64,000 nt of DNA from an uncultured bacterium (GTDB taxonomy: Bacteria > Planctomycetota > GCA-002687715): positions 290,859-354,858 of the forward strand of contig CADEGH010000001.1 in the NCBI GenBank assembly GCA_902826835.1. The letters are read 5' to 3'. The notes beneath the pieces are model-generated. The model did no database searches. It was not told the DNA's origin and was given only the letters and a program-made list of their open reading frames with translations. Position numbers and translations under genes: made by a program. Below are positions 1 through 64,000 of this stretch, in pieces (within the stretch, counting starts at the first letter, position 1; every line of letters begins with the position of its first letter).

Positions 1-60
1 AGCACCCTACCCGTAATTGGCCGGGCTTGCCGGGAGATCACAACACCCGACTCCCTATGT

Positions 61-3000
61 TCAAGTCCCGAGCTCGGGGGCGGGGAAAGCGACCCGGAAG
101 CCGACGCTGCCGAGCGCCCCGCCCGGGCGGCCCCAGTTCCGCGCCGCGGAGCGACACCCGGCGGCGTCGAGCCTGAAGGAGCCGCCGCGCTGGACGCGCA
201 GGACGGAGCCTTCGACGAGCGGCCCGCGCTTCGGACCTTGAGGATTTGTGAGAGTCCCCGGCGTCGCGGTTGCTGCTCGTAACTTCGGATAGCGCGCGTA
301 CACGTCGGAGCACCACTCCCAGACGAGGCCGTGCATGTCAACAAGGCCGAACGGATTCCGATGGCCCGCCGCTCCAACGTCCTTGCGCGGATCGGATGAG
401 TTTTCGTTGAACCACGCATGTGCGGAGAGCCTCTCGGGGTCGGATCCGAACCAGTAGGGCTCCTCGTTCCCGGCGCGACAGGCGTACTCCCATTCGCTCT
501 CGGTCGGAAGCCGCCCGCCGACCCAAAACGCAAACAGGTAAGCCTCCCACCAGGACACAAAAACCACCGGCCACTTGGCCCCGGCTTCCGGGACTTCAAC
601 TCCCACCAGAGCCGCGAACTGCTCGTTCGTGACCGGAACCTCACCCAGTCGGAACCTCGAAATCTCGACGGGCCAGAGGGGTCCCTCGTTAGCGCTCCGA
701 CCCGGCTCGCCTTCCGGGCTGCCGCGCTGGTAGGTGCCTCCCGGAATGGTCACAGCGTCTACCGCGGCTGACAAAATCGGCAGGTCGGCGGCCGTGAGAA
801 AATTCCGCCGCAAGCGCAGTGTTTCGTCTTCGCTGCCTGGCTCAGCAAGCAGCCCGGCTTCCTGCAAGGCGAAAGCAACATGTCCTTGCCGATCGAGGTC
901 CGGGCGAGGCCAAAAACTCGCACCGCTCTTCTTGCGAGCTGCGACAGCGCTCTCGGCCAGGCTTTTGAGATCAACCAGGTTCTTTGCTCGCCCAGCCCAG
1001 TCCTCAAACTCCTGATCGGAGAGAGCCTCGTAATACTCGACATATCGATCCACCGCTGCGGAGGTATCGAGCCAAGGATCTGCGGCGGGATTCGACTTTG
1101 GTGGGAGATCCTGCAGCTTGGGCACCATCTTAAGAGTTTCGCCGAGGACGGAGGCACGGAGAGGCCTACTCTGCGGATCACGTCGCAGCGATGCGCGGAT
1201 GAGCCGAAGCAGGTCCGTCCCATCCCAGGGCTCCGTCGCGAGGAGTGCCTGCAGGCCCTGCTCGTAGTTCCTCCATGGAGTTTCAGGGATCAGGCTTCGT
1301 AGGAACGCCGAATCCTCAACGCGCGCTCGGATCTCCTCGAAGAAGGACGGAGCATCCTCCAGGCACGCCAGCAGAAACTTCGCCGTGTTCCCGAAGTTCG
1401 CGATCCCGCCCTCTTCGGCCAACTTGCCCAGGAAGATCTCCCGGTCCGCGGGATGCTGCGCCAACCATTCTCCAGCGAGAAACTCGGCGTAGGTCCGGTG
1501 TGTGAACCGCAGATGCACCTGGCTCGACAGCGGTGAGCCTAGGAGCGCGGAGGCCTTGAGATCCGAAACGAGCGTTCGGGAGTCCTCGTGGCTGAGCGTT
1601 GTGCCGGAATCGCGCGCCCACGCCTGCAACTCCTTGCGTACCAGGTCTTCGCTGAGGGATGGATGTCCGTCGCGCAGCACCGTCCAGGCAAGTCGACGCA
1701 TGATTTGCCGCAATGAGGACACCTCCCACTTGCGGTGCTCCAGCCGCCGTGGATCGTGCGCCGCGTTGAGGAGGCGGTTCAAAGTGAAGTCGTAGAGTTC
1801 CCGCAGGCTCGATGGCAAACCCTTTCCCGGCGCCTGAATCACATGCTCCGCGAGGATCGTGAGAAAGAGAGGGTTCCCCAGTCGTTCGCCGAGCGTGGGA
1901 TCCTCCTGCGCAACGCCCAGGAGCGATTGGGAACCTGGAACACGCTCCGCCAGACGAGCCCAGAGTTCAGCTTGGTCGGTTTCATCCAGAGGGTCTAACT
2001 GGAGGTGTGCCCAACCGTCGAGGCGACGGTCTTCGTTGCTGCGCATGCCCTGCACTTTCCCGGGCACGTCATAGCCAGTAGGGCGAGTGGTCGCGACGAT
2101 CGTGAGGCCGGGGAAATCCCGGAGATACGTCGGCTCCTCTTGGTCGCCAGAGTCGAGGCTACGGAATCGCAGCGACGTCTTGCGCCTCTCCCACAGCTTG
2201 GCGTCGACCTCATCGATGCCGTCGAGGAACAGCCAGATCCGGCCATCGTGAGCCTCGTGGCGAAGCACCTCGGCCAGTTCCGTGGCATGCTCGTGGCCAA
2301 TTTCTCCCTCCGTGGCGCGCGCCGCCTGATCGAAGGCGTCGCCCTCCTCCCATTCCGCGAGAGCTACTAGGATGGGCAACGGGCAAGTCGCGCGATTTTC
2401 CTCACGGAGAAACTCCAGTGTGATCGCCTGCAGAAGACTCGTCTTCCCCGCCCCAGGCTCGCCAAGAACAACCCACGCGCGATTCGATTGTTGGTCTTTC
2501 GCCTGTGCCGCTTCAATCGCGAGCACAAGCGGGCCGCTCGTCGGTTCGACTGGGCTCGATGCGGGACCTTCCGAACTCAACGTCGGAGTCACCCAAACTT
2601 CGGCCAGCGTCTTCCGGGCCCCCTCCGGCACATTCAATTCCTTGCTCAGGCTTCGCCGTAAGTGATCCCGGTACTTCTCCAGCAGCTTCCGGCGGCGGTC
2701 ATCCTCCTTCTGCTTCTGTGTCCGGCGCTCCGCGAGCCACTCCGACAGGCCCTCACTCACCAGAGCATTGGCCCCCGGCGGCTTCGCAATCACCCCCTGA
2801 ATAGACTCCAACCTCGCCCTGGCCTCCGCCAAACCAACTCCGAGAGCCGACACGACCGCGAGGATCTCGTTCTGCCCACGGTCGAGATCGGCGAGCGCCC
2901 CGCGAAGAAGCTGGAGGCTCTTCTCCCGCCATCTCTGCACCAGCACGTCATTGCTGGCGACCAAAGCCTGGACGTAGCGCGGATACTGCGTGGCGAGGAA

Positions 3001-3504
3001 GGCGGAGAGCGACTCGAGATCTCCTTGCCGCGCCGGATCAGAGAATTCCCGGATACCTTCGTCGTAGTCGCAGAGCAGTTCTCGGAACACCAGCTCCAGT
3101 CGCGCGGAACCGACATCCTCGGAAAAACGGGTGGACTCTGCGATGGACTGGAGTTCCAGCGCCGATCCCGAGGCCGGCAGGAGCCACTCCTTACCACGAT
3201 CCGCCAACTGCTTGAGACCTACTCGGTAGGCTCCAAACCGCACATCCCCGCTGGCCTCCTCCAGGGTGCCGATCAGAGCGTCCAGGGCCACCTCCCCCGC
3301 GGAGCGCAGGTGACTGCGCAGATCGGCCCATCGCCGCGAGCGCTTGGCGGCCTCGGTCCACAGGGTTGTCAAGAAGTTCCCAGCGACGCCTGCAAGTGCG
3401 CTACCAATGGCAGCAGCCGGACCGCCTGATAGCGCGCCCGATGCGCACGAGGACACAACCACGCCCAAGAGAGGGCCCACGCTGGCCTTCATGCCGTTCT
3501 TCAT
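61..3504 (-). CDS. NACHT-family STAND NTPase (NLR-like) with C-terminal FGE-sulfatase/SUMF1-like domain and Gly/Ala-rich hydrophobic N-terminal domain
   Basis: Walker A VVLGEPGAGKTSLLQ and NACHT-type Walker B IWLFLDGIDEV (hhhhDGxDE). The C-terminal 250 aa carries FGE-sulfatase family motifs (RLPTESEWEYACRAG, GLVDMHGLVWEWCSD, RVQRGGSF). The N-terminus GPLLGVVVSSCASGALSGGPAAAIGSALAGVAGNFLTTLW is glycine-zipper-like and hydrophobic. Confidence 0.75.
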   Translation of the reverse strand: MKNGMKASVGPLLGVVVSSCASGALSGGPAAAIGSALAGVAGNFLTTLWTEAAKRSRRWADLRSHLRSAGEVALDALIGTLEEASGDVRFGAYRVGLKQLADRGKEWLLPASGSALELQSIAESTRFSEDVGSARLELVFRELLCDYDEGIREFSDPARQGDLESLSAFLATQYPRYVQALVASNDVLVQRWREKSLQLLRGALADLDRGQNEILAVVSALGVGLAEARARLESIQGVIAKPPGANALVSEGLSEWLAERRTQKQKEDDRRRKLLEKYRDHLRRSLSKELNVPEGARKTLAEVWVTPTLSSEGPASSPVEPTSGPLVLAIEAAQAKDQQSNRAWVVLGEPGAGKTSLLQAITLEFLREENRATCPLPILVALAEWEEGDAFDQAARATEGEIGHEHATELAEVLRHEAHDGRIWLFLDGIDEVDAKLWERRKTSLRFRSLDSGDQEEPTYLRDFPGLTIVATTRPTGYDVPGKVQGMRSNEDRRLDGWAHLQLDPLDETDQAELWARLAERVPGSQSLLGVAQEDPTLGERLGNPLFLTILAEHVIQAPGKGLPSSLRELYDFTLNRLLNAAHDPRRLEHRKWEVSSLRQIMRRLAWTVLRDGHPSLSEDLVRKELQAWARDSGTTLSHEDSRTLVSDLKASALLGSPLSSQVHLRFTHRTYAEFLAGEWLAQHPADREIFLGKLAEEGGIANFGNTAKFLLACLEDAPSFFEEIRARVEDSAFLRSLIPETPWRNYEQGLQALLATEPWDGTDLLRLIRASLRRDPQSRPLRASVLGETLKMVPKLQDLPPKSNPAADPWLDTSAAVDRYVEYYEALSDQEFEDWAGRAKNLVDLKSLAESAVAARKKSGASFWPRPDLDRQGHVAFALQEAGLLAEPGSEDETLRLRRNFLTAADLPILSAAVDAVTIPGGTYQRGSPEGEPGRSANEGPLWPVEISRFRLGEVPVTNEQFAALVGVEVPEAGAKWPVVFVSWWEAYLFAFWVGGRLPTESEWEYACRAGNEEPYWFGSDPERLSAHAWFNENSSDPRKDVGAAGHRNPFGLVDMHGLVWEWCSDVYARYPKLRAATATPGTLTNPQGPKRGPLVEGSVLRVQRGGSFRLDAAGCRSAARNWGRPGGALGSVGFRVAFPAPELGT

Positions 3505-3586
3505 GACGGCGAGATCATAGTCTCCACGTCAGACGCTGTCGAGCCTGGTCAGTTTGCGCGCCTGGGCCAGCGGGAGAGCGAAGGGA

Positions 3587-4513
3587 TCAGAAGTTCAGGG
3601 TGAGCGAGAGAGCGAGGAAGGGGGCGACTTGGGCTTTGAAGGTGTCACCGTGGTTGCCGTTTTGGTCGGCAATGTCGATTTGGCGCCAGAGGTCGAGGCC
3701 GGCTTCGAGGGCGAGGTCGAGGGTGGAATTGGGCGAATAACCGACACGGAGGAAGGCGGAGAGACGTTTGTCTTCGATGATGCCGTGGCCGCGGCTCGGA
3801 GTGTCGGCGAGGCGGAAACGCGTGCCGTCAATTTCGGCTCCCACGCCGAAGCTCCATTCGGGGTCGGGCTGGTAGCGAAGGTCGAAACGAAGACCTTCGA
3901 GGGTCGCCCGCCAGGTTTCGCTGATCTTCCAGTCGAATTGGATCGCGGGAAAAACCCGGAAGTCGTCTTCGAAGGGCGCGAGGGCGACGGCGCCGAAGCC
4001 GATGCGCAAGTCGTCGTTCACTCGATAACCGGCCCCGCCCAAGAAGAGGCCGGAGATTCCGTCTTCGAGATCAGCGTCGACCGCCGCGCTGGCTTTTGCA
4101 GTGGCACCCACGAAGACCGCCCAATCGCGCGATACCGCCTGCAAGACCTGCACCCCGAAATCGACGGAATGGACATCACGCCACGGCCGATCGAGCATAG
4201 GGATGAAGGGCTGATTGTCATCGAAGTCGTAGCGCCGATGCTCGTGGCCAAGCGAAAATCCGAGTTGCCCCCCCCTCCAGAGTCGCCCATCGAGACTCAC
4301 TTCGGTCTCGGTGATCCAGGTGTCGAGTTCCCCTTCGGCGTCGTCCAATTCTGCCCCGGCCACGAAGGCGCTGCGAACCTCCACCATCGCCTTCCACAGA
4401 TCCGAGGACGGAGAGGGCGGGCCTCCCTCCTGCGCGAAGAAGGGTGCCGCAGCCGTGGCGATCACGATGAGCGCGGCCATGCTCTGGCGGATCGGGAGTG
4501 GGTTGAAGTTCAT
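3587..4513 (-). CDS. outer membrane beta-barrel protein (signal peptide, C-terminal Phe)
   Basis: Signal peptide MNFNPLPIRQSMAALIVIATAAAPFFAQ. Alternating hydrophobic beta-strand pattern. Terminal ...ALSLTLNF, typical of OMP barrels. The ATG at 4511-4513 was checked on the minus strand. Confidence 0.6.
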   Translation of the reverse strand: MNFNPLPIRQSMAALIVIATAAAPFFAQEGGPPSPSSDLWKAMVEVRSAFVAGAELDDAEGELDTWITETEVSLDGRLWRGGQLGFSLGHEHRRYDFDDNQPFIPMLDRPWRDVHSVDFGVQVLQAVSRDWAVFVGATAKASAAVDADLEDGISGLFLGGAGYRVNDDLRIGFGAVALAPFEDDFRVFPAIQFDWKISETWRATLEGLRFDLRYQPDPEWSFGVGAEIDGTRFRLADTPSRGHGIIEDKRLSAFLRVGYSPNSTLDLALEAGLDLWRQIDIADQNGNHGDTFKAQVAPFLALSLTLNF

Positions 4514-4726
4514 GCGCCATGCTCGCGCCGCGACTCGGCACGGACAAGCATCGTCGAGAACCACCATCACTGTCTTGGACGAACGTCGAACCAAGCGCCG
4601 CGAGCGTCCAGGTCATCGCCCAAATCCAGTGCAATGATCCGTGGAGATGCCATGAAAGTCCCGATACGACGGGCTCCTCATGACGGGTATGCCCACGAAT
4701 CGCGCCGCCCGCCCCTTACACCCGCC

Positions 4727-7414
4727 TCAACGGCATTCCGCCAAGACGAGCATCAGGCGCTCGCGCCACGCACCCGGGGGGACGATCTCGAGGACCCGTT
4801 CGAGCTTGGCCGCAAAATCGAGCCGTTTGGCCGGGAACAACTTGATCGCGGCACTATCGTCCAACGCGGCCGCGACTCCCTCCAGCTCCCTCAGGAAAGA
4901 GAAATCCGAATCGCGAGGCAGCTCATCCTGCGGATGACCTTCCTCGGGAACAAACCGGCCAGAGAGTGTCACATCCGCCCACGAGGAATTGGCAATCTCG
5001 ACATAGACCTTGTCCTCATCCCCCCGGCGAATCGGAATCCGTACGTGGACTTGCGCCTGAATCGGCATCCCCTCCACCGCAACGGATTCGACTCCGCGGT
5101 CCAATCCAAACCAATGGAATTGGGTTTGCTGGCCCTTGACTTTCGGGTCCTCGAAGACATGAGCCAGCGGTCGGCCATTGACCCAGAGGGTGAATTCTCC
5201 ATGCCCGTTCGAATCACCCTTCACGTACGCCTGATAGGCAATTCTCTCGACGAGATAGACCCGTCCCTGCGGCACGAATCCTCCCGATGCACGCGCGGTA
5301 TGCCGGTCGTTGATGTCCGGAATCGCCCGCAAGTCCCGCGACTGACTCGCCTCGGAATCACCGTCGACGTTGGTCCTTCCACGGAGAGAGATGCGGTACC
5401 CGTTCCCACCCCCCGCTCCGCCATGAATCTGCAATCGCGCTACCGGAGACTCCATCCCGACCTGGTCCCGCTCCAAGGCCGCTCGGACGACCTTGGGGTC
5501 GGCAATTTTCACCCAGGAGAAGATCATCGACTCCCCGTGGACAATCTCCTCGGGGCGCATCAAGATCCACAGTTCCGAATCGCTGTCGGAGGTGTGAATC
5601 AAGAAGGTATGGCCTACCTTCGGGACCGCAGACTCGGCTCCTACCCCCGGATCCACGCGCCCGGCTCGGATACTGGCCCAGTCCACGGTGCCCAAGTCTC
5701 GAATGACGCTCACGTCGTCGACCACCATCCTCACGTCGATGGTGGCTAGTTCGCCTCCCGAACTGAGACAGAAGTCCCAGTCGTTGCGGGTCTTTTTCAC
5801 ATCGTCGCGGGTGGCATGTTCGAAGCTGTAAGTGGAGACGATGTAGCCCTCCGGGCTACCCATGGCACTGGCATAGTCGCGGTTGAGCACCGCCGACACC
5901 ATCACGTCTGGTCCATCCTTGGCACGGATTTCCGGAGTCAACGCGGCGGCACGCTGATCCAGTTCGGCCAGCCGACGGAAGAACGGACCGGTTCTTTCCC
6001 GATACTCTCGGTCCGCGGCTGCCGCCATCTCCGTTCCGAGGCGAGCCAGCGCCTGCGAATCGACTTCGATCCCATGACTGATAAGGTCGCCTCGACCATC
6101 CGTGAACTCCGGCCGCTCGGCTCGGTACGAGTAGCGAATGGTGATCGAATCGCGAGCCGATCCGCGCCGATTCTCTCCACGACGCACGATTGCCATCGCT
6201 ACCCAGCCTCCCTCCCTGACCTGGAGGAGAAATGCGTCGGAATGCGGCGTGCTACGGCCGGTGGCATTGGATCGCAAGCCGACGGACTCCGGTTCGGCGC
6301 GCACCACCGCCCGGGCGAGCGCGGCCGCAAACTTCAATTCGGGCAACGGCTCCGTGAAAACTTCGAGATTCGTGATGCGGCCGCCCGGCGTCGCGAGTGC
6401 GACAGTGCTGAGTCCACCGGCACTGGAACTGAATACGAGATCGGAGTTCTCCAGGTCCGCCGTCACTTCCTTGGTCGTGAATGAGTAGCCCTGATTACAG
6501 CAAAAAGAGAATTCTCCTTCGAAATCGAGCGAGTCGTTGGCCAGACCTTCGGGCCTCCTCGCGTCGAAGGCACGCGACTGGACCTCGACGCGGCCTTCGC
6601 GCGTCGGAACGGGACTGCCGGAAGCGGCATGTCGGCCTTCGACAGGCTCTGACGTGAGTAATGAGGCGGCGGTGGCCCCCTGATTGCCTGCACCGATGGA
6701 CGGAGTCTTGATTGACGACCCCGGGAGAGAAAGCAACCTCTCGCCGACGACCACACTTCCGACCGCCAACATCAGTGCCGCCGCACCCACCCACACCTTG
6801 GCGGCACTCGCCGTGACTCCCGCGGACGCGGATGTCGCGACCGTTGCCGCCAGCCCCGACTCCACGCCGGCAAACGCTGCCACCGACGAGACCCATGCCT
6901 CGCGGCGCCCACCATGCCGCTGATCCAAGTCGTGCCGGAGCCGTTCGAGGCCGCGCTTGGTCCGAGTCCGGATGGTCTCGACGGGCACTCCGGACTCCCG
7001 GGCAATCTCCGCCGCCTCTTTCCCCTCCACGTATCGCCGCCAGACCGCGGTGCGGTACGGCTCTTCCAGGCCTTTGACGGCCGCCAGGAGCTTCTCGTGG
7101 GTCTCCAGACTGGACGCGATATCGACGGGGTTCATAGGGGATTCGGCTCCGGCGACCTCGGCCTCGTGAGCACCGCGGCGCACCTGCGCGCGCCGCGCTT
7201 CCAGCGCCTTCTTGCGGACGACACCCTTGAGCCAGGCCCCCCAATGGCGGACCGAGCCCGACCTCTCCCGCAGGCCGAATAGCAGGGACTCCGAAACGAC
7301 GTCGTCGGGATCGACCCCGACACCGACGATGCGAGCCGCCAGCCGGCGAAGGCTGTCCAACCCGGACAAGTCCGGCAATTCACTCTTAGTATCGTTCAAC
7401 TTCCTGGTGTTCAT
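4727..7414 (-). CDS. ECF (group IV) sigma-70 factor fused to a transmembrane segment and a 650-aa C-terminal extracytoplasmic extension
   Basis: Region 2 (DPDDVVSESLLFGLRE...WLKGVVRKKALEARR) and region 4 HTH (EPYRTAVWRRYVEGKEAAEIARESGVPVETIRTRTKRGLERLR) lie in the first 180 aa. A hydrophobic Ala/Val-rich TM segment follows, then a long domain of unknown function. Confidence 0.7.
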   Translation of the reverse strand: MNTRKLNDTKSELPDLSGLDSLRRLAARIVGVGVDPDDVVSESLLFGLRERSGSVRHWGAWLKGVVRKKALEARRAQVRRGAHEAEVAGAESPMNPVDIASSLETHEKLLAAVKGLEEPYRTAVWRRYVEGKEAAEIARESGVPVETIRTRTKRGLERLRHDLDQRHGGRREAWVSSVAAFAGVESGLAATVATSASAGVTASAAKVWVGAAALMLAVGSVVVGERLLSLPGSSIKTPSIGAGNQGATAASLLTSEPVEGRHAASGSPVPTREGRVEVQSRAFDARRPEGLANDSLDFEGEFSFCCNQGYSFTTKEVTADLENSDLVFSSSAGGLSTVALATPGGRITNLEVFTEPLPELKFAAALARAVVRAEPESVGLRSNATGRSTPHSDAFLLQVREGGWVAMAIVRRGENRRGSARDSITIRYSYRAERPEFTDGRGDLISHGIEVDSQALARLGTEMAAAADREYRERTGPFFRRLAELDQRAAALTPEIRAKDGPDVMVSAVLNRDYASAMGSPEGYIVSTYSFEHATRDDVKKTRNDWDFCLSSGGELATIDVRMVVDDVSVIRDLGTVDWASIRAGRVDPGVGAESAVPKVGHTFLIHTSDSDSELWILMRPEEIVHGESMIFSWVKIADPKVVRAALERDQVGMESPVARLQIHGGAGGGNGYRISLRGRTNVDGDSEASQSRDLRAIPDINDRHTARASGGFVPQGRVYLVERIAYQAYVKGDSNGHGEFTLWVNGRPLAHVFEDPKVKGQQTQFHWFGLDRGVESVAVEGMPIQAQVHVRIPIRRGDEDKVYVEIANSSWADVTLSGRFVPEEGHPQDELPRDSDFSFLRELEGVAAALDDSAAIKLFPAKRLDFAAKLERVLEIVPPGAWRERLMLVLAECR

Positions 7415-7675
7415 GGCTTCGTATTCAAGTGGCCGCCCGAGCCCGGAGTGGTTCAGCTTTTTCTCGAAGCCTTGGCTGGCTGGTTCTAAGACAGGGGACG
7501 CTCCGCTCCGGCGGGCTTCCAGGAAGTGGCCCCGGCGGCCATGGCCAGTCTACAAGGCTCCATGTGGGGAGCGGGGACGCCAGGCAAGCCCTCTTTCACT
7601 CGTGCCCGGCCAAGCCGGCCCGGGCGCCGCTCCCCATCGCTGGCGACCTCGGTTACGCACCAGGCGGCAGGAGAC

Positions 7676-9370
7676 TCAAAGGTCGAGTTCGAGTCGGAGG
7701 CGGGTCGTCATGTCTCCGAGGGCGACGTTGTTGATCACCGAGAATCCCTGCATGTACCACTCGGACTCATAGCCGGAGATGGCCGGATCGACCGTCCAAT
7801 TCCAGGTGTTGATGCCAGTGGGCGAAGAGCCGTTGAAGATCAAGGCGGTGTCGCCGGGATTAGAGAAGTCGACGAGGAAGTTCCCGTAACGCACCCGGAA
7901 GGTGTGCTGGTAGACCGGATCGGTGGAGTGCGTACTCCAGAGGTAGACTCCGCAGCGATCCGCCGGTCTCGTGGTCAGGGTCAATTGAATGGTCGCCGGC
8001 AAGCCGCCGCTGTGAATGGTCCCGAACGAGTCGATCGGACCGGACGCGAAGAAGTCGATCACCTCGACCTTGACTTCGTCGGCCCCGACATCGACGGCCG
8101 CGACTCCGTTCTTGTCGAAGTCGTCCATCCGGGGCCAGTTGAGATCGAACTCGTTGCCGAGATCGGCGCGCACCACGAAGGACGGGAGGGTGAGCGTGTT
8201 TCCCGGGACGACGTACCCGTTGACACCACGCTCGACGTTGGGGCTCGTGGTGAGGAGATGAAGGTCGGGACTCGTCGGGTTGGAATTCACGAACCCCGGA
8301 TTCGTCGTGTATTCCGATGCGACCGGGTTGGCAGAGACGTTGTTCGTGTCTCGAACCACGGTGACCGATGACGACTGGTTTTGAATGTCGGTCCCCGCCG
8401 GATTCCAGATGATGTTGTTGGCGATCGTGACGGTCTGTGGAGAAGATCCGTCGATCAGGATCCCGAACACGGATTGACCGAGACTGTGGGGCCGCCCGAA
8501 AGCGATGGTGTTGTTGACGATTCTGGTCTCACAATTGGTGGTTTGAATCTGAACTTCCGCCCCCCACAGCATGTTGGAGAACACCCGGGGTTGGGATGCT
8601 TCCGGGGCGGCGTAGTTGAAGCAGATCAAGTTGTACTCGTGTTCGATGAACTCGTTCGCCCGGAGCAAGGTCGAACTTTCCCCGCGGTTGATCAGAAGTA
8701 CGCCGCCGCTGACGTTGAATCCAAACAACCGGTTCTGTTCGATCACATGCCGGTCGCGCCATCCTTCGTTGGTATTCACTTGGATCGCCCACATGCACTC
8801 TCTCGTTGTGCAGCGACGGATTTCGACGGCCTCGGGGGTGGCGAGGGGCTGACTCCCAAACTGCCCGAGGTCCAACCGGATCGCCGCGCCGGCGAAGCCG
8901 TTGCGGATTTCTAGGCCCTGCAGAATCGAAGACGGGGTCGCCCCCGCCGGACCCGAGGCCACACCGGGATCCACGCAGAGCAAGACTTCACTGGAACCCT
9001 GGCCGTCGATCAGAACGCCGGGGGCATGGGCTTCCAGGCAGAGGCCTCGAGCCGGGAAGAAGATCGGAAAGAACTCCCCGAGGGCGCTGTCGTAGACACC
9101 GGGCATCACATTGACGGTCACCGGAATCCCCGCACTCAACGCTGCCGCGGCTTGGCCAAGGGCGTAGGTGATCGTCCGAAAGGGGGCGGCAAAGCTCCCG
9201 CCCGAAGGCACGTCGATTCCGGAGACGGCAGAGACGTAAAGACGAGATCCGCCGTCCCACGGTCCGAGCGCGCCTCCTTGAGCGAGCCCGGCGACCGCGA
9301 GGCAGAACAGACTGGCCGCAAGTCTTGGGCAGCGGCCGATTGGAACTGGAACTGCTTTCATGTTCTTCAC
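7676..9370 (-). CDS. secreted right-handed parallel beta-helix repeat protein (pectate-lyase-fold-like)
   Basis: N-terminal signal peptide (RLAASLFCLAVAGLAQGGA). Repeated NxxG / VxxN beta-helix-like segments, rich in Asn/Gly/Thr. The fold call is tentative. Confidence 0.55.
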   Translation of the reverse strand: MKNMKAVPVPIGRCPRLAASLFCLAVAGLAQGGALGPWDGGSRLYVSAVSGIDVPSGGSFAAPFRTITYALGQAAAALSAGIPVTVNVMPGVYDSALGEFFPIFFPARGLCLEAHAPGVLIDGQGSSEVLLCVDPGVASGPAGATPSSILQGLEIRNGFAGAAIRLDLGQFGSQPLATPEAVEIRRCTTRECMWAIQVNTNEGWRDRHVIEQNRLFGFNVSGGVLLINRGESSTLLRANEFIEHEYNLICFNYAAPEASQPRVFSNMLWGAEVQIQTTNCETRIVNNTIAFGRPHSLGQSVFGILIDGSSPQTVTIANNIIWNPAGTDIQNQSSSVTVVRDTNNVSANPVASEYTTNPGFVNSNPTSPDLHLLTTSPNVERGVNGYVVPGNTLTLPSFVVRADLGNEFDLNWPRMDDFDKNGVAAVDVGADEVKVEVIDFFASGPIDSFGTIHSGGLPATIQLTLTTRPADRCGVYLWSTHSTDPVYQHTFRVRYGNFLVDFSNPGDTALIFNGSSPTGINTWNWTVDPAISGYESEWYMQGFSVINNVALGDMTTRLRLELDL

Positions 9371-9738
9371 TACCTGGGTGGTTGAGAGGCCGGAAAGTCG
9401 ACCTCGTCCCCCTGGCGGAGCAAGCCCGCGGGTGTGTCTCGAAAAAACTCGCGGACGAAAAAGTCGGCGGCCAGAAAAATCCTCCTAAATCCGAGAAACA
9501 CCTGCCTCCCGTTGTCGCCATGGTCGCCGCTTTGGTTCGAACGAACGGCTCACGTCGAGCCGGTTTGAATCGCAACCACCACTTGACCAGGAGCGCAGCG
9601 TTGTCCGAAGTCGTCCACGGGAGCGGCCAAGACGAACTCATCGCTGCCGAACCGATCCTGGGGCCGAGCGCAGTACCAGCGCGGCACCGGACGTCGACGC
9701 GGTTCCGTGCGAGTCGGATCGGCTACGATCTCGTCTCC

Positions 9739-10392
9739 ATGGTCCCCCGCCCTGCCTCGAAAGACCTGGCCCTCGCCCGCCTCGGAGATCGGGAGGCGCT
9801 GGATCGGGTGCTGGCGCGCAATCACGAGCGATTCCTCCGCCTGGCCGACCACTGCCTGGGCGACCACCTCCGTGCGCTCGTTCGGCCAAGCGACTTGCTT
9901 CAAAGCGCTTACTTGGACGTCGTCAAGACGGTGGCTCGGTTCGACGGCGAATCCGAGGAAACCTTCGTCACGTGGGTAGCACGCATCCTCGAAAATACCG
10001 TTCGCGACAAACGCCGCTATTTCGACGCCGTGAAACGCAAGCGACTCGCGGATTCCGCGAAGCCGGAGCCCTTGAGCGAGATCACCGACCCTAAACAACC
10101 GACTCCGAGCCGCCAAATCACCGCCCGCGAGGATCTCGACGTCGTCGAGAAAGCCGCGGCCAACTTGCCCGAGGACTACCGGCGAATCCTCGACCTGTGC
10201 GTCCGCGATGCCATGACCCACGAAGAGGCGGCCGCGCGCATGGGCCGCACTCCGACCGCGACCCGCATCCTGCTCTCTCGAGCTCGGGCGGCTCTCGTGA
10301 CGGAAGTCTCCCGTCGCCGTCGCGACCTCGAGTCTCGACCATCCACCCTGCTGCCTCCCGGGGGGCTCGCGCCGCCTGGACTGGACCCATAG
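9739..10392 (+). CDS. ECF sigma-70 family RNA polymerase sigma factor
   Basis: Region 2 DLLQSAYLDVVKTVARFDGESEETFVTWVARILENTVRDKRR and region 4 LPEDYRRILDLCVRDAMTHEEAAARMGRTPTATRILLSRARAAL. The ATG at 9739 is in frame. The longer upstream ORF from a TTG at 9325 has no sigma-like sequence. Confidence 0.75.
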   Translation: MVPRPASKDLALARLGDREALDRVLARNHERFLRLADHCLGDHLRALVRPSDLLQSAYLDVVKTVARFDGESEETFVTWVARILENTVRDKRRYFDAVKRKRLADSAKPEPLSEITDPKQPTPSRQITAREDLDVVEKAAANLPEDYRRILDLCVRDAMTHEEAAARMGRTPTATRILLSRARAALVTEVSRRRRDLESRPSTLLPPGGLAPPGLDP

Positions 10393-10395
10393 ACC

Positions 10396-11625
10396 ATGAT
10401 CACCCCTCACTTGAGCGCTTCCCGTGTCCTACTGCTTGCCCTGACCTTGCTGAGCTCAGCGATACCCCTCCCCGCGCAGGTTACGCCCGCGGGCGTCGAG
10501 TCGCCCTACGTCAACCTGACCATCGAACCCCGAGGACTTCTCAAGTGGGACGCCGTCGCATTGCACGTCGACGCGCGGCGGGGCGCTTGGGTCACGGTGT
10601 TTGCACGAGCGGTGCTTCCGATCGACTTGGTCGATGCGAGCACCTACGAGTCTTTCATCTCCCAGTATCCGTGGCTCGAGGATGCTTCGTGGACGCCGGA
10701 GTCCCTCAACCTCGCCCTCGCGGTGGCCGAGATACCCCCCACAAACCCCTTCACGACCGACGTCTCTCTCATCGATCCTCAGGATCTCGCTTCGCACTGG
10801 TCGAGTGTCGTCCAGGCGGATGGAGCCGAGCTGGTCCGCACCCGCGCGCAGCCGGTCCTGGGATCCACGCCTATCGGGGCTCTCCACCGTCGACCGTGGA
10901 GGGTCGACTGCGGCGCTTGGGACTACAGCCTGACCGGTTCAGCGCAGCCGATGCGAGAGACGTGGGCTTCTCGATTGGCGGGTGTCGAGTTGGGTTACGA
11001 CGATACGAACGGCACCTGGTTCTCGAACGAGCGGGTGCTCACGGAGTGTCTCATCGCGCAGTCCGGGAGCACCGAGGCGGCCCGGGAATTCCTGGAGCAC
11101 ACGGGTGGAATGCACTACGCAGTCGGCCTCGGGCTCTCCGTCGTGTATCAGGCCGTGGCCTATGAGGACCACCTCGGGCCTCCCTTCCCCTGGTACTCCG
11201 ACTTCACGGACGTCACGGTGCCCGGACTTCCAGGTCTTGCGGTCGCCGCCCCCGCGCCTCGCCCGCCGACGCCACGACTCAGCGGCGCTCGGCTGGTGAG
11301 ACCGACGGTCGGTGCGCCCGTTTCGGGCTCGAGCACGCCCGGCCCTCAACCCATCGAGGAGATCCTCTATGGGCCAACGGCCACCGTCAACGGAGACCTC
11401 GTGCTTCCCCTCCACGGGATGGCGGGGCCTTTCTCCTGTGTCATCAAGCATGGCACCCGCACGCGCTCCATCCCTGGCTTCTTTGCGGCCTCGGGTTCCG
11501 TGCGATTCCCCTTGCCTGCGCTCGTACCGGCGGGTGCGACCATTCAAATCCTCAGCGTCACCAACGCCTGGGGCACCACTTCCGGGGCGGGAATGCCGTG
11601 GGAGTGGGTGCTCGTCGGGCCCTGA
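10396..11625 (+). CDS. secreted hypothetical protein, starts 3 nt after the ECF sigma stop
   Basis: Signal peptide MITPHLSASRVLLLALTLLSSAIPLPAQ. No recognisable anti-sigma (ZAS/RskA) motif. Coding-like composition. Confidence 0.5.
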   Translation: MITPHLSASRVLLLALTLLSSAIPLPAQVTPAGVESPYVNLTIEPRGLLKWDAVALHVDARRGAWVTVFARAVLPIDLVDASTYESFISQYPWLEDASWTPESLNLALAVAEIPPTNPFTTDVSLIDPQDLASHWSSVVQADGAELVRTRAQPVLGSTPIGALHRRPWRVDCGAWDYSLTGSAQPMRETWASRLAGVELGYDDTNGTWFSNERVLTECLIAQSGSTEAAREFLEHTGGMHYAVGLGLSVVYQAVAYEDHLGPPFPWYSDFTDVTVPGLPGLAVAAPAPRPPTPRLSGARLVRPTVGAPVSGSSTPGPQPIEEILYGPTATVNGDLVLPLHGMAGPFSCVIKHGTRTRSIPGFFAASGSVRFPLPALVPAGATIQILSVTNAWGTTSGAGMPWEWVLVGP

Positions 11626-11640
11626 GCGTCTGCCTGCGGC

Positions 11641-14433
11641 TCAAGGGGCGATGGCCCACGCAAGGAGGGCTTCGATCTCGGGCAACCTCGCCGTACGCCC
11701 CGACGACACGAATCGAGTCTTGGCCGCCTCCGACGCCTGCCGACAAGCTTCCCGATCGCCACGCTCGCAGGCGATCGCCGCGAGAGCAAAGTAGGCCTCA
11801 TCGACCTCCGAGGGCGACGGAGCCACGATGCCCTTCCCCTCGGTCGCGATGACGGCTCGCGCCGCCGCCTCGGCGACTGCGAAGAGTCGCTGTCGTTCGG
11901 TGCGGGACAATTCGTCGTCCGCGGCGAGCGCAACCGCCGCGGCCATGCAGTTGGAGGCGTGGCTCGAACTATCGGGGTCCGCGGCCATGGCGGCCTCGAA
12001 TCGTTCGACTGCGAGGTGAGGATCGCCACGCAGTTGGGCCGCCCACCCACCTGCGGCCAGCGCTCTCCCCTTCGCCGTGGCGTGGTTCGTATTGGCCGCG
12101 AGCGAAGCCGCTTCGGCCTCCACGCGCGCCACGGCGCCGAGCGCCTCCGCGCCAAGAGTCCCCTCAGCGGTCGGATCCTCCGATCCACTGAGTTCAGCGA
12201 GGTCGATCGCCAAGAGCGACGCCGCCGCCTGGTCTCTCAGTGCAGCCGATCCAGCCAGCTCCCGCGCCCGCTCCAGGAATCGCCGCGCCTCCCTCCCCTG
12301 CCCGCGGCCCAATGCCACTATCCCCGCTTCAGCCAGGAGCTCGGCATCGTCGGGATGCTGGACGAGACCTTCTTCGATCATCCGGTCCGCGGCGGCCTCG
12401 TCACCACTCCGCCGCACTATCTCCGCACGCAAGAGCCGCGTTCCGGAGTTTTCTTCATCCGGATTCAAAGCAGAGAGTTGGGCGAGCGCCTCCCTGGTCT
12501 CGCCCCGAATGAGATGCAAACGGGCCCGATTACGCCGGACCAACGATTTGGCGATGCCGGTCGTCGAGAGCCCTTCGAACGCACTGAGCGCCTCCGCGTG
12601 GCGGCCCTGGTCGGCCAGGAAGATCGCCTTCGCCAGTTTGGGTCGCACCGCACGATCGTCCGCCGTGATGGCTCGCTCAATTTCCGCAAGCTGGGCATCG
12701 GGCGGGGATCCCGCGGCGCGGAGTGCGAGGGAAGCAAAGACGTGACGCTCCGGATCGCGGTCAATCTCCGCCGTCAAGACCACCGCCGTCGATGTGGCGG
12801 CGGCGAGAGCGGCATCGAGGTCTCGGCCGGGGCCACCCGTCGGAGGAGGATCATTCAATAGGGCAAGCAGTAGTCCCCGGGCCTTGGCCTTGTCGCCTCG
12901 CAAAAGATGAGCGAGGGCGACCGCGAGGCGGGATCGCCGCGGCTCGATGGTGGCCGCCACGGTCGAGTCCAACTGTCGCATGACTTTCTCGAGCGCATCC
13001 GCACTTTGGGCCGCGGCCCGATCCTGGAGCTGATCGAGAAGCGCCTCTATCGCTCGCCGAGCCCGAACTTCCACGACCAGAGCCAAGACGTCGTCATGCC
13101 GACTTGCGCGCCGCGTCGCCTCCTCCGCAAGCCCCTCGGCGAGGTCGAGGTCGCCGCGCCGGACCGCATCCCGGGCCGCCGCGAGAGTCCGCCGCAACGC
13201 CGCGCGCACTTCGAGCGACTGGACGGCCCAGACCGTGAGGATCGTGGTCACGATTCCGAGTGAGACCGCGGAGACGATGGCGATCTTCCGGTTGCGACGA
13301 AGCCACCGAGCGGCACGTCCGATCCTGCCCACCGCGCGCGACCGGATTGGTTCGCCGCGGGCCACGCGCTCCAGGTCCTCCGCGAATTCGAGCGCAGTCG
13401 AAAATCGACGCGAGGGCTCCTTCTCGAGAGCCCTCAGCACCACGGTTTCGAAATCGCGGTCGGACGCCTCGAGGCCGAGCCGGGGTGGAGCATCGGAGAC
13501 GATGGCGCGCAGGAGCCGCTCCGGATCGTCTTCCGGGAATGGCAGACGACCGGTCGCCACTTGGTAGAGCGTGGCTCCGAGCGCGTACACATCCGTACGG
13601 GGCTCCACGCGGGGCTGGCCTCTCTGCAATTGCTCCGGAGCCATGAACGGAAGCGTTCCGGCGACTGCCCCGGTCTTGGTGAGGGCGACTTCGCCAAGGG
13701 TTTTGGCGAGGCCGAAATCGACCAGCACCGGCGCCTCTCCGTCGAAGATGATGTTCGCCGGCTTCACGTCCCGGTGCACGACTCCGGCGAGGTGCGCGGC
13801 ATCGAGGGCGCGGGCCACACTGGCGCCAAGCTTCGCGACTTCCCGTGGCGGCAAAGTGCCGAGGATTCGGTCCACGCCGGGGCCGCTCAAGTACTTCATG
13901 GCGATGAACGACTGGTCGTCCTCTTCGCCGATCGCCCAGATCGGAACGATGTTCGGATGTTCGAGGGATGCCGCGGTCCTCGCTTCCCGGCGAAAGCGCT
14001 CGGCGGCGGAGCCGTCCCGCGAACGCAAGTCGCCGAGTACCTTGAGCGCGACGGCCCGTCCCAGCGACTCCTGCACCGCGAGAAAGACCTGCCCCATGCC
14101 CCCTTGACCTAGGCGGTCGACGATTCTGAACTCGCCGATTCGCTCGGGGAGTGGGGAGCGTGCAGGGCCGGGGCCGAGGGAGGCAAGAGCGTCGAACACC
14201 CCCGAAGCGGCATTGATCAGGGACCGGAGTCGGCGCTCCAAGACCAGGTCACCCCCGCAGAGGATCTCGATGTCTGGGCGCGTTCCTTCGTCGGCGTCCA
14301 GCCACTGAACGAACAAACCCTGGGCTCGGGTATCGAGGGTGTCAGGGTCGGAGTCACCGGATCGGGAAGTCAAGCCGAAGACTCTATCGCGGCGCGTGCC
14401 TCCAGCGTCGCGAGGAAATCTCGTCCCGACCAC
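11641..14433 (-). CDS. Hanks-type Ser/Thr protein kinase with transmembrane helix and C-terminal TPR-like repeat domain
   Basis: Kinase motifs GQGGMGQV (Gly loop), AVALK, HRDVKPANII, DFGLAK and APE. TM helix IAIVSAVSLGIVTTILTVWAV. About 500 aa of helical TPR-like repeats. Confidence 0.8.
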   Translation of the reverse strand: MVGTRFPRDAGGTRRDRVFGLTSRSGDSDPDTLDTRAQGLFVQWLDADEGTRPDIEILCGGDLVLERRLRSLINAASGVFDALASLGPGPARSPLPERIGEFRIVDRLGQGGMGQVFLAVQESLGRAVALKVLGDLRSRDGSAAERFRREARTAASLEHPNIVPIWAIGEEDDQSFIAMKYLSGPGVDRILGTLPPREVAKLGASVARALDAAHLAGVVHRDVKPANIIFDGEAPVLVDFGLAKTLGEVALTKTGAVAGTLPFMAPEQLQRGQPRVEPRTDVYALGATLYQVATGRLPFPEDDPERLLRAIVSDAPPRLGLEASDRDFETVVLRALEKEPSRRFSTALEFAEDLERVARGEPIRSRAVGRIGRAARWLRRNRKIAIVSAVSLGIVTTILTVWAVQSLEVRAALRRTLAAARDAVRRGDLDLAEGLAEEATRRASRHDDVLALVVEVRARRAIEALLDQLQDRAAAQSADALEKVMRQLDSTVAATIEPRRSRLAVALAHLLRGDKAKARGLLLALLNDPPPTGGPGRDLDAALAAATSTAVVLTAEIDRDPERHVFASLALRAAGSPPDAQLAEIERAITADDRAVRPKLAKAIFLADQGRHAEALSAFEGLSTTGIAKSLVRRNRARLHLIRGETREALAQLSALNPDEENSGTRLLRAEIVRRSGDEAAADRMIEEGLVQHPDDAELLAEAGIVALGRGQGREARRFLERARELAGSAALRDQAAASLLAIDLAELSGSEDPTAEGTLGAEALGAVARVEAEAASLAANTNHATAKGRALAAGGWAAQLRGDPHLAVERFEAAMAADPDSSSHASNCMAAAVALAADDELSRTERQRLFAVAEAAARAVIATEGKGIVAPSPSEVDEAYFALAAIACERGDREACRQASEAAKTRFVSSGRTARLPEIEALLAWAIAP

Positions 14434-14707
14434 TCCTTGCCCGCCCGACGGTCAGCGGACTTCGAAGTGAGTCACGGGTGAAAGTCGGAGGGGCAACCCG
14501 GGTGTGACGTCGATCGCAACGCCTTCGAGCGTGACGGGAGGCAGGTTGTAAGGGCCGAAGGTGGAGGTCGCGGCAGTAGACCTGTAATAAGCAGGAGCGG
14601 CCCCGGGAATTGCGCGATGGTGCGCACCGTGTGGAATGAGGCACTCTGGGATGACACTCGCGTGGGAGCGACTCCCCTGGCGCAGTGGGGAACACGATCG
14701 CACCAAC

Positions 14708-17581
14708 TCAGAGATTGAGGGTGAGCACATTGGTGAGCGAAAACAGGCCGTTCGGGGCACTGGAATCCAGGACGGCGGCCTGGAAGTGGATGACGAGCCC
14801 CGCGAGGCCGGGGCCCGGCGGGACCGGAAGACTCTGGGCGGCTGACCCCGAGCCCGGCACCAGGGGATCTTCCCTAAGGAGTAGGGTGCCCGGGAACACG
14901 TAGTGCGGCGCTCCGAAGTCCAGATGCAGTTGGCAATTCGCCAAATTCACGGGCGTCCCCAGAGTCTGCAGCGAAGCCGCGAGTATGCAGGTGGCGCCGA
15001 TGGGTCCGCGCCCGATGCCGACTCCGAAGGCCGGAGAGGGCGCCACGGGTGACGGATTGAGCGCCACCAAGGTGGGATTCACTCCGCCTGGCCCGCAGGA
15101 GCCCGCGGGGCCAATCGCGGAGGTGGCCCCGAAGCCGCTTGCCGCCACGATGCGAAGTCGGCCGGCTCGCACGGAACTGCCTACGTTCGCCGACGGCTCG
15201 ACAACGATGCCCTCGGAAAATCCATCCCCGTCCATGTCGCGTACGCGCGTCAGGCCCACGGATGGTTCGATCGGAATTGGAATATTGTCGACGGCCTGGC
15301 CAGCACCCGTCCGACCATCGACAAGAATCTGCACCCTGGAGGCGTTGGGGTTGAAGTAGGCTACCGGTTGGTGAGGGTGTTGGGTGTGAATCAGGAAGTC
15401 TTTCACTCCATCGTTATTGCGGTCTCCCAATCCCGTCATCCATCCCGTGAACGGTGCATTGGGATATCTCCAGAGAATGGAGAGGTCCGCTCCCGAGACG
15501 GCAAATCGCACCAGGAACGGAAATCCCGCACTGGCTCCTTCGGCATACATCGCGAGTACAATCAGGTCCTCGACGCCATCACCGTTCAAGTCCTCCACGG
15601 CAGTCGGCAACTCGAAGAGTCGAATGATGTTCGTCGGACTCCTGGCAATCTCGTCGCCCGTCCGGGAACTCAGCCCGATCCAGGCCGGAACCTCGCAGTG
15701 CTCGATGAATTTGGGATCGCCGCACTCCAGGGTATTCACCCCGAGAATGCAGAAGTCCGATTGACCGTCCGCATCCAAATCACCCACTCGAACGAGCTTG
15801 GTGCCCGAACCGGTGGTCTCCCCCCTCCGCATCCAGACGGCCTGGCCAGTGGCCGTGGAGTACACCGCGAGATAGCTACGCGGAGGCACCGGCGCGTCCC
15901 AAATCCCCTCTCCGGGTGCTCCCACTGCCAAGTCGGTGAGGCCATCCCCGTCGACGTCACCGACTTCGGCCATGCCTCTTCCGAGGCCGGTCACTCCCAC
16001 CGGGGCCACGAGGGTTTGCAGGAGAGCGCCGGATGTCGCGTCGAACCAGTAAACCCGGCCGCGCCAATGGTAGTCGCCCAAGGGTCCGAAGTCGCCGAGA
16101 GGCGCACCGACGGCGATCACGGAGGGTGCTCCGCCCGAGACGGGCCGTTTGACACCGACAATGGAAGTCCCAAAGGAAATCGTCGCGTCAGGGCAATCCA
16201 AACGTCGCAGGAGTTGCAGGGTCGCCCCCGAGTAGACATGGACCGCGCCTCGCCCGCGGAAGCCGGGCTCGGCGACCAAGATTTCCGCGACTCCGTCTCC
16301 GTCGACGTCGAAGCACTCGTGGTTCAGGCCGAACTCGCCCCCGTGCCAAGTGTTGCGCCGCTCCCGAAGAACGGCCAGATTGGTCGAGGAAACGACGCAG
16401 ACCGCATTCATCTCCGCCAGGATCAGATCGGGTCGCCCATCTTGGTCTTGGTCTTCGGTCCAATCTCCGCCGCGCCAACCGGAAAAGTCGCGTGGAGCGG
16501 GTATTGACTGCCAGACCGAGTTGGTCGCCGGAGAGAATATCGACACCCGACAGGTTACGGTATCGTATGCGAAGGAAGTTTGGTAGACATTCCCAATCTC
16601 GAGGAGTTCGGGGCGCCCATCCCCGGTCAAGTCGGGCATCCACCGACACTGAGGTACCACGAGGCTTCCGGCGGGGTGAAGCACAGTCCGGACGATGGAC
16701 CACGTTGCCGTCGACACGAAAGCATATTGACCCAGTCCGGTAACTCCACTCCCCGGACTTCGCCAAATCGGGATTTCGGGGTGGCCGTCCCCGTCGATAT
16801 CCGCGCCGTAGCTCACTTCGTAGGCAAACGGGATGGGGAAAGAAACCGGCGATAGGACAAGTCCGGTGGCGCTGCTGATGATCTTGGACAACTGGTCGCC
16901 GTGCAGCAGAAAATCATCCCGTCCGTCGTTGTCTCGATCACGGATTCGATGCAACCGACCCGAATGTGGAAGCGGAGTGGAGTACAGCGTGCTGCCGTTG
17001 GATCCCCTCAAGACACGAAGCGTAGAGACATAAGAGGGATACTCCACCAACACAAAGGCGTACTCACTGATATTGTCTCCATCCAAGTGGAGATTGCCTT
17101 GCTGAATACCCAGGTCCAGAGGTTCAATGAACGTAAAGGGGTTCGTTGGCACAAATCCGTTGACGCGCCACAATTCCGTCCAGGCTACGGGATTCATCAA
17201 GATCAAGGTGCCGTCTTCCACCGTGTAGACTTCCCTGACTCCGTCCCCTGTCTGGTCCGGAAACGTCCCGAGCAGGTCCGGTGAAGCCGGGACCACACTC
17301 AGGCTGGCCAGGGTGCGACCATCGACGCTGTGCAATTCCGTGACGCCAAGACCGCTCGTGAGCGGGTTTCGAAATGCGACAAAATCGGTCACCCCGTCCG
17401 AGTTGATATCGCCGACTCGCATCAACGATCGAGTCGGACTCTGACCAGCCCCTTCCGTACCCGCAAGCTCGGCCACGGTTTGGTACTGCGCTGGAGCATG
17501 GAGGGAAAGCAAGCACGCGCCTGAGATGAGGGCGAGCGCACCCACAAGACACCGTCCACACTCGATCAATCGCAGGATCAT
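14708..17581 (-). CDS. secreted FG-GAP / integrin-alpha-like beta-propeller repeat protein
   Basis: Signal peptide. More than 8 repeats of the Ca-binding DxDGDG motif (VGDINSDGVTDFV, DIDGDGHPE, DVDGDGVAEILVAEPGF, VGDVDGDGLTDLAVGAPGEG, DLNGDGVEDLIV, DMDGDGFSEGIV). Confidence 0.75.
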   Translation of the reverse strand: MILRLIECGRCLVGALALISGACLLSLHAPAQYQTVAELAGTEGAGQSPTRSLMRVGDINSDGVTDFVAFRNPLTSGLGVTELHSVDGRTLASLSVVPASPDLLGTFPDQTGDGVREVYTVEDGTLILMNPVAWTELWRVNGFVPTNPFTFIEPLDLGIQQGNLHLDGDNISEYAFVLVEYPSYVSTLRVLRGSNGSTLYSTPLPHSGRLHRIRDRDNDGRDDFLLHGDQLSKIISSATGLVLSPVSFPIPFAYEVSYGADIDGDGHPEIPIWRSPGSGVTGLGQYAFVSTATWSIVRTVLHPAGSLVVPQCRWMPDLTGDGRPELLEIGNVYQTSFAYDTVTCRVSIFSPATNSVWQSIPAPRDFSGWRGGDWTEDQDQDGRPDLILAEMNAVCVVSSTNLAVLRERRNTWHGGEFGLNHECFDVDGDGVAEILVAEPGFRGRGAVHVYSGATLQLLRRLDCPDATISFGTSIVGVKRPVSGGAPSVIAVGAPLGDFGPLGDYHWRGRVYWFDATSGALLQTLVAPVGVTGLGRGMAEVGDVDGDGLTDLAVGAPGEGIWDAPVPPRSYLAVYSTATGQAVWMRRGETTGSGTKLVRVGDLDADGQSDFCILGVNTLECGDPKFIEHCEVPAWIGLSSRTGDEIARSPTNIIRLFELPTAVEDLNGDGVEDLIVLAMYAEGASAGFPFLVRFAVSGADLSILWRYPNAPFTGWMTGLGDRNNDGVKDFLIHTQHPHQPVAYFNPNASRVQILVDGRTGAGQAVDNIPIPIEPSVGLTRVRDMDGDGFSEGIVVEPSANVGSSVRAGRLRIVAASGFGATSAIGPAGSCGPGGVNPTLVALNPSPVAPSPAFGVGIGRGPIGATCILAASLQTLGTPVNLANCQLHLDFGAPHYVFPGTLLLREDPLVPGSGSAAQSLPVPPGPGLAGLVIHFQAAVLDSSAPNGLFSLTNVLTLNL

Positions 17582-17652
17582 CGTAGAACCTCCGGTCAGT
17601 CGAGAGCATCATAGGGCCCCGGAGGTCGAACCGGCAAGCCGCCGAGCTCGCC

Positions 17653-17702
17653 GGACTTCAGTTTCCCATCCGAGGTCATACCGGCCGACGGTTACCGGCC
17701 CG
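17653..17702 (+). repeat. copy A of conserved 50-nt non-coding motif (GGACTTCaGTTTCCCAtCCGAGgTCATACCGGCCGACGGTTACCGGCCCG)
   Basis: 47 of 50 nt identical to 21756-21805. Contains the internal direct repeat TACCGGCC-N6-TACCGGCC. Confidence 0.7.
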
Positions 17703-17716
17703 CTGACGCGGAGAGT

Positions 17717-18070
17717 CCCTTCCTGGACTGGAGCCTCTGGTGGGAGGCGAATCAATTTCACTCTTGTTGCCGGGAGCGAGCTCGCATCGCGGATTCGGCT
17801 GAAACCAACCGACCGAGGGACCTCTCGGACCTCTCGAGTCGCACCGCGATCTTGGCAGCGCTGCGGTTAGCCCTGGAGGACGAGTACTACGACACCCGTC
17901 CAGCAGGCCACACTCCCAAGTCGGTGACCGCCTACTCCCCTATCCACCGCACCGACCTCGCGAACCGCGGAGTCACAAAACGGCTCAGCTTCGAGCAGGC
18001 CAGCGAGGATTCGATCGCAGCCCGGAGAGGCTCTTGGGGTTCTCTCGACGAGACAAATCCCAGAAAGTGA
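17717..18070 (+). pseudogene. truncated remnant/paralog of the 5' part of the HEAT-repeat gene at 22043-23839 (no start codon, no signal peptide)
   Basis: In-frame translation PFLDWSLWWEANQ...TAILAALRLALEDEYYDTR parallels HEAT protein residues 75-135 (PFLDWDYWWDHNQ...PEILAALSLALRDEYYDTR). The frame is open from 17615 but has no ATG/GTG/TTG before 17852. It diverges after DTR and stops at 18070. Confidence 0.5.
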
Positions 18071-18151
18071 GTGAAATTTCGGGCCCGCGGGAGACTGTGT
18101 CTATGAGGAGGTCGAATTCTCGACCTTTCTTCGAGATCCGAGGAGCCAACC

Positions 18152-21100
18152 ATGCAGAGTGCCCGCCGCCATTGCTTCGCAGTCCTCCTTCTCTGCGCAG
18201 CCGCTTCGGCGCAGGCACCGACCGAAGTCCCCCCGGGATTTGTGCTGGTCGATGACATGGTTCTTCCGGAGTCTGCCGTGTTTGGCGAGTCCGGCTTCAC
18301 TCCGAACAACTGGCCGATCGGCCTCGTCCCCTACGCCTTTGCCGCCAACGTTACGATGGCCAACCAAACCCTGGCGCTCACCGCGATGGCCGAGGTCGAA
18401 GCGATCACCGCGGTCGACTTCATACCCCGTAACAACCAGGCCGACTACGTTCTCATCACGGCATCTACGGTCAACAATTCCGGCGTGGGGGTCATCGGCG
18501 GAGCCCAAGTGCTCAACATCGTCAGTTGGGGTTCGAAGTTCATCATCGTGCACGAGCTCATGCACGCACTGGGCTTTGTCCACGAGCAGTCTCGCCCCGA
18601 CCGCGGCACTTACGTCACCGTCAACTCCGCCAACGTCAGCACGACTGCGTGCACTGGTTCGAACTGCGGGATGGTCGGGAGTTCGACCTGCATCTGCAAT
18701 TTCGACATCGTGAACATCGCGACGTCGTTCGGCGCCTACGATTTCCGCTCGGTCATGCACTACGGCCGCAGCGCGTTCAGCGCCAACGGGGCGGACACCC
18801 TCACCTGCAACAGCGGATACACTCAATTCCAGTCCGTGATCGGGCAGCGCGCCTACCTCTCACTGGGCGACGCCGCCGGCCTGCAATTCAAATATGGAGC
18901 GGCAATCGCTCCGGCCGTGACTTCGATCTCCCCGACCATGGCGGTCGCCGGGGGCAGCGGTTTCACCCTCGCGGTGAACGGAGTGCGTTTCTGCGGAGGC
19001 AGCGCCGATGCGAATGGAGTTCCCGGCACGCAGGTACTCTGGAACGGAACCGCGATCTCGACTTGGCAATCCGGACCGACCCAGGTGTCGGCGCTCGTAC
19101 CCGGTGCACTCCTCAGCGTTCCCGGGACGGCGACGGTCACGGTGCGCAACCCCGCCCCCGGTGGAGGACTCGGCTCCGGCGCGCAGACCTTCACGATCAC
19201 CTGTCCGCCCATTGCTGGCATCACTCTTTCCCCCTCCGTTCCGCAGGCCGTGGTGCCAGCGTGCGTCCCTGTCGCCATCCCGCCCGTGCCCCTCACCAAC
19301 TTCGACTGGCACGTGGTTGCCGTTTCTTCTCCCTCCGATTGGCGCCTGAGCATGGGCGCAACCACTTCGAACAACGCGGGCAGCGTCTGTGATTTCCTGG
19401 CGGGAGATGCCTACGTCTCGCCGGGCCAGTCCGTGAACCCGGTCTCGGGATCCGTGTCCCGCGTGGGAGGCTCGGACAATGCGACGGTGGAGTATGTGAC
19501 CTCCGCCGCGCTCACCGTGAACACACCGTCCATCTCAGGGATTCCCGCCGGCTCGATCGTACGAGCATTTCGATTCTTCGCCGGCACGGGCCCGCTCCAG
19601 CTTCACGTCTCCGGGTCGAGTTCCTTGCGATGGTGGCTGGTTTCTCCCACCGCGACCTTCTCCTGGCGAGGGCCCGCCAATGCAGTGGCGAGCGGGATCG
19701 TCGGCGCCGGAGCTGTCTCCATTCCCACCGGGTCATTCTGCCTCGTGGTTGGCCGAAGCGGAGGAGCCTCGACTGGCTTCGAGGCGTTCACCGTGAATCT
19801 CTGTCAGTCCGCGCCACCACCGTTCACCCTCGGGGCGGGTTTTCTTCAATATCTCGGGGGCCCCTGCCACCCGTTTCAGTTCACCCCCCAGTCCGGTCGT
19901 TGGAATGTCGTCGGAGTGTCGTCGACCGTGGATTGGGATATCGGCGTCGGGAGCGGTCGTTCCGAGTTCGGCGGTAGCAGTTGCGACTACGTTCTCGCCA
20001 ACGGTCGTCTGGGCACCGTCACTCCGGGGTCCGGCATGCTCGCTCGTTACTCTGGCACAGCCCAGGGTGCAGCGATGATGCCAATCACCGTAGCCGCCAG
20101 TTTTCCCGGTGGTTCAGCCCAAGCCTCGACCTTTCTGATGGCCGCGTTCGAATTCGAAGTTCTGACCGCGGCGGTCTATGACCTCGCGATCAGCGGAGGG
20201 ATGGGCCATCTGTGGGACTTGCACAGTCCGGGGGGCGATGCCAGTTGGAGAGGTCGGCCTAGTGCGGACATTCTGAGTGGCCAGGCCACGACCGGAGTCC
20301 CCGCCGTAGGAGTTCCTCTGGGCGTCGGCTGGCATGTCGCCGTCGTCTATCGGAATGGTGGGCCGATCGCGGCTTCGACGCTCACCTTCACCTCGTCGGT
20401 CTCTGCGATCACCGCGCCGACGCTCGTCAGCGTGTCTCCCCCCTCGGCCCTCACGCAAGCACCGAGTTTCACGCTGCTCGTGCAAGGCACGGGCTTCGAC
20501 GTGAACTCGTTCATCTGGTTCGACGGCAACTACCTCCCGACGACCTTCCTGAGTGCGACGATGCTCTCCGCCACGGTCGACGCGTCGCTGCTTCAATCTC
20601 CTCGGATCGTCCCCGTCGTCGTAATGAAACCTGGTCCCGCCGCGAACATCCCGTCCAACGCCTTGACCTTTACGATCAACGCTCTGCCGCCCACGCTCAG
20701 TCAGCTCTCTCCGGCGAGTGCGCTCTCCGGGAACCCGGCTTTCACCCTGAACGTCAACGGGGCGTCCTTCGCGGCGAGCTCGGTCGTACGGTGGAACGGC
20801 GCTCCCCTCACCACCACCTTCGTGAGTGCGACTCAACTCCAAGCCGAGGTCCCCTCATCGCTACTCCAGGCGGCCGCCGGGGCGGCCGTGACCGTCTTCA
20901 ATCCTCCCCCGAACGGGGGTTCCTCCAATTCACTGAACTTCAACGTGCTTCGTCCCGGCATCCTGGCGATTTCGCCAAACTTGATCCCCATTCTCGTGCC
21001 CGCGAGCCCTGGCAGTCTGCTCACGATCATCGGGCAGAATTTCGGTCCGCAGTCGATCGTGCACGCAGACGGGGAGGCGATCCCCACCACCTTGGTCAAT

Positions 21101-21637
21101 TCCAACACACTTCAGGTCACGGTCACCCCGGATATTCCGCAGTCGCAACGACGTGGTGCCATCGCAATTCATGTGGCCAACTCCGACCTGGCCGTCTCTC
21201 CCGGAGCGGTGTTGCAAGTCGGCGGAGGCCAAAATGCCGGTCTGATCCGGCGACAGCCGCTCAGTCCCGCGCCCGGGGTCGCCTACGCGGCCTTGCTCGA
21301 GGGAGGACGCCAAAACGCCATCTTCTCGCTCTTCATCGACCTGGAGAACCCAACTCCGCTCTACCCCTTCATCGACGGCACGATGAATCAGGTGCTCGCG
21401 GTCAGTCCTCTCGCCGGCTCCGCCCCCCAGTCCTGGATCGCCATCATCGATGGATTGGGCCTGCTGGGTCCGGCCACCGGTGCCACTCTCGACTCCGCGG
21501 GGTCCTTCGTCATCCCTGGATTCGTTCGTCCGAATCCCCCCGTCGGTCTCTCCCTCACCGTTCAAGGCGTCTTCCAAGATCCCACCGTTCCCGCCGGCTT
21601 CCGGTTGACCTGGGCCCGCTACCCTGACCAGCTCTGA
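18152..21637 (+). CDS. secreted astacin-family (M12A) zinc metalloprotease with about 900 aa of C-terminal Ig-like/IPT-type repeat domains
   Basis: Signal peptide MQSARRHCFAVLLLCAAASAQA. Astacin zinc signature HELMHALGFVHEQSRPDRGTYV (HExxHxxGxxHE) and Met-turn SVMHYG. Repeated beta-rich Ig-like modules follow (for example ...SISPTMAVAGGSGFTLAVNGVRF..., ...LVSVSPPSALTQAPSFTLLVQGTGF..., ...LSQLSPASALSGNPAFTLNVNGASF...). Confidence 0.75.
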   Translation: MQSARRHCFAVLLLCAAASAQAPTEVPPGFVLVDDMVLPESAVFGESGFTPNNWPIGLVPYAFAANVTMANQTLALTAMAEVEAITAVDFIPRNNQADYVLITASTVNNSGVGVIGGAQVLNIVSWGSKFIIVHELMHALGFVHEQSRPDRGTYVTVNSANVSTTACTGSNCGMVGSSTCICNFDIVNIATSFGAYDFRSVMHYGRSAFSANGADTLTCNSGYTQFQSVIGQRAYLSLGDAAGLQFKYGAAIAPAVTSISPTMAVAGGSGFTLAVNGVRFCGGSADANGVPGTQVLWNGTAISTWQSGPTQVSALVPGALLSVPGTATVTVRNPAPGGGLGSGAQTFTITCPPIAGITLSPSVPQAVVPACVPVAIPPVPLTNFDWHVVAVSSPSDWRLSMGATTSNNAGSVCDFLAGDAYVSPGQSVNPVSGSVSRVGGSDNATVEYVTSAALTVNTPSISGIPAGSIVRAFRFFAGTGPLQLHVSGSSSLRWWLVSPTATFSWRGPANAVASGIVGAGAVSIPTGSFCLVVGRSGGASTGFEAFTVNLCQSAPPPFTLGAGFLQYLGGPCHPFQFTPQSGRWNVVGVSSTVDWDIGVGSGRSEFGGSSCDYVLANGRLGTVTPGSGMLARYSGTAQGAAMMPITVAASFPGGSAQASTFLMAAFEFEVLTAAVYDLAISGGMGHLWDLHSPGGDASWRGRPSADILSGQATTGVPAVGVPLGVGWHVAVVYRNGGPIAASTLTFTSSVSAITAPTLVSVSPPSALTQAPSFTLLVQGTGFDVNSFIWFDGNYLPTTFLSATMLSATVDASLLQSPRIVPVVVMKPGPAANIPSNALTFTINALPPTLSQLSPASALSGNPAFTLNVNGASFAASSVVRWNGAPLTTTFVSATQLQAEVPSSLLQAAAGAAVTVFNPPPNGGSSNSLNFNVLRPGILAISPNLIPILVPASPGSLLTIIGQNFGPQSIVHADGEAIPTTLVNSNTLQVTVTPDIPQSQRRGAIAIHVANSDLAVSPGAVLQVGGGQNAGLIRRQPLSPAPGVAYAALLEGGRQNAIFSLFIDLENPTPLYPFIDGTMNQVLAVSPLAGSAPQSWIAIIDGLGLLGPATGATLDSAGSFVIPGFVRPNPPVGLSLTVQGVFQDPTVPAGFRLTWARYPDQL

Positions 21638-21755
21638 CCTTTCCCGTGCTGAGGAGGACCCCGCTCAGGTTCGCCAGGGTTCGACCGTCCAGCGTGTGCA
21701 ATTCGGGCGCACCCGGACCGCGCAATGGTCGAACTGGCGATCCGCGGATTACGTA

Positions 21756-21805
21756 GGACTTCGGTTTCCCACCCGAGATCATACCGGCCGACGGTTACCG
21801 GCCCG
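21756..21805 (+). repeat. copy B of conserved 50-nt non-coding motif, about 240 nt upstream of the HEAT-repeat gene
   Basis: 94% identical to 17653-17702. It is followed, as in copy A, by TGACGC. Confidence 0.7.
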
Positions 21806-22042
21806 TGACGCAAACGGGAACATTGGGCCCGGCCATCGGCTCCTTCACGGCACGGCAATCCGGAGTTTCGAGTTGAGAATCTCGACTGGATTTCGTCTGG
21901 AAATCGCCCTTGCAGCGGGCATTCCGGGCTCTCGATTGCGGCCACGGCGGTGATTCCGGCCCTGGAGTTGCAGTCCAACGGCTGACCAAGCCGTCGCTCA
22001 GGTCGGATGTGAATTCCAGGACGATCCCGAGGAGTAGCCGCG

Positions 22043-23839
22043 GTGAGCTTTCTACGTTTAGTCGCGATCTTGGTGTCCGTCGCGGGCTTCGCCGGGGCGG
22101 TACTCGCCCATGGCGGGGAGTACCTCGGCCCAAGCGGAAATGCCCCCCAATTAGGTCCAATAAGGCCGGGCCTCAGTCATCCAACTGATCCGGACCCGGG
22201 CGGGTCGCGAATCCGCCCGACACCCCCGCGTGACCGCATCAGAAGGCATCTACATAGGGGAGATCCGTTCCTGGACTGGGACTACTGGTGGGACCACAAT
22301 CAGCTTCGCTTCATCTGCCGGGAACTAACCTGCGCCCCAGGATCTACCGAGGCCATCCGCTCGCGCCCCTTCCGGGACCCGAGCAACCGCCCCGAGATCC
22401 TCGCGGCGCTGAGCTTAGCCCTCCGGGACGAGTACTACGACACTCGTGCCGCGGCGGTCATTGCCTACGGCAAGGTTGCGGATCCAGCGGATCCCGAGGC
22501 ACTCGCAATGTTGCGCCGATTCCTCGGTGATGAGGACAAGATTGTCCAAGAATCGACCTGTTTGGGACTCGGCATCCTCGGCAACAAGGCCGCGGTGCCC
22601 GACCTCCTCGAGATCGCGAAGAACACCCCGAAGGGCCGAAAGCTCGTCGGGACCGACACGAGCGACGTGCCCACCCGCACCCGCTCCTTCGCGAGCGTCG
22701 CGATCGGCCTCATCGGCGCCCGTGAGGGCTTCGTGGGCGACGAGGCCAACGTTCTCAACGAACTGGCGGACCTCGCCAAGATCGACGCGGCTCACATCGA
22801 CATCCAGATGGGACCGGCGATCGCCCTCCAACTCGTCAAGAGCGAGAAGGTGGCGCAGGACATCCTCGCGATCTACAAGGACACCAAAGCGAAGCGTCAC
22901 GTCCGTGCCCACCTCGCGGTGGCGCTCGGCAAGATCGGCTACCGCGCGGCGATCCAAGACCTCCGCGCCGGTCTCCGCGACAAGGAGACCTACGTGAACT
23001 ACGGCTCCGCGATCTCCCTCGGTCTTCTCGCGAACAAGGAAGACAAGGACATCATCAAGGAGCTCGTGAATTACGGAAAGCGCGCCCCCAACCTGGGCAC
23101 GAAGAACTTCGCCATCATGGCGCTCGGCGAAATCGGCGACGAGTCCGGTCGAGCCACCCTGATGGAGTTCGTGAAGGGCGGACAGCTCGCGGAGAAGACC
23201 TTCGCGGCGCTCGGTCTCGGAGTCATGGGCACCAAGAATCCCAGCACCTCCGAAGAGAGCGGCCAGTTGATCCTCGAGAGCTACAAGGCCGCCAAGAACG
23301 ACCCCGAGCGGTCGGCCTTCGCGATCGGTCTCGGGATTCTGGGCCACCGTTCCGCCGCCCCCACGCTGCGGGAGGATCTGCAGCGCGACTCGGGCTCGAA
23401 CAAGAAGCGGGGGTACCTTTGCCTCGCGCTTGGCCTGCTCGGAGATCTGGAGAGCAGGCCGATCCTCGAAGAATTGGTGGCTCGAAACACCGACTGGGAG
23501 CTACGACAGCAGGCGGCCATCGGGCTCGGTCTGATCAGGGACGAGCGCTCCCTCCGGGTGCTCGAGCAAGTCATTTTGAAGCCTATGAACGGCGCCGGTT
23601 TGATGGGTGCCGCCGCAATGGCCATCGGCAACCTCAGCCCTGCGCTGGTGATGCCCATACTCTCCAACATCATCGAAAACCGGGACCGTGCCTTCTACGA
23701 CAGTTCAAGAGCCTACGCGACCGCGGCCCTCGGCATCCTCGGCGACAAAGACGACTTCCCCGTCCTCGACCGTATCCGCGAAAACACCAACTACCTCGCC
23801 AGTTCCGAAGCACTCGAAGAGCTGCTTCGGATTCTGTGA
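22043..23839 (+). CDS. HEAT-repeat (PBS-lyase-type) protein with N-terminal signal/anchor sequence
   Basis: GTG start preceded by GAGGAG. N-terminal hydrophobic LRLVAILVSVAGFAGAVLA. Repeated HEAT-like units (RAAAVIAYGKV..DPEALAML, VQESTCLGLGILG, RAHLAVALGKIG, ...). Confidence 0.7.
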   Translation: MSFLRLVAILVSVAGFAGAVLAHGGEYLGPSGNAPQLGPIRPGLSHPTDPDPGGSRIRPTPPRDRIRRHLHRGDPFLDWDYWWDHNQLRFICRELTCAPGSTEAIRSRPFRDPSNRPEILAALSLALRDEYYDTRAAAVIAYGKVADPADPEALAMLRRFLGDEDKIVQESTCLGLGILGNKAAVPDLLEIAKNTPKGRKLVGTDTSDVPTRTRSFASVAIGLIGAREGFVGDEANVLNELADLAKIDAAHIDIQMGPAIALQLVKSEKVAQDILAIYKDTKAKRHVRAHLAVALGKIGYRAAIQDLRAGLRDKETYVNYGSAISLGLLANKEDKDIIKELVNYGKRAPNLGTKNFAIMALGEIGDESGRATLMEFVKGGQLAEKTFAALGLGVMGTKNPSTSEESGQLILESYKAAKNDPERSAFAIGLGILGHRSAAPTLREDLQRDSGSNKKRGYLCLALGLLGDLESRPILEELVARNTDWELRQQAAIGLGLIRDERSLRVLEQVILKPMNGAGLMGAAAMAIGNLSPALVMPILSNIIENRDRAFYDSSRAYATAALGILGDKDDFPVLDRIRENTNYLASSEALEELLRIL

Positions 23840-23886
23840 ACGAAAGGCATCGAGAGCCTGACATGCGACGTTGATACGATCTCCGA

Positions 23887-24405
23887 GTGTTCCAAGCGAC
23901 CTTGTTTCCGGAACCCGATCGCCTCGTGCTCGCGCCGGAAGACCGAGGCGACATCGAGGAGTTCCAAGGTATGGTGAGGGAGCTTGCCTCGAGACGCGAT
24001 CTCACCAGCGATCAGGCCCGATGGGTGGGGCGGTTTGCCACGTACATCGAACGGCTGCCCCTCGCTCCCCCCATCGCCGAAGTCACTCTGCGCATTTCCG
24101 ATTCGAGCGAATCAGTCGGGGCAGTGAGGACCATCAGCCTCTCTCGAGATTCCCTGGTGTTGAGCTCCGAAATCGGCCGCCCCTCCTCCGGATCGACTAC
24201 CCTTCGCGAGCGTCACACGACCCTCGTCGCGTCTATGGCTGGCCGAGTGTGCGACTCTCGTGCCGAACTCGCGGATTGGCTGGGGGTGCTCCGCACTCTC
24301 ATCCGCGGCGACCACGTCACCCTGCACTGTTCCCCCGCCCATCCGCCTCCGCCCCCTCCCGATCTCCCCTCCCACCATGCCGTCCAAGACTGGTGGTCCG
24401 CCTGA
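23887..24405 (+). CDS. hypothetical protein (Pro-rich C-terminus)
   Basis: 172-aa ORF with protein-like composition and high GC3. No recognisable motif. An alternative overlapping frame (23871-24452) exists. Confidence 0.3.
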   Translation: MFQATLFPEPDRLVLAPEDRGDIEEFQGMVRELASRRDLTSDQARWVGRFATYIERLPLAPPIAEVTLRISDSSESVGAVRTISLSRDSLVLSSEIGRPSSGSTTLRERHTTLVASMAGRVCDSRAELADWLGVLRTLIRGDHVTLHCSPAHPPPPPPDLPSHHAVQDWWSA

Positions 24406-24601
24406 CCACTCCCCCCGTGAATGCACCGCCCGCTTCTCGAACCCGCTCCTAAGCCCCACACCGGAGCCGTCCATCCTTCCCCTTCGAACCAGTCCGAGCC
24501 ATCTCCAGACCCACCCCGCGCCCACAATTCCTGGCAACAACTTGCCATCTCCAGGAAATCCGGGCGCGCCTGCAAGCACAAAAAAGCCTATAAAAATAGA
24601 G

Positions 24602-24674
24602 TGGGACCGTCGGGGATCGAACCCGAGACCTGCGGATTAAAAGTCCGATGCTCTACCGGCTGAGCTACGGTCCC
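24602..24674 (-). tRNA. tRNA-Lys (anticodon UUU)
   Basis: The reverse complement folds as GGGACCG-TA-GCTC-AGCCGGTA-GAGC-A-TCGGA-CTTTTAA-TCCGC-AGGTC-TCGGG-TTCGATC-CCCGA-CGGTCCC-A. Anticodon TTT at positions 34-36. The T-loop is TTCGATC. A T-rich tract (ctatttttataggcttttttgtg) follows the 3' end. Confidence 0.85.
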
Positions 24675-24718
24675 AAAGGGGGCCCCATGGTGACAAAGGG
24701 AGGGGCCGGGGCGAAGGA

Positions 24719-25285
24719 TCAGATTTTCGTGATCTCTTCGGTCTTCTTCTTCAGAAGCTCGTCGATCTTGGCCTCGTGTTGTTTGGTGAGGTCCGTGATC
24801 TTGGTTTCGAGGTCACGGGCCTGATCCTCGGTGAGCTTGCCGCCTTTGTGGGCGACCTGGGATTCTTTGTTGCCGTCGCGGCGGACGTTGCGCACGGCGA
24901 TGCGCTGCTGTTCGGCCACTTCCTTGGCGTGGTGCGCGAGCTTCTTGCGCTGCTCCTCGGTGAGCATGGGGACGGGCAGACGAATCATCTTGCCGTCGCT
25001 TTGAGGAGTGATCCCGACGTTGGAGGCGAGGATGGCCTTTTCGATCGCGGGCACGAGCGTCTGGTCAAACGGCTTGAGCACGATGGTCTTGCCGTCTTGG
25101 ACCGAGACCTGCGCGACCTGGGCAATCGGGGTCATCGACCCGTAGTAGTCGACACGGATGTGGTCGACGAGGCCCGGAGTCGCGCGGCCGGTGCGGATGC
25201 CCTTCAAGTCCTGCTCGAGGCGGGCCACCGCCTTCACCATGCGATCCTTCGACTCGTTGAGGATGCCGTTGAAGCTTTGTTCCAT
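24719..25285 (-). CDS. frr: ribosome recycling factor
   Basis: 188-aa protein MEQSFNGILNESKDRMVKAVARLEQDLKGIRTGRATPGLVDHIRVDYYGSMTPIAQVAQVSV... is a typical Frr. ATG at 25283-25285 on the minus strand. Confidence 0.9.
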   Translation of the reverse strand: MEQSFNGILNESKDRMVKAVARLEQDLKGIRTGRATPGLVDHIRVDYYGSMTPIAQVAQVSVQDGKTIVLKPFDQTLVPAIEKAILASNVGITPQSDGKMIRLPVPMLTEEQRKKLAHHAKEVAEQQRIAVRNVRRDGNKESQVAHKGGKLTEDQARDLETKITDLTKQHEAKIDELLKKKTEEITKI

Positions 25286-25308
25286 GGGAGCCTTCTTCTT
25301 CGGGGCGG

Positions 25309-26903
<1,595 letters not shown>

Positions 26904-26966
26904 GGATAGGACTCCGCATCAGGGGCGCGCTCACGCACGCCCACATTCTGACTGGAAAGAAAAACC

Positions 26967-27872
26967 TCAGCTCGCCGCCGGAGGCGTGGGCGTCTCGCCG
27001 CTGCCGGCCGGAGCGGCCGGAGCTTGTCCCTGCGCATCGCGCTCGCGACGGAGGCGCTCCTGAGCGGCTCGAAGCGCATCGCGCTCGGCCTGGCGCCGAC
27101 GCTGGGCCTCCTCAAGCTTCTTCTGATCGTCGTACTTCTTCTGATCTTCGTCCGCGCGACGCTTCTCCTCTTCCTGGAGGAACTGGGCGAACGCGGTGCT
27201 GCCCGCCGAGATCGCCTCGGTGAGCTTCTTCAGGAGGATTTGGATCGAGCGCATCGAGTCGTCGTTGCCGGCGATCGGGATGTCCACCGGATCCGGATCA
27301 CAGTCGGTGTCGAGAATGCCGACGACCGGAATGCCAAGCTTGTTGGCTTCGCGCACCGCGTTGTGCTCGCGGCGGGGGTCAACGATGATCATCGCCCCCG
27401 GCAGCTTGTCCATGTTGCGGATGCCGTTCAGGTTGCGGAACACCTTGCGCTTCTCGCGCAGGAGCGAAGAGGCTTCCTTCTTGCTCATCGCCCCGAGCGT
27501 CCCCGTACCTTCCATGTGCTCCAGTTCGCCGAGGCGAGCGAGGCGGCTGCGGATGGTCGAGAAGTTGGTGAGGGTTCCACCCAGCCAACGCTCGGACACG
27601 AAGGGCATTTTCACTGCCTGGGCGCACTCGATGATGACCGGCGCGGCTTGGCGCTTGGTCCCGACAAAGAGCACCTGCTGGCCATCGGCCACGAGGCGCT
27701 GGAGGAAGGTTGTGGCGCGGATCATGCCCCGCAGCGTCTGCCGCAGGTCGATGATGTGGATCAGATTGCGCTTGCCGAAGATGAACGGAGACATCTTCGG
27801 ATTCCAGCGCGACGCCCGACAGCCAAAGTGAACGCCCGCTTCGAGAAGGTCTTTGACCGGAACTGCAAACAT
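26967..27872 (-). CDS. rpsB: 30S ribosomal protein S2 with about 70-aa charged C-terminal extension
   Basis: VKDLLEAGVHFGCRASRWNPKMSPFIFGKRNLIHIIDLRQT...VFVGTKRQA... is a typical S2. The C-terminus EEEKRRADEDQKKYDDQKKLEEAQRRRQAERDALRAAQERLRRERDAQ... is a low-complexity extension. Confidence 0.9.
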   Translation of the reverse strand: MFAVPVKDLLEAGVHFGCRASRWNPKMSPFIFGKRNLIHIIDLRQTLRGMIRATTFLQRLVADGQQVLFVGTKRQAAPVIIECAQAVKMPFVSERWLGGTLTNFSTIRSRLARLGELEHMEGTGTLGAMSKKEASSLLREKRKVFRNLNGIRNMDKLPGAMIIVDPRREHNAVREANKLGIPVVGILDTDCDPDPVDIPIAGNDDSMRSIQILLKKLTEAISAGSTAFAQFLQEEEKRRADEDQKKYDDQKKLEEAQRRRQAERDALRAAQERLRRERDAQGQAPAAPAGSGETPTPPAAS

Positions 27873-28095
27873 CTTCGAGGACTCCCGGTGAGCGGCTCAT
27901 CGGCGGAGCACCTTGAGGCAGGCGTCCGAGCATCACCAAAGGGAAATGCGGTTCGAACGGAGCGACCATCGCCCCCCTGGAACCGGCGCGGAATCTAACC
28001 CTGGGCCCGGCCGAGGCAAGGGTCGCCGCCCCGACCCCTCCTGGCCCGAACTCGGGCGAGAAGTCGTTCGCAGCGACCCTGTTAGGTTCGCCCCG

Positions 28096-29241
28096 ATGGC
28101 CCCTCCCCGCCTCTATTTTGTGGCCGGCGAGCCCTCCGGCGATGCCCACGCCGCCGGGGTCTTGACCGAGCTCTTGGCTCAGGCTCCTGGGCTTACGGCG
28201 GCCGGACTCGGGGGGCCCCTCCTCGCCCAGGCGGGGATGGAGCTCCGCGCCGACCTCGCCACCGAGGCGGTCATGGGGATCTTCCCGGTCATCAAGGCAT
28301 TCCCGCGGCTCCGACGTCTGTTCTACGGGGTGCTGGACGAGCTCGAACGAACCCGCCCGGACGCGCTTGTCCTCGTGGACTACCCCGGCTTCAACTTGCG
28401 GCTGGCGGCCCAAGCCCACCGGCTCGGCATTCCAATTATCTACTACATCAGCCCCCAAGTCTGGGCCTGGGCCAAGGGCCGCATTCGCAAGATCGCGAAG
28501 ACCGTCGACCTCATGCTGCCGATTCTGCCCTTCGAAGCCGAAATCTTCCGGATTGCGGGCATGCGGGCGACCTACGTTGGCCATCCCCTCCTCGACGCCC
28601 TGAAAAAACGTCCGTCCGACCAGAGTCTTCGGGCCGAGCTACGCGCCCTCGGAGGTAGCCCACTGATCGGAATCTTCCCGGGGAGCCGCCGCCACGTCGT
28701 CGAGAGTCTTCTTCCGACGTTCCTCGAGACGGTCCGAGTCCTTCGCGACCACCACGGCTGGAAGCAGATGCATGGCATCCTCGCCCTCGCGCAGGAGAGC
28801 CACCGGGAGATCCTCGATGCCACCCCGCACCAAGGTCTTCCGATCACGACCGTGGTTGGCCAGTCAACCGACGTTATGGCCGTCATGGATCTCGGATTGA
28901 CCACGAGCGGGACCACCACCCTCGAAATCACCGCGCACAACAAACCCTTCGTGCTCGGCTACCGCGTGTCCCCGATCTTCTACGGGCTCGGCAAACTGCT
29001 GATTTCCGTACCCCACATCGGCCTCGTGAATCTCGTGGCCGGCCGGGGCGTGGTCCCGGAGCACGTGGGAGTTCGATCCTTCGCCGCCGCTGCCGCGTCC
29101 GACCTCGTGCGCCTCCACACCGACTCAGCCGCACGCCAAACTCAGCTCGACGGGCTGGCCGAAGTCAATCGCAAGCTCGACACTCCGGGCGCTTACGCCC
29201 GGGCGGCCCGCGAGATTCTCGACTTTCTCGCCCTTGATTGA
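28096..29241 (+). CDS. lpxB: lipid-A-disaccharide synthase
   Basis: MAPPRLYFVAGEPSGDAHAAG...ALVLVDYPGFNLRLAAQAHRLGIPIIYYISPQVWAWAKGRIRKIAKTVDLMLPILPFE matches the LpxB family closely. ATG at 28096 verified in frame. Confidence 0.8.
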   Translation: MAPPRLYFVAGEPSGDAHAAGVLTELLAQAPGLTAAGLGGPLLAQAGMELRADLATEAVMGIFPVIKAFPRLRRLFYGVLDELERTRPDALVLVDYPGFNLRLAAQAHRLGIPIIYYISPQVWAWAKGRIRKIAKTVDLMLPILPFEAEIFRIAGMRATYVGHPLLDALKKRPSDQSLRAELRALGGSPLIGIFPGSRRHVVESLLPTFLETVRVLRDHHGWKQMHGILALAQESHREILDATPHQGLPITTVVGQSTDVMAVMDLGLTTSGTTTLEITAHNKPFVLGYRVSPIFYGLGKLLISVPHIGLVNLVAGRGVVPEHVGVRSFAAAAASDLVRLHTDSAARQTQLDGLAEVNRKLDTPGAYARAAREILDFLALD

Positions 29242-29489
29242 CCGCTCGCGATCACTCCCGGAATGTTTGTCGATCGTCGTCGTGCCCGCCGCTTGAGGAA
29301 ACAACCCCATGGCATTGCTGGAAGAGACTTGGCGCCAGCGGCTTCGTGCGATGGGCTCGACCCTGCGCGATTGGGCTCAATTGGCCGGTAGTGGTGAACC
29401 AGCGCAAGATCATCGATGATGGAATGACCAACAAGGTTCTGGACACGATCAAGATGATCGTAAGCAAACTCGCGAAGTGAGTTCTCGAT

Positions 29490-30509
29490 TCATGTCTCGC
29501 CGCTCTTGGCGAGGTTTTCGCGAATCGAAGCGACCACGCGCTCCGCGACCTCCATCGCCAACAAACCGTGGCGTCCACTGACGAGGGGCTCACGGTGCTC
29601 GCGGACCGAGGCCAGAAATTCGCGATTCTCGCCCCGTAGCGGTTCTTCCCCCGAAGTCACCTGGAGTGTCTCGGACTTGACCATCCGCTTGAGCATGATG
29701 TCGAGCGGCGAGAGTTTCCCTAGGTCCATCCGGCCCTCGGCAATCGCCTCGCGAATCTTCGGAGCGGGTCGGATGATTCTCCCCGACTTCTCTTTGAAGT
29801 CGAGAGTGACGTAGGTGTCCTTCGCGAACAGGCGCAACTTGCGCTCGGTCTTGAGGGCCACGCGCGAGGCCGTGACATTCGCCACCGCGCCGTTTTCGAA
29901 CATGAGACGGGCGTCGGCGATGTCTTCGTGATCCCCGACCACCGCAACCCCAACCGCGTGCACCGCGGCCAGCGGCGAATCCACGAGGTGCAAAACGAGA
30001 TCGAGGTCGTGGATCATCATGTCCAGCACGACCCCCACGTCGGAAGATCGGAATGAAAACGGCGAGACCCGTTGCGCCTGGAGGAATCGCGGATTCCGCA
30101 CGTTTTGCAAAAGGGCCTGCACGGCGGGATTGAATCGCTCTACGTGGCCCACCATGAGCGGCAACCGACGCGCCGCCGCCAAATCGACGAGCCGGCGTCC
30201 CTCCTCGACCGAACTCGCCAAAGGCTTCTCGATGAGGCAGGCGACCCCGTGTTCGAGGAGAAAGCTCCCAACCGCCACGTGATTGCGAGTCGGGGTGGCG
30301 ACGACACACGCTTGGATTTCCCGGGCCATCGCCTCGAGGCTTGGAAACGCCTTCACCTTCCGGGCCTTGGCAATCTCCTGGGCTCGCGCCGGATCACTGT
30401 CGAACACGCCCACGAGTTCGGCTTCCGGCAATTCGGAGAGAACCCGCGCGTGGAGCGAACCCAAGGCGCCCGTCCCCGCCACACCCACTCGAATGCGTTC
30501 GGACTTCAC
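29490..30509 (-). CDS. Gfo/Idh/MocA-family NAD(P)-dependent oxidoreductase, translationally coupled to lpxA (possible GnnA-like UDP-GlcNAc 3-dehydrogenase)
   Basis: Rossmann N-terminus IRVGVAGTGALGSLHARVL...ELVGVFDSDPARAQ, EKPLA motif, and the Gfo/Idh/MocA C-terminal domain. The GTG start overlaps the lpxA TGA (GTGA). The start coordinate is approximate. Confidence 0.65.
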   Translation of the reverse strand: MKSERIRVGVAGTGALGSLHARVLSELPEAELVGVFDSDPARAQEIAKARKVKAFPSLEAMAREIQACVVATPTRNHVAVGSFLLEHGVACLIEKPLASSVEEGRRLVDLAAARRLPLMVGHVERFNPAVQALLQNVRNPRFLQAQRVSPFSFRSSDVGVVLDMMIHDLDLVLHLVDSPLAAVHAVGVAVVGDHEDIADARLMFENGAVANVTASRVALKTERKLRLFAKDTYVTLDFKEKSGRIIRPAPKIREAIAEGRMDLGKLSPLDIMLKRMVKSETLQVTSGEEPLRGENREFLASVREHREPLVSGRHGLLAMEVAERVVASIRENLAKSGET

Positions 30510-31309
30510 GATTCGAGCGAGCGACCGTTGCGGCCTCGCTCCATGCGGCGCAGGAACTCGCAGAGTTCGTGCACCTCGGGGGTGACCTCGGCGTGCGACT
30601 GGATTTCGTCGATGACCTCGGACTTCGGCCGGAGGGAACGGAACAATTTTCGGTGCGCCAGGCGCAGCGACTCGATCGCCGCCGCTCCGAAGCCGTTGCG
30701 CTGGAGGCCGACCGTGTTGACTTTGCGGACCTTCGACGGGTGGCCTTCGACCACCATGAACGGCGGAACGTCGTGCACGATGCGCGTGAGTCCCCCCACA
30801 TAGGAGCAACGCCCGATCGTGGCGAATTGTTGCACTCCGGCCGCGCCATTCAGGATCGCCCGATCGTGCACCACCACGTGTCCCGCGAGCAGGACGTTGT
30901 TGGCGAGGATGACACCGTCTCCGATCGTGCAATCGTGCGCGACATGCGAACAGGACATGAACAAATTGCGATTGCCAATCTTGGTCGAACCGTCGCCCTT
31001 CAGCGTGCCTCGATTGAGCGTGGCAAATTCGCGAACGCGATTTTCGTCCCCCATGACGAGCCAGGTCGGTTCGCCCTTGAAGCTCAAGTCCTGGGGTTCG
31101 ACCCCCACTGCGGCGTGCCCGTGGATGACATTGCGAGCGCCCATCCGCGTGTAACACCCGATGATGGCGTGCGGACCGATCGAGCAGCCCTCCCCGATCA
31201 TCACCGCGCCTTCGACGATTGCGTAGGGCCCGACCGTAACGCCCGGCCCGAGTTCCGCGCTCGGGTCCACCACGGCGGTGGGGTGAATGATCGGCGAAGT
31301 CGCGCTCAT
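30506..31309 (-). CDS. lpxA: acyl-ACP--UDP-N-acetylglucosamine O-acyltransferase
   Basis: IHPTAVVDPSAELGPGVTVGPYAIVEGAVMIGEGCSIGPHAIIG hexapeptide repeats and the LpxA C-terminal helical domain. Position in the lpx cluster. Confidence 0.9.
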   Translation of the reverse strand: MSATSPIIHPTAVVDPSAELGPGVTVGPYAIVEGAVMIGEGCSIGPHAIIGCYTRMGARNVIHGHAAVGVEPQDLSFKGEPTWLVMGDENRVREFATLNRGTLKGDGSTKIGNRNLFMSCSHVAHDCTIGDGVILANNVLLAGHVVVHDRAILNGAAGVQQFATIGRCSYVGGLTRIVHDVPPFMVVEGHPSKVRKVNTVGLQRNGFGAAAIESLRLAHRKLFRSLRPKSEVIDEIQSHAEVTPEVHELCEFLRRMERGRNGRSLES

Positions 31310-32604
31310 GCGTCCATCATCATGAATTTCATGACCACTTCACAGGAAAGTTCGTCGTTCACGGACGCTCGACCCCGGACCTTGCCGGAACGATTCTTGA
31401 AATTGAGGGTTTCGCACTCAAGCCGCAGCGTATCGCCCGGCACCACCGCGCGGCGGAACTTGATGTGGTCGATGGCCAACAGGACCGCGACCTTGCCAGT
31501 GTTTTGCAGGCGGCGCAGGAGCAATACCCCCGAGAGCTGGGCCAAGGCCTCGACTTGCAGGACTCCGGGCATGATCGGTTGGCCCGGCCAGTGGCCCTGA
31601 AAATGAGGCTCGTTGAAGGAGACACACTTGATGCCCACGGCTCGCTGGTACCCCACCAGTTCGAGGACCCGATCGACAAACAAAAAGGGATAACGATGAG
31701 GGATGATCTTCATGATCTCCTGCACCGACATCCCGGTGTCCGACTGAACCACTCCTTTGGCTTCGAGTTCGCCGAGGCGACGGGACAGGAGGCGCACCAA
31801 CTCGTGGTTGGCAGCGTGCCCGCTGCGCGAAGCCACGATGTGGGCCCGCAAATCGGCTCCGAAGAGCGCCAAGTCCCCGATCAAGTCGAGGATCTTGTGG
31901 CGCGCCAGTTCGTTCTGGAAGCGGAAGCTGTTCTCGATCGGTCCCTGCTCGGACAAGACCAGCGTGTTTTGTGTGGTAGCGCCCTTACCCAGTCCGGCCT
32001 CTTGGAGCGCGCGGGCTTCCCGCTCGAGGCAGAATGTCCGAGCCGGCGCAATTTCGGCGAGGAATCGCTCTTCGTCGAGATCGACCATCCCGCTTTGGGC
32101 CCCGTGGATCCCCATGCTCGGGTAATAGAGACTATAGGAGAGGCGTAGCCCCTCGGCATGGGGAAAGGCCGTAATGGTGGCATCTCCCTGCTGCACGGTG
32201 ATCGGAACGTCGAGAGTGAACGTCTTGCGCGGCTGCTTTTGGTCGACTCTCCCGCCTTCTTTCAGCGCCAAGGCAAACGGCAGGCTCGATCCGTCGAGGC
32301 CGGGCACCTCGGGGCCGTCGATCTCGACTTCGACGTTGTCGAGGCCGAGCGCGAAGAGCGCGGAGGTGAGGTGTTCGACGGTGCCGACTTCGGCTTCGCC
32401 GGCGGCAATCACGGTTTGGCGATTCCGTTCGATGACGGCATCGCGCTTCAGCGGGATGCGCGGTCGCCCCGTGAGATCGGAACGAATGAACACGATGCCC
32501 GTGTCGGCCTCCTGGGGCCGCACGAGGACATTGGTCTCGCGGCCCGAGTGCAACCCGACCCCGCGCAAGGCCACTTGGCTCTTGAGCGTTCGCTGATTCC
32601 TCAC
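31306..32604 (-). CDS. lpxC/fabZ: bifunctional UDP-3-O-acyl-GlcNAc deacetylase / 3-hydroxyacyl-ACP dehydratase (LpxC-FabZ fusion)
   Basis: The N-terminal 280 aa is LpxC-like (TLKSQVALRGVGLHSGRETNVLVRPQEADTGIVFIRSDL...). The C-terminal 150 aa is a FabZ hot-dog domain (IPHRYPFLFVDRVLEL...HFQGHWPGQPIMPGVLQVEALAQ). Confidence 0.85.
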   Translation of the reverse strand: MRNQRTLKSQVALRGVGLHSGRETNVLVRPQEADTGIVFIRSDLTGRPRIPLKRDAVIERNRQTVIAAGEAEVGTVEHLTSALFALGLDNVEVEIDGPEVPGLDGSSLPFALALKEGGRVDQKQPRKTFTLDVPITVQQGDATITAFPHAEGLRLSYSLYYPSMGIHGAQSGMVDLDEERFLAEIAPARTFCLEREARALQEAGLGKGATTQNTLVLSEQGPIENSFRFQNELARHKILDLIGDLALFGADLRAHIVASRSGHAANHELVRLLSRRLGELEAKGVVQSDTGMSVQEIMKIIPHRYPFLFVDRVLELVGYQRAVGIKCVSFNEPHFQGHWPGQPIMPGVLQVEALAQLSGVLLLRRLQNTGKVAVLLAIDHIKFRRAVVPGDTLRLECETLNFKNRSGKVRGRASVNDELSCEVVMKFMMMDA

Positions 32605-33647
32605 CGAGGCGGCTCCTCGGGCAGCGCTCCCAGGCGGCGCAACGCGGCCTCGGCGGTCTTCAGCCGTTCCCAGATCTCCGGCAGCTTGAGCTGCAGCAGT
32701 CGTACGCGTTTGCCTTCGGCGATCGGCCGAGCGGGAACTCCCATGTAGCCGGCGCCGCCAGGCAGGTTGTTCCCCACGCCCGAAAACGCGCTGACCTGGG
32801 CACCGTCACCAATCTCGAGGTGCCCCGCCACTCCGACGTGGCCGCCCAAGACGACGTGCTTGCCGAGCTTGGTGCTGCCGGCGACGCCGGCCTGGGCCAC
32901 GATGAGGCTGTGGTCTCCGACCACGACGTTATGGCCGATTTGGACCAAATTGTCGATCTTGGTGCCCTTGCCGATGCGGGTCGCTTCGAAGCGGGCGCGG
33001 TCGATGCAGGAGTTCGCGCCGATCTCGACATCGTCTTCGATGATCACCGTGCCGACCTGGGGAATCTTGACGTGCACACCCGCCGGGTCGGTCGCGTAGC
33101 CGAAGCCGTCGGCCCCGACCACCACCCCCGAATGGAGGATGACCCGATCCATCACCCGCACGTCCTCGCGCAGGACCACGTTCGGATAGAGGATGCAATC
33201 GGCACCGACGGAGACCCGCTCGCCGATGTAGGTGCCGGGAAACACTACGGTGCGAGCGCCGACCCGGGCTCCCGACGCGATGTAAGCTCCCGCGCGCACC
33301 GTGGCGGAGGCATCGACCTTCGCATCTACCGCGATGTGCGCTCCCGGCTCAATTCCCGGCCGAGCCGAGATGCGTCCGCGCATCAGGCTGTCGACAATGC
33401 GCGCGAAGGCGAGGTTCGGATCGGCCACCAGAATGTGGACGCCGCCGTAGCCGGGAACCGGTGAGGCGGCGACGATCGCCGCCGCCTTCGAACGAGCGGC
33501 CACCCCGAGATATTTGGGGTCCGAAATGAAGCTGAGCTCCCCCGCGCCGGCGCTCTCGATGCCCGCGCAGCCGGTGACCTCGATAGACGGTTCGCCTTGG
33601 ACCCGTCCAGACACGAGACTCGCGAGTTCGGCCACCGTCTTCATCAT
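32601..33647 (-). CDS. lpxD: UDP-3-O-(3-hydroxyacyl)glucosamine N-acyltransferase
   Basis: MMKTVAELASLVSGRVQGEPSIEVTGCAGIESAGAGELSFISDPKY then a left-handed beta-helix of hexapeptide repeats. 4-nt overlap with lpxC/fabZ. Confidence 0.85.
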   Translation of the reverse strand: MMKTVAELASLVSGRVQGEPSIEVTGCAGIESAGAGELSFISDPKYLGVAARSKAAAIVAASPVPGYGGVHILVADPNLAFARIVDSLMRGRISARPGIEPGAHIAVDAKVDASATVRAGAYIASGARVGARTVVFPGTYIGERVSVGADCILYPNVVLREDVRVMDRVILHSGVVVGADGFGYATDPAGVHVKIPQVGTVIIEDDVEIGANSCIDRARFEATRIGKGTKIDNLVQIGHNVVVGDHSLIVAQAGVAGSTKLGKHVVLGGHVGVAGHLEIGDGAQVSAFSGVGNNLPGGAGYMGVPARPIAEGKRVRLLQLKLPEIWERLKTAEAALRRLGALPEEPPR

Positions 33648-33649
33648 GA

Positions 33650-34210
33650 CTATCCGTTCAGCCGCTTCACGATCTCGGAAGTGAGGTCGAGGGCGGGATC
33701 GTGGTAGAGAACCTGGCGCAGGACCATCGCACGCGTGAGTTCCTCGCGAGTCCGGCCTTCGAGGTCGTTGGTGTTCACGAGAAAGACTGCCCCGAGACGA
33801 CGCTCGTTCGAAATGGCCTCGGCGATGCGACGCACCTCCTCGAACACCTTTTTCATGTGATCGACGAGGTCCCGCTCCAGTTCGAAGAGGTAATTCTTCT
33901 CGCGGATTTCGAGCTGGATGCGGGCGAGGGCGATCTTCTTTTCGTCTTCGAGGCGCTTGAGCGGCTCGTCGGACAAGCGGAGGGCGCTCGACTCGAGATC
34001 GTCCATCATGGCCTTGAGCTTCTCGCGCTCGTTGCGGATTTCGTTCCGGGCCTGGGCGATGCGTTTGTCGAGAGCCTCCGAGATCTCGGCGGTCTTTTTG
34101 TACTCGAGGAGGACGCGTTGGACGTCGACAAATCCCATGGACTGCCCAAGGAGGGTCGCGGCCGAGCCAAAAACGAAGAGAAGCACGGGAACCAAGCGAG
34201 ACATAGGCAT
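33650..34210 (-). CDS. skp: OmpH/Skp-family periplasmic chaperone
   Basis: Signal peptide MPMSRLVPVLLFVFGSAATLLGQ. Coiled-coil-rich charged body. Located between lpxD and bamA. The start among nearby Met codons is uncertain. Confidence 0.7.
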   Translation of the reverse strand: MPMSRLVPVLLFVFGSAATLLGQSMGFVDVQRVLLEYKKTAEISEALDKRIAQARNEIRNEREKLKAMMDDLESSALRLSDEPLKRLEDEKKIALARIQLEIREKNYLFELERDLVDHMKKVFEEVRRIAEAISNERRLGAVFLVNTNDLEGRTREELTRAMVLRQVLYHDPALDLTSEIVKRLNG

Positions 34211-34235
34211 GAACTCCAGCGGGGCTCGGCGGCGC

Positions 34236-36749
34236 TTAGAAGTAACGTCCGAAGCTGAAGGAGATGATCTGCTTCTCATCCCCCTCGTAGTCGACCACGG
34301 GTAGGCCAAAATCGAGGGCGACCGGTCTTTCCCCGAGGAACGGTATCACGACGCGCAGACCCACGCCAACGCCGACGCGGGCGTCGAAGATGGAGTCGTC
34401 GCCCCACGTTTCGGCCACCGATCCGCTGTCTACGAACGCCACGCCGCGGATGTACTCCGCCACGAGGGGGAATTGGTACTCGGCCCCCGCGAGCCACAGC
34501 GCCTTTCCACCAGTCGGGCTGTCGTTTTCCTGCGGGCCCACTCCGCGGAAGCGGAAGCCGCGCAAGCTGTTCTCGCCGCCCGCGAAAAACCGCTCGTAGA
34601 TCGGGATGTCTGGCGAGTCGCCGTACTCCTCCCCCCAGCCGAGGGTGCCTCGCAGTTGCAGTACATGATGCCGCTCGGCGTCGTCCTCGAGAATGTCGAA
34701 ATAGGTTTCGCCCGAGAGGAGCGCCTTGTTGTATTCGATGTCGCCCCACAGGCCGGCATGTTCGAGGCTCGCGCGGATCGTGAAGCCGTCGGTGGGATCG
34801 ATGATGTCGTCGACTCTCGACAGCCGGAGATCGAGGGTGAGCGACGCGAGATTGCGTTCACCTTCGAAGTCGAAGACGATTTGGGGAGCGTCGCCGTCGA
34901 TGTCCGAGACCTCGACGAGTTCATTGCGCAGGGTCAGGTCGCCGCGCACGTCGCTCCCGAGGCGCCGTCCGACTCGGATCGAGGCTCCGAGTCGCTCTTC
35001 GTCCCAATCCTCGCGGAACCACACCGTGCGGTAGAGATCACCTACGACGAGCCATGGCGAATCGAAAATTCGGGGATTACCCCAGGACGCGCGGTAGCGC
35101 GTCACCCGAGTGCCCGGTTGGAAGCTCAGCGTGAGGAATTGGCCGCCCCCGGTGAATGCGTCGAAGAAGTCGTCGAAGCTATCTGGGAAGTCGGTCGGGT
35201 CGAAATTTTGCTTTTCGTAGGTGATGTCGCCAATGAAGCCGGAGGTCGAGGCGAGGCCCGCCGCGAAGCGGATGCTTCCGGTGTCCTGCTCTTCGAGGTC
35301 GATGACCACGTCTTTGATGTCGCTGCGCTTCGTGTCCCGCAACGAGAGATAGGCGTCGCGGTAGATCCCGTGTTCGCTGACCGGGATCTCGGGGGTGCCC
35401 ACGCCCACGCCTTTCTCGGGCACCCAGTAACGCAGGGCGCGGATGCGCTGTCGCGACTCTTTGAGCTTTTTCAAATCCAGCGGCTCGCCGGTGTAGAGCT
35501 CGATGTCGCGGCGAATGACGCGGTCCTGAGTCTCGACGTTGCCGTTGACGATGATTTCGCCGACGTAGGTCACCTGGCCTTCTTGGACCGTGAGGACCAC
35601 ATCCACTTCGGTTCCTTCGAGCCCGAAGGTGCTCTCGTCGGCCACGCGGACCTGGGTGTACCCGAAGCCTTGGAGCTTCTCTTCGATCAGTTCGATGTCC
35701 TTTTGCAGATCGAAGCCGGGCTGGTAGGGGCTGCCTGCGACCGTCTTCATCTCGACGAACAGTTCCTCCGGCGGAAGAACGGTGAGCCCCTCGATCTTGA
35801 TGCTCTTGACGGTGTACAGCGGACCCTGGTTCACGCTGAACACGAGGTCCACCTCGTCGTGCGAAGGCGTCGGCCGCCAATCGAGCAGAGTGGCCTGGGC
35901 ATCCCGATAGCCCTTTCCGCGGTAGAAGTTGGTCAGCGCGACGGCATCCCGCCTGATCTGATCGAGCACGAATTCCTTGCTCGAAAGGAGCCCCGGCTCC
36001 TCGGTGAAGGGCATCTCCTTCAACATCTCGTTCTTCGTGAACGCGTTTTCGCCCTCGAAGGTGACGGAGCGGATCGTGACCTCCGATCCCTCAATAATCT
36101 TGAAGACGATCAAATCGCCCAGGCGCTCGGCCTGCTTCACGAACTCCACCGTGCAGTAGTGGAACCCCTTGTTGCGATAGGCCCGCAAGATCTCCTGGCG
36201 ATCGAGCTCGAGGGTGAAGTCGTCGACGAGGTTGCCGCTGCGGGTGCGCATCAGCGGCAGCAGTTCCTCTCGGTCCATTTCGACCGCGCCGAGGAAGACG
36301 AGGCCGGCGACCCGCTGATTCTCCTGCGCGAGGATCTCGATGACCACGCCCTTCCCCGACTCGTCGAGGGTGGCCTTCACGCTCGGGATGAGGCGAAACA
36401 CCTTGGGGACCGGCCGATCCTCTTCGTCGGTGCGGCCCGGGCCGGGCCGAGCCGATTCGAGCCCGGGGCGAGGCGCGCCGTCCTCCGTACTCACCGTCTC
36501 CCGGTAACCGGACAGGAGTTTGACATCGCGATCGAGCACATCGCGGCGGAAGGCCTCACCTTCCTTCGATTGCATCAGCTCTTTCACGGCTTCGGGAGTC
36601 AGGCGCTCGAGCCCCCGGAATTGGATCGCGACGATGGGCTTTCCTTCGAGATCCTGGCCCCCGAGCTGGGCATGGACGGGCCGCCCGGCCAGGAGTGGCA
36701 CCAAGAGTGCCGCGAGCAAGAATCCAGACCAGCTCGATCGTGCGTGCAT
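34236..36749 (-). CDS. bamA: outer membrane protein assembly factor BamA (POTRA domains plus Omp85 barrel)
   Basis: Signal peptide MHARSSWSGFLLAALLVPLLAGRPVHAQ. POTRA-like repeats. The C-terminal barrel ends ...QIISFSFGRYF. Sits in the bamA-skp-lpxD context. Confidence 0.85.
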   Translation of the reverse strand: MHARSSWSGFLLAALLVPLLAGRPVHAQLGGQDLEGKPIVAIQFRGLERLTPEAVKELMQSKEGEAFRRDVLDRDVKLLSGYRETVSTEDGAPRPGLESARPGPGRTDEEDRPVPKVFRLIPSVKATLDESGKGVVIEILAQENQRVAGLVFLGAVEMDREELLPLMRTRSGNLVDDFTLELDRQEILRAYRNKGFHYCTVEFVKQAERLGDLIVFKIIEGSEVTIRSVTFEGENAFTKNEMLKEMPFTEEPGLLSSKEFVLDQIRRDAVALTNFYRGKGYRDAQATLLDWRPTPSHDEVDLVFSVNQGPLYTVKSIKIEGLTVLPPEELFVEMKTVAGSPYQPGFDLQKDIELIEEKLQGFGYTQVRVADESTFGLEGTEVDVVLTVQEGQVTYVGEIIVNGNVETQDRVIRRDIELYTGEPLDLKKLKESRQRIRALRYWVPEKGVGVGTPEIPVSEHGIYRDAYLSLRDTKRSDIKDVVIDLEEQDTGSIRFAAGLASTSGFIGDITYEKQNFDPTDFPDSFDDFFDAFTGGGQFLTLSFQPGTRVTRYRASWGNPRIFDSPWLVVGDLYRTVWFREDWDEERLGASIRVGRRLGSDVRGDLTLRNELVEVSDIDGDAPQIVFDFEGERNLASLTLDLRLSRVDDIIDPTDGFTIRASLEHAGLWGDIEYNKALLSGETYFDILEDDAERHHVLQLRGTLGWGEEYGDSPDIPIYERFFAGGENSLRGFRFRGVGPQENDSPTGGKALWLAGAEYQFPLVAEYIRGVAFVDSGSVAETWGDDSIFDARVGVGVGLRVVIPFLGERPVALDFGLPVVDYEGDEKQIISFSFGRYF

Positions 36750-36870
36750 CCCCGTCCCTCTGCATGTAGCGACTCGAAGCGCGAAGCTCTTCGAGCCGGA
36801 TCCCGGGAAGCTGCCGAACGGGCGCGCGCGCGTCAAGCCCTTTTCCACCCGGAGCCCCCCCAAACTGGGG

Positions 36871-38229
36871 TCAATCGCGCGACCCGGACTCGACGGCCGC
36901 ATTTTCGAAGCGGAGTTTGTGGGGGAAGAACAAAAGGTCCACCTTGCCGGTCGGACCATTGCGCTGTTTCGCGATGATCACCTCCGTCGGCGAGCCCTCC
37001 CCGGCCGGTGCCGGCGTCCCGGTGTAGTAGTCCTCGCGGAAGAGGAAGATGATGACGTCGGCGTCCTGCTCGATGGCGCCCGATTCACGAAGATCGGACA
37101 GTCTCGGTCGGTGGTCTTCCCGGCTATCCACCGAGCGGTTGAGCTGAGACAGGGCGATCACCGGGCACTCGAGTTCGCGAGCCAGCTCCTTCAGGGCGCG
37201 GGAGATCTGGGAGATTTCCTGCTGGCGATTCTCCGCCTTGGGCGGGGAGGCGACGAGTTGGAGGTAGTCGACGATGACCAGATCCAGGCCGCCGTTGCGC
37301 TGGGCCACCCGTCTAGCCTTGGTGCGGATCGCCATCGGGGTGAGCCCCGCCGTCGAATCGATGAAAAAGGGCGCCTTGTGGAGCTTGCCCGCGGCTTCCT
37401 GCAGCTTGCTCCAATCGCGATCGGTGAGGAGGCCCTTCCTGACATTGCTCGCATTCACGTCGGCGCGGGCACAGAGCAGATTCTGGGCGATCTGCTCCTC
37501 CGACATTTCGAGGCTGAACAGGAGCACCCGCGAGTTCATCTGCAAACAGGCGTTCATGCCCAAATTCAGCGAGAAGGTGGTTTTGCCCATCGAAGGGCGC
37601 GCCGCCACGATGATGAGATCGCCCTTCTGCAGACCGCTCGTCATGTCGTTGACGCGGAAGTAGCCGGTATCGAGCCCGGTGATGGCACCCCGGGTTTCGT
37701 GCAGTTTCTCCAGGCGGTCGAAGGTCTTTTCGAGGATGCTCCCGACCTGCACCGTCCCTCGACTCGCCTCGCGCTCCCCGATTTCGAAGATGCTCGACTC
37801 GGCACGGTCCAGAACCTCTGCCGCCGGATCCTCGGATCTCAGCGCCTCCTGGCGGATGATATCGGCAGCCTCGGCCAATCGGCGGCGCACCGCGCGCTCC
37901 CTCACGATTTTCGCGTAGTGCTCGGCATTGGCCGCGGATGGCAGGACTTCGAGCAGTTCCACCAGAAAGGTGCGTCCCCCCACTTCGTCGAGGCGCCCTT
38001 TTTTCGCGAGTTCCTCGCTCAGCGTCACCAGGTCCGGTGTCGTGTGCCGCGACTCGAGATCGATGAGCGATTCGTAGATCTGACGATGCCGCTCTTCGAA
38101 GAAATCCTCAGGCTGGAGCGACGAGGCGATCGTGCCGAGGATCGAAGGATCGATGAGGATCGCCCCGAGGACGCTCATTTCGGCTTCGCGATTATGGAGA
38201 ACGACCGATCCGCCCGGCGCCTCTGGCAT
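36871..38229 (-). CDS. dnaB: replicative DNA helicase
   Basis: N-terminal EAEMSVLGAILIDPS, Walker A GARPSMGKTTFSLN, and RecA-like core motifs. 452 aa. Confidence 0.9.
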   Translation of the reverse strand: MPEAPGGSVVLHNREAEMSVLGAILIDPSILGTIASSLQPEDFFEERHRQIYESLIDLESRHTTPDLVTLSEELAKKGRLDEVGGRTFLVELLEVLPSAANAEHYAKIVRERAVRRRLAEAADIIRQEALRSEDPAAEVLDRAESSIFEIGEREASRGTVQVGSILEKTFDRLEKLHETRGAITGLDTGYFRVNDMTSGLQKGDLIIVAARPSMGKTTFSLNLGMNACLQMNSRVLLFSLEMSEEQIAQNLLCARADVNASNVRKGLLTDRDWSKLQEAAGKLHKAPFFIDSTAGLTPMAIRTKARRVAQRNGGLDLVIVDYLQLVASPPKAENRQQEISQISRALKELARELECPVIALSQLNRSVDSREDHRPRLSDLRESGAIEQDADVIIFLFREDYYTGTPAPAGEGSPTEVIIAKQRNGPTGKVDLLFFPHKLRFENAAVESGSRD

Positions 38230-38310
38230 TCCACTTCCTCGATCGAATCGGGGCGAAACGAGAAAGGGGGAGCCCCGGACGTGCCGAGGCTCTCCCCTGT
38301 CGAAGCTCGA

Positions 38311-38811
38311 TCAAGCCGTGGGTTCGGCGGCCTTCGCGGGAGCGTTGGGCAGCCAATCCTCGCGACCTTCGGCACGCACCTTCACCGGAATGCTCACCTC
38401 GACCTGTTCGTGGAGGTGGATGAGCACGGTGTAGTCGCCCACCGCCTTGATGGGCTGGGTGAGACGAACCGTCTTGGCGTCGAAACGAACCCCGGCCTTG
38501 GTGCCCGCTTCGGCGATGAGCTTCTCGCTCACCGAGCCGTAGAGGTTGCCGGTTTCGGAAGCCTTGGTGACGATCTTGAGATCCAGCTTGCCGATGTGGC
38601 CCGCCAGTTCCCGGAGTTCGTCGATCAGTTTTGCTTCCTCGCCGAGCCACTTCACGCGCTGGCGTTCGACGTGGGCGACGTTGTCGGGGGTCGAAAGAAT
38701 CGCCGCCCCCATGGGGAAAAGGTAGTTGCGAGCGTACCCCTCGCGGACGCGGACCTTGTTGCCGCGCTTGCCGAGGTGCTCGATGTCTTTGACGAGAAGG
38801 AGTTCAATCAT
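38311..38811 (-). CDS. rplI: 50S ribosomal protein L9
   Basis: MIELLLVKDIEHLGKRGNKVRVREGYARNYLFPMG is a canonical L9 N-domain. Confidence 0.9.
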   Translation of the reverse strand: MIELLLVKDIEHLGKRGNKVRVREGYARNYLFPMGAAILSTPDNVAHVERQRVKWLGEEAKLIDELRELAGHIGKLDLKIVTKASETGNLYGSVSEKLIAEAGTKAGVRFDAKTVRLTQPIKAVGDYTVLIHLHEQVEVSIPVKVRAEGREDWLPNAPAKAAEPTA

Positions 38812-38851
38812 GACGGGGTGGCCAGCCGAAGCCGACCCTCCTTTCTTGTGC

Positions 38852-39136
38852 TCAGCCCGTAAAGGACAAGAGCCCCATGTTGCGTGCCTTCTTGATTTCG
38901 GCCTTGATGCGCTGCTGGGCGCGGGCGCAGCTCGCCGAGCGCTTGCGCGAGAACATCTTGCCCTGCGAGGTCACGAGCTTCTGCAGGAGGTCGATGTTCT
39001 TGTAGTCGATGATCTTGATGGCTTCGGAGCAGTTGTCCTTCTTTTCGCACCAGCGGCAGCGAGTGCGCTCGGCGAACTTCTTGAACTTGTTGCGCTTCTT
39101 GCGCTTCTCCTTCATTTTCTTCGTCATCATGCTCAT
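38852..39136 (-). CDS. rpsR: 30S ribosomal protein S18
   Basis: RCRWCEKKDNCSEAIKIIDYKNIDLLQKLVTSQGKMFSRKRS is an S18 signature. Confidence 0.9.
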   Translation of the reverse strand: MSMMTKKMKEKRKKRNKFKKFAERTRCRWCEKKDNCSEAIKIIDYKNIDLLQKLVTSQGKMFSRKRSASCARAQQRIKAEIKKARNMGLLSFTG

Positions 39137-39153
39137 GTTTGGCTCCTTTCCTC

Positions 39154-39603
39154 TCAGCGGTCGTGATCGCGGCCTTCGCCCCGATCGCCCATGTCGTCTT
39201 CATCCAATTCGTCGTCCCGGCGGCGCCGAGTCTCGACCAACGGATCCCGCTTCGGCCGCAGGGCTTCCATCTCCGCGTAGGTGCGGAAGGTCGGGAACTC
39301 TTCTTCGAGTGCCGTGACCAGGGCCCGCATGACGTCTTCGTTGATGTTCACTTCGTGGGTGACATTCCCCACGTGCGCCGGATCCAGCGTGAAGTGAGCG
39401 AGGACGTAGGTCCCGCGCTTCTGGTTTTCGATCGGGTAGGCCAGCTTCCGCTCGTCCCAAACCCCGACCTTGGCGAGTTCAGCCCCGTGCTTTTTGAGCA
39501 GGTCCGAGACGATCGTCACCCCTTGGGCGGTCTCGGCGGTGGCCTTGGCGTTGTTCAAAAGGAACATCGCCTCGTACTTCTTGAGCGTGGTCGTCACGAC
39601 CAT
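39154..39603 (-). CDS. rpsF: 30S ribosomal protein S6
   Basis: MVVTTTLKKYEAMFLLNN...TYVLAHFTLDP with an acidic C-terminal tail. In the rpsF-rpsR-rplI order. Confidence 0.85.
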   Translation of the reverse strand: MVVTTTLKKYEAMFLLNNAKATAETAQGVTIVSDLLKKHGAELAKVGVWDERKLAYPIENQKRGTYVLAHFTLDPAHVGNVTHEVNINEDVMRALVTALEEEFPTFRTYAEMEALRPKRDPLVETRRRRDDELDEDDMGDRGEGRDHDR

Positions 39604-39683
39604 CCTCCAGACACTCCGCGACTTACGGGCAAGGCTCGGGCGCAGCGCTTGCTGCTTCGATCCCGAGACCAGGTCCCCCGGAC

Positions 39684-40289
39684 TCAAGCCGGGGGAAAGA
39701 CGCGGTTCCATTGTCGTGCGAGGTCGGCGGCCGATTCACCGGCCAACCAACCCCGCGATACCCGAGCTCCGATGTGGAGGGCTTCGTCGATACGTTCCCG
39801 CTCGGAGTCGAGAAAGGGCGCGAGCACGAAGTCGCGCCACTCGGCGGCGGGCTGGCCACCGATCCCGATCCGAAAACGAGCAATCTCGTCGGTACCGAAG
39901 GTCTCGAGGATCGACTCGAGGCCACGGTGCCCTCCCGAACTGCCTCGGGCGCGCAAACGCACCGAGCCGAGTCCGAGAGCCAGGTCATCCAGCACCACCA
40001 GAAGTGACGAAGGATGGACAGGGTCCTCGCCGAAGACCTGCCGGAGGGCAGGTCCACTGCGATTCATGAAGTCGAGAGGCTTGACCAACCGGCCAGGGCG
40101 CCCCGCCACTTCCCCCTCGGCCGCTGCCGCCGAAGGTGCTTTCGAGGTGAAGATCCACCCCAATTCCGTAGCGACACGATCCACGATGTCGAACCCGACG
40201 TTGTGGCGCGTGCCGCGATAGCGATCGCCCGGATTGCCCAGCCCCACGACGATGCGCAGGTTCGGGGCCGCCTCCGGGCCGGACGTCAC
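39684..40289 (-). CDS. pth: peptidyl-tRNA hydrolase
   Basis: LRIVVGLGNPGDRYRGTRHNVGF...FMNRSGPAL...GGHRGLESI matches Pth motifs. Confidence 0.9.
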   Translation of the reverse strand: MTSGPEAAPNLRIVVGLGNPGDRYRGTRHNVGFDIVDRVATELGWIFTSKAPSAAAAEGEVAGRPGRLVKPLDFMNRSGPALRQVFGEDPVHPSSLLVVLDDLALGLGSVRLRARGSSGGHRGLESILETFGTDEIARFRIGIGGQPAAEWRDFVLAPFLDSERERIDEALHIGARVSRGWLAGESAADLARQWNRVFPPA

Positions 40290-40954
40290 TTCTTCGGGGC
40301 GGGTTTGGCCGCCTTGGCGTCAGCCTTGGGAGCGGTGGCGTCCTTCGGCTTTTTCTCGGTGAGGACCACGGGTTCGGCGGTGCCCTCGGCCGCGGCAGGG
40401 GCCGCGACTTCGGCGGCCTTGTAGTGGTAGCTGACGAGAGTCTTGGTCGCGCGATCCGCGAGTTCGACGCCGTCCGGCAGCTTCACCTGACCCGCTTCGA
40501 TATGGCTTCCGACCACGAGGGCCCCGATCGGGACCTCGATCTTTTCCGGCGCCTTGCGAGGGAGGCAGCGGATCAACAGGTCTCGGTTGAGGTACTCGAC
40601 CATGGCCCCGGCGGTGGGGACGGGAGTTCCGACGAACTCCACGCTCACCGTCATCTCGGTCGGCTTGGTGTCGTCAACTCGCTGGAAGTCGAGGCAAGCG
40701 AAGTCCTTGCCGAGGCTGTCGTAGCCCACCGCCCGAAGCAAACTCACCTGAGTGAGCTCGCCCATGCGGAGCTCGAACATGCGTCGCCCCTTCTTGAAGT
40801 GGGTCTCGAAGAGCTTGGTATCGACGGTGAGCGAAGCGTTGGCGCGGCCGAGGCCGTAGAGGACGGCCGGAATTCGGCCGGCCGCGCGGGTGCGGCGACT
40901 GTCGGCGGAGCCGAGTTTCTCACGACGAGCGACATCCAAAGGCACCAGTTCCAT
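40286..40954 (-). CDS. rplY: 50S ribosomal protein L25 / general stress protein Ctc
   Basis: RRTRAAGRIPAVLYGLGRANASLTVD... L25 beta-barrel domain plus an Ala/Lys-rich C-terminal tail. 4-nt overlap with pth. Confidence 0.85.
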   Translation of the reverse strand: MELVPLDVARREKLGSADSRRTRAAGRIPAVLYGLGRANASLTVDTKLFETHFKKGRRMFELRMGELTQVSLLRAVGYDSLGKDFACLDFQRVDDTKPTEMTVSVEFVGTPVPTAGAMVEYLNRDLLIRCLPRKAPEKIEVPIGALVVGSHIEAGQVKLPDGVELADRATKTLVSYHYKAAEVAAPAAAEGTAEPVVLTEKKPKDATAPKADAKAAKPAPKK

Positions 40955-41041
40955 GACTCATTCTCCGGCCAACCCCGATCGGGCTGCGCCTCAATTCCGC
41001 GCCGGTTGGTCCGCTTAGCCCGGGTCGACCGGACCTCACCC

Positions 41042-42340
41042 CTACCGTGAATTAGTTCCGCCCCGTTTCCGGGTTGGCTTGGCCGCCACGTCACCCCCGA
41101 GGGGACGGGCCGGCACCCCGACTACGGTGCTCCCAGGCAGGACATCATGGCCGGCCAACACGACACTCCCCGCTCCGGTGCGGGCGGCCCGACCGATGCG
41201 GACGGGTGCCACTAAGACGGTCGAGGACCCGAGGGAGGCTTCGTCGCCGACCCAGGTGGGCCACTTTCGCTTGCCGTCGAAGTTGGCAGTGATCGTGCCG
41301 GCGCCGACGTTGACGTCGCGCCCGAGTTCAGCATCACCGAGGTAGGACAGGTGGAGCGCTCGGGAGCCGGGGCCCAACTTGGACGCCTTCATCTCCACGA
41401 AATTGCCGACTCGCGCCCCGTCACCGAGCGATGCGCCATCGCGGAGTTGGACGAAGGGTCCGACCGCGCAATGGGCGGCGATGGTAACACCCCGCCTCAG
41501 CACCACAAACGGATGGATGAGGGTCCCCGCGCCGATCTCCACCCCTACCTCCAGGTAAGTCGAATCGGGGTCGGAGAAGAGCACCCCGGCGGCGGTGTGT
41601 TCCGCCACGAGGCGCGCCTTGAGGAGGCGCCGCGCTTCGATCAACTCGGTCGGCCGATTGACGCCCCGAGCCTCATCGGGATCGCCCAGGCGCTGGGCCA
41701 AGGCGCGTCCCGCGCAAAGCCCAACGAGGTCGGTGAGGTAGTACTCGCCCTGAGAGTTCTTCTTCCCGACCGAGGGCAATTGTCGCCTCAGCGCTTCCAC
41801 CTTGACGAGGTACTGCCCGGAGTTGATTTCCGAGATCGTGCGCTCCTCCGGCAGCGCATCTTTTTCCTCGACGATCCGGAGGAACTCGCCGCGGACGCTG
41901 CGGATGATGCGGCCCAGGCCGCTGGGGTTGGCCACCTCGGCGGTCAGGGCCGAGAGGTCGACCCCGGACTTGCGGTGGGTTCCGAGTGCTTGCACGAGCG
42001 ACTCCCCACGAATCAGGGGGCAATCGCCGTTCAGGATCGCGATGTCGGCGCCCCGCAGCGGCAGTTTTCCGAGGGCCTGCTTCACAGCATGCCCCGTGCC
42101 GAGTGGCTTGGCTTGGCGGGCAAAGCTGACGAGTGGCTCGGAACCGAAGGCAGCTCGCATCGCCGGCAGGTGTTTGCCGCCCACGATGATGATCGCACTG
42201 GGCTTGAGCGCCCGCGCGGCATCCACGACATGGCCGAGCAGCGGGCGGCCCAAGAGGTCGACAAAGACCTTGGGCACCGGGCTCTGCATGCGCTTGCCCT
42301 CGCCCGCCGCCAAGATCACCACCACCGTCTTGCGCGCCAT
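41042..42340 (-). CDS. glmU: bifunctional UDP-N-acetylglucosamine pyrophosphorylase / glucosamine-1-phosphate N-acetyltransferase
   Basis: VVILAAGEGKRMQSPVPKV nucleotidyltransferase N-domain and a C-terminal left-handed beta-helix acetyltransferase domain. Confidence 0.85.
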   Translation of the reverse strand: MARKTVVVILAAGEGKRMQSPVPKVFVDLLGRPLLGHVVDAARALKPSAIIIVGGKHLPAMRAAFGSEPLVSFARQAKPLGTGHAVKQALGKLPLRGADIAILNGDCPLIRGESLVQALGTHRKSGVDLSALTAEVANPSGLGRIIRSVRGEFLRIVEEKDALPEERTISEINSGQYLVKVEALRRQLPSVGKKNSQGEYYLTDLVGLCAGRALAQRLGDPDEARGVNRPTELIEARRLLKARLVAEHTAAGVLFSDPDSTYLEVGVEIGAGTLIHPFVVLRRGVTIAAHCAVGPFVQLRDGASLGDGARVGNFVEMKASKLGPGSRALHLSYLGDAELGRDVNVGAGTITANFDGKRKWPTWVGDEASLGSSTVLVAPVRIGRAARTGAGSVVLAGHDVLPGSTVVGVPARPLGGDVAAKPTRKRGGTNSR

Positions 42341-42430
42341 CGTGGAGCCACCTTCCCAGGCAAAGACCCGGGCCCGGCCGGAGGAAACGACAAGGCCCGA
42401 CCGTCAGCCGGTCGGGCCTGTTTTGTCCAT

Positions 42431-42501
42431 TACCCTGCTAGGACTCGAACCTAGAATGAGAGAATCAGAATCTCTAGTGTTACCAATTACACCACAGGGT
42501 A
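42431..42501 (-). tRNA. tRNA-Gln (anticodon CUG)
   Basis: The reverse complement folds as TACCCTG-TG-GTGT-AATTGGTA-ACAC-T-AGAGA-TTCTGAT-TCTCT-CATT-CTAGG-TTCGAGT-CCTAG-CAGGGTA-A. Anticodon CTG. Confidence 0.8.
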
Positions 42502-42644
42502 GTGATGCCGAACGCCGCGTGAACGGCCGTCCGCGCGCCCATCTTAGCCAACGCCCTACCCCCCTCAAGATACCCGCACGTAGCCCACTTCGAGTGATCG
42601 CGGTTGTCTTCCCCCCTGGCTTCTCGCTACAACACGGCCCACGC

Positions 42645-42716
42645 TGCCCTGTGGTGTAATCGGTAACACACCAGATTTTGATTCTGAGATTCCAGGTTCG
42701 AGTCCTGGCGGGGCAA
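42645..42716 (+). tRNA. tRNA-Gln (anticodon UUG)
   Basis: TGCCCTG-TG-GTGT-AATCGGTA-ACAC-A-CCAGA-TTTTGAT-TCTGA-GATT-CCAGG-TTCGAGT-CCTGG-CGGGGCA-A. Anticodon TTG. 27-43 mismatch. Confidence 0.8.
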
Positions 42717-43979
42717 TCAGGTTTCGAGTTCGCGGCGCAAAAGATCGAGCGCCGCCGCCACCGCACGCTCCCGCACGAGTTCCCGATCTCCGGGGATGAC
42801 GCGCTGCTCCACCGTGGTCCCCCGGGGTCCGGCCAGGGCGAAATAGACGAGCCCCACCGGCTTTTGCGGAGTCCCCCCGGTCGGCCCCGCCACCCCGGTG
42901 GTCGACAGGCCAAAAGTGGTCGACGCGCCGCGCCTGACTCCTTCGGCCATCGCGGCGGCAACCTCGGCGCTCACCGCGCCATGGCTGCGCAGGAGTGCTT
43001 CCTGCACCCCCAGCCAGCTCTGTTTTTGCGCGTTGGCGTAGGCCACGACCCCACCTTCGAACACCGACGAGATGCCGGGCACTCCCACCAGGGCGTTGCA
43101 AATCGATCCTCCCGTGATCGACTCGGCAACCGCGAGGGTCGCTCCGTGGGCCAGCAACTCGCGAAAGACCGCGGTGGCCAAGTCCGGCGCCGACCGACGC
43201 ACGACCGCACCGCCCAGACGCTCTCGGACTTGCCCCAGCACCTCCATGACGAGTTGGCGCGCCCGCGACTCGTCGGTCCGGCGACACTCCGCCACGATGC
43301 GAACGACCCCCTCGGTCGGATAGCTGCCGACCGAGACTTCGGCGCCCCGGGCCATGAGATCGGCGAGCCTGCGACCGATCTCGGATTCAGGCAAGCCGAC
43401 CACGATCACGGAGTCGCGAACCGTGGCAGTGAGACCGAGTCCTTGGGTCTGAATGCCCTTGAGGCTCGGTTCGAGCATCACCTTGAGCTCGCGAGGGACT
43501 CCCGGGAGGGCGAGAATTTGACTCGCGGGGCCCGCCCAGTGAATTCCGGGCGCGGTTCCGATGGGGTTGTCGATGGGCCGAGCGCCTCGCGGAAGCAGTG
43601 CCTGCCGTCGATTCTCGGCCGACAGCCCCCGAGAAGAGCGCACGAGGGCTCGCTCGACGACCGCGAGCGCCTCCGGATCCTCCGCGAGTTCGACTCCCGC
43701 GAACCGCGCGATTCCCTCGCGAGTCACGTCATCTGCGGTGGGCCCGAGCCCACCCCCGACGATGACGACCCGAGCCTGGCTCGCCGCCACCCGCAAGTGA
43801 GCGACGATCGCCTCGATGTCATCCCCCACCGTGCTGCGATGGACGACTCGCCAGCCCTGGGCTTCGAGTTCGCGTGCCACCAGGGCCGCGTTGGTGTCGA
43901 CGACCCGGCCGGACAAGACTTCGTCCCCGACGCTCACGATGGCGGCGGTCCCGGGAGGCGGAATCTGCGCTTGGTTCAC
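42717..43979 (-). CDS. cinA: competence/damage-inducible protein CinA (MoCF-binding domain plus CinA C-terminal domain)
   Basis: AAIVSVGDEVLSGRVVDTNAALVA...VIVGGGLGPTADDVTRE (MoCF domain). C-terminal AVAESITGGSICNALVGVPGISSVFEGGVVAYANAQK. The probable GTG start overlaps the tatC stop (GTGA). Confidence 0.8.
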   Translation of the reverse strand: MNQAQIPPPGTAAIVSVGDEVLSGRVVDTNAALVARELEAQGWRVVHRSTVGDDIEAIVAHLRVAASQARVVIVGGGLGPTADDVTREGIARFAGVELAEDPEALAVVERALVRSSRGLSAENRRQALLPRGARPIDNPIGTAPGIHWAGPASQILALPGVPRELKVMLEPSLKGIQTQGLGLTATVRDSVIVVGLPESEIGRRLADLMARGAEVSVGSYPTEGVVRIVAECRRTDESRARQLVMEVLGQVRERLGGAVVRRSAPDLATAVFRELLAHGATLAVAESITGGSICNALVGVPGISSVFEGGVVAYANAQKQSWLGVQEALLRSHGAVSAEVAAAMAEGVRRGASTTFGLSTTGVAGPTGGTPQKPVGLVYFALAGPRGTTVEQRVIPGDRELVRERAVAAALDLLRRELET

Positions 43980-45325
43980 TGGCGGTAACTCTGGCCCGCG
44001 TTCACCTTGGCGAACTCTTGCACGAGCCCAGGCCAATTCTCGCTCGATGAGGGAGCGGTGAGGCCGGTGAGTCGAGGCAAAATAGCGTGGACCACCGACA
44101 GGGTTTCGTCCGAGCCGTATTCGAGCGCCATTTCGAGCGCGGGCAAGAGCCGATCCCAGGCAACCTGATCAGGCCGATGGAAGGCGTAGCTCACGACCCC
44201 GGCGTCGGTGTGCAGCACCGAGAGATGCCGGCCATGGCGATCTGCGATCTGGGTTTTGGTCCGCGCGATCTTCAGTTCGATCACTGCGAATCGTTCTTTG
44301 CCGCCCAAGATCCAGCACTCCTGGTCGGGCGCTTGAACAGTTCGGAAGGCGTGCAGCGGAGTTTCGCCGAGAAGCTCGGGCTCGGCCAAGAGCTCGCTGA
44401 ACTTGGGGGCCCCCTCCCGGTCGAGCGTGAGGGCATCAGCAGCATCGCCCCTCGCCCGAAGGCTCATGACCGGACGCCACAGCACCGCGCCGAGCGCGAG
44501 CACCACGACCAGTTTGATGGCGCGACGTCGAAGGATTGCCTGGTCGAGTGGCGGCCGTTTCGATCCCAGCACGAACCACGACAGCACGATGCCGACTTCG
44601 TAGAGGAGGCAGAGCGGAACCGCGAGCAGAGTCTGGGTGATGGGGTCGGGAGGAGTGACTACCGCCGCCACGACGAAGATGCCCAGGATCACCCAGCGCC
44701 GCTTGGTGCGGAATTGTTCGATGCTGATCAAGCCAGTTCGCGACACGCCCATCATCGCGACCGGCAGTTGGAACGCGATGCCCAAGAGGATCGTGAGCGT
44801 CGCGAAGAAGGAGAGGTACTCACTCAGTCCGATCCACGGCTGCACGAGATTTTGATCGCCGAAGGTGATCAAATATCCGAGCCCGATCGGAAGTAGAACC
44901 CAGTAACCGAAGCCCACTCCAATGAAGAACAGGACCATGCAGGCCGGCGCGTAGCGGTAAACCGTGCGCCGCTCTCGGGAGTAAAGGCCAGCCGCGATGA
45001 ACCCCCAGATCTGCCAGATCCAAAATGGGGCGGTCAGGATGAGACCGGCGATGAACGAGACCTTCATCGCGACGAACACCCCCTGAGCGACGCCGACAGT
45101 CTTCAGGGTGGGATCCTGCCGCAGCTCATCCATCGCCGCCCGATACGGACGCACGATGAAGGCGAGAATCTCCTGGTTGAACGCAAAACAGGCGACGAGT
45201 CCCAACACCGAGATCACGACCGCTTTGAACAAGCGGGACCGGAGCTCCTCCAGATGCGAGGAGAACGGCATGCGAGTGCCGGCAATCTCGTTTTCGTCTT
45301 GGGGGACTATCTCTGAACTCGACAC
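43976..45325 (-). CDS. tatC: Sec-independent twin-arginine translocase subunit TatC with about 190-aa C-terminal extension
   Basis: MPFSSHLEELRSRLFKAVVISVLGLVACFAFNQEILAFIVRPY... and six TatC-like TM helices through about residue 250. An extra TM segment (AIKLVVVLALGAVLWRPVM) and about 170 further residues of unknown function follow. Confidence 0.75.
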   Translation of the reverse strand: MSSSEIVPQDENEIAGTRMPFSSHLEELRSRLFKAVVISVLGLVACFAFNQEILAFIVRPYRAAMDELRQDPTLKTVGVAQGVFVAMKVSFIAGLILTAPFWIWQIWGFIAAGLYSRERRTVYRYAPACMVLFFIGVGFGYWVLLPIGLGYLITFGDQNLVQPWIGLSEYLSFFATLTILLGIAFQLPVAMMGVSRTGLISIEQFRTKRRWVILGIFVVAAVVTPPDPITQTLLAVPLCLLYEVGIVLSWFVLGSKRPPLDQAILRRRAIKLVVVLALGAVLWRPVMSLRARGDAADALTLDREGAPKFSELLAEPELLGETPLHAFRTVQAPDQECWILGGKERFAVIELKIARTKTQIADRHGRHLSVLHTDAGVVSYAFHRPDQVAWDRLLPALEMALEYGSDETLSVVHAILPRLTGLTAPSSSENWPGLVQEFAKVNAGQSYRQ

Positions 45326-45408
45326 GGCGGCGTCACCTCGGAAGCAAACGCCAAGGCCCTGCCTACCCGTTCAGGGCGGCAGGGCCTTGTGACTCGAGCG
45401 ACCTACTT

Positions 45409-46740
45409 TCAGCGCTGGAGGAAGGGTTCGAGGTCCTTCGGACGGATCATCTCGATACCCCAGGTCTGGGCGTTTTTGTACTCGGGCGACTCGGTGAGTT
45501 CGTCCGCGTCCTCGGTCTCCTTCTCGCCAACCACGACGAAGTCGGTGCGCGTGCTCACCTTCTTCTCGATCACCGCGCCGAAACTCTCAAGGATTCGCTC
45601 GGCCACTTCGCGGGTGTAGCGACCCGGCGTCTGGCCGAGGAACACGAAACGAACCGCCTTGTCAGGATTATTCGTGGGGTTGGGATTGAAGATCGGGTTG
45701 TAGAGCCAGTCGTCGGCATCGATCCCGCCCTTGCCGGGCACGGTCTCGTCGATGCGCGCCACCGACATGTCCGGGCGGGTGTCGGTCACGGTGACCCAAC
45801 CCTTGTGAATCTTCTCCCCGCCCTTGCCCGTCTCGTAGACCTTGAAGCGGGTGCCGCGGCGGAGTTGGTCCTGGCTGCTGATGCTGATCAAGCAGATTCC
45901 GGATTCGGAGTCGGCGCTCAGGACCTTGCCATCCGGCGTTTCCTTGGCGCGCTCGATGCGCAGTTCGCTCTTGATCGAGCGAACTTGCCCTTCGAGCTCG
46001 TTCTTCTGCGCGAGTGCGTCGTTGCGGCTCGTGTTCAGGCTCTCACGCTCGACCTTCGACTCGTCCACGAGGGTCGAGATCTTGGTCTGCACCTCGGTGT
46101 TGGTCTGCTCGAGCGCGTCGTTGATGGCCTTGAGCGCGCTCTGAGACGCGCCGTGCGTCGCGGTGGCCGCCGACAACTGGTCGGCGTGAGCCTTTTTCAG
46201 AGACTCGATCTCCGCTGACTTGGCGGCGATCTCGGCGTCCTTCTGCACGATCGTGGTCTGGAGGCTCGTCACTTCGGCCTTCTTGGCGAGGTAACGGGTC
46301 ACCGGAATCTCGATCGCTTCCATCAGATTCTGGGGCTGGAGTGCGCCTTCATCGACGCGAGCGAGCACCTCAGAAATCTTGGTTTCGACGCCAGTGGTGA
46401 AGGGCTTGACCGTCTCCTGGGCGAGGGCATCGGGAACCGTGCCTTCCTGCACCGGGAAGCTCGTCGGAAATCCTCCGCCGATCTTGCCGGCGAACGAGTT
46501 GTGGTAGTCGCGAGCCCAGGCCGAGCGCTGCGCTTCGAAGTTGGAGCGGTTGCGCTCGCTCTGCAGGCGCGTCGAGAGCTCTTCGTTCTCTTGGAGCTGC
46601 AGGAACCAGAGGGTGCCGAAGATCAGCGCCAGGACGAGCACCATGACGAGGAAGAGGATGTTGACGGCTCCCCTCTCGCGGCTAAGGACCAGCATCAGTT
46701 CAGTCTCCCGTCGGTCGGGCGCCGAAGGCGTCCTCCGCAT
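45409..46740 (-). CDS. membrane-anchored coiled-coil protein with C-terminal BRCT-like domain
   Basis: N-terminal TM helix VNILFLVMVLVLALIFGTLWFL. Long coiled coil. Small beta-rich module. The C-terminal RFVFLGQTPGRYTREVAERILESFGAVIEKKVSTRTDFVVVGE...AQTWGIEMIRPKDLEPFL resembles a BRCT domain. The start (46740 or 46695) is uncertain because the upstream frame overlaps divergent sequence. Confidence 0.5.
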   Translation of the reverse strand: MRRTPSAPDRRETELMLVLSRERGAVNILFLVMVLVLALIFGTLWFLQLQENEELSTRLQSERNRSNFEAQRSAWARDYHNSFAGKIGGGFPTSFPVQEGTVPDALAQETVKPFTTGVETKISEVLARVDEGALQPQNLMEAIEIPVTRYLAKKAEVTSLQTTIVQKDAEIAAKSAEIESLKKAHADQLSAATATHGASQSALKAINDALEQTNTEVQTKISTLVDESKVERESLNTSRNDALAQKNELEGQVRSIKSELRIERAKETPDGKVLSADSESGICLISISSQDQLRRGTRFKVYETGKGGEKIHKGWVTVTDTRPDMSVARIDETVPGKGGIDADDWLYNPIFNPNPTNNPDKAVRFVFLGQTPGRYTREVAERILESFGAVIEKKVSTRTDFVVVGEKETEDADELTESPEYKNAQTWGIEMIRPKDLEPFLQR

Positions 46741-47058
46741 CAAACTCGCCTCGATCCGTCGCCGGGTTCCCGTGGACACCCCTGCGACCTCACGAAGCCT
46801 TGGGCGCGGAGCAGGCCCCGCTGCCGATTCCATCTTTGCGTCCGCCACCCCCGGGTAGCGAAGGCGTTCCCTAATCTTCTCCGAAAGCAGGGCTGCCTTG
46901 CAAGGCACACCCGGCCCTCGGACCGGTTCCAAACCAGGGCGGGATTGTAGGTGGGGGGGCGAAGGGTAGTCAAGGCGGGGTAGAGTGCGACGCCCAGTTC
47001 GGCCGAAACCACCGAAATTCCGCCGAGAAAGTCGCAATCCGCGGCCCCCCTCACCCCC

Positions 47059-47745
47059 ATGTCCATCGAAAAAGTCGGACCACCGTCCTCGGGTAGCCCA
47101 CCCTCCCCCCCCGTCTTGGGCCTCGTGGGGGGGGTCGGCTCCGGCAAGTCGACGGTGGCGAAAATCTTGGCGCGCCACGGGGCGGCGGTCTTGGATGCCG
47201 ATCGCGCCGCCCACGAGGTGCTGAGGGAGCCCGAGGTCGTCCAGGCGCTCGTGGGCCACTTCGGATCGGGAGTGCTCGGACCCGATCAAACAATCGATCG
47301 CAAGCGGCTCGGGCAACTCGTGTTCGGGGCGGACCAAGTCGAGAGCCGCCGCTTCCTCGAACAACTCGTTCACCCCAAAACTCGCGACCGCCTTCGCGCC
47401 ACTCGGAGCGAACTGCAGGCCCGTCGACCTCCTCCCCGGTGCCTGGTGCTGGATGTCCCGCTGCTTCTGGAGGGGCCGCTGTCGGAGTGGTGCGATGTGG
47501 TGATCTTCATCGACACGCCTCTCGAAGTACGCCGCGCCCGCTGCGTTCGAGATCGGCAGTGGTCGGAGGATGAACTGTCGAAGCGGGAGGCGGCGCAACT
47601 CGGAATCGACGCGAAACGAACCCGATCGCGGGAGGTCATCTCCAATCGCGGCAGCCACGCCGAGCTTGAGGTCGCAGTGCTCCGGTTGTTGGAGCGACTC
47701 TCGCTCGTCAGCGGCCCGACGGGGGCTCGGCCAACTTCAGATTGA
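47059..47745 (+). CDS. coaE: dephospho-CoA kinase
   Basis: P-loop LGLVGGVGSGKSTVAKILARHGAAVLDADRAAHEVL and FLEQLVHPKTRDRL motifs of CoaE. Confidence 0.8.
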   Translation: MSIEKVGPPSSGSPPSPPVLGLVGGVGSGKSTVAKILARHGAAVLDADRAAHEVLREPEVVQALVGHFGSGVLGPDQTIDRKRLGQLVFGADQVESRRFLEQLVHPKTRDRLRATRSELQARRPPPRCLVLDVPLLLEGPLSEWCDVVIFIDTPLEVRRARCVRDRQWSEDELSKREAAQLGIDAKRTRSREVISNRGSHAELEVAVLRLLERLSLVSGPTGARPTSD

Positions 47746-50700
47746 AGGCGGCCAGGCGGGCGTCGATCTCGGCGCGCGAGGCCGCCGCGGAGAGCGGTTC
47801 GAGCTCAGGCGCCAGAAGGCCACGGAGACGCCGATCCGCCAGCGCCTGAAGCGGGCGCGACCCGCGCTCCACCAGGCGCAGGAGGAGTCGACACTCGCGC
47901 TCCTTGAGCGGTCCCCCTCCTAGCCAGTCCACTCCCTCGTCGAGCGGCGTTCCCGACTGACTCGCGGCCAAGAGGAACCAAGCGGAGCGCGGCTGCTCCC
48001 CGAACCGCGTTCGGAAGCTGCGGTGCGCCTCGAAGCGGCGCGGCGGTGAGGGATCGCGCGGGGATTGGAAAGTCAGGTCCTCCAAGGCGCGCTCGGCCGC
48101 GAGATCGCCCTCGAGGCTCTTCGCCAAAATCTCCAAGAGGGGAATGTGAGCCTCCTTTTGACCTTGGCGTCCCAATCCGAGCCAGGCCAGCCGGCGCAGG
48201 CCCGGATCCTCTGACTCGGTCGCCTTGAGCAGCGCGGGCGCGACCCCGGGATGGGTGCGATCCGCGAGTGCCATGGCGGCCTCCGATTTCAGCTCCACCT
48301 CGGGAACCGAGCTCAAGAGATCCGCGAGAATTTGGGACGAGTCGTCGCCGGGAAGACTCGCGATCGCGCCGAGTGCTTCGCGTCGCACGTCCAAGGCACC
48401 CGGCTCTTTCACCAGCACGGACTGGGCCACCAACCCCCGCCGGGTCGGAACGAGTCGCAGGCCGCGAACCACCGCCCACCGCTGCTCCCGATCGCCAGCT
48501 CGGTAGATCTCGTGCAGCCGCGGGATCGCCTGGTCCCCACCCACCACCGCGAGCGCTCGCACTGCGTGCGGACGCAGCGAGGCATCATCTCCCTTGATGA
48601 TGGTCTCAAGGAGCGCGAGCAACCGCTCGTCTTGCAGCGCGGTGAGCGCGGCGACCGCGGCCTCCCGCACTTTGGGCTCGGGATCCTTCAGCGCTTCGAC
48701 CGCGAGGTTGGCGACCTGGTCGTCGCCGCGGAACCGGGACAGCGCACCGACCGCGGCCGCCCGAATCCGAGTGCGCCCATCGCGAACCAGACCCACCACC
48801 GATGACTGAGGAAGCCCCGAGAGGAAAGTGTTGAGCACACTCTCCGCGTCCGGCGCGGTCGCCAGATCGAGGAGTTCCAGAGCCTTGGCCCGGAAGGCCC
48901 CGTCTTCGCTGTCCGATCGCCAGCGCAGGAGTTCCCGCGCCGCCTCGCTGAGACCGGTCTCGTGGCGCAGGAGCGCCGCGGTCTCGGTCGCCTTCGCCGA
49001 TTTCCAGGCCGCCGGGGCGGCCTCCAACGCGAGCACGCCGAGTCGACGCGCGCTGGCCGGCGACTGTTCGTAACTGGTGAGAACGAGATCGGCAGTTCGC
49101 GCCGCACGAGCCTCGGCATCCTTGTTCTCGGAGTAGAACGGAAGCGCCTCGCGCAGCGCCGTGGCCCTCGCCCCCGGCGAACTTCCCGGCAAGAATCGCT
49201 GCCAGGCGAGATCCCGTTCGAGGCGATCGAGCAGGTTCAACAGCGGGCGTGCCTCCTCGAAGGCCGTCCCGGCAAACACCTTCTCGGCGTGTTGCGCACC
49301 ACCGGGAATGGTGATCGAGAGTTTGAGCCAGTTCTCCCCCGCCGCGGCTACGCCCGAAGTACGGTCGAAGAATTGGAGGTCGCTCAAAGCTCCGACGAGT
49401 TCCGCTCGTTCGGGGGCGCCAAGCACGAGCGGCGCACTTCCCGCCGCGCCGGCGGCTTCGTCATCGAGTCCCGCGAAGTAATAGGTGCGCAGTTTCGCCC
49501 CGTCACTCGAGACCGCCACTACGCGCGCGGCCTGCAGGTCCTGCGCGACCACCGTGCCGAGTTCGCGGCGGGCCACGAAACTCGCGCCGTTTTCGTCCCA
49601 CCAAGTTTTCCAGGCGCGGGCGTTTTGCCCGAAGCCACGTCCGGTGAGCATTTCGAGTTTCTTCCAAGCGAGATCTTCGATCGAACCGTAGTCGGTGAAG
49701 AACGATCCCCCTGCGAGCGTCGCGAGCAGGATGGGCACGACAAATCGATCTGCGACGCGGCGCAGCTCGCCGTCGTCGGAGCGGAAGCTCAGATTGCTGA
49801 CCGCGATGGCGCCAGTCGCGCGATAAAACTCGTCGTCGCTGCGGACAAACTCGTCGATACGAGCGCGGATCTCGGGCGACTTTTGGAGGTATGCGGCTCC
49901 CGCTAAGTCCTCGGCGTAGACCAGGGACAGAAGGGCGTAGGCCGACATGCGCATCGACGGCGCCGCCGCTAGGCTCCGTAGCCGTTCGATGCGCGCCGGC
50001 GTGCGGGTTTCCGCCAGCGTGCGCGCCGCGAGGATCGCGACCGGCGGCTCCGGATCGGCCAGCGCGTCGAACCACTCCTTGCGCTCCCCGCCTTCGGGCG
50101 TGCGCAGGAGCATCGCGAGGGCGGTAACCCGCACTCCGGGGCGAGGATTGCGCCAGTGCTCGAGCAGCGTGGGCACACATTCGGCCGGAAGGGCCGTCGG
50201 CAGTGCGTCCTTCGCGGCTTCGCGAGTTCGACCACTTTCGTGGGCCAAGAAAGGCAGGATCGCCAGGCTGGCTCGGGCCGGATCGAGGGCGACCGCGGAC
50301 TTCATGAGGAAGGGCAAACCGGCTCGATTACTCGGATCCTTCACGGCCAAGAGCACCGCGTCCAAAGCGGGTTTCTCACCCCGTTCCGCCAACGCCGCCG
50401 CCGCTCCCGCTTGGACTCGCCAGTCGTTGTGGCGGAGCGCCCCCTCAAGGCGTGGTACCACTTCCGGCCCCAGTCCCGCCAGGATGAGCGACGCGTCCCG
50501 TCCCTCCGCGTTCGGCCAGGAACTCAGTTTGGCAAGGAGCTCGGAGATCGGATCCTTCGCGGTGGGTTGCGGGACGGTTTCGGGTCGTACCGGCTCGGCC
50601 GGATTCGAGGGCGCCGGCCGCGGCGGCTCCGGAGGCGTGAACACCGGTTGCTGCGCCAGCGCCGCCACGGAAACCGTCAGACTCAGCCCAAGGACGCCAA

Positions 50701-50749
50701 TAAGAAGGCGTCCACCACGCTGGTGTACCCGGAGAACCACCGTTGACAT
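47708..50749 (-). CDS. large secreted HEAT-repeat (PBS-lyase-type) protein
   Basis: Signal peptide LLIGVLGLSLTVSVAALAQQ. Many HEAT-like units (for example RAAAVGALSRFRGDDQVANLAVEALKDPEPKVREAAVAALTAL). 1013 aa. Confidence 0.7.
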   Translation of the reverse strand: MSTVVLRVHQRGGRLLIGVLGLSLTVSVAALAQQPVFTPPEPPRPAPSNPAEPVRPETVPQPTAKDPISELLAKLSSWPNAEGRDASLILAGLGPEVVPRLEGALRHNDWRVQAGAAAALAERGEKPALDAVLLAVKDPSNRAGLPFLMKSAVALDPARASLAILPFLAHESGRTREAAKDALPTALPAECVPTLLEHWRNPRPGVRVTALAMLLRTPEGGERKEWFDALADPEPPVAILAARTLAETRTPARIERLRSLAAAPSMRMSAYALLSLVYAEDLAGAAYLQKSPEIRARIDEFVRSDDEFYRATGAIAVSNLSFRSDDGELRRVADRFVVPILLATLAGGSFFTDYGSIEDLAWKKLEMLTGRGFGQNARAWKTWWDENGASFVARRELGTVVAQDLQAARVVAVSSDGAKLRTYYFAGLDDEAAGAAGSAPLVLGAPERAELVGALSDLQFFDRTSGVAAAGENWLKLSITIPGGAQHAEKVFAGTAFEEARPLLNLLDRLERDLAWQRFLPGSSPGARATALREALPFYSENKDAEARAARTADLVLTSYEQSPASARRLGVLALEAAPAAWKSAKATETAALLRHETGLSEAARELLRWRSDSEDGAFRAKALELLDLATAPDAESVLNTFLSGLPQSSVVGLVRDGRTRIRAAAVGALSRFRGDDQVANLAVEALKDPEPKVREAAVAALTALQDERLLALLETIIKGDDASLRPHAVRALAVVGGDQAIPRLHEIYRAGDREQRWAVVRGLRLVPTRRGLVAQSVLVKEPGALDVRREALGAIASLPGDDSSQILADLLSSVPEVELKSEAAMALADRTHPGVAPALLKATESEDPGLRRLAWLGLGRQGQKEAHIPLLEILAKSLEGDLAAERALEDLTFQSPRDPSPPRRFEAHRSFRTRFGEQPRSAWFLLAASQSGTPLDEGVDWLGGGPLKERECRLLLRLVERGSRPLQALADRRLRGLLAPELEPLSAAASRAEIDARLAAFNLKLAEPPSGR

Positions 50750-51025
50750 CGCATCACTCCACCACGCGCCGCCCTACCCTGGCCGAGACTGAGCCAGCGC
50801 GTGCGTCGGATGTTCCAGAGAGTCGTACCCGACCGTCGGTCAGCCGCAGTCGATCGCAATGATGCGGAGGCACTCGGGTCGGGTCGCAGGGGCGGGGAGC
50901 TTAGCACCCCAGGGCTGGCGACCCGGGTTCCCCCCCTCCGAGGGCCTGAGGCTCTTCCTCGGGGGACAACTTCGCCCGCGCCGGAGCCCGGCCCAGGGGC
51001 CCAATTCGGGAGGAAGTAACCCCGC

Positions 51026-51508
51026 TCAGTGAACCGCGACAAGAAGTAAGCGGGTTACGCCCTCGGGAGCGAGCGCCCACAACTGGCCGGCCTTGCCGGC
51101 CGCGCCGGTGCGGACCAAGAATCCGCCGGGCAGCACGCCCAACCGGAGCGCTTCGGCCTCGCGCTCCTGCTCGGGGATCGATCTTCCGCGCGGCCAATTG
51201 CCCGCCACCAAGTCGGCGTGCGTGTAGACCGTCATCTCTTGGGCCGAGGCCAATTCCTCTTTCCACTCTCCAAGGACTGACGGCAGGTTTTTGGAGATGT
51301 CGGCCGCGGTCGGCCAAGTGCGGCTGCGCAACCGCAGGGGCGCTCGGCACAGCGGGGCTACGCCCGCCGCATTGCCGGCTTGGACCTCGCGCGCCAAGGT
51401 CTGGAGAAAGCGCTCCGCGTCCGGTTTCGTGAACCCGAGATCCGGTGCAGACTCGCTGCATCCGGCGAGAATCCAGAGAGCGGCGCACCCGGCGATTTTC
51501 CACCACAT
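51026..51508 (-). CDS. hypothetical lipoprotein
   Basis: N-terminal MWWKIAGCAALWILAGC has a lipobox-like LAGC. 160 aa, no other motif. Confidence 0.4.
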   Translation of the reverse strand: MWWKIAGCAALWILAGCSESAPDLGFTKPDAERFLQTLAREVQAGNAAGVAPLCRAPLRLRSRTWPTAADISKNLPSVLGEWKEELASAQEMTVYTHADLVAGNWPRGRSIPEQEREAEALRLGVLPGGFLVRTGAAGKAGQLWALAPEGVTRLLLVAVH

Positions 51509-51551
51509 GCCGAGATCGTGGCAGCCGGAAGCGCGAAGGTCAAGCTCGAGG

Positions 51552-54092
51552 TCACCAGCTCCCGGTGAGCCACGAATAGACCGCGGGCATCGCGTAGCTC
51601 CAACGCAGGATGTTGCCGACGATCTTCGACTCGGAGCCAGGGAACTGCAGCATGCGCATACCGATCGGCGACCACTGCGCGGCGTTATCCAGGTTGGCGG
51701 GCGAGCCGGTCGGAGCCTGGTGATAGCGGGTGATCACGTCGAACAGTCCCGCCGCGGTGGCGTAGTCGTTCATGTTCTCGAACAGCGCGAACGCGTAGGA
51801 CAACGACTCCATCATGGGCCACACGAGATGGTTGCTCATCACGTTGGTGGCCGGGTTCACGGGATCCCAGGAGTCGTACACCATGGGAAGCGTGCAGTTG
51901 GAACGGGTGCCAGTGGCCGGCACCACCATTTCGTGGAACCAACTCTTCATGCGGAGGAGCAGGTCGACATCGGTCGTGTCCCCCGACGCGATCACGTACT
52001 TGACCGCGGCGATGAAGAACAGGTTGTGCATCCACGGCGTGGCGTTGCCTGGAGCGGTCGGATTGGTGATTGAGTACGACTTCAGATGCCCGAGGCCTCC
52101 GGCCATCTGCTCGTAAGTCTTGATCAACTCGATGCCCCGGCCGGCCTCGGAGAGGTAGAGGGGATTGCCCAGATAGTTGTAGCCGTCGACGAGGTTGTCG
52201 ATCGTCCAGCCCGGGATGCGAATACCGTAGGCTCCGTTCCAATTGCCGGGCGCTTTGCGCAGGCAGTAGGCGAGGTTTTCGATCGCGGCCTCCCGGCTGC
52301 CCTCCTCGCCGGTGATGGCGTAATGCAGGAGCACGCCGTGCAACCAGTTGTGACTGGGCTCGCCGAACCGGTAATTCCCGTGGAATTCGCCCTTCTCGTA
52401 ATACTGGCAGCCGCGCCAAAAATCTACGTTGGTCGTGCTGTGGTTCTGGTCGTAGTCCCGGCGGTGCCAAGCCATTTCCCGGCCCATGTCCAAGGCCGAA
52501 TAGGGGCCACCTCGGTACCAATCGAGCAGGAAGGAGCTGGTCCAGTCGTAGTGGAGACTGGCGTAACCCTCGGCCCAGTGAATGTCGCCGAAATTGTCCC
52601 AGCCGAAGAATTGTTTGCCGCCGTAGGTCCCACCCCGGTTGCGGAACGCATTGAGGCCGATGCGACCGAGCGAAGGCTGATCCGTAGCCGCCGCGTCGTT
52701 GGTGATGCCGTTGTGGTGCTGCTCGACGCGATCGAGGCCGGGTGACCCCCAGTTACGCGCGTCACTGAACAACCAACCGACCGCTTGGGTACGTTTGGTC
52801 CAAACGGGCCAAGGCCGACCCGACGCGGGGCGGTTCACCCCGTCCGCCAAGGTCGCGAGTTCCGACGCGGTCCGCAGGCCGCCGGTGTGGAAGTCGAGCA
52901 CGACGCGATAGCTCTTCCACCGACCACCCTCGAAGCGATAGTTCGCGAGGGCCATTGGATCGATGGGATCGTTAGGGCCGCCGTACTGACCGCGGTATTC
53001 CGGCCCATGGCCGAATTCGGGCCACAGTCCGAGCAGGAGCGCTTGGTTTTCGAAGCGCACGCTCTTCGGGAAATTCTGCCAGTAGTCTTCGATGACGGCG
53101 CTGACCCCGCCGTTCGAACCCTGAACATCGATGACTCCGGGGGACAAATCCCCTGCGTTCACCTGGGAGGCCCCGATGTGCTCGCTGTAATCGAAGCGGG
53201 TGAGGACCGCGAGTTCGTTCGAGGCGAGCGGAGGACAATCTTGGGTCTGGCGATAGGCCTGACCGTTTAGCACCTTGGTACCACCGTGGGTAGCCACCGC
53301 GGCTCCGGAGCCCGCGACCGGCAGTCGGAAGTAGAGTTGATCGAAGTAGCGATGGGCCGAGGGAGTGTTGAAGAACACTCCGTAGGCGCCAGGATTCTCC
53401 AGCCGGAAGTCCATCGTGACGGAGCTTTGCCCGGTGTAGAAATACCAGCGGCAGGTGAATTTCAGGTCGTTCGAGAAGGTCCCACGCTGCCGGACGACCA
53501 GGCGCACACTCCCCCACTCCTCGAAGACCGTTTCATTGACGACGTGCTGGATCGGCGCCGTCGAAGGATCCGTGAACAGCAGGCTGCCCGGGGAGTTCAC
53601 CACCGTCGAACCGTCGACCGTCGCCCGATCGAGCACCGAGAACATCGACTTGCCGATCGTGAAGGTCGTGCCCGGACGGGTCGTGACCTCGATGACGCTC
53701 GGAGTCTCCTGGACGGAGATCTGACCCCCGAGGCTCGGCCCCACGCTCAAGTAGTACTGCGTGTTTCCCCCCGCAGGGCAATCCGCGAGGAAGCTCACGA
53801 GCGCCCACTTGATGGGCTTGCTCACGTCGTTCCGATCCCCGTGCCAACGGGAGAGCACTCGGAACTGGTGGGGAACCACCTGCCCCGTCGCGTTCATCAC
53901 CGTGAGCGAAGCCGCCCCCGCGTCGTAAATGAGGGTATCCTTCCCGGGGAAGGGCACTCCGAAGCTGACGGGTTCGTCGTCCCAAGTGGCAGAACCCGGG
54001 TTGATGATCTGGAGGGGTAGCCCTGGAACTTGTGCGATGCCGAACGATGGCAACAGCGCCAAGAGCAAGGCCCCGAGTGGGGATGCTTTCAT
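51552..54092 (-). CDS. large secreted hypothetical protein (aromatic-rich; possibly a carbohydrate-active alpha/alpha-toroid-type enzyme)
   Basis: Signal peptide MKASPLGALLLALLPSFGIAQ. 846 aa, Trp/Tyr-rich with coding-like composition. The family is not recognised from sequence alone. Confidence 0.55.
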   Translation of the reverse strand: MKASPLGALLLALLPSFGIAQVPGLPLQIINPGSATWDDEPVSFGVPFPGKDTLIYDAGAASLTVMNATGQVVPHQFRVLSRWHGDRNDVSKPIKWALVSFLADCPAGGNTQYYLSVGPSLGGQISVQETPSVIEVTTRPGTTFTIGKSMFSVLDRATVDGSTVVNSPGSLLFTDPSTAPIQHVVNETVFEEWGSVRLVVRQRGTFSNDLKFTCRWYFYTGQSSVTMDFRLENPGAYGVFFNTPSAHRYFDQLYFRLPVAGSGAAVATHGGTKVLNGQAYRQTQDCPPLASNELAVLTRFDYSEHIGASQVNAGDLSPGVIDVQGSNGGVSAVIEDYWQNFPKSVRFENQALLLGLWPEFGHGPEYRGQYGGPNDPIDPMALANYRFEGGRWKSYRVVLDFHTGGLRTASELATLADGVNRPASGRPWPVWTKRTQAVGWLFSDARNWGSPGLDRVEQHHNGITNDAAATDQPSLGRIGLNAFRNRGGTYGGKQFFGWDNFGDIHWAEGYASLHYDWTSSFLLDWYRGGPYSALDMGREMAWHRRDYDQNHSTTNVDFWRGCQYYEKGEFHGNYRFGEPSHNWLHGVLLHYAITGEEGSREAAIENLAYCLRKAPGNWNGAYGIRIPGWTIDNLVDGYNYLGNPLYLSEAGRGIELIKTYEQMAGGLGHLKSYSITNPTAPGNATPWMHNLFFIAAVKYVIASGDTTDVDLLLRMKSWFHEMVVPATGTRSNCTLPMVYDSWDPVNPATNVMSNHLVWPMMESLSYAFALFENMNDYATAAGLFDVITRYHQAPTGSPANLDNAAQWSPIGMRMLQFPGSESKIVGNILRWSYAMPAVYSWLTGSW

Positions 54093-54263
54093 GGTTCGCG
54101 AGTCTTTGCGGGCAGGGGGGGCTGCCCTGGTTAGGGAGAGGGGGTTCTTGTCGGGTACTTCGACGCTTTGCTCGCGATCCTGAAGCTCAGACGAAGCTTT
54201 TGTGATCCCGTTGGAAAAAATCCGGAATTCCCCCCCCTCGATCTTGGTCCAGGACGTCTCGGA

Positions 54264-55715
54264 TCAGACCTTGACCGACTTCCACCGGCCTCGCTTGAAC
54301 ATCACCAAAGCGGCGATTGCAAACCCCGACTCCGCCAACGGAATCGACCAGAGCACTCCGTGAAACCCGTGATCAAGAACAAACGCGGCCCAATAGGCGA
54401 GCGGAATCTCCAGGGTCAAGAAGAACCAGAAGTGCAGCCAGGTGGGGGTGCGCGTGTCGCCCGCTCCGTTGAAGGCTTGCACCGCCACCATGCCCCACGC
54501 GTAGAAAATGTAGCCGCTCGCCACGATCCGGAGCGTGTCCACCGCGTGCGGAACAACGTTCGGGTCCGTGGTCATGATCCCCACCACTTGGTGCGGGAAG
54601 AGCTCGAACACCAGAGTGACGACGCCGAGGAAAATCGCGTCGTAGAGGCCGGTCAGCCACACCGCCCGCTCCGCGCGCTCCGGGAGGCCGGCCCCTAGAT
54701 TTTGGCCAACCAAGGTGGCAGCGGCGTTGCTCAATCCCCAGGCCGGCAGGAGCGCAAACACGAGAATGCGGACTCCGATCGTGTACCCGGCGCCCACCCC
54801 CTCGCCAAACTCGCTCACGAATCGCATCAAAATCACCCAACTCGAGGTGGCAATGAGAAATTGTCCGATGGTGCCGACGGAGAGTCGCAGGAGCTGCCAC
54901 ATCGGAGCGGGATCGAATTGTAAAAGCCTCGGAAGGTGGATGCGGCCATGGCCTCCGCGCAGAACGCGGAACTGATAGACCACCGCCACTCCGCGCCCGA
55001 TACAGGTTGCAAGCCCCGCCCCTTCCACTCCCATCGCGGGAAATGGACCCAGCCCGAAAATCAAACACGGGTCGAGGAGGATGTTCAACCCGTTGCTGAT
55101 TGCCAGGGTCTTCAGCGCGAGAATGGGATCCCCGGCGCCCCGGAAGATCGCATTCTGCAAGAAAAGCAGCGTGATGATGACATTGAACCCGAGCATCCAG
55201 CGCGCGTATCCGGTGCCGACGGCGACCACGCGGGGATTGCCGTCCGTCATGAGCGCCAAAAGATCGGCGGCGTAGATCCAAGCTGGCACGCCGATCACCA
55301 CCCCCAAGAGCACCCCAAGCCCGATCGCCTGCGCGCCAGCGCGCGCGGCTCCCGGTAGGTCCTTTTCTCCCACCCGCCGCGCCACCAAAGCGGTCACCGC
55401 CATTCCCAATCCGAAGGCGACCGCATAGATGATCGAGAGCATCGCCTCCGTCGCGCCAATCGACGCCGCGGCGGCGCCCTGCGTGGGCACGGCCCCGAAC
55501 CAGCCATCGTCGATCCGATTGACCCACCAGATGTCCACCACCGCGAACAGGGACTCGAGCGACATCTCCAGCACCATCGGAATCGCGAGCAAGAGGATGG
55601 CCCGGCGTAGGCTTCCTTGGGTGTAGTCGTACTGCTCGCCTCGGAGCGCCCCGGCGATGCGGGCCCACAGGGTCGCAGGGGCGACCGACTCGAAATTCGT
55701 GGATCCGTCGTGCAA
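54264..55715 (-). CDS. MATE-family multidrug/oligosaccharidyl-lipid efflux transporter
   Basis: 12 predicted TM helices. MATE-like ILLLAIPMVLEMSLESLFAVVDIWWV N-terminus and a duplicated 6-TM architecture. Confidence 0.8.
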   Translation of the reverse strand: MHDGSTNFESVAPATLWARIAGALRGEQYDYTQGSLRRAILLLAIPMVLEMSLESLFAVVDIWWVNRIDDGWFGAVPTQGAAAASIGATEAMLSIIYAVAFGLGMAVTALVARRVGEKDLPGAARAGAQAIGLGVLLGVVIGVPAWIYAADLLALMTDGNPRVVAVGTGYARWMLGFNVIITLLFLQNAIFRGAGDPILALKTLAISNGLNILLDPCLIFGLGPFPAMGVEGAGLATCIGRGVAVVYQFRVLRGGHGRIHLPRLLQFDPAPMWQLLRLSVGTIGQFLIATSSWVILMRFVSEFGEGVGAGYTIGVRILVFALLPAWGLSNAAATLVGQNLGAGLPERAERAVWLTGLYDAIFLGVVTLVFELFPHQVVGIMTTDPNVVPHAVDTLRIVASGYIFYAWGMVAVQAFNGAGDTRTPTWLHFWFFLTLEIPLAYWAAFVLDHGFHGVLWSIPLAESGFAIAALVMFKRGRWKSVKV

Positions 55716-55881
55716 CGGTGGTTCTCGAAATGAAGTAGCGGCGAAGCGGAGTCGTCACACATCAACCGGAAGACGGGCGACCGATACCAAGGGGAAACTA
55801 CGTTGCCGATTGGCAATTCAGTAGAAACTCGCGAGCCCCTCCGCCACGCCAAAGACCACGGGTGTCCCGCCCGATTCGCGT

Positions 55882-57966
55882 TCAGCCGGCGTCTTCGGGC
55901 ACGAGCAGAAGGCGATCCTGGCCATCGCGGAGTCGATCCAGATACGCGTTGGTGCGAGGCAGGAGCCCCGCCTTGGCGCACTCGGTTGCGGCCGCAAAAA
56001 TCTCCCGATCCCGGCCACTCTCGAGTTGCAGCCTCGCCCCGAATCCAGACTGACGCAACCCCAACAAGTCGCCCGGACCGCGCTGCCGCAAGTCCTCCTC
56101 GGCAATCACCGCGCCGTCATCCGTGCGCTCCAAAACCGCAAGGCGATCGGAAGTGCGCGGATCAGCTTTGGCGGATGGAACGAGAAGCGCCTGCCCGGGC
56201 TCGGTTCCCCGACCGACCCGACCCCGCAATTGGTGCAGGCTCGAAAGGCCGAGACGTTCCGCCCCGAACACCACGATCAGCGTGGCCTCAGGCACATCCA
56301 CGCCGACTTCGATCACGGTGGTCGCAACCAAGACGGAGACTTCCCCAGCGCGAAATCGACCGATCGCCGCCGCCCGTTCCGCGGACGGCAACCGTCCGTG
56401 CGCTACTGCGAAGGACAGATGTGCGAGCGCCTTTCCCGGGCCGAACAGAGCCGGCACTCCTTTGGCGACCGAGGCTCCGCTCTCGCCATCGATGCTCGGA
56501 AACACGAGGTAGACGCGCTCGCCTTTGGCCGCTACCTCCCGCACCAAAGTGAGCGCCTCCTTCATCTTGGCCAGTCGGCAGGGAGGCAATTGCCGACCCG
56601 CCGGGCGTCCCCCCACTCCCAGCAAATTCAGGCTTCCCCCCAACGCGACCGACAACGAGCGCGGGATCGGGGTGGCACTCATCGAAAGCAGGTGGACGCT
56701 GCGACCCTTTCGGACTGCGGCCAACCGCTGCGCGACGCCGAAGCGATGCTGCTCATCGATGATGACCAGGCCGAGATTTTTCACCGACAATCGTTTGGAC
56801 AGCAGGGACTGAGTGCCCACCGCGAGGTGCACACTCCCGTCGGCAAGGCCGCGGAGGGTCTCTCTCACCTTGGTTCGCTCGATCGAACGCGTGAGGATCG
56901 CGCAGCCCACGCGAGATCCGCGGAGCAAGTGATCGAGCGTCGCGAAGTGCTGTTCAGCCAGGGTTTCGGTGGGAGCCAAGAAGAGCACCTGGAATTTGCT
57001 GGCGATGGCCGCGAGGGCCGTGGCCAGAGCCACCGCGGTCTTTCCGGAACCCACGTCGCCGTGCAGCAGTCGGCGCATCGGCTTCGGCCCTTCGAGTTCC
57101 GGCCACAGCACTGCCAAGGCTTGCTCTTGTCCACGCGTGAATGGCCAGGGGAACCGAGCTCGAATCCGACGACGGACCAACTCGGAGGCTCGGATCACCG
57201 GTCCGAGCCCAGGCTCTCCGGAGATGGCGGGGGTCGCCATGGCCCGTGCCAAACAGCGATCGAAGAGGAGCCGCTCGTTAGCCAACCGCACCGCATCGAA
57301 GCAATCGGGAGCGTGAAGCCCTCGGAAAGCCTCGCTCAAACTCGGGAGGCCTTGGGCGATTCGCACCTCCTCGGGAAGGGGATCCTCAGAGTCGGCGAGC
57401 AACCTTTGGGTCGTTCGCAAGAGTCGGGCCAAAATCCCGACCGGCAGCCCTTCAACCTTGGGCCATACCGGTCGGGGCGCTCTGAGAATCTCCGCCGGAT
57501 CGTCCTGAGCGCCGAGGGAGTAGCCGCGCAAGGCCACCAGTTCGGCGGGCTTCTCTCTCCGGGCGGTGACCACTCCGAGAAAGCGGGTCCCAGGCAGAAA
57601 CTTCTCGAACAGGAAGGCCTGCCGGTAAAACCGGATCCGCACCTTCTCCCGTTCCGTCTGCACGCCCAGTTCAAGGTAGCCACCGGGGACCGCGCGCAGG
57701 CGCCCCTTCTTGCGATCCAGCACGGTTCCGAGCACGCAGAACGGGCCGCTCTCCGGGCGGACTCCGAGTTCGGGCTCTTTCACCCAGCGCAAGGGGGTCA
57801 AGAGCAGGAGGTCCAACACCACCTCGAGGCCGGCGCGACGAAAACTCTCGGCCCGCTTCGGGCCGATGCCGGGTACGGAGGCGAGTGGACTCGCGAAGGT
57901 CAGCGCGGCGGGAGCGTGTTCAGTTCCGCGATGATCGGGGTCGGATCGAGGCCGAGTGGGCGGCAT
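55882..57966 (-). CDS. recG: ATP-dependent DNA helicase RecG
   Basis: N-terminal LASVPGIGPKRAESFRRAGLEVVLDLL. Wedge/OB domain. Helicase motifs LHGDVGSGKTAVA, IIDEQHRFG and the TRG motif region. The true start may be downstream of 57966. Confidence 0.85.
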   Translation of the reverse strand: MPPTRPRSDPDHRGTEHAPAALTFASPLASVPGIGPKRAESFRRAGLEVVLDLLLLTPLRWVKEPELGVRPESGPFCVLGTVLDRKKGRLRAVPGGYLELGVQTEREKVRIRFYRQAFLFEKFLPGTRFLGVVTARREKPAELVALRGYSLGAQDDPAEILRAPRPVWPKVEGLPVGILARLLRTTQRLLADSEDPLPEEVRIAQGLPSLSEAFRGLHAPDCFDAVRLANERLLFDRCLARAMATPAISGEPGLGPVIRASELVRRRIRARFPWPFTRGQEQALAVLWPELEGPKPMRRLLHGDVGSGKTAVALATALAAIASKFQVLFLAPTETLAEQHFATLDHLLRGSRVGCAILTRSIERTKVRETLRGLADGSVHLAVGTQSLLSKRLSVKNLGLVIIDEQHRFGVAQRLAAVRKGRSVHLLSMSATPIPRSLSVALGGSLNLLGVGGRPAGRQLPPCRLAKMKEALTLVREVAAKGERVYLVFPSIDGESGASVAKGVPALFGPGKALAHLSFAVAHGRLPSAERAAAIGRFRAGEVSVLVATTVIEVGVDVPEATLIVVFGAERLGLSSLHQLRGRVGRGTEPGQALLVPSAKADPRTSDRLAVLERTDDGAVIAEEDLRQRGPGDLLGLRQSGFGARLQLESGRDREIFAAATECAKAGLLPRTNAYLDRLRDGQDRLLLVPEDAG

Positions 57967-58079
57967 CCTTCCTCCAACGTCTCTTTCTCAGCCACGATGC
58001 AGTTCGCACAGGGCAACCCGTGCTTGGCCAAGACGGCGGCGACCCGATCGTCCGCGGAAAGCAGATCGATCACCTTCAT
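57900..58079 (-). CDS. small DUF1858-like redox-disulfide domain protein (hypothetical)
   Basis: MKVIDLLSADDRVAAVLAKHGLPCANCIVAEKETLEEGCRPLGLDPTPIIAELN resembles the small CxxC hybrid-cluster-associated disulfide domain. Overlaps the annotated recG 5' end. Confidence 0.35.
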   Translation of the reverse strand: MKVIDLLSADDRVAAVLAKHGLPCANCIVAEKETLEEGCRPLGLDPTPIIAELNTLPPR

Positions 58080-58249
58080 CGATGCCTGGAAGCGCGCCGG
58101 TTGGTCGTTCGAAGACTCCGCCCCGCGTGTTTTGCCCCGGCTCTTCACGCCCCGATGGTCGGTGGTCGGGCATCCAAAATCAAGCGCATGGCCTGATAGG
58201 ATCCGGTCAACGGGGTTCCTTCCGCGCCCTGTCTTCGGAGACTCGAGCG

Positions 58250-59605
58250 ATGTCGTTCGTTCGCCTGATCGTGCCATGGCTCGTCTTGGTCGGGGTTCTT
58301 GCCGCCCAATCGAGGGATGACAAAAAGCTCCAGGAGCTCGAAAAGAAGGCTCAGGAGGCCGACGCCAAGCTCGAAGGCGCCCGAGAAAACCTGCGCACCG
58401 CGTACCGCCGCTTGGAACTGGGACTCAAGGCCGTGTTCGACGCGGACGGAGTCCCCAAGCTGCGAGCCGAGCTCTTTCGCGTGATCGAACCGCTGTACCG
58501 CGAGTCGGTCACCCTTTCGGAAAAGCCCACCCCGGCAAATCGCCAGAAGCTCATGGCGGCCTGGAAGAGCGGTCTCGCCCCCGCCCTTCAGAGACTCGAA
58601 GATCCGCTCCTCAAGGAAGTGGACGCATGGCTCCAGGCCCGCGCCCAGGCGCTGTTTTTGGGTAACTCCCCCTTCGAAGCCCTGGGCAAAGACGGCGATG
58701 CTTTTGTCGGCACTTGGCTCTCGCCCTTGACCGAGGGCGCCGATCCTTTCCACGAGCGCTGGAATGCCCACCTTGCCAGCAGCCTTCCATCTGCCGCCGC
58801 TTTGCGCGAGGCGAGCCGCGCCGCCGAGGCCGCACACTGGGATGTCAAGGTCGCCAAAGACCCCGTGCTTCAGTACCAAACCGGCGCCCCCGCAGGATTC
58901 GCGCGCGTCCCAGCCGGGAGCTACGTCGTGCGAACGACGGCCGGGGTCACGACCCTCGAGGGCCGCAAGAAGGAACGGACCATCAACCTGAAGGAAACCT
59001 TCATCGGCCTGAACGAGGTGACCCAGGGCGATTACTTCGCGTGGCTCAAGGGCTTGAGTCCGGAAGAGCGGGAAAAGCGCGTTCCCAAGACCGATCGTGG
59101 CAAGCCCCTTTGGGACAACGACGCCGAAACCAAAGTCCCGACCCCCAAGCCTGAAGACCTCCAGTTGCCGGTCATCGGAGTCAGCTTCGATTCCGCTCTC
59201 TCGTACGCCAAAGCCCAGCGGGCGAGGCTTCCTACCGACGAGGAGTGGTCGGCGATGGCGGGTGGCAAAGAAGGCCGCATGTGGGCATGGGGACCGGCCT
59301 ACGAAAAAGCCAAGGCCAACGACTTGCAAGCGGGCAGCGGCAAGCTCCAGCCGGTGGGACAACTCCCGCTCGGGCGCGGCCCTTTCGGACACTGCGACGT
59401 TGCCGGCAACGCGCGGGAGTGGGTCGCCACTTACGAAAACTCCAAGCCCGTCGACCCCGCCAAGATCGAAGACGCCAATGTCTTCGTACGCGGCGGATCC
59501 TTCAACGGTGGCCCCGAAGACGTGAGCAACGGCTGGCTGTGGATCAAGCGAGCCTACTTCGACCAAGACGCCGAGACCGGCTTCCGGCTGGCGCGAGATC
59601 CCTGA
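58250..59605 (+). CDS. secreted protein with N-terminal coiled-coil region and C-terminal FGE-sulfatase/SUMF1-like domain
   Basis: Signal peptide MSFVRLIVPWLVLVGVLAAQS (ATG at 58250 verified). C-terminal RLPTDEEWSAMAGG...GNAREWVATYEN...FVRGGSFN...GFRLARD are FGE-family motifs. Confidence 0.7.
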   Translation: MSFVRLIVPWLVLVGVLAAQSRDDKKLQELEKKAQEADAKLEGARENLRTAYRRLELGLKAVFDADGVPKLRAELFRVIEPLYRESVTLSEKPTPANRQKLMAAWKSGLAPALQRLEDPLLKEVDAWLQARAQALFLGNSPFEALGKDGDAFVGTWLSPLTEGADPFHERWNAHLASSLPSAAALREASRAAEAAHWDVKVAKDPVLQYQTGAPAGFARVPAGSYVVRTTAGVTTLEGRKKERTINLKETFIGLNEVTQGDYFAWLKGLSPEEREKRVPKTDRGKPLWDNDAETKVPTPKPEDLQLPVIGVSFDSALSYAKAQRARLPTDEEWSAMAGGKEGRMWAWGPAYEKAKANDLQAGSGKLQPVGQLPLGRGPFGHCDVAGNAREWVATYENSKPVDPAKIEDANVFVRGGSFNGGPEDVSNGWLWIKRAYFDQDAETGFRLARDP

Positions 59606-59616
59606 TCTTCGCGACT

Positions 59617-59637
59617 ATCCAGGCCCCGGATAGTTGC
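59617..59637 (+). terminator. candidate hairpin (CTATCC-aggcccc-GGATAG) followed by a T-containing tract after the FGE-domain gene
   Basis: Perfect 6-bp inverted repeat 12 nt after the stop at 59605, followed by TTGCTCT. There is no strong U-tract. Confidence 0.25.
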
Positions 59638-59868
59638 TCTCGCCTACCGCAGGACCTTCAGGGATAACCGGCGAATCAGATCCGCGCGTGCTCGGAGGCT
59701 GCCTCTCCCGTCGCCGCCCAGTTTGGGCGGGACGGAGGGACACCTCCTCCGCAATGATTGAGCGCGCGGCGCCGGGAACTGGGCCACTTCCGTAGAGGGT
59801 CGTTACAAAGAGCGAGCCCCGCCTCCCACTCTGCCCTGAGGCCACTGGGACTCGCATCCGGCGATAGC

Positions 59869-61725
59869 ATGAGCGTAGTGCAAGCGATGATAGCCACTCC
59901 AATGGCCGCAACTTACTTGGTTGTGCTCGCGGTAACCGCCTGGGGAGCGCGCGTCGATCGGCAACTCACAAAGCAGGCAGGCGAGGAAAAGCGGCAGCGA
60001 GCGTGGGGATCCTTGCTCATGCTGGCGGCGGTCATCGGGGGGATCGCGCACACTTTGCCCATCGGATTCGTCAGTGACGATTTTGTCCATCTGCATTTTG
60101 TGCGCCAATACCACTCCGGACTCGATGCCTGGATTCCAAGACACGACGGGCTCGCCTATCGACCGCTGCCGATGTGGATTTGGTGGCTCTTGGACACCGC
60201 GGGCGTCGGCGCGCCCGGTTTCAAGTTTGTCGCCTGGGCCTGCGCACTGGGCACGGCCTGGTGGATGCGCGAGGTTCTCGTCCGCACCGGCCTTGGAAGT
60301 GGAGTGGCCTCGGCAGCCATGGCCATTTGGTTGGCGAGTCCCGCGACCGCGGAAGTCGTGGCGTGGACCAGCAACCTCTACAGCTCCCTCTCGACCCTGT
60401 GGGCGGCCGGTGGACTCCTCCTCATCGTGCGGGCCCGGAGAGTCGGCCCGGCGATTCTCCCGGTTCTCACGACGTGGTTGGCGGCGGCGGCCTGTAAGGA
60501 GGACATCGCGCTATGGCCGCTCCTCGGCGTGCTCATCGGGCTCTCGCCAAACTCCGGGCGCGGCGTGACGATCCGCCTCGCCATCGCGAGTCTCGCGGTC
60601 ACCCTGGGATTCACCTTGGCGAAGATGCACCTGATCGAGAGCGGTATGTCGGCTCCGAGCCTGGCGGACCATCTCGACGCGTCCGCGCAGGGCCTCGCCC
60701 GCACAATCCAGAGCACGTCGATCCTCGATAGCCTGCTGCCCATGCGGGGATTCTCGGCGGCCTGGTTCCCGCTGCGCATCGCCGCCCAGGTCGCCTTGGT
60801 CACACTTTGGATCATTCGTGTCCGCCAGGGACTCGCCCGGCCTCTCGGAATCGCCGCCGCCTTAGCGATTCTCTCGGCGATTCCCGTGGCCCGATTCGCG
60901 CCCTTCGTGATCGAAGACAGTCGCCTCTGCTACCCGATCAGTGTCGCGACGGCGGCCATCCTCGCGATCCTCTTGCCCCAGAGCGGCCGCCCGTCTCGGA
61001 CCGGCTTGGTCGCGTGCGGCTTGTTCGCACTGAGTGCCTGGAACATCGGACCGTGGCGAGTCGCATCCCATGCGCTCGAGACGCGCGTGGTGGCCTACCG
61101 ACAAGACCTCGCGAAGCTACCGATCGGAGCGGTCGTGATCCTCTATGGGATGCCGGATTCCTACGCGGGAGCGTACTGCTTTCGCAACGGCGGTCATCTC
61201 GCGGCCATCATGGCGGCACGACGACCGGACATCTCCGTTCAAGGCACCCACTACATCGGTCGGTACCACGAGGCGCTGATCTACGACGAAAAAACCGGGA
61301 GGAGCCTTCGCGCCTTCGAACGGGAGCACCAGGATCTTTGGCCAGGTGCGGAGATCGGCTGGAATCAAATAGCCCTGCGAGACCACACCGGGTTTCGGCC
61401 CGTCGACTCCGAGACCCACGATACGCCGCGCGGACTGCGGGTGTCGGCGGCCGGCGCCGTGCCCATCCTGATGGCGCCGCCTCTGCGATTGCAGGGTGGC
61501 AGCTTCCTTCGGGTGCTCATCGACGGAGAAGCCAGCCTGGATGGCGAGACCACGCCGATCCCGTTCTTCCTGTGCACGAGCGGCCCCGATGGAGCTCGGC
61601 GGGAAGCCCACGCGCCCGGGATGGACATCCCCCTCAGGCCCGGCACCACAAGAGCCGGGATCGAGCTCGCGTGCTTTCCGCGCAATTCACTGACCGTGCG
61701 CTCGGTGCGGGTTTGCCTTCGATAG
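59869..61725 (+). CDS. polytopic integral membrane protein, GT-C-type glycosyltransferase-like (putative)
   Basis: More than 10 hydrophobic TM segments. An acidic motif in the first loop (FVSDDFVHLHF) as in GT-C/PMT/ArnT-like enzymes. ATG at 59869 in frame. The family assignment is tentative. Confidence 0.55.
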   Translation: MSVVQAMIATPMAATYLVVLAVTAWGARVDRQLTKQAGEEKRQRAWGSLLMLAAVIGGIAHTLPIGFVSDDFVHLHFVRQYHSGLDAWIPRHDGLAYRPLPMWIWWLLDTAGVGAPGFKFVAWACALGTAWWMREVLVRTGLGSGVASAAMAIWLASPATAEVVAWTSNLYSSLSTLWAAGGLLLIVRARRVGPAILPVLTTWLAAAACKEDIALWPLLGVLIGLSPNSGRGVTIRLAIASLAVTLGFTLAKMHLIESGMSAPSLADHLDASAQGLARTIQSTSILDSLLPMRGFSAAWFPLRIAAQVALVTLWIIRVRQGLARPLGIAAALAILSAIPVARFAPFVIEDSRLCYPISVATAAILAILLPQSGRPSRTGLVACGLFALSAWNIGPWRVASHALETRVVAYRQDLAKLPIGAVVILYGMPDSYAGAYCFRNGGHLAAIMAARRPDISVQGTHYIGRYHEALIYDEKTGRSLRAFEREHQDLWPGAEIGWNQIALRDHTGFRPVDSETHDTPRGLRVSAAGAVPILMAPPLRLQGGSFLRVLIDGEASLDGETTPIPFFLCTSGPDGARREAHAPGMDIPLRPGTTRAGIELACFPRNSLTVRSVRVCLR

Positions 61726-61783
61726 CTCCGTCGCCGTCGTTGGCCGCGAGGAGAAGCACGCCCGGAAGTGCCGCGGGCGTTGT

Positions 61784-62416
61784 TCAGGCCGGTCGCCAGG
61801 GAGAGGCGCGGGGGCCGCAGGTGAGGAGGAGGACAAACTCCGAGTCCTCCAAGGCCAGGTAGTGAATCGGCTGCAGGCAGTCGAGTTCCGCCCCCTCGCC
61901 GGCGGCGAGTTTCCACGCGCGATCCCCGATCTTGATCTCCAGCGCTCCCACGGCCACGAAGACGGCAATGCGGTCTTTGGCATGCCACCACGGAAAGTGG
62001 GCGACCGATCCGCGGCGCGCGGATCCGAGCGCCAGTTCGACGCCGTCCAGGGTGAGAACGCGGAAGTTGAATCCTCCCTCCTTGCACTCGCGCTGCCGGT
62101 GCCGAACCAAGTCGCGCCGTTCCGCCATCGCGAGCAGTGAATAGGTGGAGAGATTCAATCCCTCGGCGATGCGGTCTAAAGTGTCGAGGTTCGGTTTGAT
62201 CTGATTCGTTTCGATCTTGGAGATCGGCGCGTAACTCAGGCCGCAGTGCTGGGCGAACTTCTCGATCGACAGTCCCTTTTGCTGCCGCAGGGCGCGGATG
62301 ATCCCGAAGTCGTAGCGACGCCGCACCTCGGCCTGGGCTTTGGGGCCAGCGGTGGCGGCTCGGTCGGGCGCCGCCGGATCCGGTTCGAGTTCGGGACTTC
62401 CCTCGGACTTCGTCAT
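61784..62416 (-). CDS. XRE-family helix-turn-helix transcriptional regulator with C-terminal cupin domain
   Basis: HTH LRQQKGLSIEKFAQHCGLSYAPISKIETNQIKPNLDTLDRIAEGLNLS. The C-terminal beta-rich domain is cupin-like. Confidence 0.7.
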   Translation of the reverse strand: MTKSEGSPELEPDPAAPDRAATAGPKAQAEVRRRYDFGIIRALRQQKGLSIEKFAQHCGLSYAPISKIETNQIKPNLDTLDRIAEGLNLSTYSLLAMAERRDLVRHRQRECKEGGFNFRVLTLDGVELALGSARRGSVAHFPWWHAKDRIAVFVAVGALEIKIGDRAWKLAAGEGAELDCLQPIHYLALEDSEFVLLLTCGPRASPWRPA

Positions 62417-62501
62417 CGGCCGGGAATCTACCCAGCCCTCGCCCCGCCCCGAATAAGCCAAATCTGAAGAGCCTGAAGCGCTTCCGACGGGCAAATCCCG
62501 C

Positions 62502-63806
62502 TCAGGGGTTCCAAAATAGGAAGGTGACGCGGCGCAACATGGAGTCGGAGGGGCTCGAATCCGCCTTCCGTTCTTCCGCGATGGAGCGGATGCGCAGCCC
62601 GGGAGTCGACTCGAGGTCGCCGATGAGCTTGCGGGCCATAGGCTCGGCCAACACCGCTGATCGGCCAGCGGAGAGCACGTTACTTGCCTGGCTCGGCGAG
62701 TGCGCAGACGGGCTCTGAGGTTGGCTCAGAACCTGAAAACCGAGGGCCGTTTGGAGTTCGGCCAGGCGGCTTGAGCCTCTCTCTCCTTCCACGAGGAAGA
62801 CGGTGGAAATGGGCGGCGAGAAACCTGCCCCGGGAGTCGCTCCCCGTCCACCCGCCTGAAGTTCCAGGGATTTGGCCGGGGGGGCACCTTGGGAATCGGC
62901 GGTAGCCGGGGGAGCGATGAAGCTGTAATTGAGGCTCGCACTGAACGCCGAGGGCAACGTGGTGCCGACCTCGGTCGCGCTGACCACGGCGGTTGTGAGG
63001 AATTCGGACGACCAGGGAACGACCCGCTGGAGCTGATCGGTCACGTTGGCCCGCGGCTGGAGCGCCGCCATGGCTCGATCCAAAGTCACCAGAGTGACCG
63101 AGCGCCTTACCTTCGCATCCCCGTCGTCTAGGGTCTGGAAAGCGTAGTAGAGACTTGGGGCCGGCGCCGTTTCGGGCGCGACCGCCCCGATCACCAGGGC
63201 CTCGTTCGAGAGTTCCTCTCTTGGGGTAGGCAGCCCTGCCGAACCGTCCGGGTCGGCCCGGGGTTCGCTTGGCTTGGCCGATGGGGCCGGCGCCGGTGAC
63301 GCCGGGGTCATCTTCCCCCCCAAAAATCCGGTCGGCCGCGATTCGTCCGATTTGGGCTGACTTGCCGCCTGGGCTGACAAGTCGGACTCGCCCTTGACTC
63401 CGCGGCCGGACTCTGGGCCAGGCAGGGAGCGGGTCTCTTTCCAGAGTATCGAGGCCGCGAGGGCGCTCGTGAGCAACAGCGCCGCCGCGCGTGCCCACCC
63501 GAGCTTTTGCAAATGGGACCAGGCCGACGCCGCCGGCGGTTCGCTCGGCAGGCCGACTCTCGGCGGAGTGGGCGCGGCCTCCACATCCTTCCGCACCCGA
63601 TCACGCAGGTCGGCAGGGGCGGAGCCGATGCCGAGACGAAGCATCTTGGTGCGCACTTCCGCAAGCGTCTCGAAAGTGCCCCGACACTCGTCGCAGGCAC
63701 CACAATGCGCCAAGAATTGTGCGTGCTCGGCGGTCGTGAGCGTCCCGTCGACCGCGTCGACCAGGAGCGAGGACCAAGCATGGCAATCGCGGTCGGATCT
63801 CATCAC
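62502..63806 (-). CDS. membrane-spanning anti-sigma factor with N-terminal zinc-binding (ZAS-type) domain
   Basis: HAQFLAHCGACDECR (HxxxCxxC) ZAS motif and TM helix AAALLLTSALAASILW. The GTG start overlaps the stop of the upstream ECF sigma gene (GTGA). Confidence 0.7.
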   Translation of the reverse strand: MMRSDRDCHAWSSLLVDAVDGTLTTAEHAQFLAHCGACDECRGTFETLAEVRTKMLRLGIGSAPADLRDRVRKDVEAAPTPPRVGLPSEPPAASAWSHLQKLGWARAAALLLTSALAASILWKETRSLPGPESGRGVKGESDLSAQAASQPKSDESRPTGFLGGKMTPASPAPAPSAKPSEPRADPDGSAGLPTPREELSNEALVIGAVAPETAPAPSLYYAFQTLDDGDAKVRRSVTLVTLDRAMAALQPRANVTDQLQRVVPWSSEFLTTAVVSATEVGTTLPSAFSASLNYSFIAPPATADSQGAPPAKSLELQAGGRGATPGAGFSPPISTVFLVEGERGSSRLAELQTALGFQVLSQPQSPSAHSPSQASNVLSAGRSAVLAEPMARKLIGDLESTPGLRIRSIAEERKADSSPSDSMLRRVTFLFWNP

Positions 63807-64000
63807 GGCACGAGTCCCAAGGAGAGACGCAAATGTTCGCGCAGCGCCAGGCGAGCCCGATGCAGGCGCGAACGCACGGTTCCGAGCGGTACTTGAAGGA
63901 GCACCGCGATCTCCTCGTAAGGACGATCCTCCATGTCGCGAAGCACCAAGACCTCACGAAACTCGAATGGCAACGCGCGCAGCGCTCGCAGGAGGCTTCG
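63803..64000 (-). CDS. ECF sigma-70 factor, C-terminal part only (gene continues beyond window end)
   Basis: Reverse-complement translation ...LRALRALPFEFREVLVLRDMEDRPYEEIAVLLQVPLGTVRSRLHRARLALREHLRLSLGLVP* is a region-4 HTH. It is not in the ORF track because no start lies within the window. Confidence 0.7.
   Translation of the reverse strand, partial: RSLLRALRALPFEFREVLVLRDMEDRPYEEIAVLLQVPLGTVRSRLHRARLALREHLRLSLGLVP

Follow-up and report, generated by a model that had tools for sequence, protein, structure and literature searches.

An NLR-related NACHT NTPase of an uncultured planctomycete with a non-catalytic FGE-sulfatase domain that bears the signature of a DGR-type variable region

The window, a 64-kb stretch of DNA from an uncultured planctomycete, contains on its minus strand an open reading frame (61..3504) that starts with ATG and encodes a protein of 1147 amino acids. 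The identification of the product as a receptor of the bacterial NLR-related (NACHT-clade STAND) NTPases is well supported. The tripartite NLR-like layout described in an earlier note on this DNA holds, with Pfam matches to NACHT and FGE-sulfatase, and the parts of the protein are listed in Table 1. The neighboring genes in the window encode housekeeping or lineage-specific secreted and signaling proteins; the upstream one encodes a DUF6268 OMP-like protein. Known defense genes were absent within about 10–20 kb, the sole match being that of a generic kinase domain to PD-T4-6 models. Linkage to a defense island, which the earlier note had proposed to check, was thus not found. PADLOC gave only P-loop-level matches, and the similarity to named antiphage families is at the domain level only. 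The paralog of the gene is a pseudogene that adjoins an RHS/YD-shell/PT-HINT polymorphic toxin gene.

Table 1 Features of the NACHT-FGE gene and its 3' flank (positions in the window).
Feature	Residues	Position	Strand	Basis or sequence
Complete CDS: leader, orphan helical domain, NACHT module, helical spacer, FGE/C-type-lectin-fold sensor		61..3504	-	
Leader, conserved Gly/Ala/Ser 'zipper'	1-48	3361..3504	-	Paralog L001 conservation, ortholog, i+4 periodicity
All-helical N-terminal domain, presumed output or adaptor module	49-335	2500..3360	-	No Pfam match; AF2
NACHT module (NBD, helical domain, winged helix)	336-700	1405..2499	-	Pfam, motifs, Foldseek
Walker A	348-355	2440-2463	-	GEPGAGKT
Walker B	425-432	2209-2232	-	LFLDGIDE
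Sensor-1	472-475	2080-2091	-	TTRP
NACHT helical motif	543-549		-	GNPLFLT
Winged-helix (WH) motif	667-678	1471-1506	-	FTHRTYAEFLAG
Helical spacer, without family match	701-915	760..1404	-	
FGE-sulfatase (FGS, C-type-lectin fold) domain, non-catalytic	916-1139	88..759	-	Pfam E 8.5e-39
Probable DGR-type variable region with 15 nucleotides varying in 10 codons	1102-1133	106..201	-	Ortholog/paralog comparison
Invariant CDS 3' end with the next 60 nt; IMH-like DGR cis region (candidate)		1..105	-	Paralog alignment

The NACHT core with intact Walker A and Walker B (DGIDE) motifs, read earlier from the sequence, was confirmed. Residues 344–514 score 29.2 bits, above the Pfam gathering cutoff of 26.7, and the full set of NACHT motifs is preserved (Walker A GxxGxGKT, Walker B hhhhD[GAS]hDE, the sensor-1 Arg, NPLxLT and the winged-helix FxHxxxxE[FY]L). 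The motif positions are invariant across six aligned NACHT proteins, namely the window protein and five others, four of which (P0002, P0006, P0009 and P0010) also possess an FGE domain. The structure model attains pLDDT values of 60–90 over the NACHT part only, and the top 40 Foldseek matches of this partial model were animal NLRs (NOD2, NLRP and NLRC4), with E values down to 4.6e-13 and high RMSD; NOD2, NLRP3, NLRP7 and NLRC4 led the list at 5e-13 to 1e-8. A word-indexed search with residues 336–910 found one distant protein. Membership in EruA (NCBIfam NF058535) was rejected, as the match is a partial domain match confined to residues 501–690 with 59.6 bits versus a cutoff of 1000; EruA was not found as the name of an antiphage protein in the literature searched.

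The C-terminal FGE-sulfatase assignment of the earlier note agrees with the Pfam match given in Table 1 and with matches to solved FGEs in the PDB (E 7e-20). The alignment of the catalytic site also upholds the suggestion that this domain acts as a sensor rather than an enzyme. The Cu(I)-binding catalytic Cys pair CxxxxC (human C336/C341) lies in a segment FLCHESYC that aligns with FRLDAAGC of the window protein, placing Leu1112 at the first Cys, and the nryR loop is deleted. Both Cys residues are kept in none of the four other aligned NACHT-FGE proteins. Judged by this alignment, the domain cannot be a formylglycine-generating enzyme. Moreover, position 1112 is itself hypervariable, being Leu here and Asn in the ortholog, and because the catalytic Cys position varies in this manner the domain is interpreted as a binder. 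A scan of genome contigs yielded FGE-domain matches only, mostly cyanobacterial. A second FGE-domain protein encoded in the window was rejected as a co-target; it is distantly related (32% identity over 91 residues in the best segment) and does not share the sequence of the variable region described below.

The NCBI copy of the protein (P0001) starts at a TTG, codon L45 (3370-3372), and therefore lacks the leader. Codon-level comparison points to the ATG at 3502-3504 as the better and true start, and to a translated leader, because the paralog conserves this segment with third-position-biased substitutions. Of the leader codons aligned from Met1 with the paralog on L001, 10 are identical, 19 differ only synonymously and 18 differ non-synonymously; differences at the three codon positions number 13/12/31. 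The untranslated leader implied by the annotated TTG start is ruled out by this substitution pattern together with the DNA upstream, which is unalignable. The ortholog differs in the leader by a single change, S8R, and a second gene caller likewise assigned it a length of 1147 aa.

The Gly/Ala-rich string quoted in the earlier note is present at residues 10–49. Its small residues recur with an i to i+4 periodicity above that expected from composition (P = 0.006), no other spacing being enriched, and the only paralog exhibits the same periodicity (P = 0.007). The resulting stripe occupies positions 10, 14, 18, 22, 26, 30, 34, 38 and 42, with positive charge to either side. Only a [GAS]xxx[GAS] periodicity is supported, as Pfam Gly-zipper_Omp and related models gave no significant match (E = 2, 8.9 bits). 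The hydrophobicity is below the threshold for a constitutive transmembrane (TM) helix, with a KD19 maximum of 1.58 and an approximate insertion dG of +3.9 kcal/mol versus about 0 for the real TM helices of the window. A Pfam search of the N-terminus gave zero family matches, and an exhaustive phmmer search of residues 1–335 against 1.84 billion representatives retrieved only the protein itself and pieces of one pseudogene paralog. The AF2 prediction of residues 1–340, a check suggested earlier, is all-helical, but with a pLDDT of 50 the model was unusable for fold assignment. An effector or membrane role of the N-terminal 335 residues is plausible and is treated here as putative.

The variable region (VR) in the sensor is the most informative feature, and was absent from the earlier note. 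Three alleles were compared, two orthologous and one paralogous. The ortholog (L083) is 96.8% identical to the window gene at the nucleotide level. The two differ at 15/96 nt within the VR versus 2/903 over the remaining FGE region (Fisher P = 2.2e-14), and all ten codons changed in the VR are changed non-synonymously. None of the 15 VR changes falls at codon position 3, compared with 56% of changes elsewhere (P = 4e-6). Adenine occurs in one allele at 13 of the 15 VR sites versus 47 of 96 sites elsewhere (P = 0.01). Where codons differ, the pairs follow an NNC, GNC or NNG pattern (CTC/AAC, AAC/GGC, CTC/AGC, AGC/TTC and GGC/GAC). The third allele, that of the paralog on L002, varies at the same codons and differs again at 1123, 1124, 1128 and 1131–1133. 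Nucleotide identity to the paralog (L001/L002) is 57% in the gene body, compared with 88% at invariant sites within the final ~100 nt and 80% over the CDS 3' end and flank. These allele comparisons lend good support to the assignment of residues 1102–1133 as a VR of the DGR type, altered by hypermutation.

A template repeat (TR) was absent from the window, from the 617 bp downstream on L083, from L001 and from pattern scans of metagenome and viral collections. No DGR reverse transcriptase (RT) was present among window ORFs of 250 aa or more, in the 617 bp downstream on L083 or on L001. As the DNA examined contains neither TR nor RT, any DGR would have to act in trans. No significant or conserved hairpin was detected 3' of the VR, although sequence conservation with the paralog extends into the 3' flank. 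A homologous FGE domain of Fischerella (L017) is the target of a canonical cis DGR, with an RT containing YVDD and with 19/19 TR mismatches at TR adenines. The variable sites of the window gene coincide with the TR-adenine codons of L017 and fall in the same three patches. Among 80 FGE-relative loci searched for cis DGRs, L017 alone is canonical, and L027 contains a second VR-like copy; the homology support for a DGR link is therefore real but not general.

The architecture is not undescribed, as the earlier note had supposed, because STAND/NACHT with FGS is a named published category among bacterial NLR-related proteins and predicted conflict systems (Kaur 2021, Kibby 2022, Doré 2024). The gene is a new, uncharacterized representative of a class known from bioinformatics only, and the kind of system is not new. 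Its closest counterparts in Doré et al. 2024 PNAS are the DGR clade 5D systems (Thiohalocapsa PB-PSB1 DGR 3 and 6; PMC10907252), which typically comprise a pair of NACHT/nSTAND1-CLec targets; N-terminal extensions of unknown nature and targets in trans are frequent. The shared features are a central NACHT, one CLec/FGE domain at the C-terminus that carries a C-terminal VR, variation at codon positions 1–2, two paralogous targets, an uncharacterized N-terminal extension and, as proposed here, remote (trans) targets. The window gene differs from that clade in that TR and RT were not located, in its planctomycete host without evidence of multicellularity, in its housekeeping neighborhood and in its conserved Gly-zipper leader, which that paper does not describe.

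The order of NTPase then FGS, together with a variable N-terminal module, is also that of the STAND NTPase-FGS conflict systems (Kaur 2021 eLife PMC8195603; Kaur 2020 PMC7159879), in which FGS is a predicted invader-binding lectin-fold sensor; these systems are often linked to DGRs in cis or elsewhere in the genome (PMC8195603). Unlike those systems, whose N-termini are EADs, bDLD3, TIR, DRHyd, calcineurin, caspase, trypsin, kinase or FHA (PMC8195603; PMC7159879), the window protein matches none of these modules, and the phmmer search of residues 1–335 detected no EAD-sharing partner. Intact NACHT motifs and an NLR-like fold are common to bNACHT (Kibby 2022, 10.1101/2022.07.19.500537) and Avs (Nature 2026, PMC13581612), although the similarity is at the domain level only and the gene has no defense-island context. 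Two C-terminal classes are named 'antigen receptor-type', FGS being one of them, and sensors resembling FGE-sulfatase have been recognized structurally (10.1101/2022.07.19.500537; PMC13581612). The domain lists of the experimentally tested bNACHTs (10.1101/2022.07.19.500537) do not include FGS, and the available texts of PMC10907252 and 10.1101/2022.07.19.500537 give no phenotype data for any FGS-type NLR. The FGE domain is furthermore homologous to that of Treponema TvpA (PDB 2y3c; E 1.4e-10), and its VR occupies the same C-terminal patches as the TR-templated codons of Fischerella L017. Unlike the window gene, both of these have TR and RT in cis, and TvpA, a surface lipoprotein, lacks an NTPase. 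Heads of NLR pathways that target membranes from the N-terminus include fungal HeLo/HET-S, helix alpha-1 of the plant CC resistosome and the VacA-type GxxxG N-terminus. The leader resembles them in being short, hydrophobic and rich in small residues, and by analogy could insert only after oligomerization, whereas no sequence or structural homology to them was demonstrated.

Sequence comparison and analogy with Avs and bNACHT make it probable, with moderate confidence, that the gene encodes an NLR-like receptor whose non-catalytic FGE sensor carries a DGR-signature VR rewritten in trans, and in which binding of a foreign molecule leads to NACHT oligomerization and output through the N-terminal head. 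The RT and TR that rewrite the VR would be encoded at another place in the genome, and the same trans DGR may also have rewritten the second, now decayed, paralogous target. The variable lectin-fold surface would bind a foreign (phage or non-kin) molecule, freeing the NACHT module for nucleotide exchange and oligomerization, as in Avs and bNACHT. Oligomerization would cluster the N-terminal modules, comprising the marginally hydrophobic Gly/Ala/Ser-zipper leader and the orphan helical domain. The output step is hypothetical and drawn by analogy: clustered heads could damage the inner membrane by insertion, or nucleate further assembly, resulting in growth arrest or cell death.

The clustered substitutions might instead reflect ordinary diversifying selection, recombination between alleles or paralogs, or both, with no retroelement involved, as the failure to find TR and RT in any DNA examined would allow. 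Recombination does happen at the locus, where divergence from the L083 ortholog is mosaic, at 3.9% over the first 2.4 kb and 0.2% over nt 2400–3300. Similarity to the paralog runs ~60 nt past the stop codon, so gene conversion of the 3' end could contribute. Nonetheless, selection alone fails to explain why third positions are completely spared, or to account for the NNC/GNC codon pairs, the adenine bias and the match with the TR-adenine positions of a canonical homologous DGR target, and 15 changes stand on a background of 0.2%; we consider this account quite improbable. A different question is whether the same receptor serves a non-antiviral role, such as kin/non-kin (allo)recognition or inter-bacterial conflict, in the manner of fungal NLR heterokaryon-incompatibility determinants. 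This alternative is raised for DGR-diversified STAND proteins by Doré et al. (PMC10907252), and fits the toxin gene beside the paralog and the lack of phage-defense genes near the window gene. However, a single adjacency, and that of a pseudogene, is weak evidence, characterized bacterial NACHT and Avs proteins act against phage, and non-kin molecules would have to reach an ATPase in the cytoplasm. Such a role is rather unlikely.

Two further alternatives concern the leader. It could be a homotypic assembly or amyloid-like signaling motif, or a peripheral membrane tether, with the real effector being a separate protein. The leader is short, N-terminal, Gly-rich, conserved and built of two pseudo-repeat arms, its hydrophobicity is too low for a classical TM helix, and N-terminal amyloid motifs are documented in bacterial NLRs. 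Against this, a second copy of the motif was found neither in the window nor on L001 (with 617 bp covered on the downstream side of the gene), whereas BASS normally pairs adjacent genes. The exhaustive search of residues 1–335, which included the NCBI proteins of the same genome, found no partner protein, and the C-terminus of the upstream DUF6268 neighbor is unrelated. Assignment to NLR-associated amyloid signaling (BASS/HRAM-type) was rejected because no adjacent effector within the DNA covered shares the motif at its C-terminus, and an assembly motif or tether is on balance very unlikely. The leader could also be an export or lipoprotein signal (n-region MKNGMK, an h-region and a lipobox-like VSS|C20), which would place NACHT and sensor outside the cytoplasm. 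V-S-S-C at residues 17–20 fits a lipobox, surface proteins are numerous among DGR targets, and a periplasmic location was predicted for one NACHT-CLec target (PMC10907252). Yet Cys20 is Thr in the paralog while the next 27 residues are conserved, which is unexpected for a cleaved signal; conservation reaches residue 47, far past a signal peptide, and a P-loop NTPase requires cytoplasmic nucleotide. An exported receptor is thus extremely improbable.

Within the preferred reading of a receptor diversified in trans, a bolder version may be put forward, which we regard as speculative and unlikely to hold in full. The leader and orphan helical domain would constitute an executioner head of a type not classified before, which would remain soluble as long as the protein is a resting monomer, forming an oligomeric glycine-zipper pore in the inner membrane after NACHT ring assembly, while a remote DGR that also rewrites the dead paralog would service the receptor in trans. 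If true, a retroelement-programmed, antibody-like variable receptor would be wired to a pore-forming death module in one polypeptide, and the plant resistosome would have a bacterial counterpart whose sensor is adaptive in style. Among bacterial systems, the NLR-like receptors diversified by DGRs come closest to an immune receptor that diversifies somatically, and none is known to have been characterized experimentally. In this locus one gene provides a compact example, represented by two natural alleles that differ almost only in the VR and accompanied by a decayed second target, and it is suited to tests of VR-set ligand specificity and of the role of the N-terminal head. The public annotation, which had dropped a conserved 44-residue N-terminal segment, is corrected here. 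Such receptors may thus be remote targets in ordinary chromosomal neighborhoods, where searches based on defense islands would miss them.

The NACHT-FGE gene encodes a protein with the full set of NACHT hallmarks. When it was aligned with five other NACHT proteins, four of them FGE-domain carriers as well, these motifs showed no variation. The NACHT and FGE-sulfatase domains proposed in the earlier note are both confirmed by Pfam. An AF2 model covering residues 290-1147 is of middling quality overall (mean pLDDT 48.5), with values of 60-90 across the NACHT part, and its top PDB matches are animal NLRs only (among them NOD2, NLRP3, NLRP7 and NLRC4; lowest E 4.6e-13). PADLOC matched the protein at the P-loop level only, and antiphage EruA (NCBIfam) was rejected as a partial domain match that scored 59.6 bits where the cutoff is 1000. 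The protein is very probably an NLR-related NACHT receptor.

Coordinates of features in the window and on related contigs
Feature	Location	Strand	Remarks
NACHT-FGE gene	61..3504	-	complete ORF, 1147 aa
N-terminal segment	3370-3504	-	conserved, translated; 44 residues absent from P0001
NACHT domain	residues 344-514	-	Pfam 29.2 bits, cutoff 26.7
Walker A	residues 348-355		GEPGAGKT
Walker B	residues 425-432		LFLDGIDE
Sensor-1	residues 472-475		TTRP
GNPLFLT motif	residues 543-549
Winged helix	residues 667-678		FTHRTYAEFLAG
FGE-sulfatase domain	residues 916-1139	-	Pfam E 8.5e-39
Sigma-70 region 4 protein	4727-7414	-	895 aa; sole recognisable domain, residues 107-161
ECF sigma factor, separate gene	9325-10392	+
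Ser/Thr kinase	11641-14433	-	930 aa; PADLOC matches to PD-T4-6 kinase models, E 6e-81
LpxC-FabZ fusion	31306-32604	-	within lpxB, lpxC-fabZ, lpxD, bamA cluster
Second FGE-sulfatase-domain protein	57956-59605	+	549 aa; FGE residues 317-547, E 1.9e-22; N-terminal hydrophobic segment
L017 DGR	10625-12472		VR 10625-10750; RT YVDD motif near 11960; TR 12347-12472
Pseudogene paralog	L001 8694-10072; L002 104-1432	+	identical in two independent assemblies
RHS / YD-shell / PT-HINT polymorphic-toxin gene	L001 2238-8507	-	2089 aa
Palindromic element	L083 4632-4649; 4766-4783		two copies, 134 bp apart

The gene and its ortholog on contig L083 (923-4366) are of equal length and 96.8% identical, differing at 111 nt. 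Divergence between these two strains is mosaic: the first 2.4 kb differ by ~ 3.9%, nt 2400-3300 by ~ 0.2%, which suggests that the 3' third of the gene recently recombined. The last 144 nt carry 15 substitutions in 10 codons (1102, 1111-1113, 1123, 1124, 1128 and 1131-1133), all 10 non-synonymous, with pairs such as CTC/AAC, AAC/GGC, TGG/AAG, CTC/AGC, AGC/TTC and GGC/GAC. The variable stretch differs at 15/96 nt versus 2/903 in its flank (Fisher P = 2.2e-14), and codon position 3 accounts for 0/15 of its changes versus 56% elsewhere (P = 4e-6). At 13/15 variable sites one or other allele has adenine, versus 47/96 elsewhere (P = 0.01). In mutagenic retrohoming by a diversity-generating retroelement (DGR), template adenines are replaced by any base, and the usual site of the variable region (VR) is the C-terminal end of the CLec/FGE fold, where this stretch also lies. 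As read from the two alleles, the pattern is the classic footprint of that process, and DGR-type hypermutation of the gene is likely.

Among 80 loci with the closest FGE-domain relatives, that of Fischerella sp. CENA71 (L017) has a canonical DGR in cis, with an FGE-domain protein as its target. All 19 mismatches between its template repeat (TR) and VR fall at TR adenines, and the templated codons occupy the same three patches as in the window gene: after RGGS[FW], after CRSA.R and before [VI]GFRV. A second VR-like copy lies on the opposite strand at the Chromatiaceae locus L027. Neither a TR nor a reverse transcriptase (RT) was found in the 64-kb window, on L001 or in the 617 bp that follow the gene on L083, and pattern scans across viral and metagenome collections gave none either; we therefore infer a DGR that acts on the window gene in trans. 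No hairpin near the VR was statistically supported. Downstream of the L083 gene lie two copies of the palindrome ATGGCGCA(G/A)TTGCGCCAT, which is absent from the window.

A paralog on contigs L001 and L002 has decayed to a pseudogene: four in-frame stops interrupt it, its Walker A reads GEPRAGKT, and about residues 445-973 are deleted. L001 also bears the planctomycete cytochrome genes PSCyt1/PSCyt2, and the polymorphic-toxin gene adjoins the pseudogene divergently. The paralog's 3' end, seen on L002, shows a well-preserved VR and 3' flank: nucleotide identity to the window gene is 57% over the body but reaches 88% at the invariant positions of the last ~ 100 nt. Its differences fall once more at the codons that vary in the window/L083 pair, and codon 1128 position 2 has three different bases. 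A DGR may go on mutating the VR of a target that is itself defunct. The likeness continues ~ 60 nt beyond the stop codon, so conserved cis elements or gene conversion at the 3' end may play a part.

In the FGE domain, FRLDAAGC of the window protein aligns with FLCHESYC of solved FGEs; Leu1112 replaces the first Cu-binding cysteine and the loop after it is deleted. Codon 1112, site of the lost catalytic cysteine, is itself hypervariable, and both cysteines are kept in none of the four other aligned NACHT-FGE proteins. By its residues, the sensor is not an enzyme.

The NCBI-derived database copy of the protein, P0001 (1103 aa), begins at a TTG at codon 45 and lacks the Gly/Ala-rich segment. Codons 1-44 have a weakly positive codon-usage score (0.08 versus a gene mean of 0.36), frame 0 scoring best of the three. 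Searched exhaustively with phmmer against 1.84 billion representatives, residues 1-335 gave just two non-self matches, both neighbouring in-frame pieces of a single gene on L001. That paralog keeps the leader (residues 1-48) from its own Met1, MKHLPKASVGPLVGLAVSETISGTLSGGLAGATAGVLAGVGGNLLTT; over 47 codons, 10 are identical, 19 differ synonymously only and 18 non-synonymously, with 13/12/31 differences at codon positions 1/2/3. The 120 nt upstream of the start are unalignable between the two genes. The L083 ortholog, P0014, for which a different pipeline called 1147 aa, has S8R as its sole leader change. On these comparisons the start is the ATG at 3504, and the TTG start is likely a mis-annotation.

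No family matches the leader significantly (Gly-zipper_Omp, E = 2). In the leaders of the window protein and paralog, i->i+4 is the one small-residue spacing that is enriched (P = 0.006 and 0.007); the conserved stripe occupies positions 10, 14, 18, 22, 26, 30, 34, 38 and 42, with positive charge on either side. The leader is the protein's most hydrophobic segment, yet falls under classical TM thresholds: its top 19-residue Kyte-Doolittle window is 1.58 and its approximate insertion energy (Hessa scale) +3.9 kcal/mol, compared with +0.5 for a TatC helix and -0.2 for a MatE helix from the same window, and +5.5 to +7.3 for soluble controls. A lipobox-like VSS|C20 is not kept in the paralog. A second copy of the leader motif was found neither in the window nor on L001, a result that speaks against amyloid signalling by a pair of genes. 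The membrane-effector head advanced in the earlier note is plausible, though less likely than not. Residues 49-335 matched no family; their model is all-helical at pLDDT 50, so the fold was left without assignment.

The host belongs to an uncultured Planctomycetota lineage, its nearest DnaB being 72% identical and the named matches (63-65%) 'Planctomycetes bacterium'. The window holds core chromosomal genes (rpsB, tsf, frr, lpxB, lpxC-fabZ, lpxD, bamA, dnaB, tatC, recG and others), and the gene adjoins large lineage-specific proteins (DUF6268 OMP-like, sigma-r4 fusion, beta-helix, Ser/Thr kinase, FG-GAP, astacin and HEAT-repeat); the defence-island linkage raised earlier was not seen in the window, where these genes stand instead. 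The kinase was rejected as a defence gene, its PD-T4-6 match spanning the generic kinase domain only. The second FGE protein has an FGE domain distant from the NACHT protein's (32% identity across 91 residues in the best-matching segment), shares no VR sequence with the window gene and lacks the catalytic CxxxxC motif. The sigma-70 region 4 protein, in which a hydrophobic stretch and then ~ 650 residues without recognisable domain follow the sigma domain, is an unusual sigma or anti-sigma-like fusion. The listed frr ORF (24719-25723) probably starts further downstream, because its RRF domain is confined to residues 169-331.

Bacterial NLR-related proteins include two 'antigen receptor-type' classes, and NACHT with an FGS C-terminus is one of them (Kibby et al., 10.1101/2022.07.19.500537). 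In 'STAND NTPase-FGS' systems the N-terminal module varies and a DGR is often linked, either in cis or at another place in the genome (Kaur et al., PMC8195603, PMC7159879). For DGR clade 5D, Doré et al. (PMC10907252) list two NACHT/nSTAND1-CLec targets with unknown N-terminal extensions and trans targets, and state that none of them has been characterised; FGE-sulfatase-like sensors also appear in the 2026 STAND survey (PMC13581612). The earlier observation stands and its reading holds in part. Given these descriptions, the gene is a new member of a published, experimentally uncharacterised class. Its particulars are a planctomycete host, a presumed remote target amid housekeeping genes, a second target that has decayed, and an N-terminal orphan module whose conserved, glycine-zipper-like leader is missing from a public annotation. 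By analogy with Avs and bNACHT, the variable lectin-fold surface would bind a foreign molecule, the NACHT module would oligomerise, and the clustered N-terminal heads would take effect, perhaps through a leader that inserts into the membrane conditionally. Its architecture is not new, but the locus offers a compact and well-suited case in which to test NLR sensing programmed by a DGR.

Follow-up and report, generated by a model that had tools for sequence, protein, structure and literature searches.

A truncated HEAT-gene duplicate beside an astacin gene in a planctomycete genome: a likely relic of duplication and gene conversion in a recombining paralog family

Why does a protease gene lie exactly between two partial copies of the same sequence, and do these copies regulate it or only record how the locus was built? 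The window, a 64-kb stretch of the genome of an uncultured planctomycete, carries a gene for a secreted astacin (M12A) metalloprotease (18152..21637, + strand, 1161 aa; Pfam, NCBIfam), the product of which also has TIG domains and four CoaZ PGGG repeats (Pfam, NCBIfam). A gene for an FG-GAP repeat protein (14708..17581 in the ORF list, – strand, 957 aa; Pfam FG-GAP, E=1.6e-24) is transcribed divergently from it, and a secreted HEAT-repeat paralog (22043..23839, + strand, 598 aa; Pfam HEAT_2, E=1.9e-36) follows downstream. The initial annotation read the sequences on either side of the astacin gene as a remnant and an intact 5' part of the HEAT gene, and proposed that an old segmental duplication or insertion had placed the astacin gene downstream of a copy of the HEAT promoter region. 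Our data agree with the first proposal, including the position of the astacin gene between the copies, and not with the capture of a promoter.

The astacin gene lies between two homologous direct repeats, block A (17624-17899) upstream and block B (21727-21812 plus 22254-22447) downstream. The non-coding part of each lies on the + strand (17624..17709 in A, 21727..21812 in B) and consists of a left flank (17624-17652 and 21727-21755), a core (17653-17702 and 21756-21805) and a tail, which in A ends with TGACGC. The flank of A is 69% identical to that of B, and in the window the core is 94% identical, the annotated 50-nt motif thus having 3/50 mismatches between copies. Over 79 nt (17624-17702 vs 21727-21805) the non-coding repeat is 85% identical, and the BLAST comparison that had been suggested as a check extends it to 86 nt. 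The exact 25-mer CATACCGGCCGACGGTTACCGGCCC is found only at the two repeat sites in the window (0 expected). As annotated, the core is separated from the sequence encoding PFLDW by 14 nt in A and by 459 nt in B, and the coding homology of about 183 nt aligns at 17717-17899 vs 22265-22447 over 61 ungapped codons (66.7% nucleotide and 56% amino acid identity). This alignment lies within a coding-derived block in A (17710..17899, + strand, frame 2, without a start codon) and a coding block in B (22254..22447, + strand), both corresponding to HEAT codons ~72-135. Copy A is also recovered when the HEAT protein is searched against the window by tblastn (E=3e-10) and by hmmsearch with a HEAT family profile (i-E 5.9e-10), and the profile search detected no other HEAT relic, C-terminal or central, between 14000 and 22050. 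The heptamer GGTCGAA, present at the repeat edges, is not enriched (19 observed vs 16 expected).

The two copies differ in completeness. A segment of 441 nt is present in copy B only (21813..22253, + strand, from junction comparison and translation) and contains the rest of the 5' leader, a GAGGAG ribosome binding site (RBS), the GTG start codon at 22043, the signal peptide and a short Pro/Gly linker. The non-coding block of B starts 90 nt past the astacin stop codon and ends 230 nt before the HEAT GTG, and copy B heads an intact ORF, as the initial annotation had it, with an 8-nt spacer between GAGGAG and GTG and a family-homologous signal peptide. The copies show a polarity: B is complete, and A has the 441-nt internal deletion and is truncated past codon ~135-145. 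The left edge of copy A is 43 nt from the FG-GAP ATG, and the remaining FG-GAP/astacin spacer (17900..18151, + strand), which is without HEAT homology, contains a hairpin, GGTCGAATTCTCGACC, at 18110-18125 and a GAGGAG RBS at 18140-18145, followed by the astacin ATG. The same layout, FG-GAP(–)/A/astacin/B/HEAT, recurs in one sister-strain assembly (L033), and B recurs in another (L032). The repeats are no assembly artefact, since the two copies differ in sequence and an independent ENA contig, L033, contains both of them at 96.7% identity. The FG-GAP gene is kept in L033 (dN/dS 0.14), as is an astacin ortholog (P0124, 98% identical; dN/dS 0.13). The duplication is also old, as had been supposed: outside the core A and B are ~33% different, and this layout was in place before two strains that are now ~3–4% diverged had split.

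Copy A is, as had been claimed, what remains of a truncated HEAT paralog, and it has no RBS, start codon or signal peptide. Its frame is open from 17615 to 18070, where the first ATG, GTG or TTG occurs at 17852; copy A without a start codon is a gene relic. Only HEAT codons ~72-145 are covered, the motif PFLDW..WW..NQ..CRE..ILAAL.LAL.DEYYDTR being retained and a weak similarity continuing to ~17944. By blastp, the closest proteins are those with variant-type N modules (P0122, 60% identity, E=2e-20; P0001, 50%), whereas canonical-type HEAT proteins reach at most 36% identity (E>=3e-9). These best matches, together with the variant-type short linker and the ILAAL..DEYYDTR signature of copy A, indicate that A split off after the divergence of variant and canonical types, and comparison of the sequences shows that it descends from the variant HEAT lineage. 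Between A and B, dN is 0.37 and dS 0.76, and the resulting omega of 0.48 is as expected if at least one of the two lineages was unconstrained. Between strains, 3/5 substitutions in copy A affect the first or second codon position, a small sample, and a 10-nt indel just downstream, at ~17977, would break the open frame. The 183-nt block shows 2.7% divergence between strains, which is similar to constrained genes and below parts of the surrounding spacer; this low value, again from a small sample, could hint at residual constraint.

The downstream gene is itself unusual within its family. In the fetched loci of Planctomycetota, HEAT genes of this family normally lie beside NAD synthase and often as two or three tandem paralogs, 11 loci having tandem pairs or triplets next to NAD synthase, and in none of the other fetched loci is the family beside an astacin gene. 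Ancestrally, the order is Ino1P synthase–NAD synthase–HEAT, with the HEAT gene often present in tandem copies, and the window HEAT gene is a species-restricted, derived and relocated variant paralog. The earlier suggestion that it might represent an ancestral single locus is therefore not borne out by the data: the gene is a relocated variant with N and C modules at dN/dS ~1. Relatives found in a scan of genome contigs, a collection that includes neither the genome of the window nor that of P0002, were all at 48% identity or less, and a scan of metagenomes with the variant-N protein gave one weak, uninformative match (L040). On the + strand, the gene is a mosaic of a variant N module (22043 to ~22567), a central block near-identical to the canonical paralog (~22568-23327) and a variant C module (~23328 to 23839). 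The central block is 95–100% identical between variant and canonical paralogs, whereas the N and C modules are only ~60% identical. Between strains, dN/dS is 0.8–1.2 for the variant N and C modules (~1.1 for the N module), which is close to neutral evolution. All four combinations of N and C modules are observed, and the 5' switch point differs, the window keeping six variant-specific bases up to 22567 where L032 and L033 have switched by 22550. From these alignments, the near-identity of the central ~760 nt to the canonical paralog appears to be maintained by gene conversion, and HEAT genes of this family readily duplicate and recombine with their paralogs.

These properties frame the question of why the 50-nt core stayed so similar in copies that are otherwise strongly diverged. 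One answer is a duplicated cis-regulatory element, kept by selection, that puts the astacin gene, the FG-GAP gene or both under the control that acts on the variant HEAT gene. Several features are in line with it: mismatches between A and B are 3/50 in the core vs 70/212 in the remaining unit (p=4e-5), a 23-nt stretch, ACCGGCCGACGGTTACCGGCCCG, is invariant in 5/5 sequences, and the internal direct repeat of the core occurs at only two sites in 64 kb (0.07 expected). This direct repeat, ACCGGCC-N7-ACCGGCC, would be the basis of a binding site if the core acted as an operator. Motif A also lies between divergent genes, in the kind of spacer where promoters would be looked for, its left flank is overlapped by a weak sigma-70-like site for the FG-GAP gene, and all three neighbouring genes (FG-GAP, astacin and HEAT) encode secreted proteins. 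However, the pattern of polymorphism is that of conversion. Across five sequences, the core has 0 fixed A/B differences and 4 polymorphic sites, and the remaining unit 65 fixed differences and 11 polymorphic sites (p=9e-4); polymorphism density in the core is not reduced (4/50 vs 11/212, p=0.5) and is as high as in unconstrained flanks. Zero fixed differences with normal polymorphism between strains point to conversion rather than selection, and although the counts are small (4 polymorphic sites in five sequences), short-tract gene conversion is the better fit to the identity of the core.

The position of the core fits regulation of the downstream genes poorly as well. A sigma-70 and terminator scan gave nothing on the + strand near the motifs, and between 17400 and 22300 the sole promoter-like site was on the – strand at 17637-17608, its –35 element not being conserved in B; the scan covered sigma-70 promoters only. 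There is thus no + strand promoter-like site of this type in or after the core, and the two downstream start codons are far from it and at unequal distances (~450 nt for the astacin ATG, ~240 nt for the HEAT GTG), the core of A being only ~70 nt from the divergent FG-GAP ATG. No related motif is found upstream of HEAT genes in 30 other loci, and the gene supposedly regulated at B evolves near-neutrally. In searches for further copies, an nhmmer profile of the five motif copies retrieved these five only from 39 loci and the window, and the exact motif had 0 matches in viral contigs and 0 in metagenome contigs, a collection evidently without samples of the species. We therefore regard a selected regulatory element as unlikely, and the promoter capture proposed in the initial annotation is without support, as there is no + strand sigma-70-like site, Rfam match or fold signal, and the core is far from the astacin ATG. 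Two observations on the core pattern should be recorded: a protein-binding site with few tolerated positions would give a similar pattern, and 50 nt would be an unusually short tract for conversion where the flanks on either side are only 69% identical.

On the coding strand the core precedes both ORFs, and it is highly conserved between copies, which would also suit part of a structured RNA (for example a small RNA, a 5' leader or a riboswitch-like element) that astacin and HEAT transcripts have in common. Such an RNA is extremely unlikely here. Rfam gave no relevant match in 17000-23000 at E<=1 (two chance matches lie elsewhere), folding energies are no better than those of shuffled sequences on both strands (z –0.35 to +0.52), and, on inspection, variable positions in the core break the candidate stem ACUUCGG/CCGAGGU without compensation. 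Direct repeats around a single cargo gene could instead be termini (att sites, a target-site duplication (TSD) or MITE ends) of a mobile or integrated element that delivered the astacin gene, and a tRNA-Lys gene lies 2.9 kb downstream of copy B. In addition, astacin homologs in other species have unrelated contexts, the three loci retrieved (L037-L039) containing no HEAT gene, FG-GAP gene or motif. We assign this origin a near-negligible probability: the repeats are 0.3–0.76 kb long, ~33% diverged outside the core and partly coding, unlike short identical att sites or TSDs; no integrase or transposase is encoded in or beside the interval; no terminal inverted repeats surround the 3.8-kb insert; and the GC and skew profile shows no island-like anomaly. 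Alignments of the core with the tRNAs score at shuffle level, and the core is absent from viral contigs.

Taken as a whole, the data make it likely that copy A arose as a partial duplicate of the variant HEAT 5' region and is now a non-functional relic, with conversion following the duplication. A unit of ~0.76 kb, comprising ~320 nt ahead of the start codon and the gene as far as codon ~135-145, would have been duplicated in direct orientation within the lineage of this species, and ~3.8 kb containing the astacin gene would have come between the copies. This DNA may have inserted into a tandem array, between its copies or within one of them, or have arrived through duplicative integration, of the Campbell type or another. 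Insertion and duplication routes leave an identical end product and are indistinguishable here. A deletion of 441 nt would then have removed the RBS, start codon and signal peptide from the upstream copy, which drifted to ~33% divergence, while the core would have stayed identical through short-tract gene conversion between A and B homogenising 50 nt, the same process as in the central ~760 nt. We infer the order of these events, the mechanism of insertion or duplication and conversion as the cause of core identity. No genome without copy A or without the astacin gene was found. Campbell-type integration predicts the same topology, with a truncated 5' copy, cargo and a complete copy in direct orientation, and the duplicated unit would share its left boundary in both copies (17624 and 21727). 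However, no circular donor, vector-like or mobile sequence is seen and the copies are old and diverged, so the likeness is one of topology only.

As a relic of duplication in a paralog family that recombines, the locus is ordinary. Like other bacterial duplication relics, copy A is truncated, lacks a start codon and signal peptide, is in direct orientation near an intact paralog and is carried between strains; unlike typical gene relics, it has an unrelated 3.5-kb gene exactly between itself and its parent and retains a 50-nt non-coding island that is still identical to the parent copy. Partial and long-lasting gene conversion between prokaryotic paralogs is described for the duplicated mtrA genes of methanogens (PMC4632066), where, as here, paralogs are partly near-identical and otherwise strongly diverged, with sharp tract boundaries. 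The HEAT case differs in that its tract is in mid-gene, the unconverted modules of one paralog are at dN/dS ~1, and a second, very short homogenised tract of 50 nt appears to link a dead relic with a live copy.

A comparison with Neisseria pilE/pilS and Borrelia vlsE raises a further reading, in which the locus is a recombination-based diversification system for a secreted HEAT protein, the variant and canonical paralogs exchanging their N, central and C modules and copy A serving as a silent donor. The likenesses are a promoter-less truncated copy near an expressed gene for a secreted protein, conserved islands flanking variable sequence, modular exchange and variable modules with dN/dS of ~1 or more. 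If this were true, the identical 50-nt core would anchor copy A together with the conserved stretch that encodes DEYYDTR, and the N-module dN/dS of ~1.1 would reflect diversifying selection, not decay. We consider it very unlikely: unlike these systems, the 64-kb window has one silent fragment only, which is 33% diverged, B would lose its start codon if sequence from A were transferred to it across the core, and the B alleles of three strains contain no A-derived segments outside the core.

With duplication and conversion as the favoured account, the locus is a small piece of genome archaeology, in which a planctomycete paralog family underwent duplication and relocation, was erased in part and was patched by gene conversion. 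High non-coding identity between duplicates need not mean regulatory function, and here the polymorphism points to conversion. As a near-neutrally evolving mosaic, the HEAT gene beside the astacin gene is unfit to be treated as the functional ortholog of its family. A near-identical block of ~760 nt in two paralogs also causes breaks or false joins in metagenome assemblies: L033 stops exactly where this repeat begins or ends, L031 and L032 have reciprocal module combinations, and some N/C combinations could be assembly chimeras across it. P0001 and P0002, presumed to come from a common genome, share the strain-specific centre residues ADLAKID and DTKAKRH, vs ANLAKTD and DTEAKRH in the other strain.

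The two stretches that the initial annotation had described as homologous proved to be so when both were read and aligned: a start-less HEAT-gene fragment upstream of the astacin gene (copy A) and the 5' part of the intact HEAT gene (copy B). The 50-nt motif it had reported is present as a core (17653-17702 and 21756-21805, 3 mismatches), but the non-coding repeat is longer, aligning at 85% identity over 79 nt (17624-17702 versus 21727-21805) and reaching 86 nt by BLAST; its 29-nt left flank is 69% identical between copies. An exact 25-mer within the core occurs at 2 sites in the 64 kb, one per copy, with 0 expected. The coding block (17717-17899 versus 22265-22447) aligns gap-free over 61 codons, at 66.7% nucleotide and 56% amino acid identity. 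In copy A, this stretch was recovered by tblastn with the HEAT protein (E=3e-10) and matched by the HEAT family profile (i-E 5.9e-10), which found no second remnant between 14000 and 22050 beyond copy A. The two copies of the duplicated unit share one left boundary (GGTCGAAC, 17624 in copy A and 21727 in copy B), and the unit's right end lies near codon 135-145.

Compared with copy B, copy A has no counterpart of 21813-22253, the 441 nt that hold the leader, the GAGGAG ribosome-binding site, the GTG start, the signal peptide and the linker. Its reading frame runs without a stop over 17615-18070, with the earliest possible start codon at 17852. The translation is closest to the variant N modules of the HEAT proteins (60% identity to P0122, E=2e-20; 50% to P0001, the window's protein) and at most 36% identical to canonical N types, and copy A also has the variant-specific short linker and ILAAL..DEYYDTR signature. 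Judged from this best match, linker and signature, copy A arose once the variant and canonical lineages had parted, at a time well before the strains separated. Between the copies, dS is 0.76, dN 0.37 and omega 0.48. Copy A differs between strains by 5 substitutions, a small sample, with 3 falling at first or second codon positions. Just past it, in the spacer before the astacin gene, a 10-nt indel (GAATCGCATC, window ~17977) disrupts its frame in one strain; the 10 nt are present in the ENA contig L033 (1742-1751). These substitutions and the indel fit relic status, although the low divergence of 2.7% may point to some residual constraint. Homology, truncation and loss of the start codon support the reading of copy A as a duplicated gene remnant. 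It is a relic left by a segmental duplication, within a paralog family prone to duplication and gene conversion, and this is an already known kind of feature.

Domain matches bore out the gene identities first proposed, astacin with TIG domains (18152-21637) and HEAT_2 (22043-23839), and identified a divergent FG-GAP gene on the minus strand (14708-17581). The astacin protein combines an M12A catalytic domain, similar to LegP-type metalloproteases at a score under the family cut-off, with TIG domains and four 'choice-of-anchor Z' PGGG repeats (NCBIfam NF058597, E=2e-76). Ahead of the GAGGAG ribosome-binding site of the astacin gene, at a distance of 15 nt, the sequence GGTCGA-ATTC-TCGACC (18110-18125) makes up a perfect 6-bp hairpin; the stretch holding it is fully conserved in L033, and the spacer immediately upstream varies. 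L033, an independent contig of 6378 nt, spans FG-GAP(-) through copy A, astacin and copy B to the HEAT 5' end, with 96.7% identity to window 16237-22604. On L032, a JGI contig, the 3' end of the astacin gene is found together with copy B and HEAT. The repeats are therefore no assembly artefact and are older than the split of these strains.

Homologs of the HEAT gene are secreted HEAT-repeat proteins of Planctomycetota. In 20 loci from other genomes (fetched set L001-L025) inositol-1-phosphate synthase(-) and NAD synthase(-) precede the gene (+), and 11 fetched loci hold two or three tandem HEAT paralogs. This synteny, often with such tandem copies, is kept across many Planctomycetota (metagenome-assembled genomes L003-L025). 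No astacin or ribosome recycling factor (RRF) gene was found near HEAT at L001-L025, nor homologs of any other window gene, and astacin homologs of other species occur in unrelated contexts. Since HEAT stands next to NAD synthase elsewhere and astacin homologs have other neighbors, the astacin-HEAT adjacency is derived, and in the available data it is limited to this species; the ancestral HEAT locus, beside NAD synthase, lies elsewhere, a point that the initial annotation did not contain. The astacin gene and its own leader are all that the 3.8 kb between the copies (about 17945-21726) contain, and we detected no transposase, integrase, terminal inverted repeat, tRNA-att similarity or GC anomaly for this interval. 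The bracket could have formed in two steps, with the astacin segment inserted after a partial tandem duplication, or through duplicative integration, whether by single crossover (Campbell-type) or otherwise; the order of truncated 5' copy, cargo gene and complete copy fits both routes alike. The 441-nt deletion in copy A would have occurred at the same time or later. A cassette-like diversification system, the only reading that would make the locus more notable, has little support, because there is a single silent fragment, 33% diverged, and B alleles contain no A-derived segments.

The core is far closer between copies than the rest of the unit (mismatches 3/50 versus 70/212, p=4e-5). Among the five available sequences, no core position is fixed for an A/B difference and 4 are polymorphic, compared with 65 fixed and 11 polymorphic sites in flank plus coding block (p=9e-4), and the B allele of L032 matches the A consensus exactly. 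This excess identity could reflect function, for example a binding site with tolerated positions, and a 23-nt stretch (ACCGGCCGACGGTTACCGGCCCG) with an ACCGGCC-N7-ACCGGCC direct repeat is invariant in 5/5 sequences and unique to these two sites. However, purifying selection is expected to reduce fixed differences and polymorphism alike, and polymorphism density in the core is not lowered (4/50 versus 11/212, p=0.5) although fixed differences are absent. The counts being few, such a candidate binding site may still be entertained. The pattern expected under concerted evolution by short-tract conversion, an explanation not considered initially, appears to account best for the conserved core, on these small counts. 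The proposal that the astacin gene captured the HEAT promoter region is unsupported: for the core, we found no Rfam family by Rfam scan, no RNA fold signal, no promoter-like site on the + strand and no related motif ahead of HEAT genes at other loci. Viral and metagenome contigs gave no core match.

Comparison of the five proteins most similar to that of the window, with P0003 as outgroup, divided both HEAT modules into two types, a short variant and a Gly-rich canonical N module, and a variant and a canonical C module. All four N/C combinations occur among close relatives around a common center (window 22043-23839; L031 10001-11935; L032 663-2459; L034-L036). The window shares its variant N with L032 (~97% DNA identity) and, with L031, its variant C together with the following 11.4 kb (orf, tRNA-Lys, RRF, pyrH, tsf, rpsB and beyond; 95.7%), while a canonical N adjoining NAD synthase is common to L031 and L001. 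The center (~22568-23327, ~760 nt) is 95-100% identical in all sequences compared. There P0001 shares strain-specific residues with P0002 (canonical N and C, from a 325-kb NCBI contig), which suggests that they are two paralogs of one genome whose middles were homogenized by gene conversion. On the 5' side of the center, the switch occurs at 22567 in the window and by 22550 in L032 and L033 (a shift of about 6-18 nt), and because its position varies among strains, at least part of the mosaic is real recombination. Some N/C combinations may be assembly chimeras; L033 stops exactly at the edge of the shared central block. In L031 (GCA_902825955.1, CADECZ010000005.1, 7797-13381) the variant C and the genes that follow it in the window (orf, RRF, pyrH, tsf) are joined to the ancestral NAD-synthase flank and canonical N. 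No other relative shows this junction, which reflects either recombination specific to that strain or a chimeric assembly over this block.

Between strains, dN/dS is 0.13 for astacin, 0.14 for FG-GAP, 0.07 for tsf, 0 for pyrH and 0.09-0.13 for the HEAT center, so that neighboring genes and center lie at 0-0.14, unlike the variant N and C modules of the seemingly intact HEAT gene. The variant N module (22043-22567) reaches 1.06-1.19 (Nd 21/Sd 6 versus 23/61 for astacin, p=7e-6) and the variant C module (23328-23839) 0.79 (p=6e-4). By these values, the 'intact' copy-B gene would be undergoing either decay or diversification in its own modules. Its center seems constrained, plausibly through repeated overwriting from the canonical paralog. 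The window's HEAT gene is a relocated, near-neutrally evolving mosaic, which adds to the initial annotation. Downstream, a tRNA-Lys(TTT) gene (24601-24674, minus strand) lies between the ORF that follows the HEAT gene and the RRF gene. The mechanically called RRF ORF (24719-25723, minus strand, 334 aa) is over-extended, with its Pfam RRF domain at residues 169-331 and an L031 ortholog of 188 aa. Two divergent tRNA-Gln genes (42430-42501, minus strand, and 42645-42716, plus strand), with CTG and TTG anticodons, lie 143 nt apart.

Follow-up and report, generated by a model that had tools for sequence, protein, structure and literature searches.

A near-identical 50-nt tract within a decayed duplication of an FG-GAP/HEAT intergenic region, and its likely homogenisation by gene conversion

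Two copies of a 50-nt intergenic motif, which lie on either side of an astacin peptidase gene and are called copy A and copy B here, are far more similar to each other than the co-duplicated sequences next to them. We analysed this pair in the window (the whole 64-kb stretch of DNA under study) and in four closely related strain assemblies. On balance, we lean towards the explanation that the motif is the core of a decayed, duplicated intergenic relic between an FG-GAP gene and a HEAT gene, and that its near-identity derives from recent short-tract gene conversion. The repeat is real and most likely has this ordinary explanation, with an operator maintained by selection as the main rival.

Two copies of an intergenic element in a decayed duplication

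The coordinates and counts of the motif in the first-pass annotation were correct on recount. Copies A and B are identical at 47 of 50 positions; the three differences are at motif positions 8, 17 and 23, and the final 27 nt are without any difference. Self-comparison of the window showed that the similarity reaches slightly past the motif, giving an extended element with 85% identity between the copies (Table 1). The coding segment that was duplicated together with it, on the HEAT side, has drifted to 67.2% identity over 195 nt, as had been claimed. A second co-linear piece, in the FG-GAP coding region on the minus strand, had been missed and is 74% identical between the copies. The offsets of the three co-linear pieces are 4366 (the 74% piece), 4103 (the 85% piece) and 4549 (the 67% piece). 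At its left edge, the tract of near-identity ends at a 7-nt block adjoining the motif that shows no similarity between the copies (GCTCGCC vs TTACGTA), and at its right edge it ends at a fixed 1-nt indel.

We compared the motif with its aligned A/B flanks. When the motif was left out, 206 of the 296 aligned flanking positions (70%) were identical. At a divergence of 31%, the binomial probability of three or fewer differences in 50 nt is 1.8e-5, and an equally good 50-column window was obtained in 7e-4 of 200,000 permutations in which the columns of the A/B alignment were shuffled. The claim that the motif is better conserved than its flanks (67-74%) holds after alignment, and its excess identity over the co-duplicated flanks is real. 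Because the excess is real, either constraint or gene conversion must apply. The first-pass annotation had offered these two causes and had chosen constraint, whereas the evidence described below favours gene conversion.

Table 1. Features of the duplicated region and candidate regulatory genes in the window
Feature	Position	Strand	Remarks
ECF-type sigma factor (895-aa protein with sigma-70 region 4)	4727..7414
ECF-type sigma factor	9325..10392
409-aa protein without Pfam match	10396..11625
Ser/Thr kinase, 930 aa	11641..14433
FG-GAP repeat protein gene, 957 aa, signal-peptide-like N-terminus	14708..17581	-	divergent from copy A
Segment within the live FG-GAP gene, about codons 76-97 (...ELHSVDGRTLASLSVV...)	17290..17355	-	counterpart of the copy B relic
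Sigma-70-like promoter match for FG-GAP, TTGCCG-18-TATGAT	17608..17637	-	consensus match only
Extended shared element, copy A, 86 nt	17624..17709	.	85% identity to 21727-21811
Motif copy A, 50 nt	17653..17702	.	variants in strains L018, L019, L020
HEAT gene 5' relic, copy A	17710..17904	+	67.2% identity to 22259-22452
Astacin (M12A) peptidase gene with IPT/TIG domains, 1161 aa	18152..21637	+	sole gene between the copies
FG-GAP 5' coding relic, copy B (...ELHTLDGRTLANLSGV...)	21656..21721	-	74% identical to 17290-17355
Extended shared element, copy B, 85 nt	21727..21811	.	without one C after CCCG
Motif copy B, 50 nt	21756..21805	.	variants in strains L009, L019
HEAT-repeat protein gene, 598-aa form	22043..23839	+	downstream of motif copy B
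Counterpart of the HEAT relic in the live HEAT gene, codons 73-137	22259..22452	+
zf-HC2 protein	62502..63806

The pieces common to the two copies translate to matching FG-GAP and HEAT peptides. The FG-GAP relic of copy B, which lies left of the motif on the minus strand, encodes ELHTLDGRTLANLSGV, the counterpart of ELHSVDGRTLASLSVV close to the N-terminus of FG-GAP. Between this relic and the motif element, copy B has lost about 263 nt, among them the FG-GAP start and the -10 box. In copy A, the HEAT relic follows directly after the motif element as a single open frame without a start codon (ESPFLDWSLWW...ILAALRLALEDEYYDTR), in which ESPFLDWSLWWEANQ...ILAALRLALEDEYYDTR matches GDPFLDWDYWWDHNQ...ILAALSLALRDEYYDTR of the live HEAT protein; copy A has no equivalent of 21812-22258, and the relic is for this reason joined directly to the motif element. 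The layout is an intact FG-GAP gene, the element and a HEAT relic, then the astacin gene, then an FG-GAP relic, the element and an intact HEAT gene. The element of about 86 nt is the only intergenic piece kept in both halves of the duplication. The astacin gene itself contains an internal tandem repeat of about 260 nt (20336-20595 vs 20609-20868, 62% identity), which corresponds to repeated IPT/TIG-type domains.

From this architecture, the following history may be proposed. The ancestral state would have been a single intergenic region between a divergent FG-GAP gene (minus strand) and HEAT gene (plus strand). A segmental duplication of some age, spanning at least 1.06 kb, now brackets the astacin/TIG peptidase gene; it may go back to a tandem duplication followed by an insertion, or to an insertion of Campbell type. 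Each half has decayed on one side, copy A by loss of the HEAT start and about 447 nt and copy B by loss of the stretch with the FG-GAP start. Short-tract, non-reciprocal homologous recombination between the direct repeats, which are 4.1 kb apart, would then have copied about 50-60 nt from one to the other, at about the time when the sampled strains last shared an ancestor.

Within the motif, copy A reads in order as an imperfect inverted repeat, GACTTCAG-N8-CCGAGGTC, followed by the direct repeat TACCGGCC-GACGGT-TACCGGCC; the direct repeat had been recognised in the first pass and is present in copies A and B. The 8-mer TACCGGCC occurs five times in the window against 1.0 expected, and four of the five occurrences are inside the two motifs. 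The distances to the neighbouring genes had also been given properly: copy A is 72-121 nt upstream of the FG-GAP ATG, and both copies are upstream of plus-strand genes, with the astacin start 450 nt from copy A and the HEAT start 238 nt from copy B. A promoter scan gave a single sigma-70-like match, on the minus strand at copy A, and no plus-strand match near either copy. The -35 of this predicted FG-GAP promoter falls within the left 22 nt of the extended element, so placed that the motif in copy A would be at about -52 to -101 of the presumed start site. In strain L019 the predicted -10 reads CATGGT. The equivalent region of copy B has a changed -35 and has lost the -10.

Variation of the motif among related strains

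Protein look-ups led us to four closely related strain assemblies, from which we obtained copy A (L018 and L020), copy B (L009) or both copies (L019). All four have the same architecture as the window, so that the duplication is present in five assemblies, and they are 96.7-97.9% identical to the window; L009 reaches only 89% overall because its HEAT 3' module differs. At about position 17978, between the HEAT relic and the start of the astacin gene, the window is without 10 nt (GAATCGCATC) that are present in L018, L019 and L020, which confirms that this spacer is non-coding.

In copy A, the window has A8 and T27, and L018, L019 and L020 have G8 and A27. In copy B, the window has C17 and A23, L019 has C17, and L009 has none of these changes. 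Two of the three A/B differences noticed in the first pass are private to the window assembly, and the variants point to an identity of 49-50 out of 50 between copies A and B at the common ancestor of the strains. Copy B of L009 carries the copy-A state at position 17, which makes this position the lone candidate for a shared polymorphism among sites that are too few for a tree.

As a neutral yardstick, we used the fourfold-degenerate sites in the genes flanking the motif copies, of which 59/752, 16/243, 17/244 and 5/94 were variable among the strains (5.3-7.8%); dS between the window and L019 was 0.07-0.085. The whole intergenic regions were variable at 5.8% (A) and 4.0% (B) of sites, and the motif at 2 of 50 sites in each copy set. 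The motif substitutions among strains amount to four in 100 nt, against about six expected from the fourfold sites if the motif were neutral; on these small numbers, the motif has changed between strains at an approximately neutral rate. If constraint had been strong enough to keep 50/50 identity while about 30% of the flank sites changed, about 0.5 changes in the motif would be expected. The flanks have about 90 A/B differences and 25 polymorphic sites and the motif has 0-1 and 3-4, respectively, and an HKA-like contrast calculated by hand from these counts gave p ~0.005-0.05, depending on the polarisation of position 17. The argument from polymorphism consists of four substitutions, two of which are singletons of the window assembly, while the others come from metagenome assemblies, one at 2.7x coverage.

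The near-identity of the paralogues together with ordinary polymorphism among strains indicates recent homogenisation rather than long-term purifying selection, and gene conversion, not selection, is most likely the source of the near-identity. As is typical of gene conversion, the tract is discrete and far more similar between the paralogues than the flanking paralogous DNA, and, within the small numbers available, its paralogue divergence does not exceed the strain divergence and its substitution is not suppressed. Concerted evolution and recombination are also visible independently at this locus: HEAT alleles or paralogues that share only about 50-60% identity in their N-terminal and C-terminal modules are 97-100% identical over a central stretch of ~720 nt. 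Conversion between the motif copies would be inefficient, since the homology that it needs in the flanks is short and diverged. If the element was homogenised in this way, it need not have a function in copy B, and in copy A, upstream of the predicted FG-GAP promoter, it may or may not contribute to that promoter; conversion and function are not mutually exclusive.

The changes are unevenly placed along the motif. All four are within the left 27 nt. The right 23 nt (ACCGGCCGACGGTTACCGGCCCG) do not vary in any of the 7 copies, where about 2.9 changes would be expected under neutrality (P ~0.055), and this would agree with some constraint on that part. In three of four strains (L018, L019 and L020), T27A converts half-site 1 of copy A from TACCGGCC to AACCGGCC; the second TACCGGCC half-site is invariant among the strains. 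The 8-bp inverted repeat (hairpin) is disrupted by G8A and likewise by G23A.

Regulatory, mobile-element and RNA explanations

The explanation that survives best beside gene conversion, although we judge it unlikely, is a cis-regulatory operator for a transcription factor, with tandem TACCGGCC half-sites, possibly together with the inverted repeat, which purifying selection would have kept for the FG-GAP gene divergent from copy A, the astacin gene downstream of copy A and the HEAT gene downstream of copy B. Such a shared upstream element would be predicted to persist, and the motif element is indeed the sole part of the ancestral intergenic region kept in both copies despite the independent deletions of 263 and 447 nt. 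Copy A is just upstream of the FG-GAP promoter match, an exact direct repeat of 8 nt is unusual by chance, and the right-hand 23 nt have not changed in any copy. However, the approximately neutral rate of substitution between strains speaks against purifying selection, and T27A alters half-site 1 in precisely the copy that adjoins the only predicted promoter. The minus-strand promoter at copy B is destroyed, and the promoter scan gave no plus-strand match near either copy.

The first-pass annotation had proposed a tandem-site operator for a winged-helix response regulator. Sites of winged-helix (OmpR/PhoB-type) response regulators are typically direct repeats about 10-11 bp centre to centre. 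Here the period is 14 bp, the half-sites are centred at about -81 and -95 from the presumed start, half-site 1 is mutated in most strains, and no response-regulator gene was found among the approximately 36 ORFs of the window that were scanned. The spacing and the half-site conservation do not agree with an OmpR/PhoB-type operator, but another kind of factor might bind the motif. A regulatory role of the invariant right-hand 23 nt is possible but unsupported. We regard as improbable a narrower proposal in which the invariant core (ACCGGCCGACGGTTACCGGCCCG with the upstream T/A; tandem TACCGGCC 14 bp apart) would be a genuine operator that coordinates secreted or surface proteins (FG-GAP, astacin/TIG and HEAT) through some regulator, for instance a factor working with the neighbouring ECF sigma/Ser-Thr kinase module, with conversion riding on top of constraint. 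The cluster beside the FG-GAP gene (4727-14433) consists of the two sigma-factor proteins, the 409-aa protein and the kinase listed in Table 1, and these proteins are possible candidates for regulators of the FG-GAP/astacin/HEAT island.

Searches for further copies also speak against the operator, as far as the sequences covered reach. The 22-nt direct-repeat core with up to 3 mismatches was found only in copies A and B in the 64-kb window (0 expected), a degenerate tandem pattern gave no third site there, and an nhmmer profile of the 86-nt element gave no third copy in the window or in related loci. Scans of two sequence collections, neither of which includes the source genome, yielded chance matches: in the genome collection the 20-mer core matched only two orthologous Streptomyces loci, and the 19-mer core had seven matches in the metagenome collection, all of them with unrelated flanks. 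Across the window, the related loci and the collections, the motif was found in its two known places only. The match in Streptomyces spp. extends to 23 exact nucleotides of the motif core (ATACCGGCCGACGGTTACCGGCC; L001, 3455-3477, and L002, 4801-4823) and lies between the terminator of hpf (S30AE) and a NarL/LuxR-type response-regulator gene; though longer than the 20-mer query, it is probably a chance match, its flanks being unrelated.

Nothing similar to the motif was found upstream of canonical HEAT orthologues either. The orthologues examined (L003, L005, L007 and L010) adjoin NAD synthase. A MAFFT alignment suggested some resemblance between the motif and their upstream regions, but the local-alignment scores were the same as those of shuffled motifs. 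For FG-GAP, the nearest homologue outside the same species is 27% identical.

A small mobile or recombination element, either a MITE/REP-like insert or an att-like core (attL/attR) left by integration of an astacin cassette, would account for near-identical direct repeats that bracket a single-gene segment of 4 kb and for the sharp edges of identity, with the unrelated block on the left and the indel on the right. We consider such an origin very unlikely. To the left and right of the motif, the similarity goes on into diverged gene fragments whose order and orientation are the same in the two copies, and the repeat is therefore part of a larger duplication rather than an insertion. Moreover, only two copies were found across everything searched, no terminal inverted repeats or target-site duplication were seen by eye, and no integrase, transposase or recombinase gene is between or beside the copies.

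We also consider it very unlikely that the motif is a structured RNA, whether an sRNA or a leader element, or that it belongs to a small conserved ORF: the ancestral sequence can form an 8-bp hairpin (GACUUCGG-N8-CCGAGGUC) and a 5-bp hairpin, but folding energies were no better than those of shuffles (z -0.59 to +1.32 for both strands of both copies), the covariation analysis that had been proposed earlier found 0 covarying pairs and 2 of 4 substitutions that break the stem, and Rfam had no match at gathering threshold or at E <= 10 except for a meaningless 8-bit snoRNA match; similarly, the three A/B differences of the window are in one codon phase and are synonymous in one plus frame and one minus frame, but this coincidence has a 1/9 chance, T27A is non-synonymous in that minus frame, non-synonymous changes also fall in other frames, and the ORFs crossing the motif differ in starts, stops and lengths (27, 50 and 114 aa in copy A; 75, 119 and 27 aa in copy B).

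Recombination at the locus and comparison with known systems

The HEAT gene is a mosaic of three modules (window 22043-23839; L009, 663-2459; L010, 10001-11935). There are two N-terminal types, the 598-aa form of the window and a canonical Gly-rich form of 644 aa, and likewise two C-terminal types; the types within each pair have the low identity given above, and the shared, nearly identical centre is at about 22565-23285. All four combinations of N-terminal and C-terminal modules exist (P0001, P0002, P0121 and P0122). These mosaics look like reciprocal recombinants between two paralogues, produced by inversion or translocation; alternatively, they could be assembly chimeras across the shared centre. 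The sequence of L010 (GCA_902825955.1, CADECZ010000005.1) is 95.7% identical to window 22565-33838, a stretch that begins within the HEAT gene and runs to the right over rrf, pyrH, tsf, rpsB, lpxB and onwards. To the left it is entirely different, with NAD synthase in place of the astacin and FG-GAP genes; for all of the left 22.5 kb of the window, the genomic context in that relative is therefore another one.

Differences among the strains are concentrated near the N-terminus of the 598-aa HEAT form (22195-22262 and 22316-22373), with 33-36 differences in the first 558 nt. In this module only 5 of 94 fourfold sites vary and the differences are mostly amino-acid-changing, which suggests relaxed or diversifying selection.

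Several other features of the window were recorded. The ORF for ribosome recycling factor (RRF) at 24719-25723 on the minus strand has 334 aa, with the RRF domain only in residues 169-331, and the gene of a relative has 188 aa; the true start is likely further downstream within the ORF. A tRNA gene (24602-24674, minus strand) is just past the stop codon of this ORF, and a divergent pair of tRNA genes is at 42430-42501 (minus strand) and 42645-42716 (plus strand). Two proteins have FGE-sulfatase domains (61-3504, minus strand, and 57956-59605, plus strand), one of which is fused to a NACHT/STAND NTPase (1147 aa).

The locus calls for some caution, in that an island of high identity in duplicated intergenic DNA mimics a conserved regulatory site; the comparison of paralogue divergence with strain polymorphism made recent homogenisation the more likely cause here. 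With its mosaic HEAT genes, the locus is also an example of paralogous recombination at work in reshaping this genome. If the regulatory explanation were true, the motif would offer a first approach to how transcription is controlled in a species-specific island of surface or secreted proteins in an uncultured lineage, which would be of modest and local interest.

In comparison with OmpR/PhoB-type operators, the motif shares the two identical 8-nt direct repeats in an intergenic position upstream of a predicted promoter. In contrast to these operators, its repeats have a 14-bp rather than a 10-11-bp period and are centred far from the -35 (about -81 and -95) instead of next to or over it; neither a cognate regulator gene nor other sites were found in the 64 kb, and one half-site is mutated in most strains. 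The motif region also resembles the junctions of Campbell-type insertions or tandem duplications, in which direct repeats are left around an inserted gene: the astacin gene is flanked left and right by at least 1 kb that comprises the FG-GAP 5' end, the intergenic region and the HEAT 5' end, and on each side only the outward-facing gene is intact. Unlike such junctions, the repeats here are old (about 30% diverged), are internally deleted and are without mobile-element genes.

Short-tract conversion between bacterial duplicates is exemplified by rRNA operons, the tuf genes and the PE/PPE and ESX paralogues of Mycobacterium tuberculosis. Unlike in these cases of concerted evolution, the tract here is non-coding and is in a decayed duplicate of a divergent promoter region, its flanking homology is very short and poor, and conversion is inferred from a single tract with four informative substitutions. 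As in these cases, a discrete tract of near-identity is embedded in diverged paralogous DNA, and the age at which the paralogues coalesce is about that of the strains and not that of the duplication. The size of the motif tract, 50-86 nt, is also of the order of the conversion tracts of M. tuberculosis, another high-GC bacterium, which have a median of 101 bp (PMC13061034).
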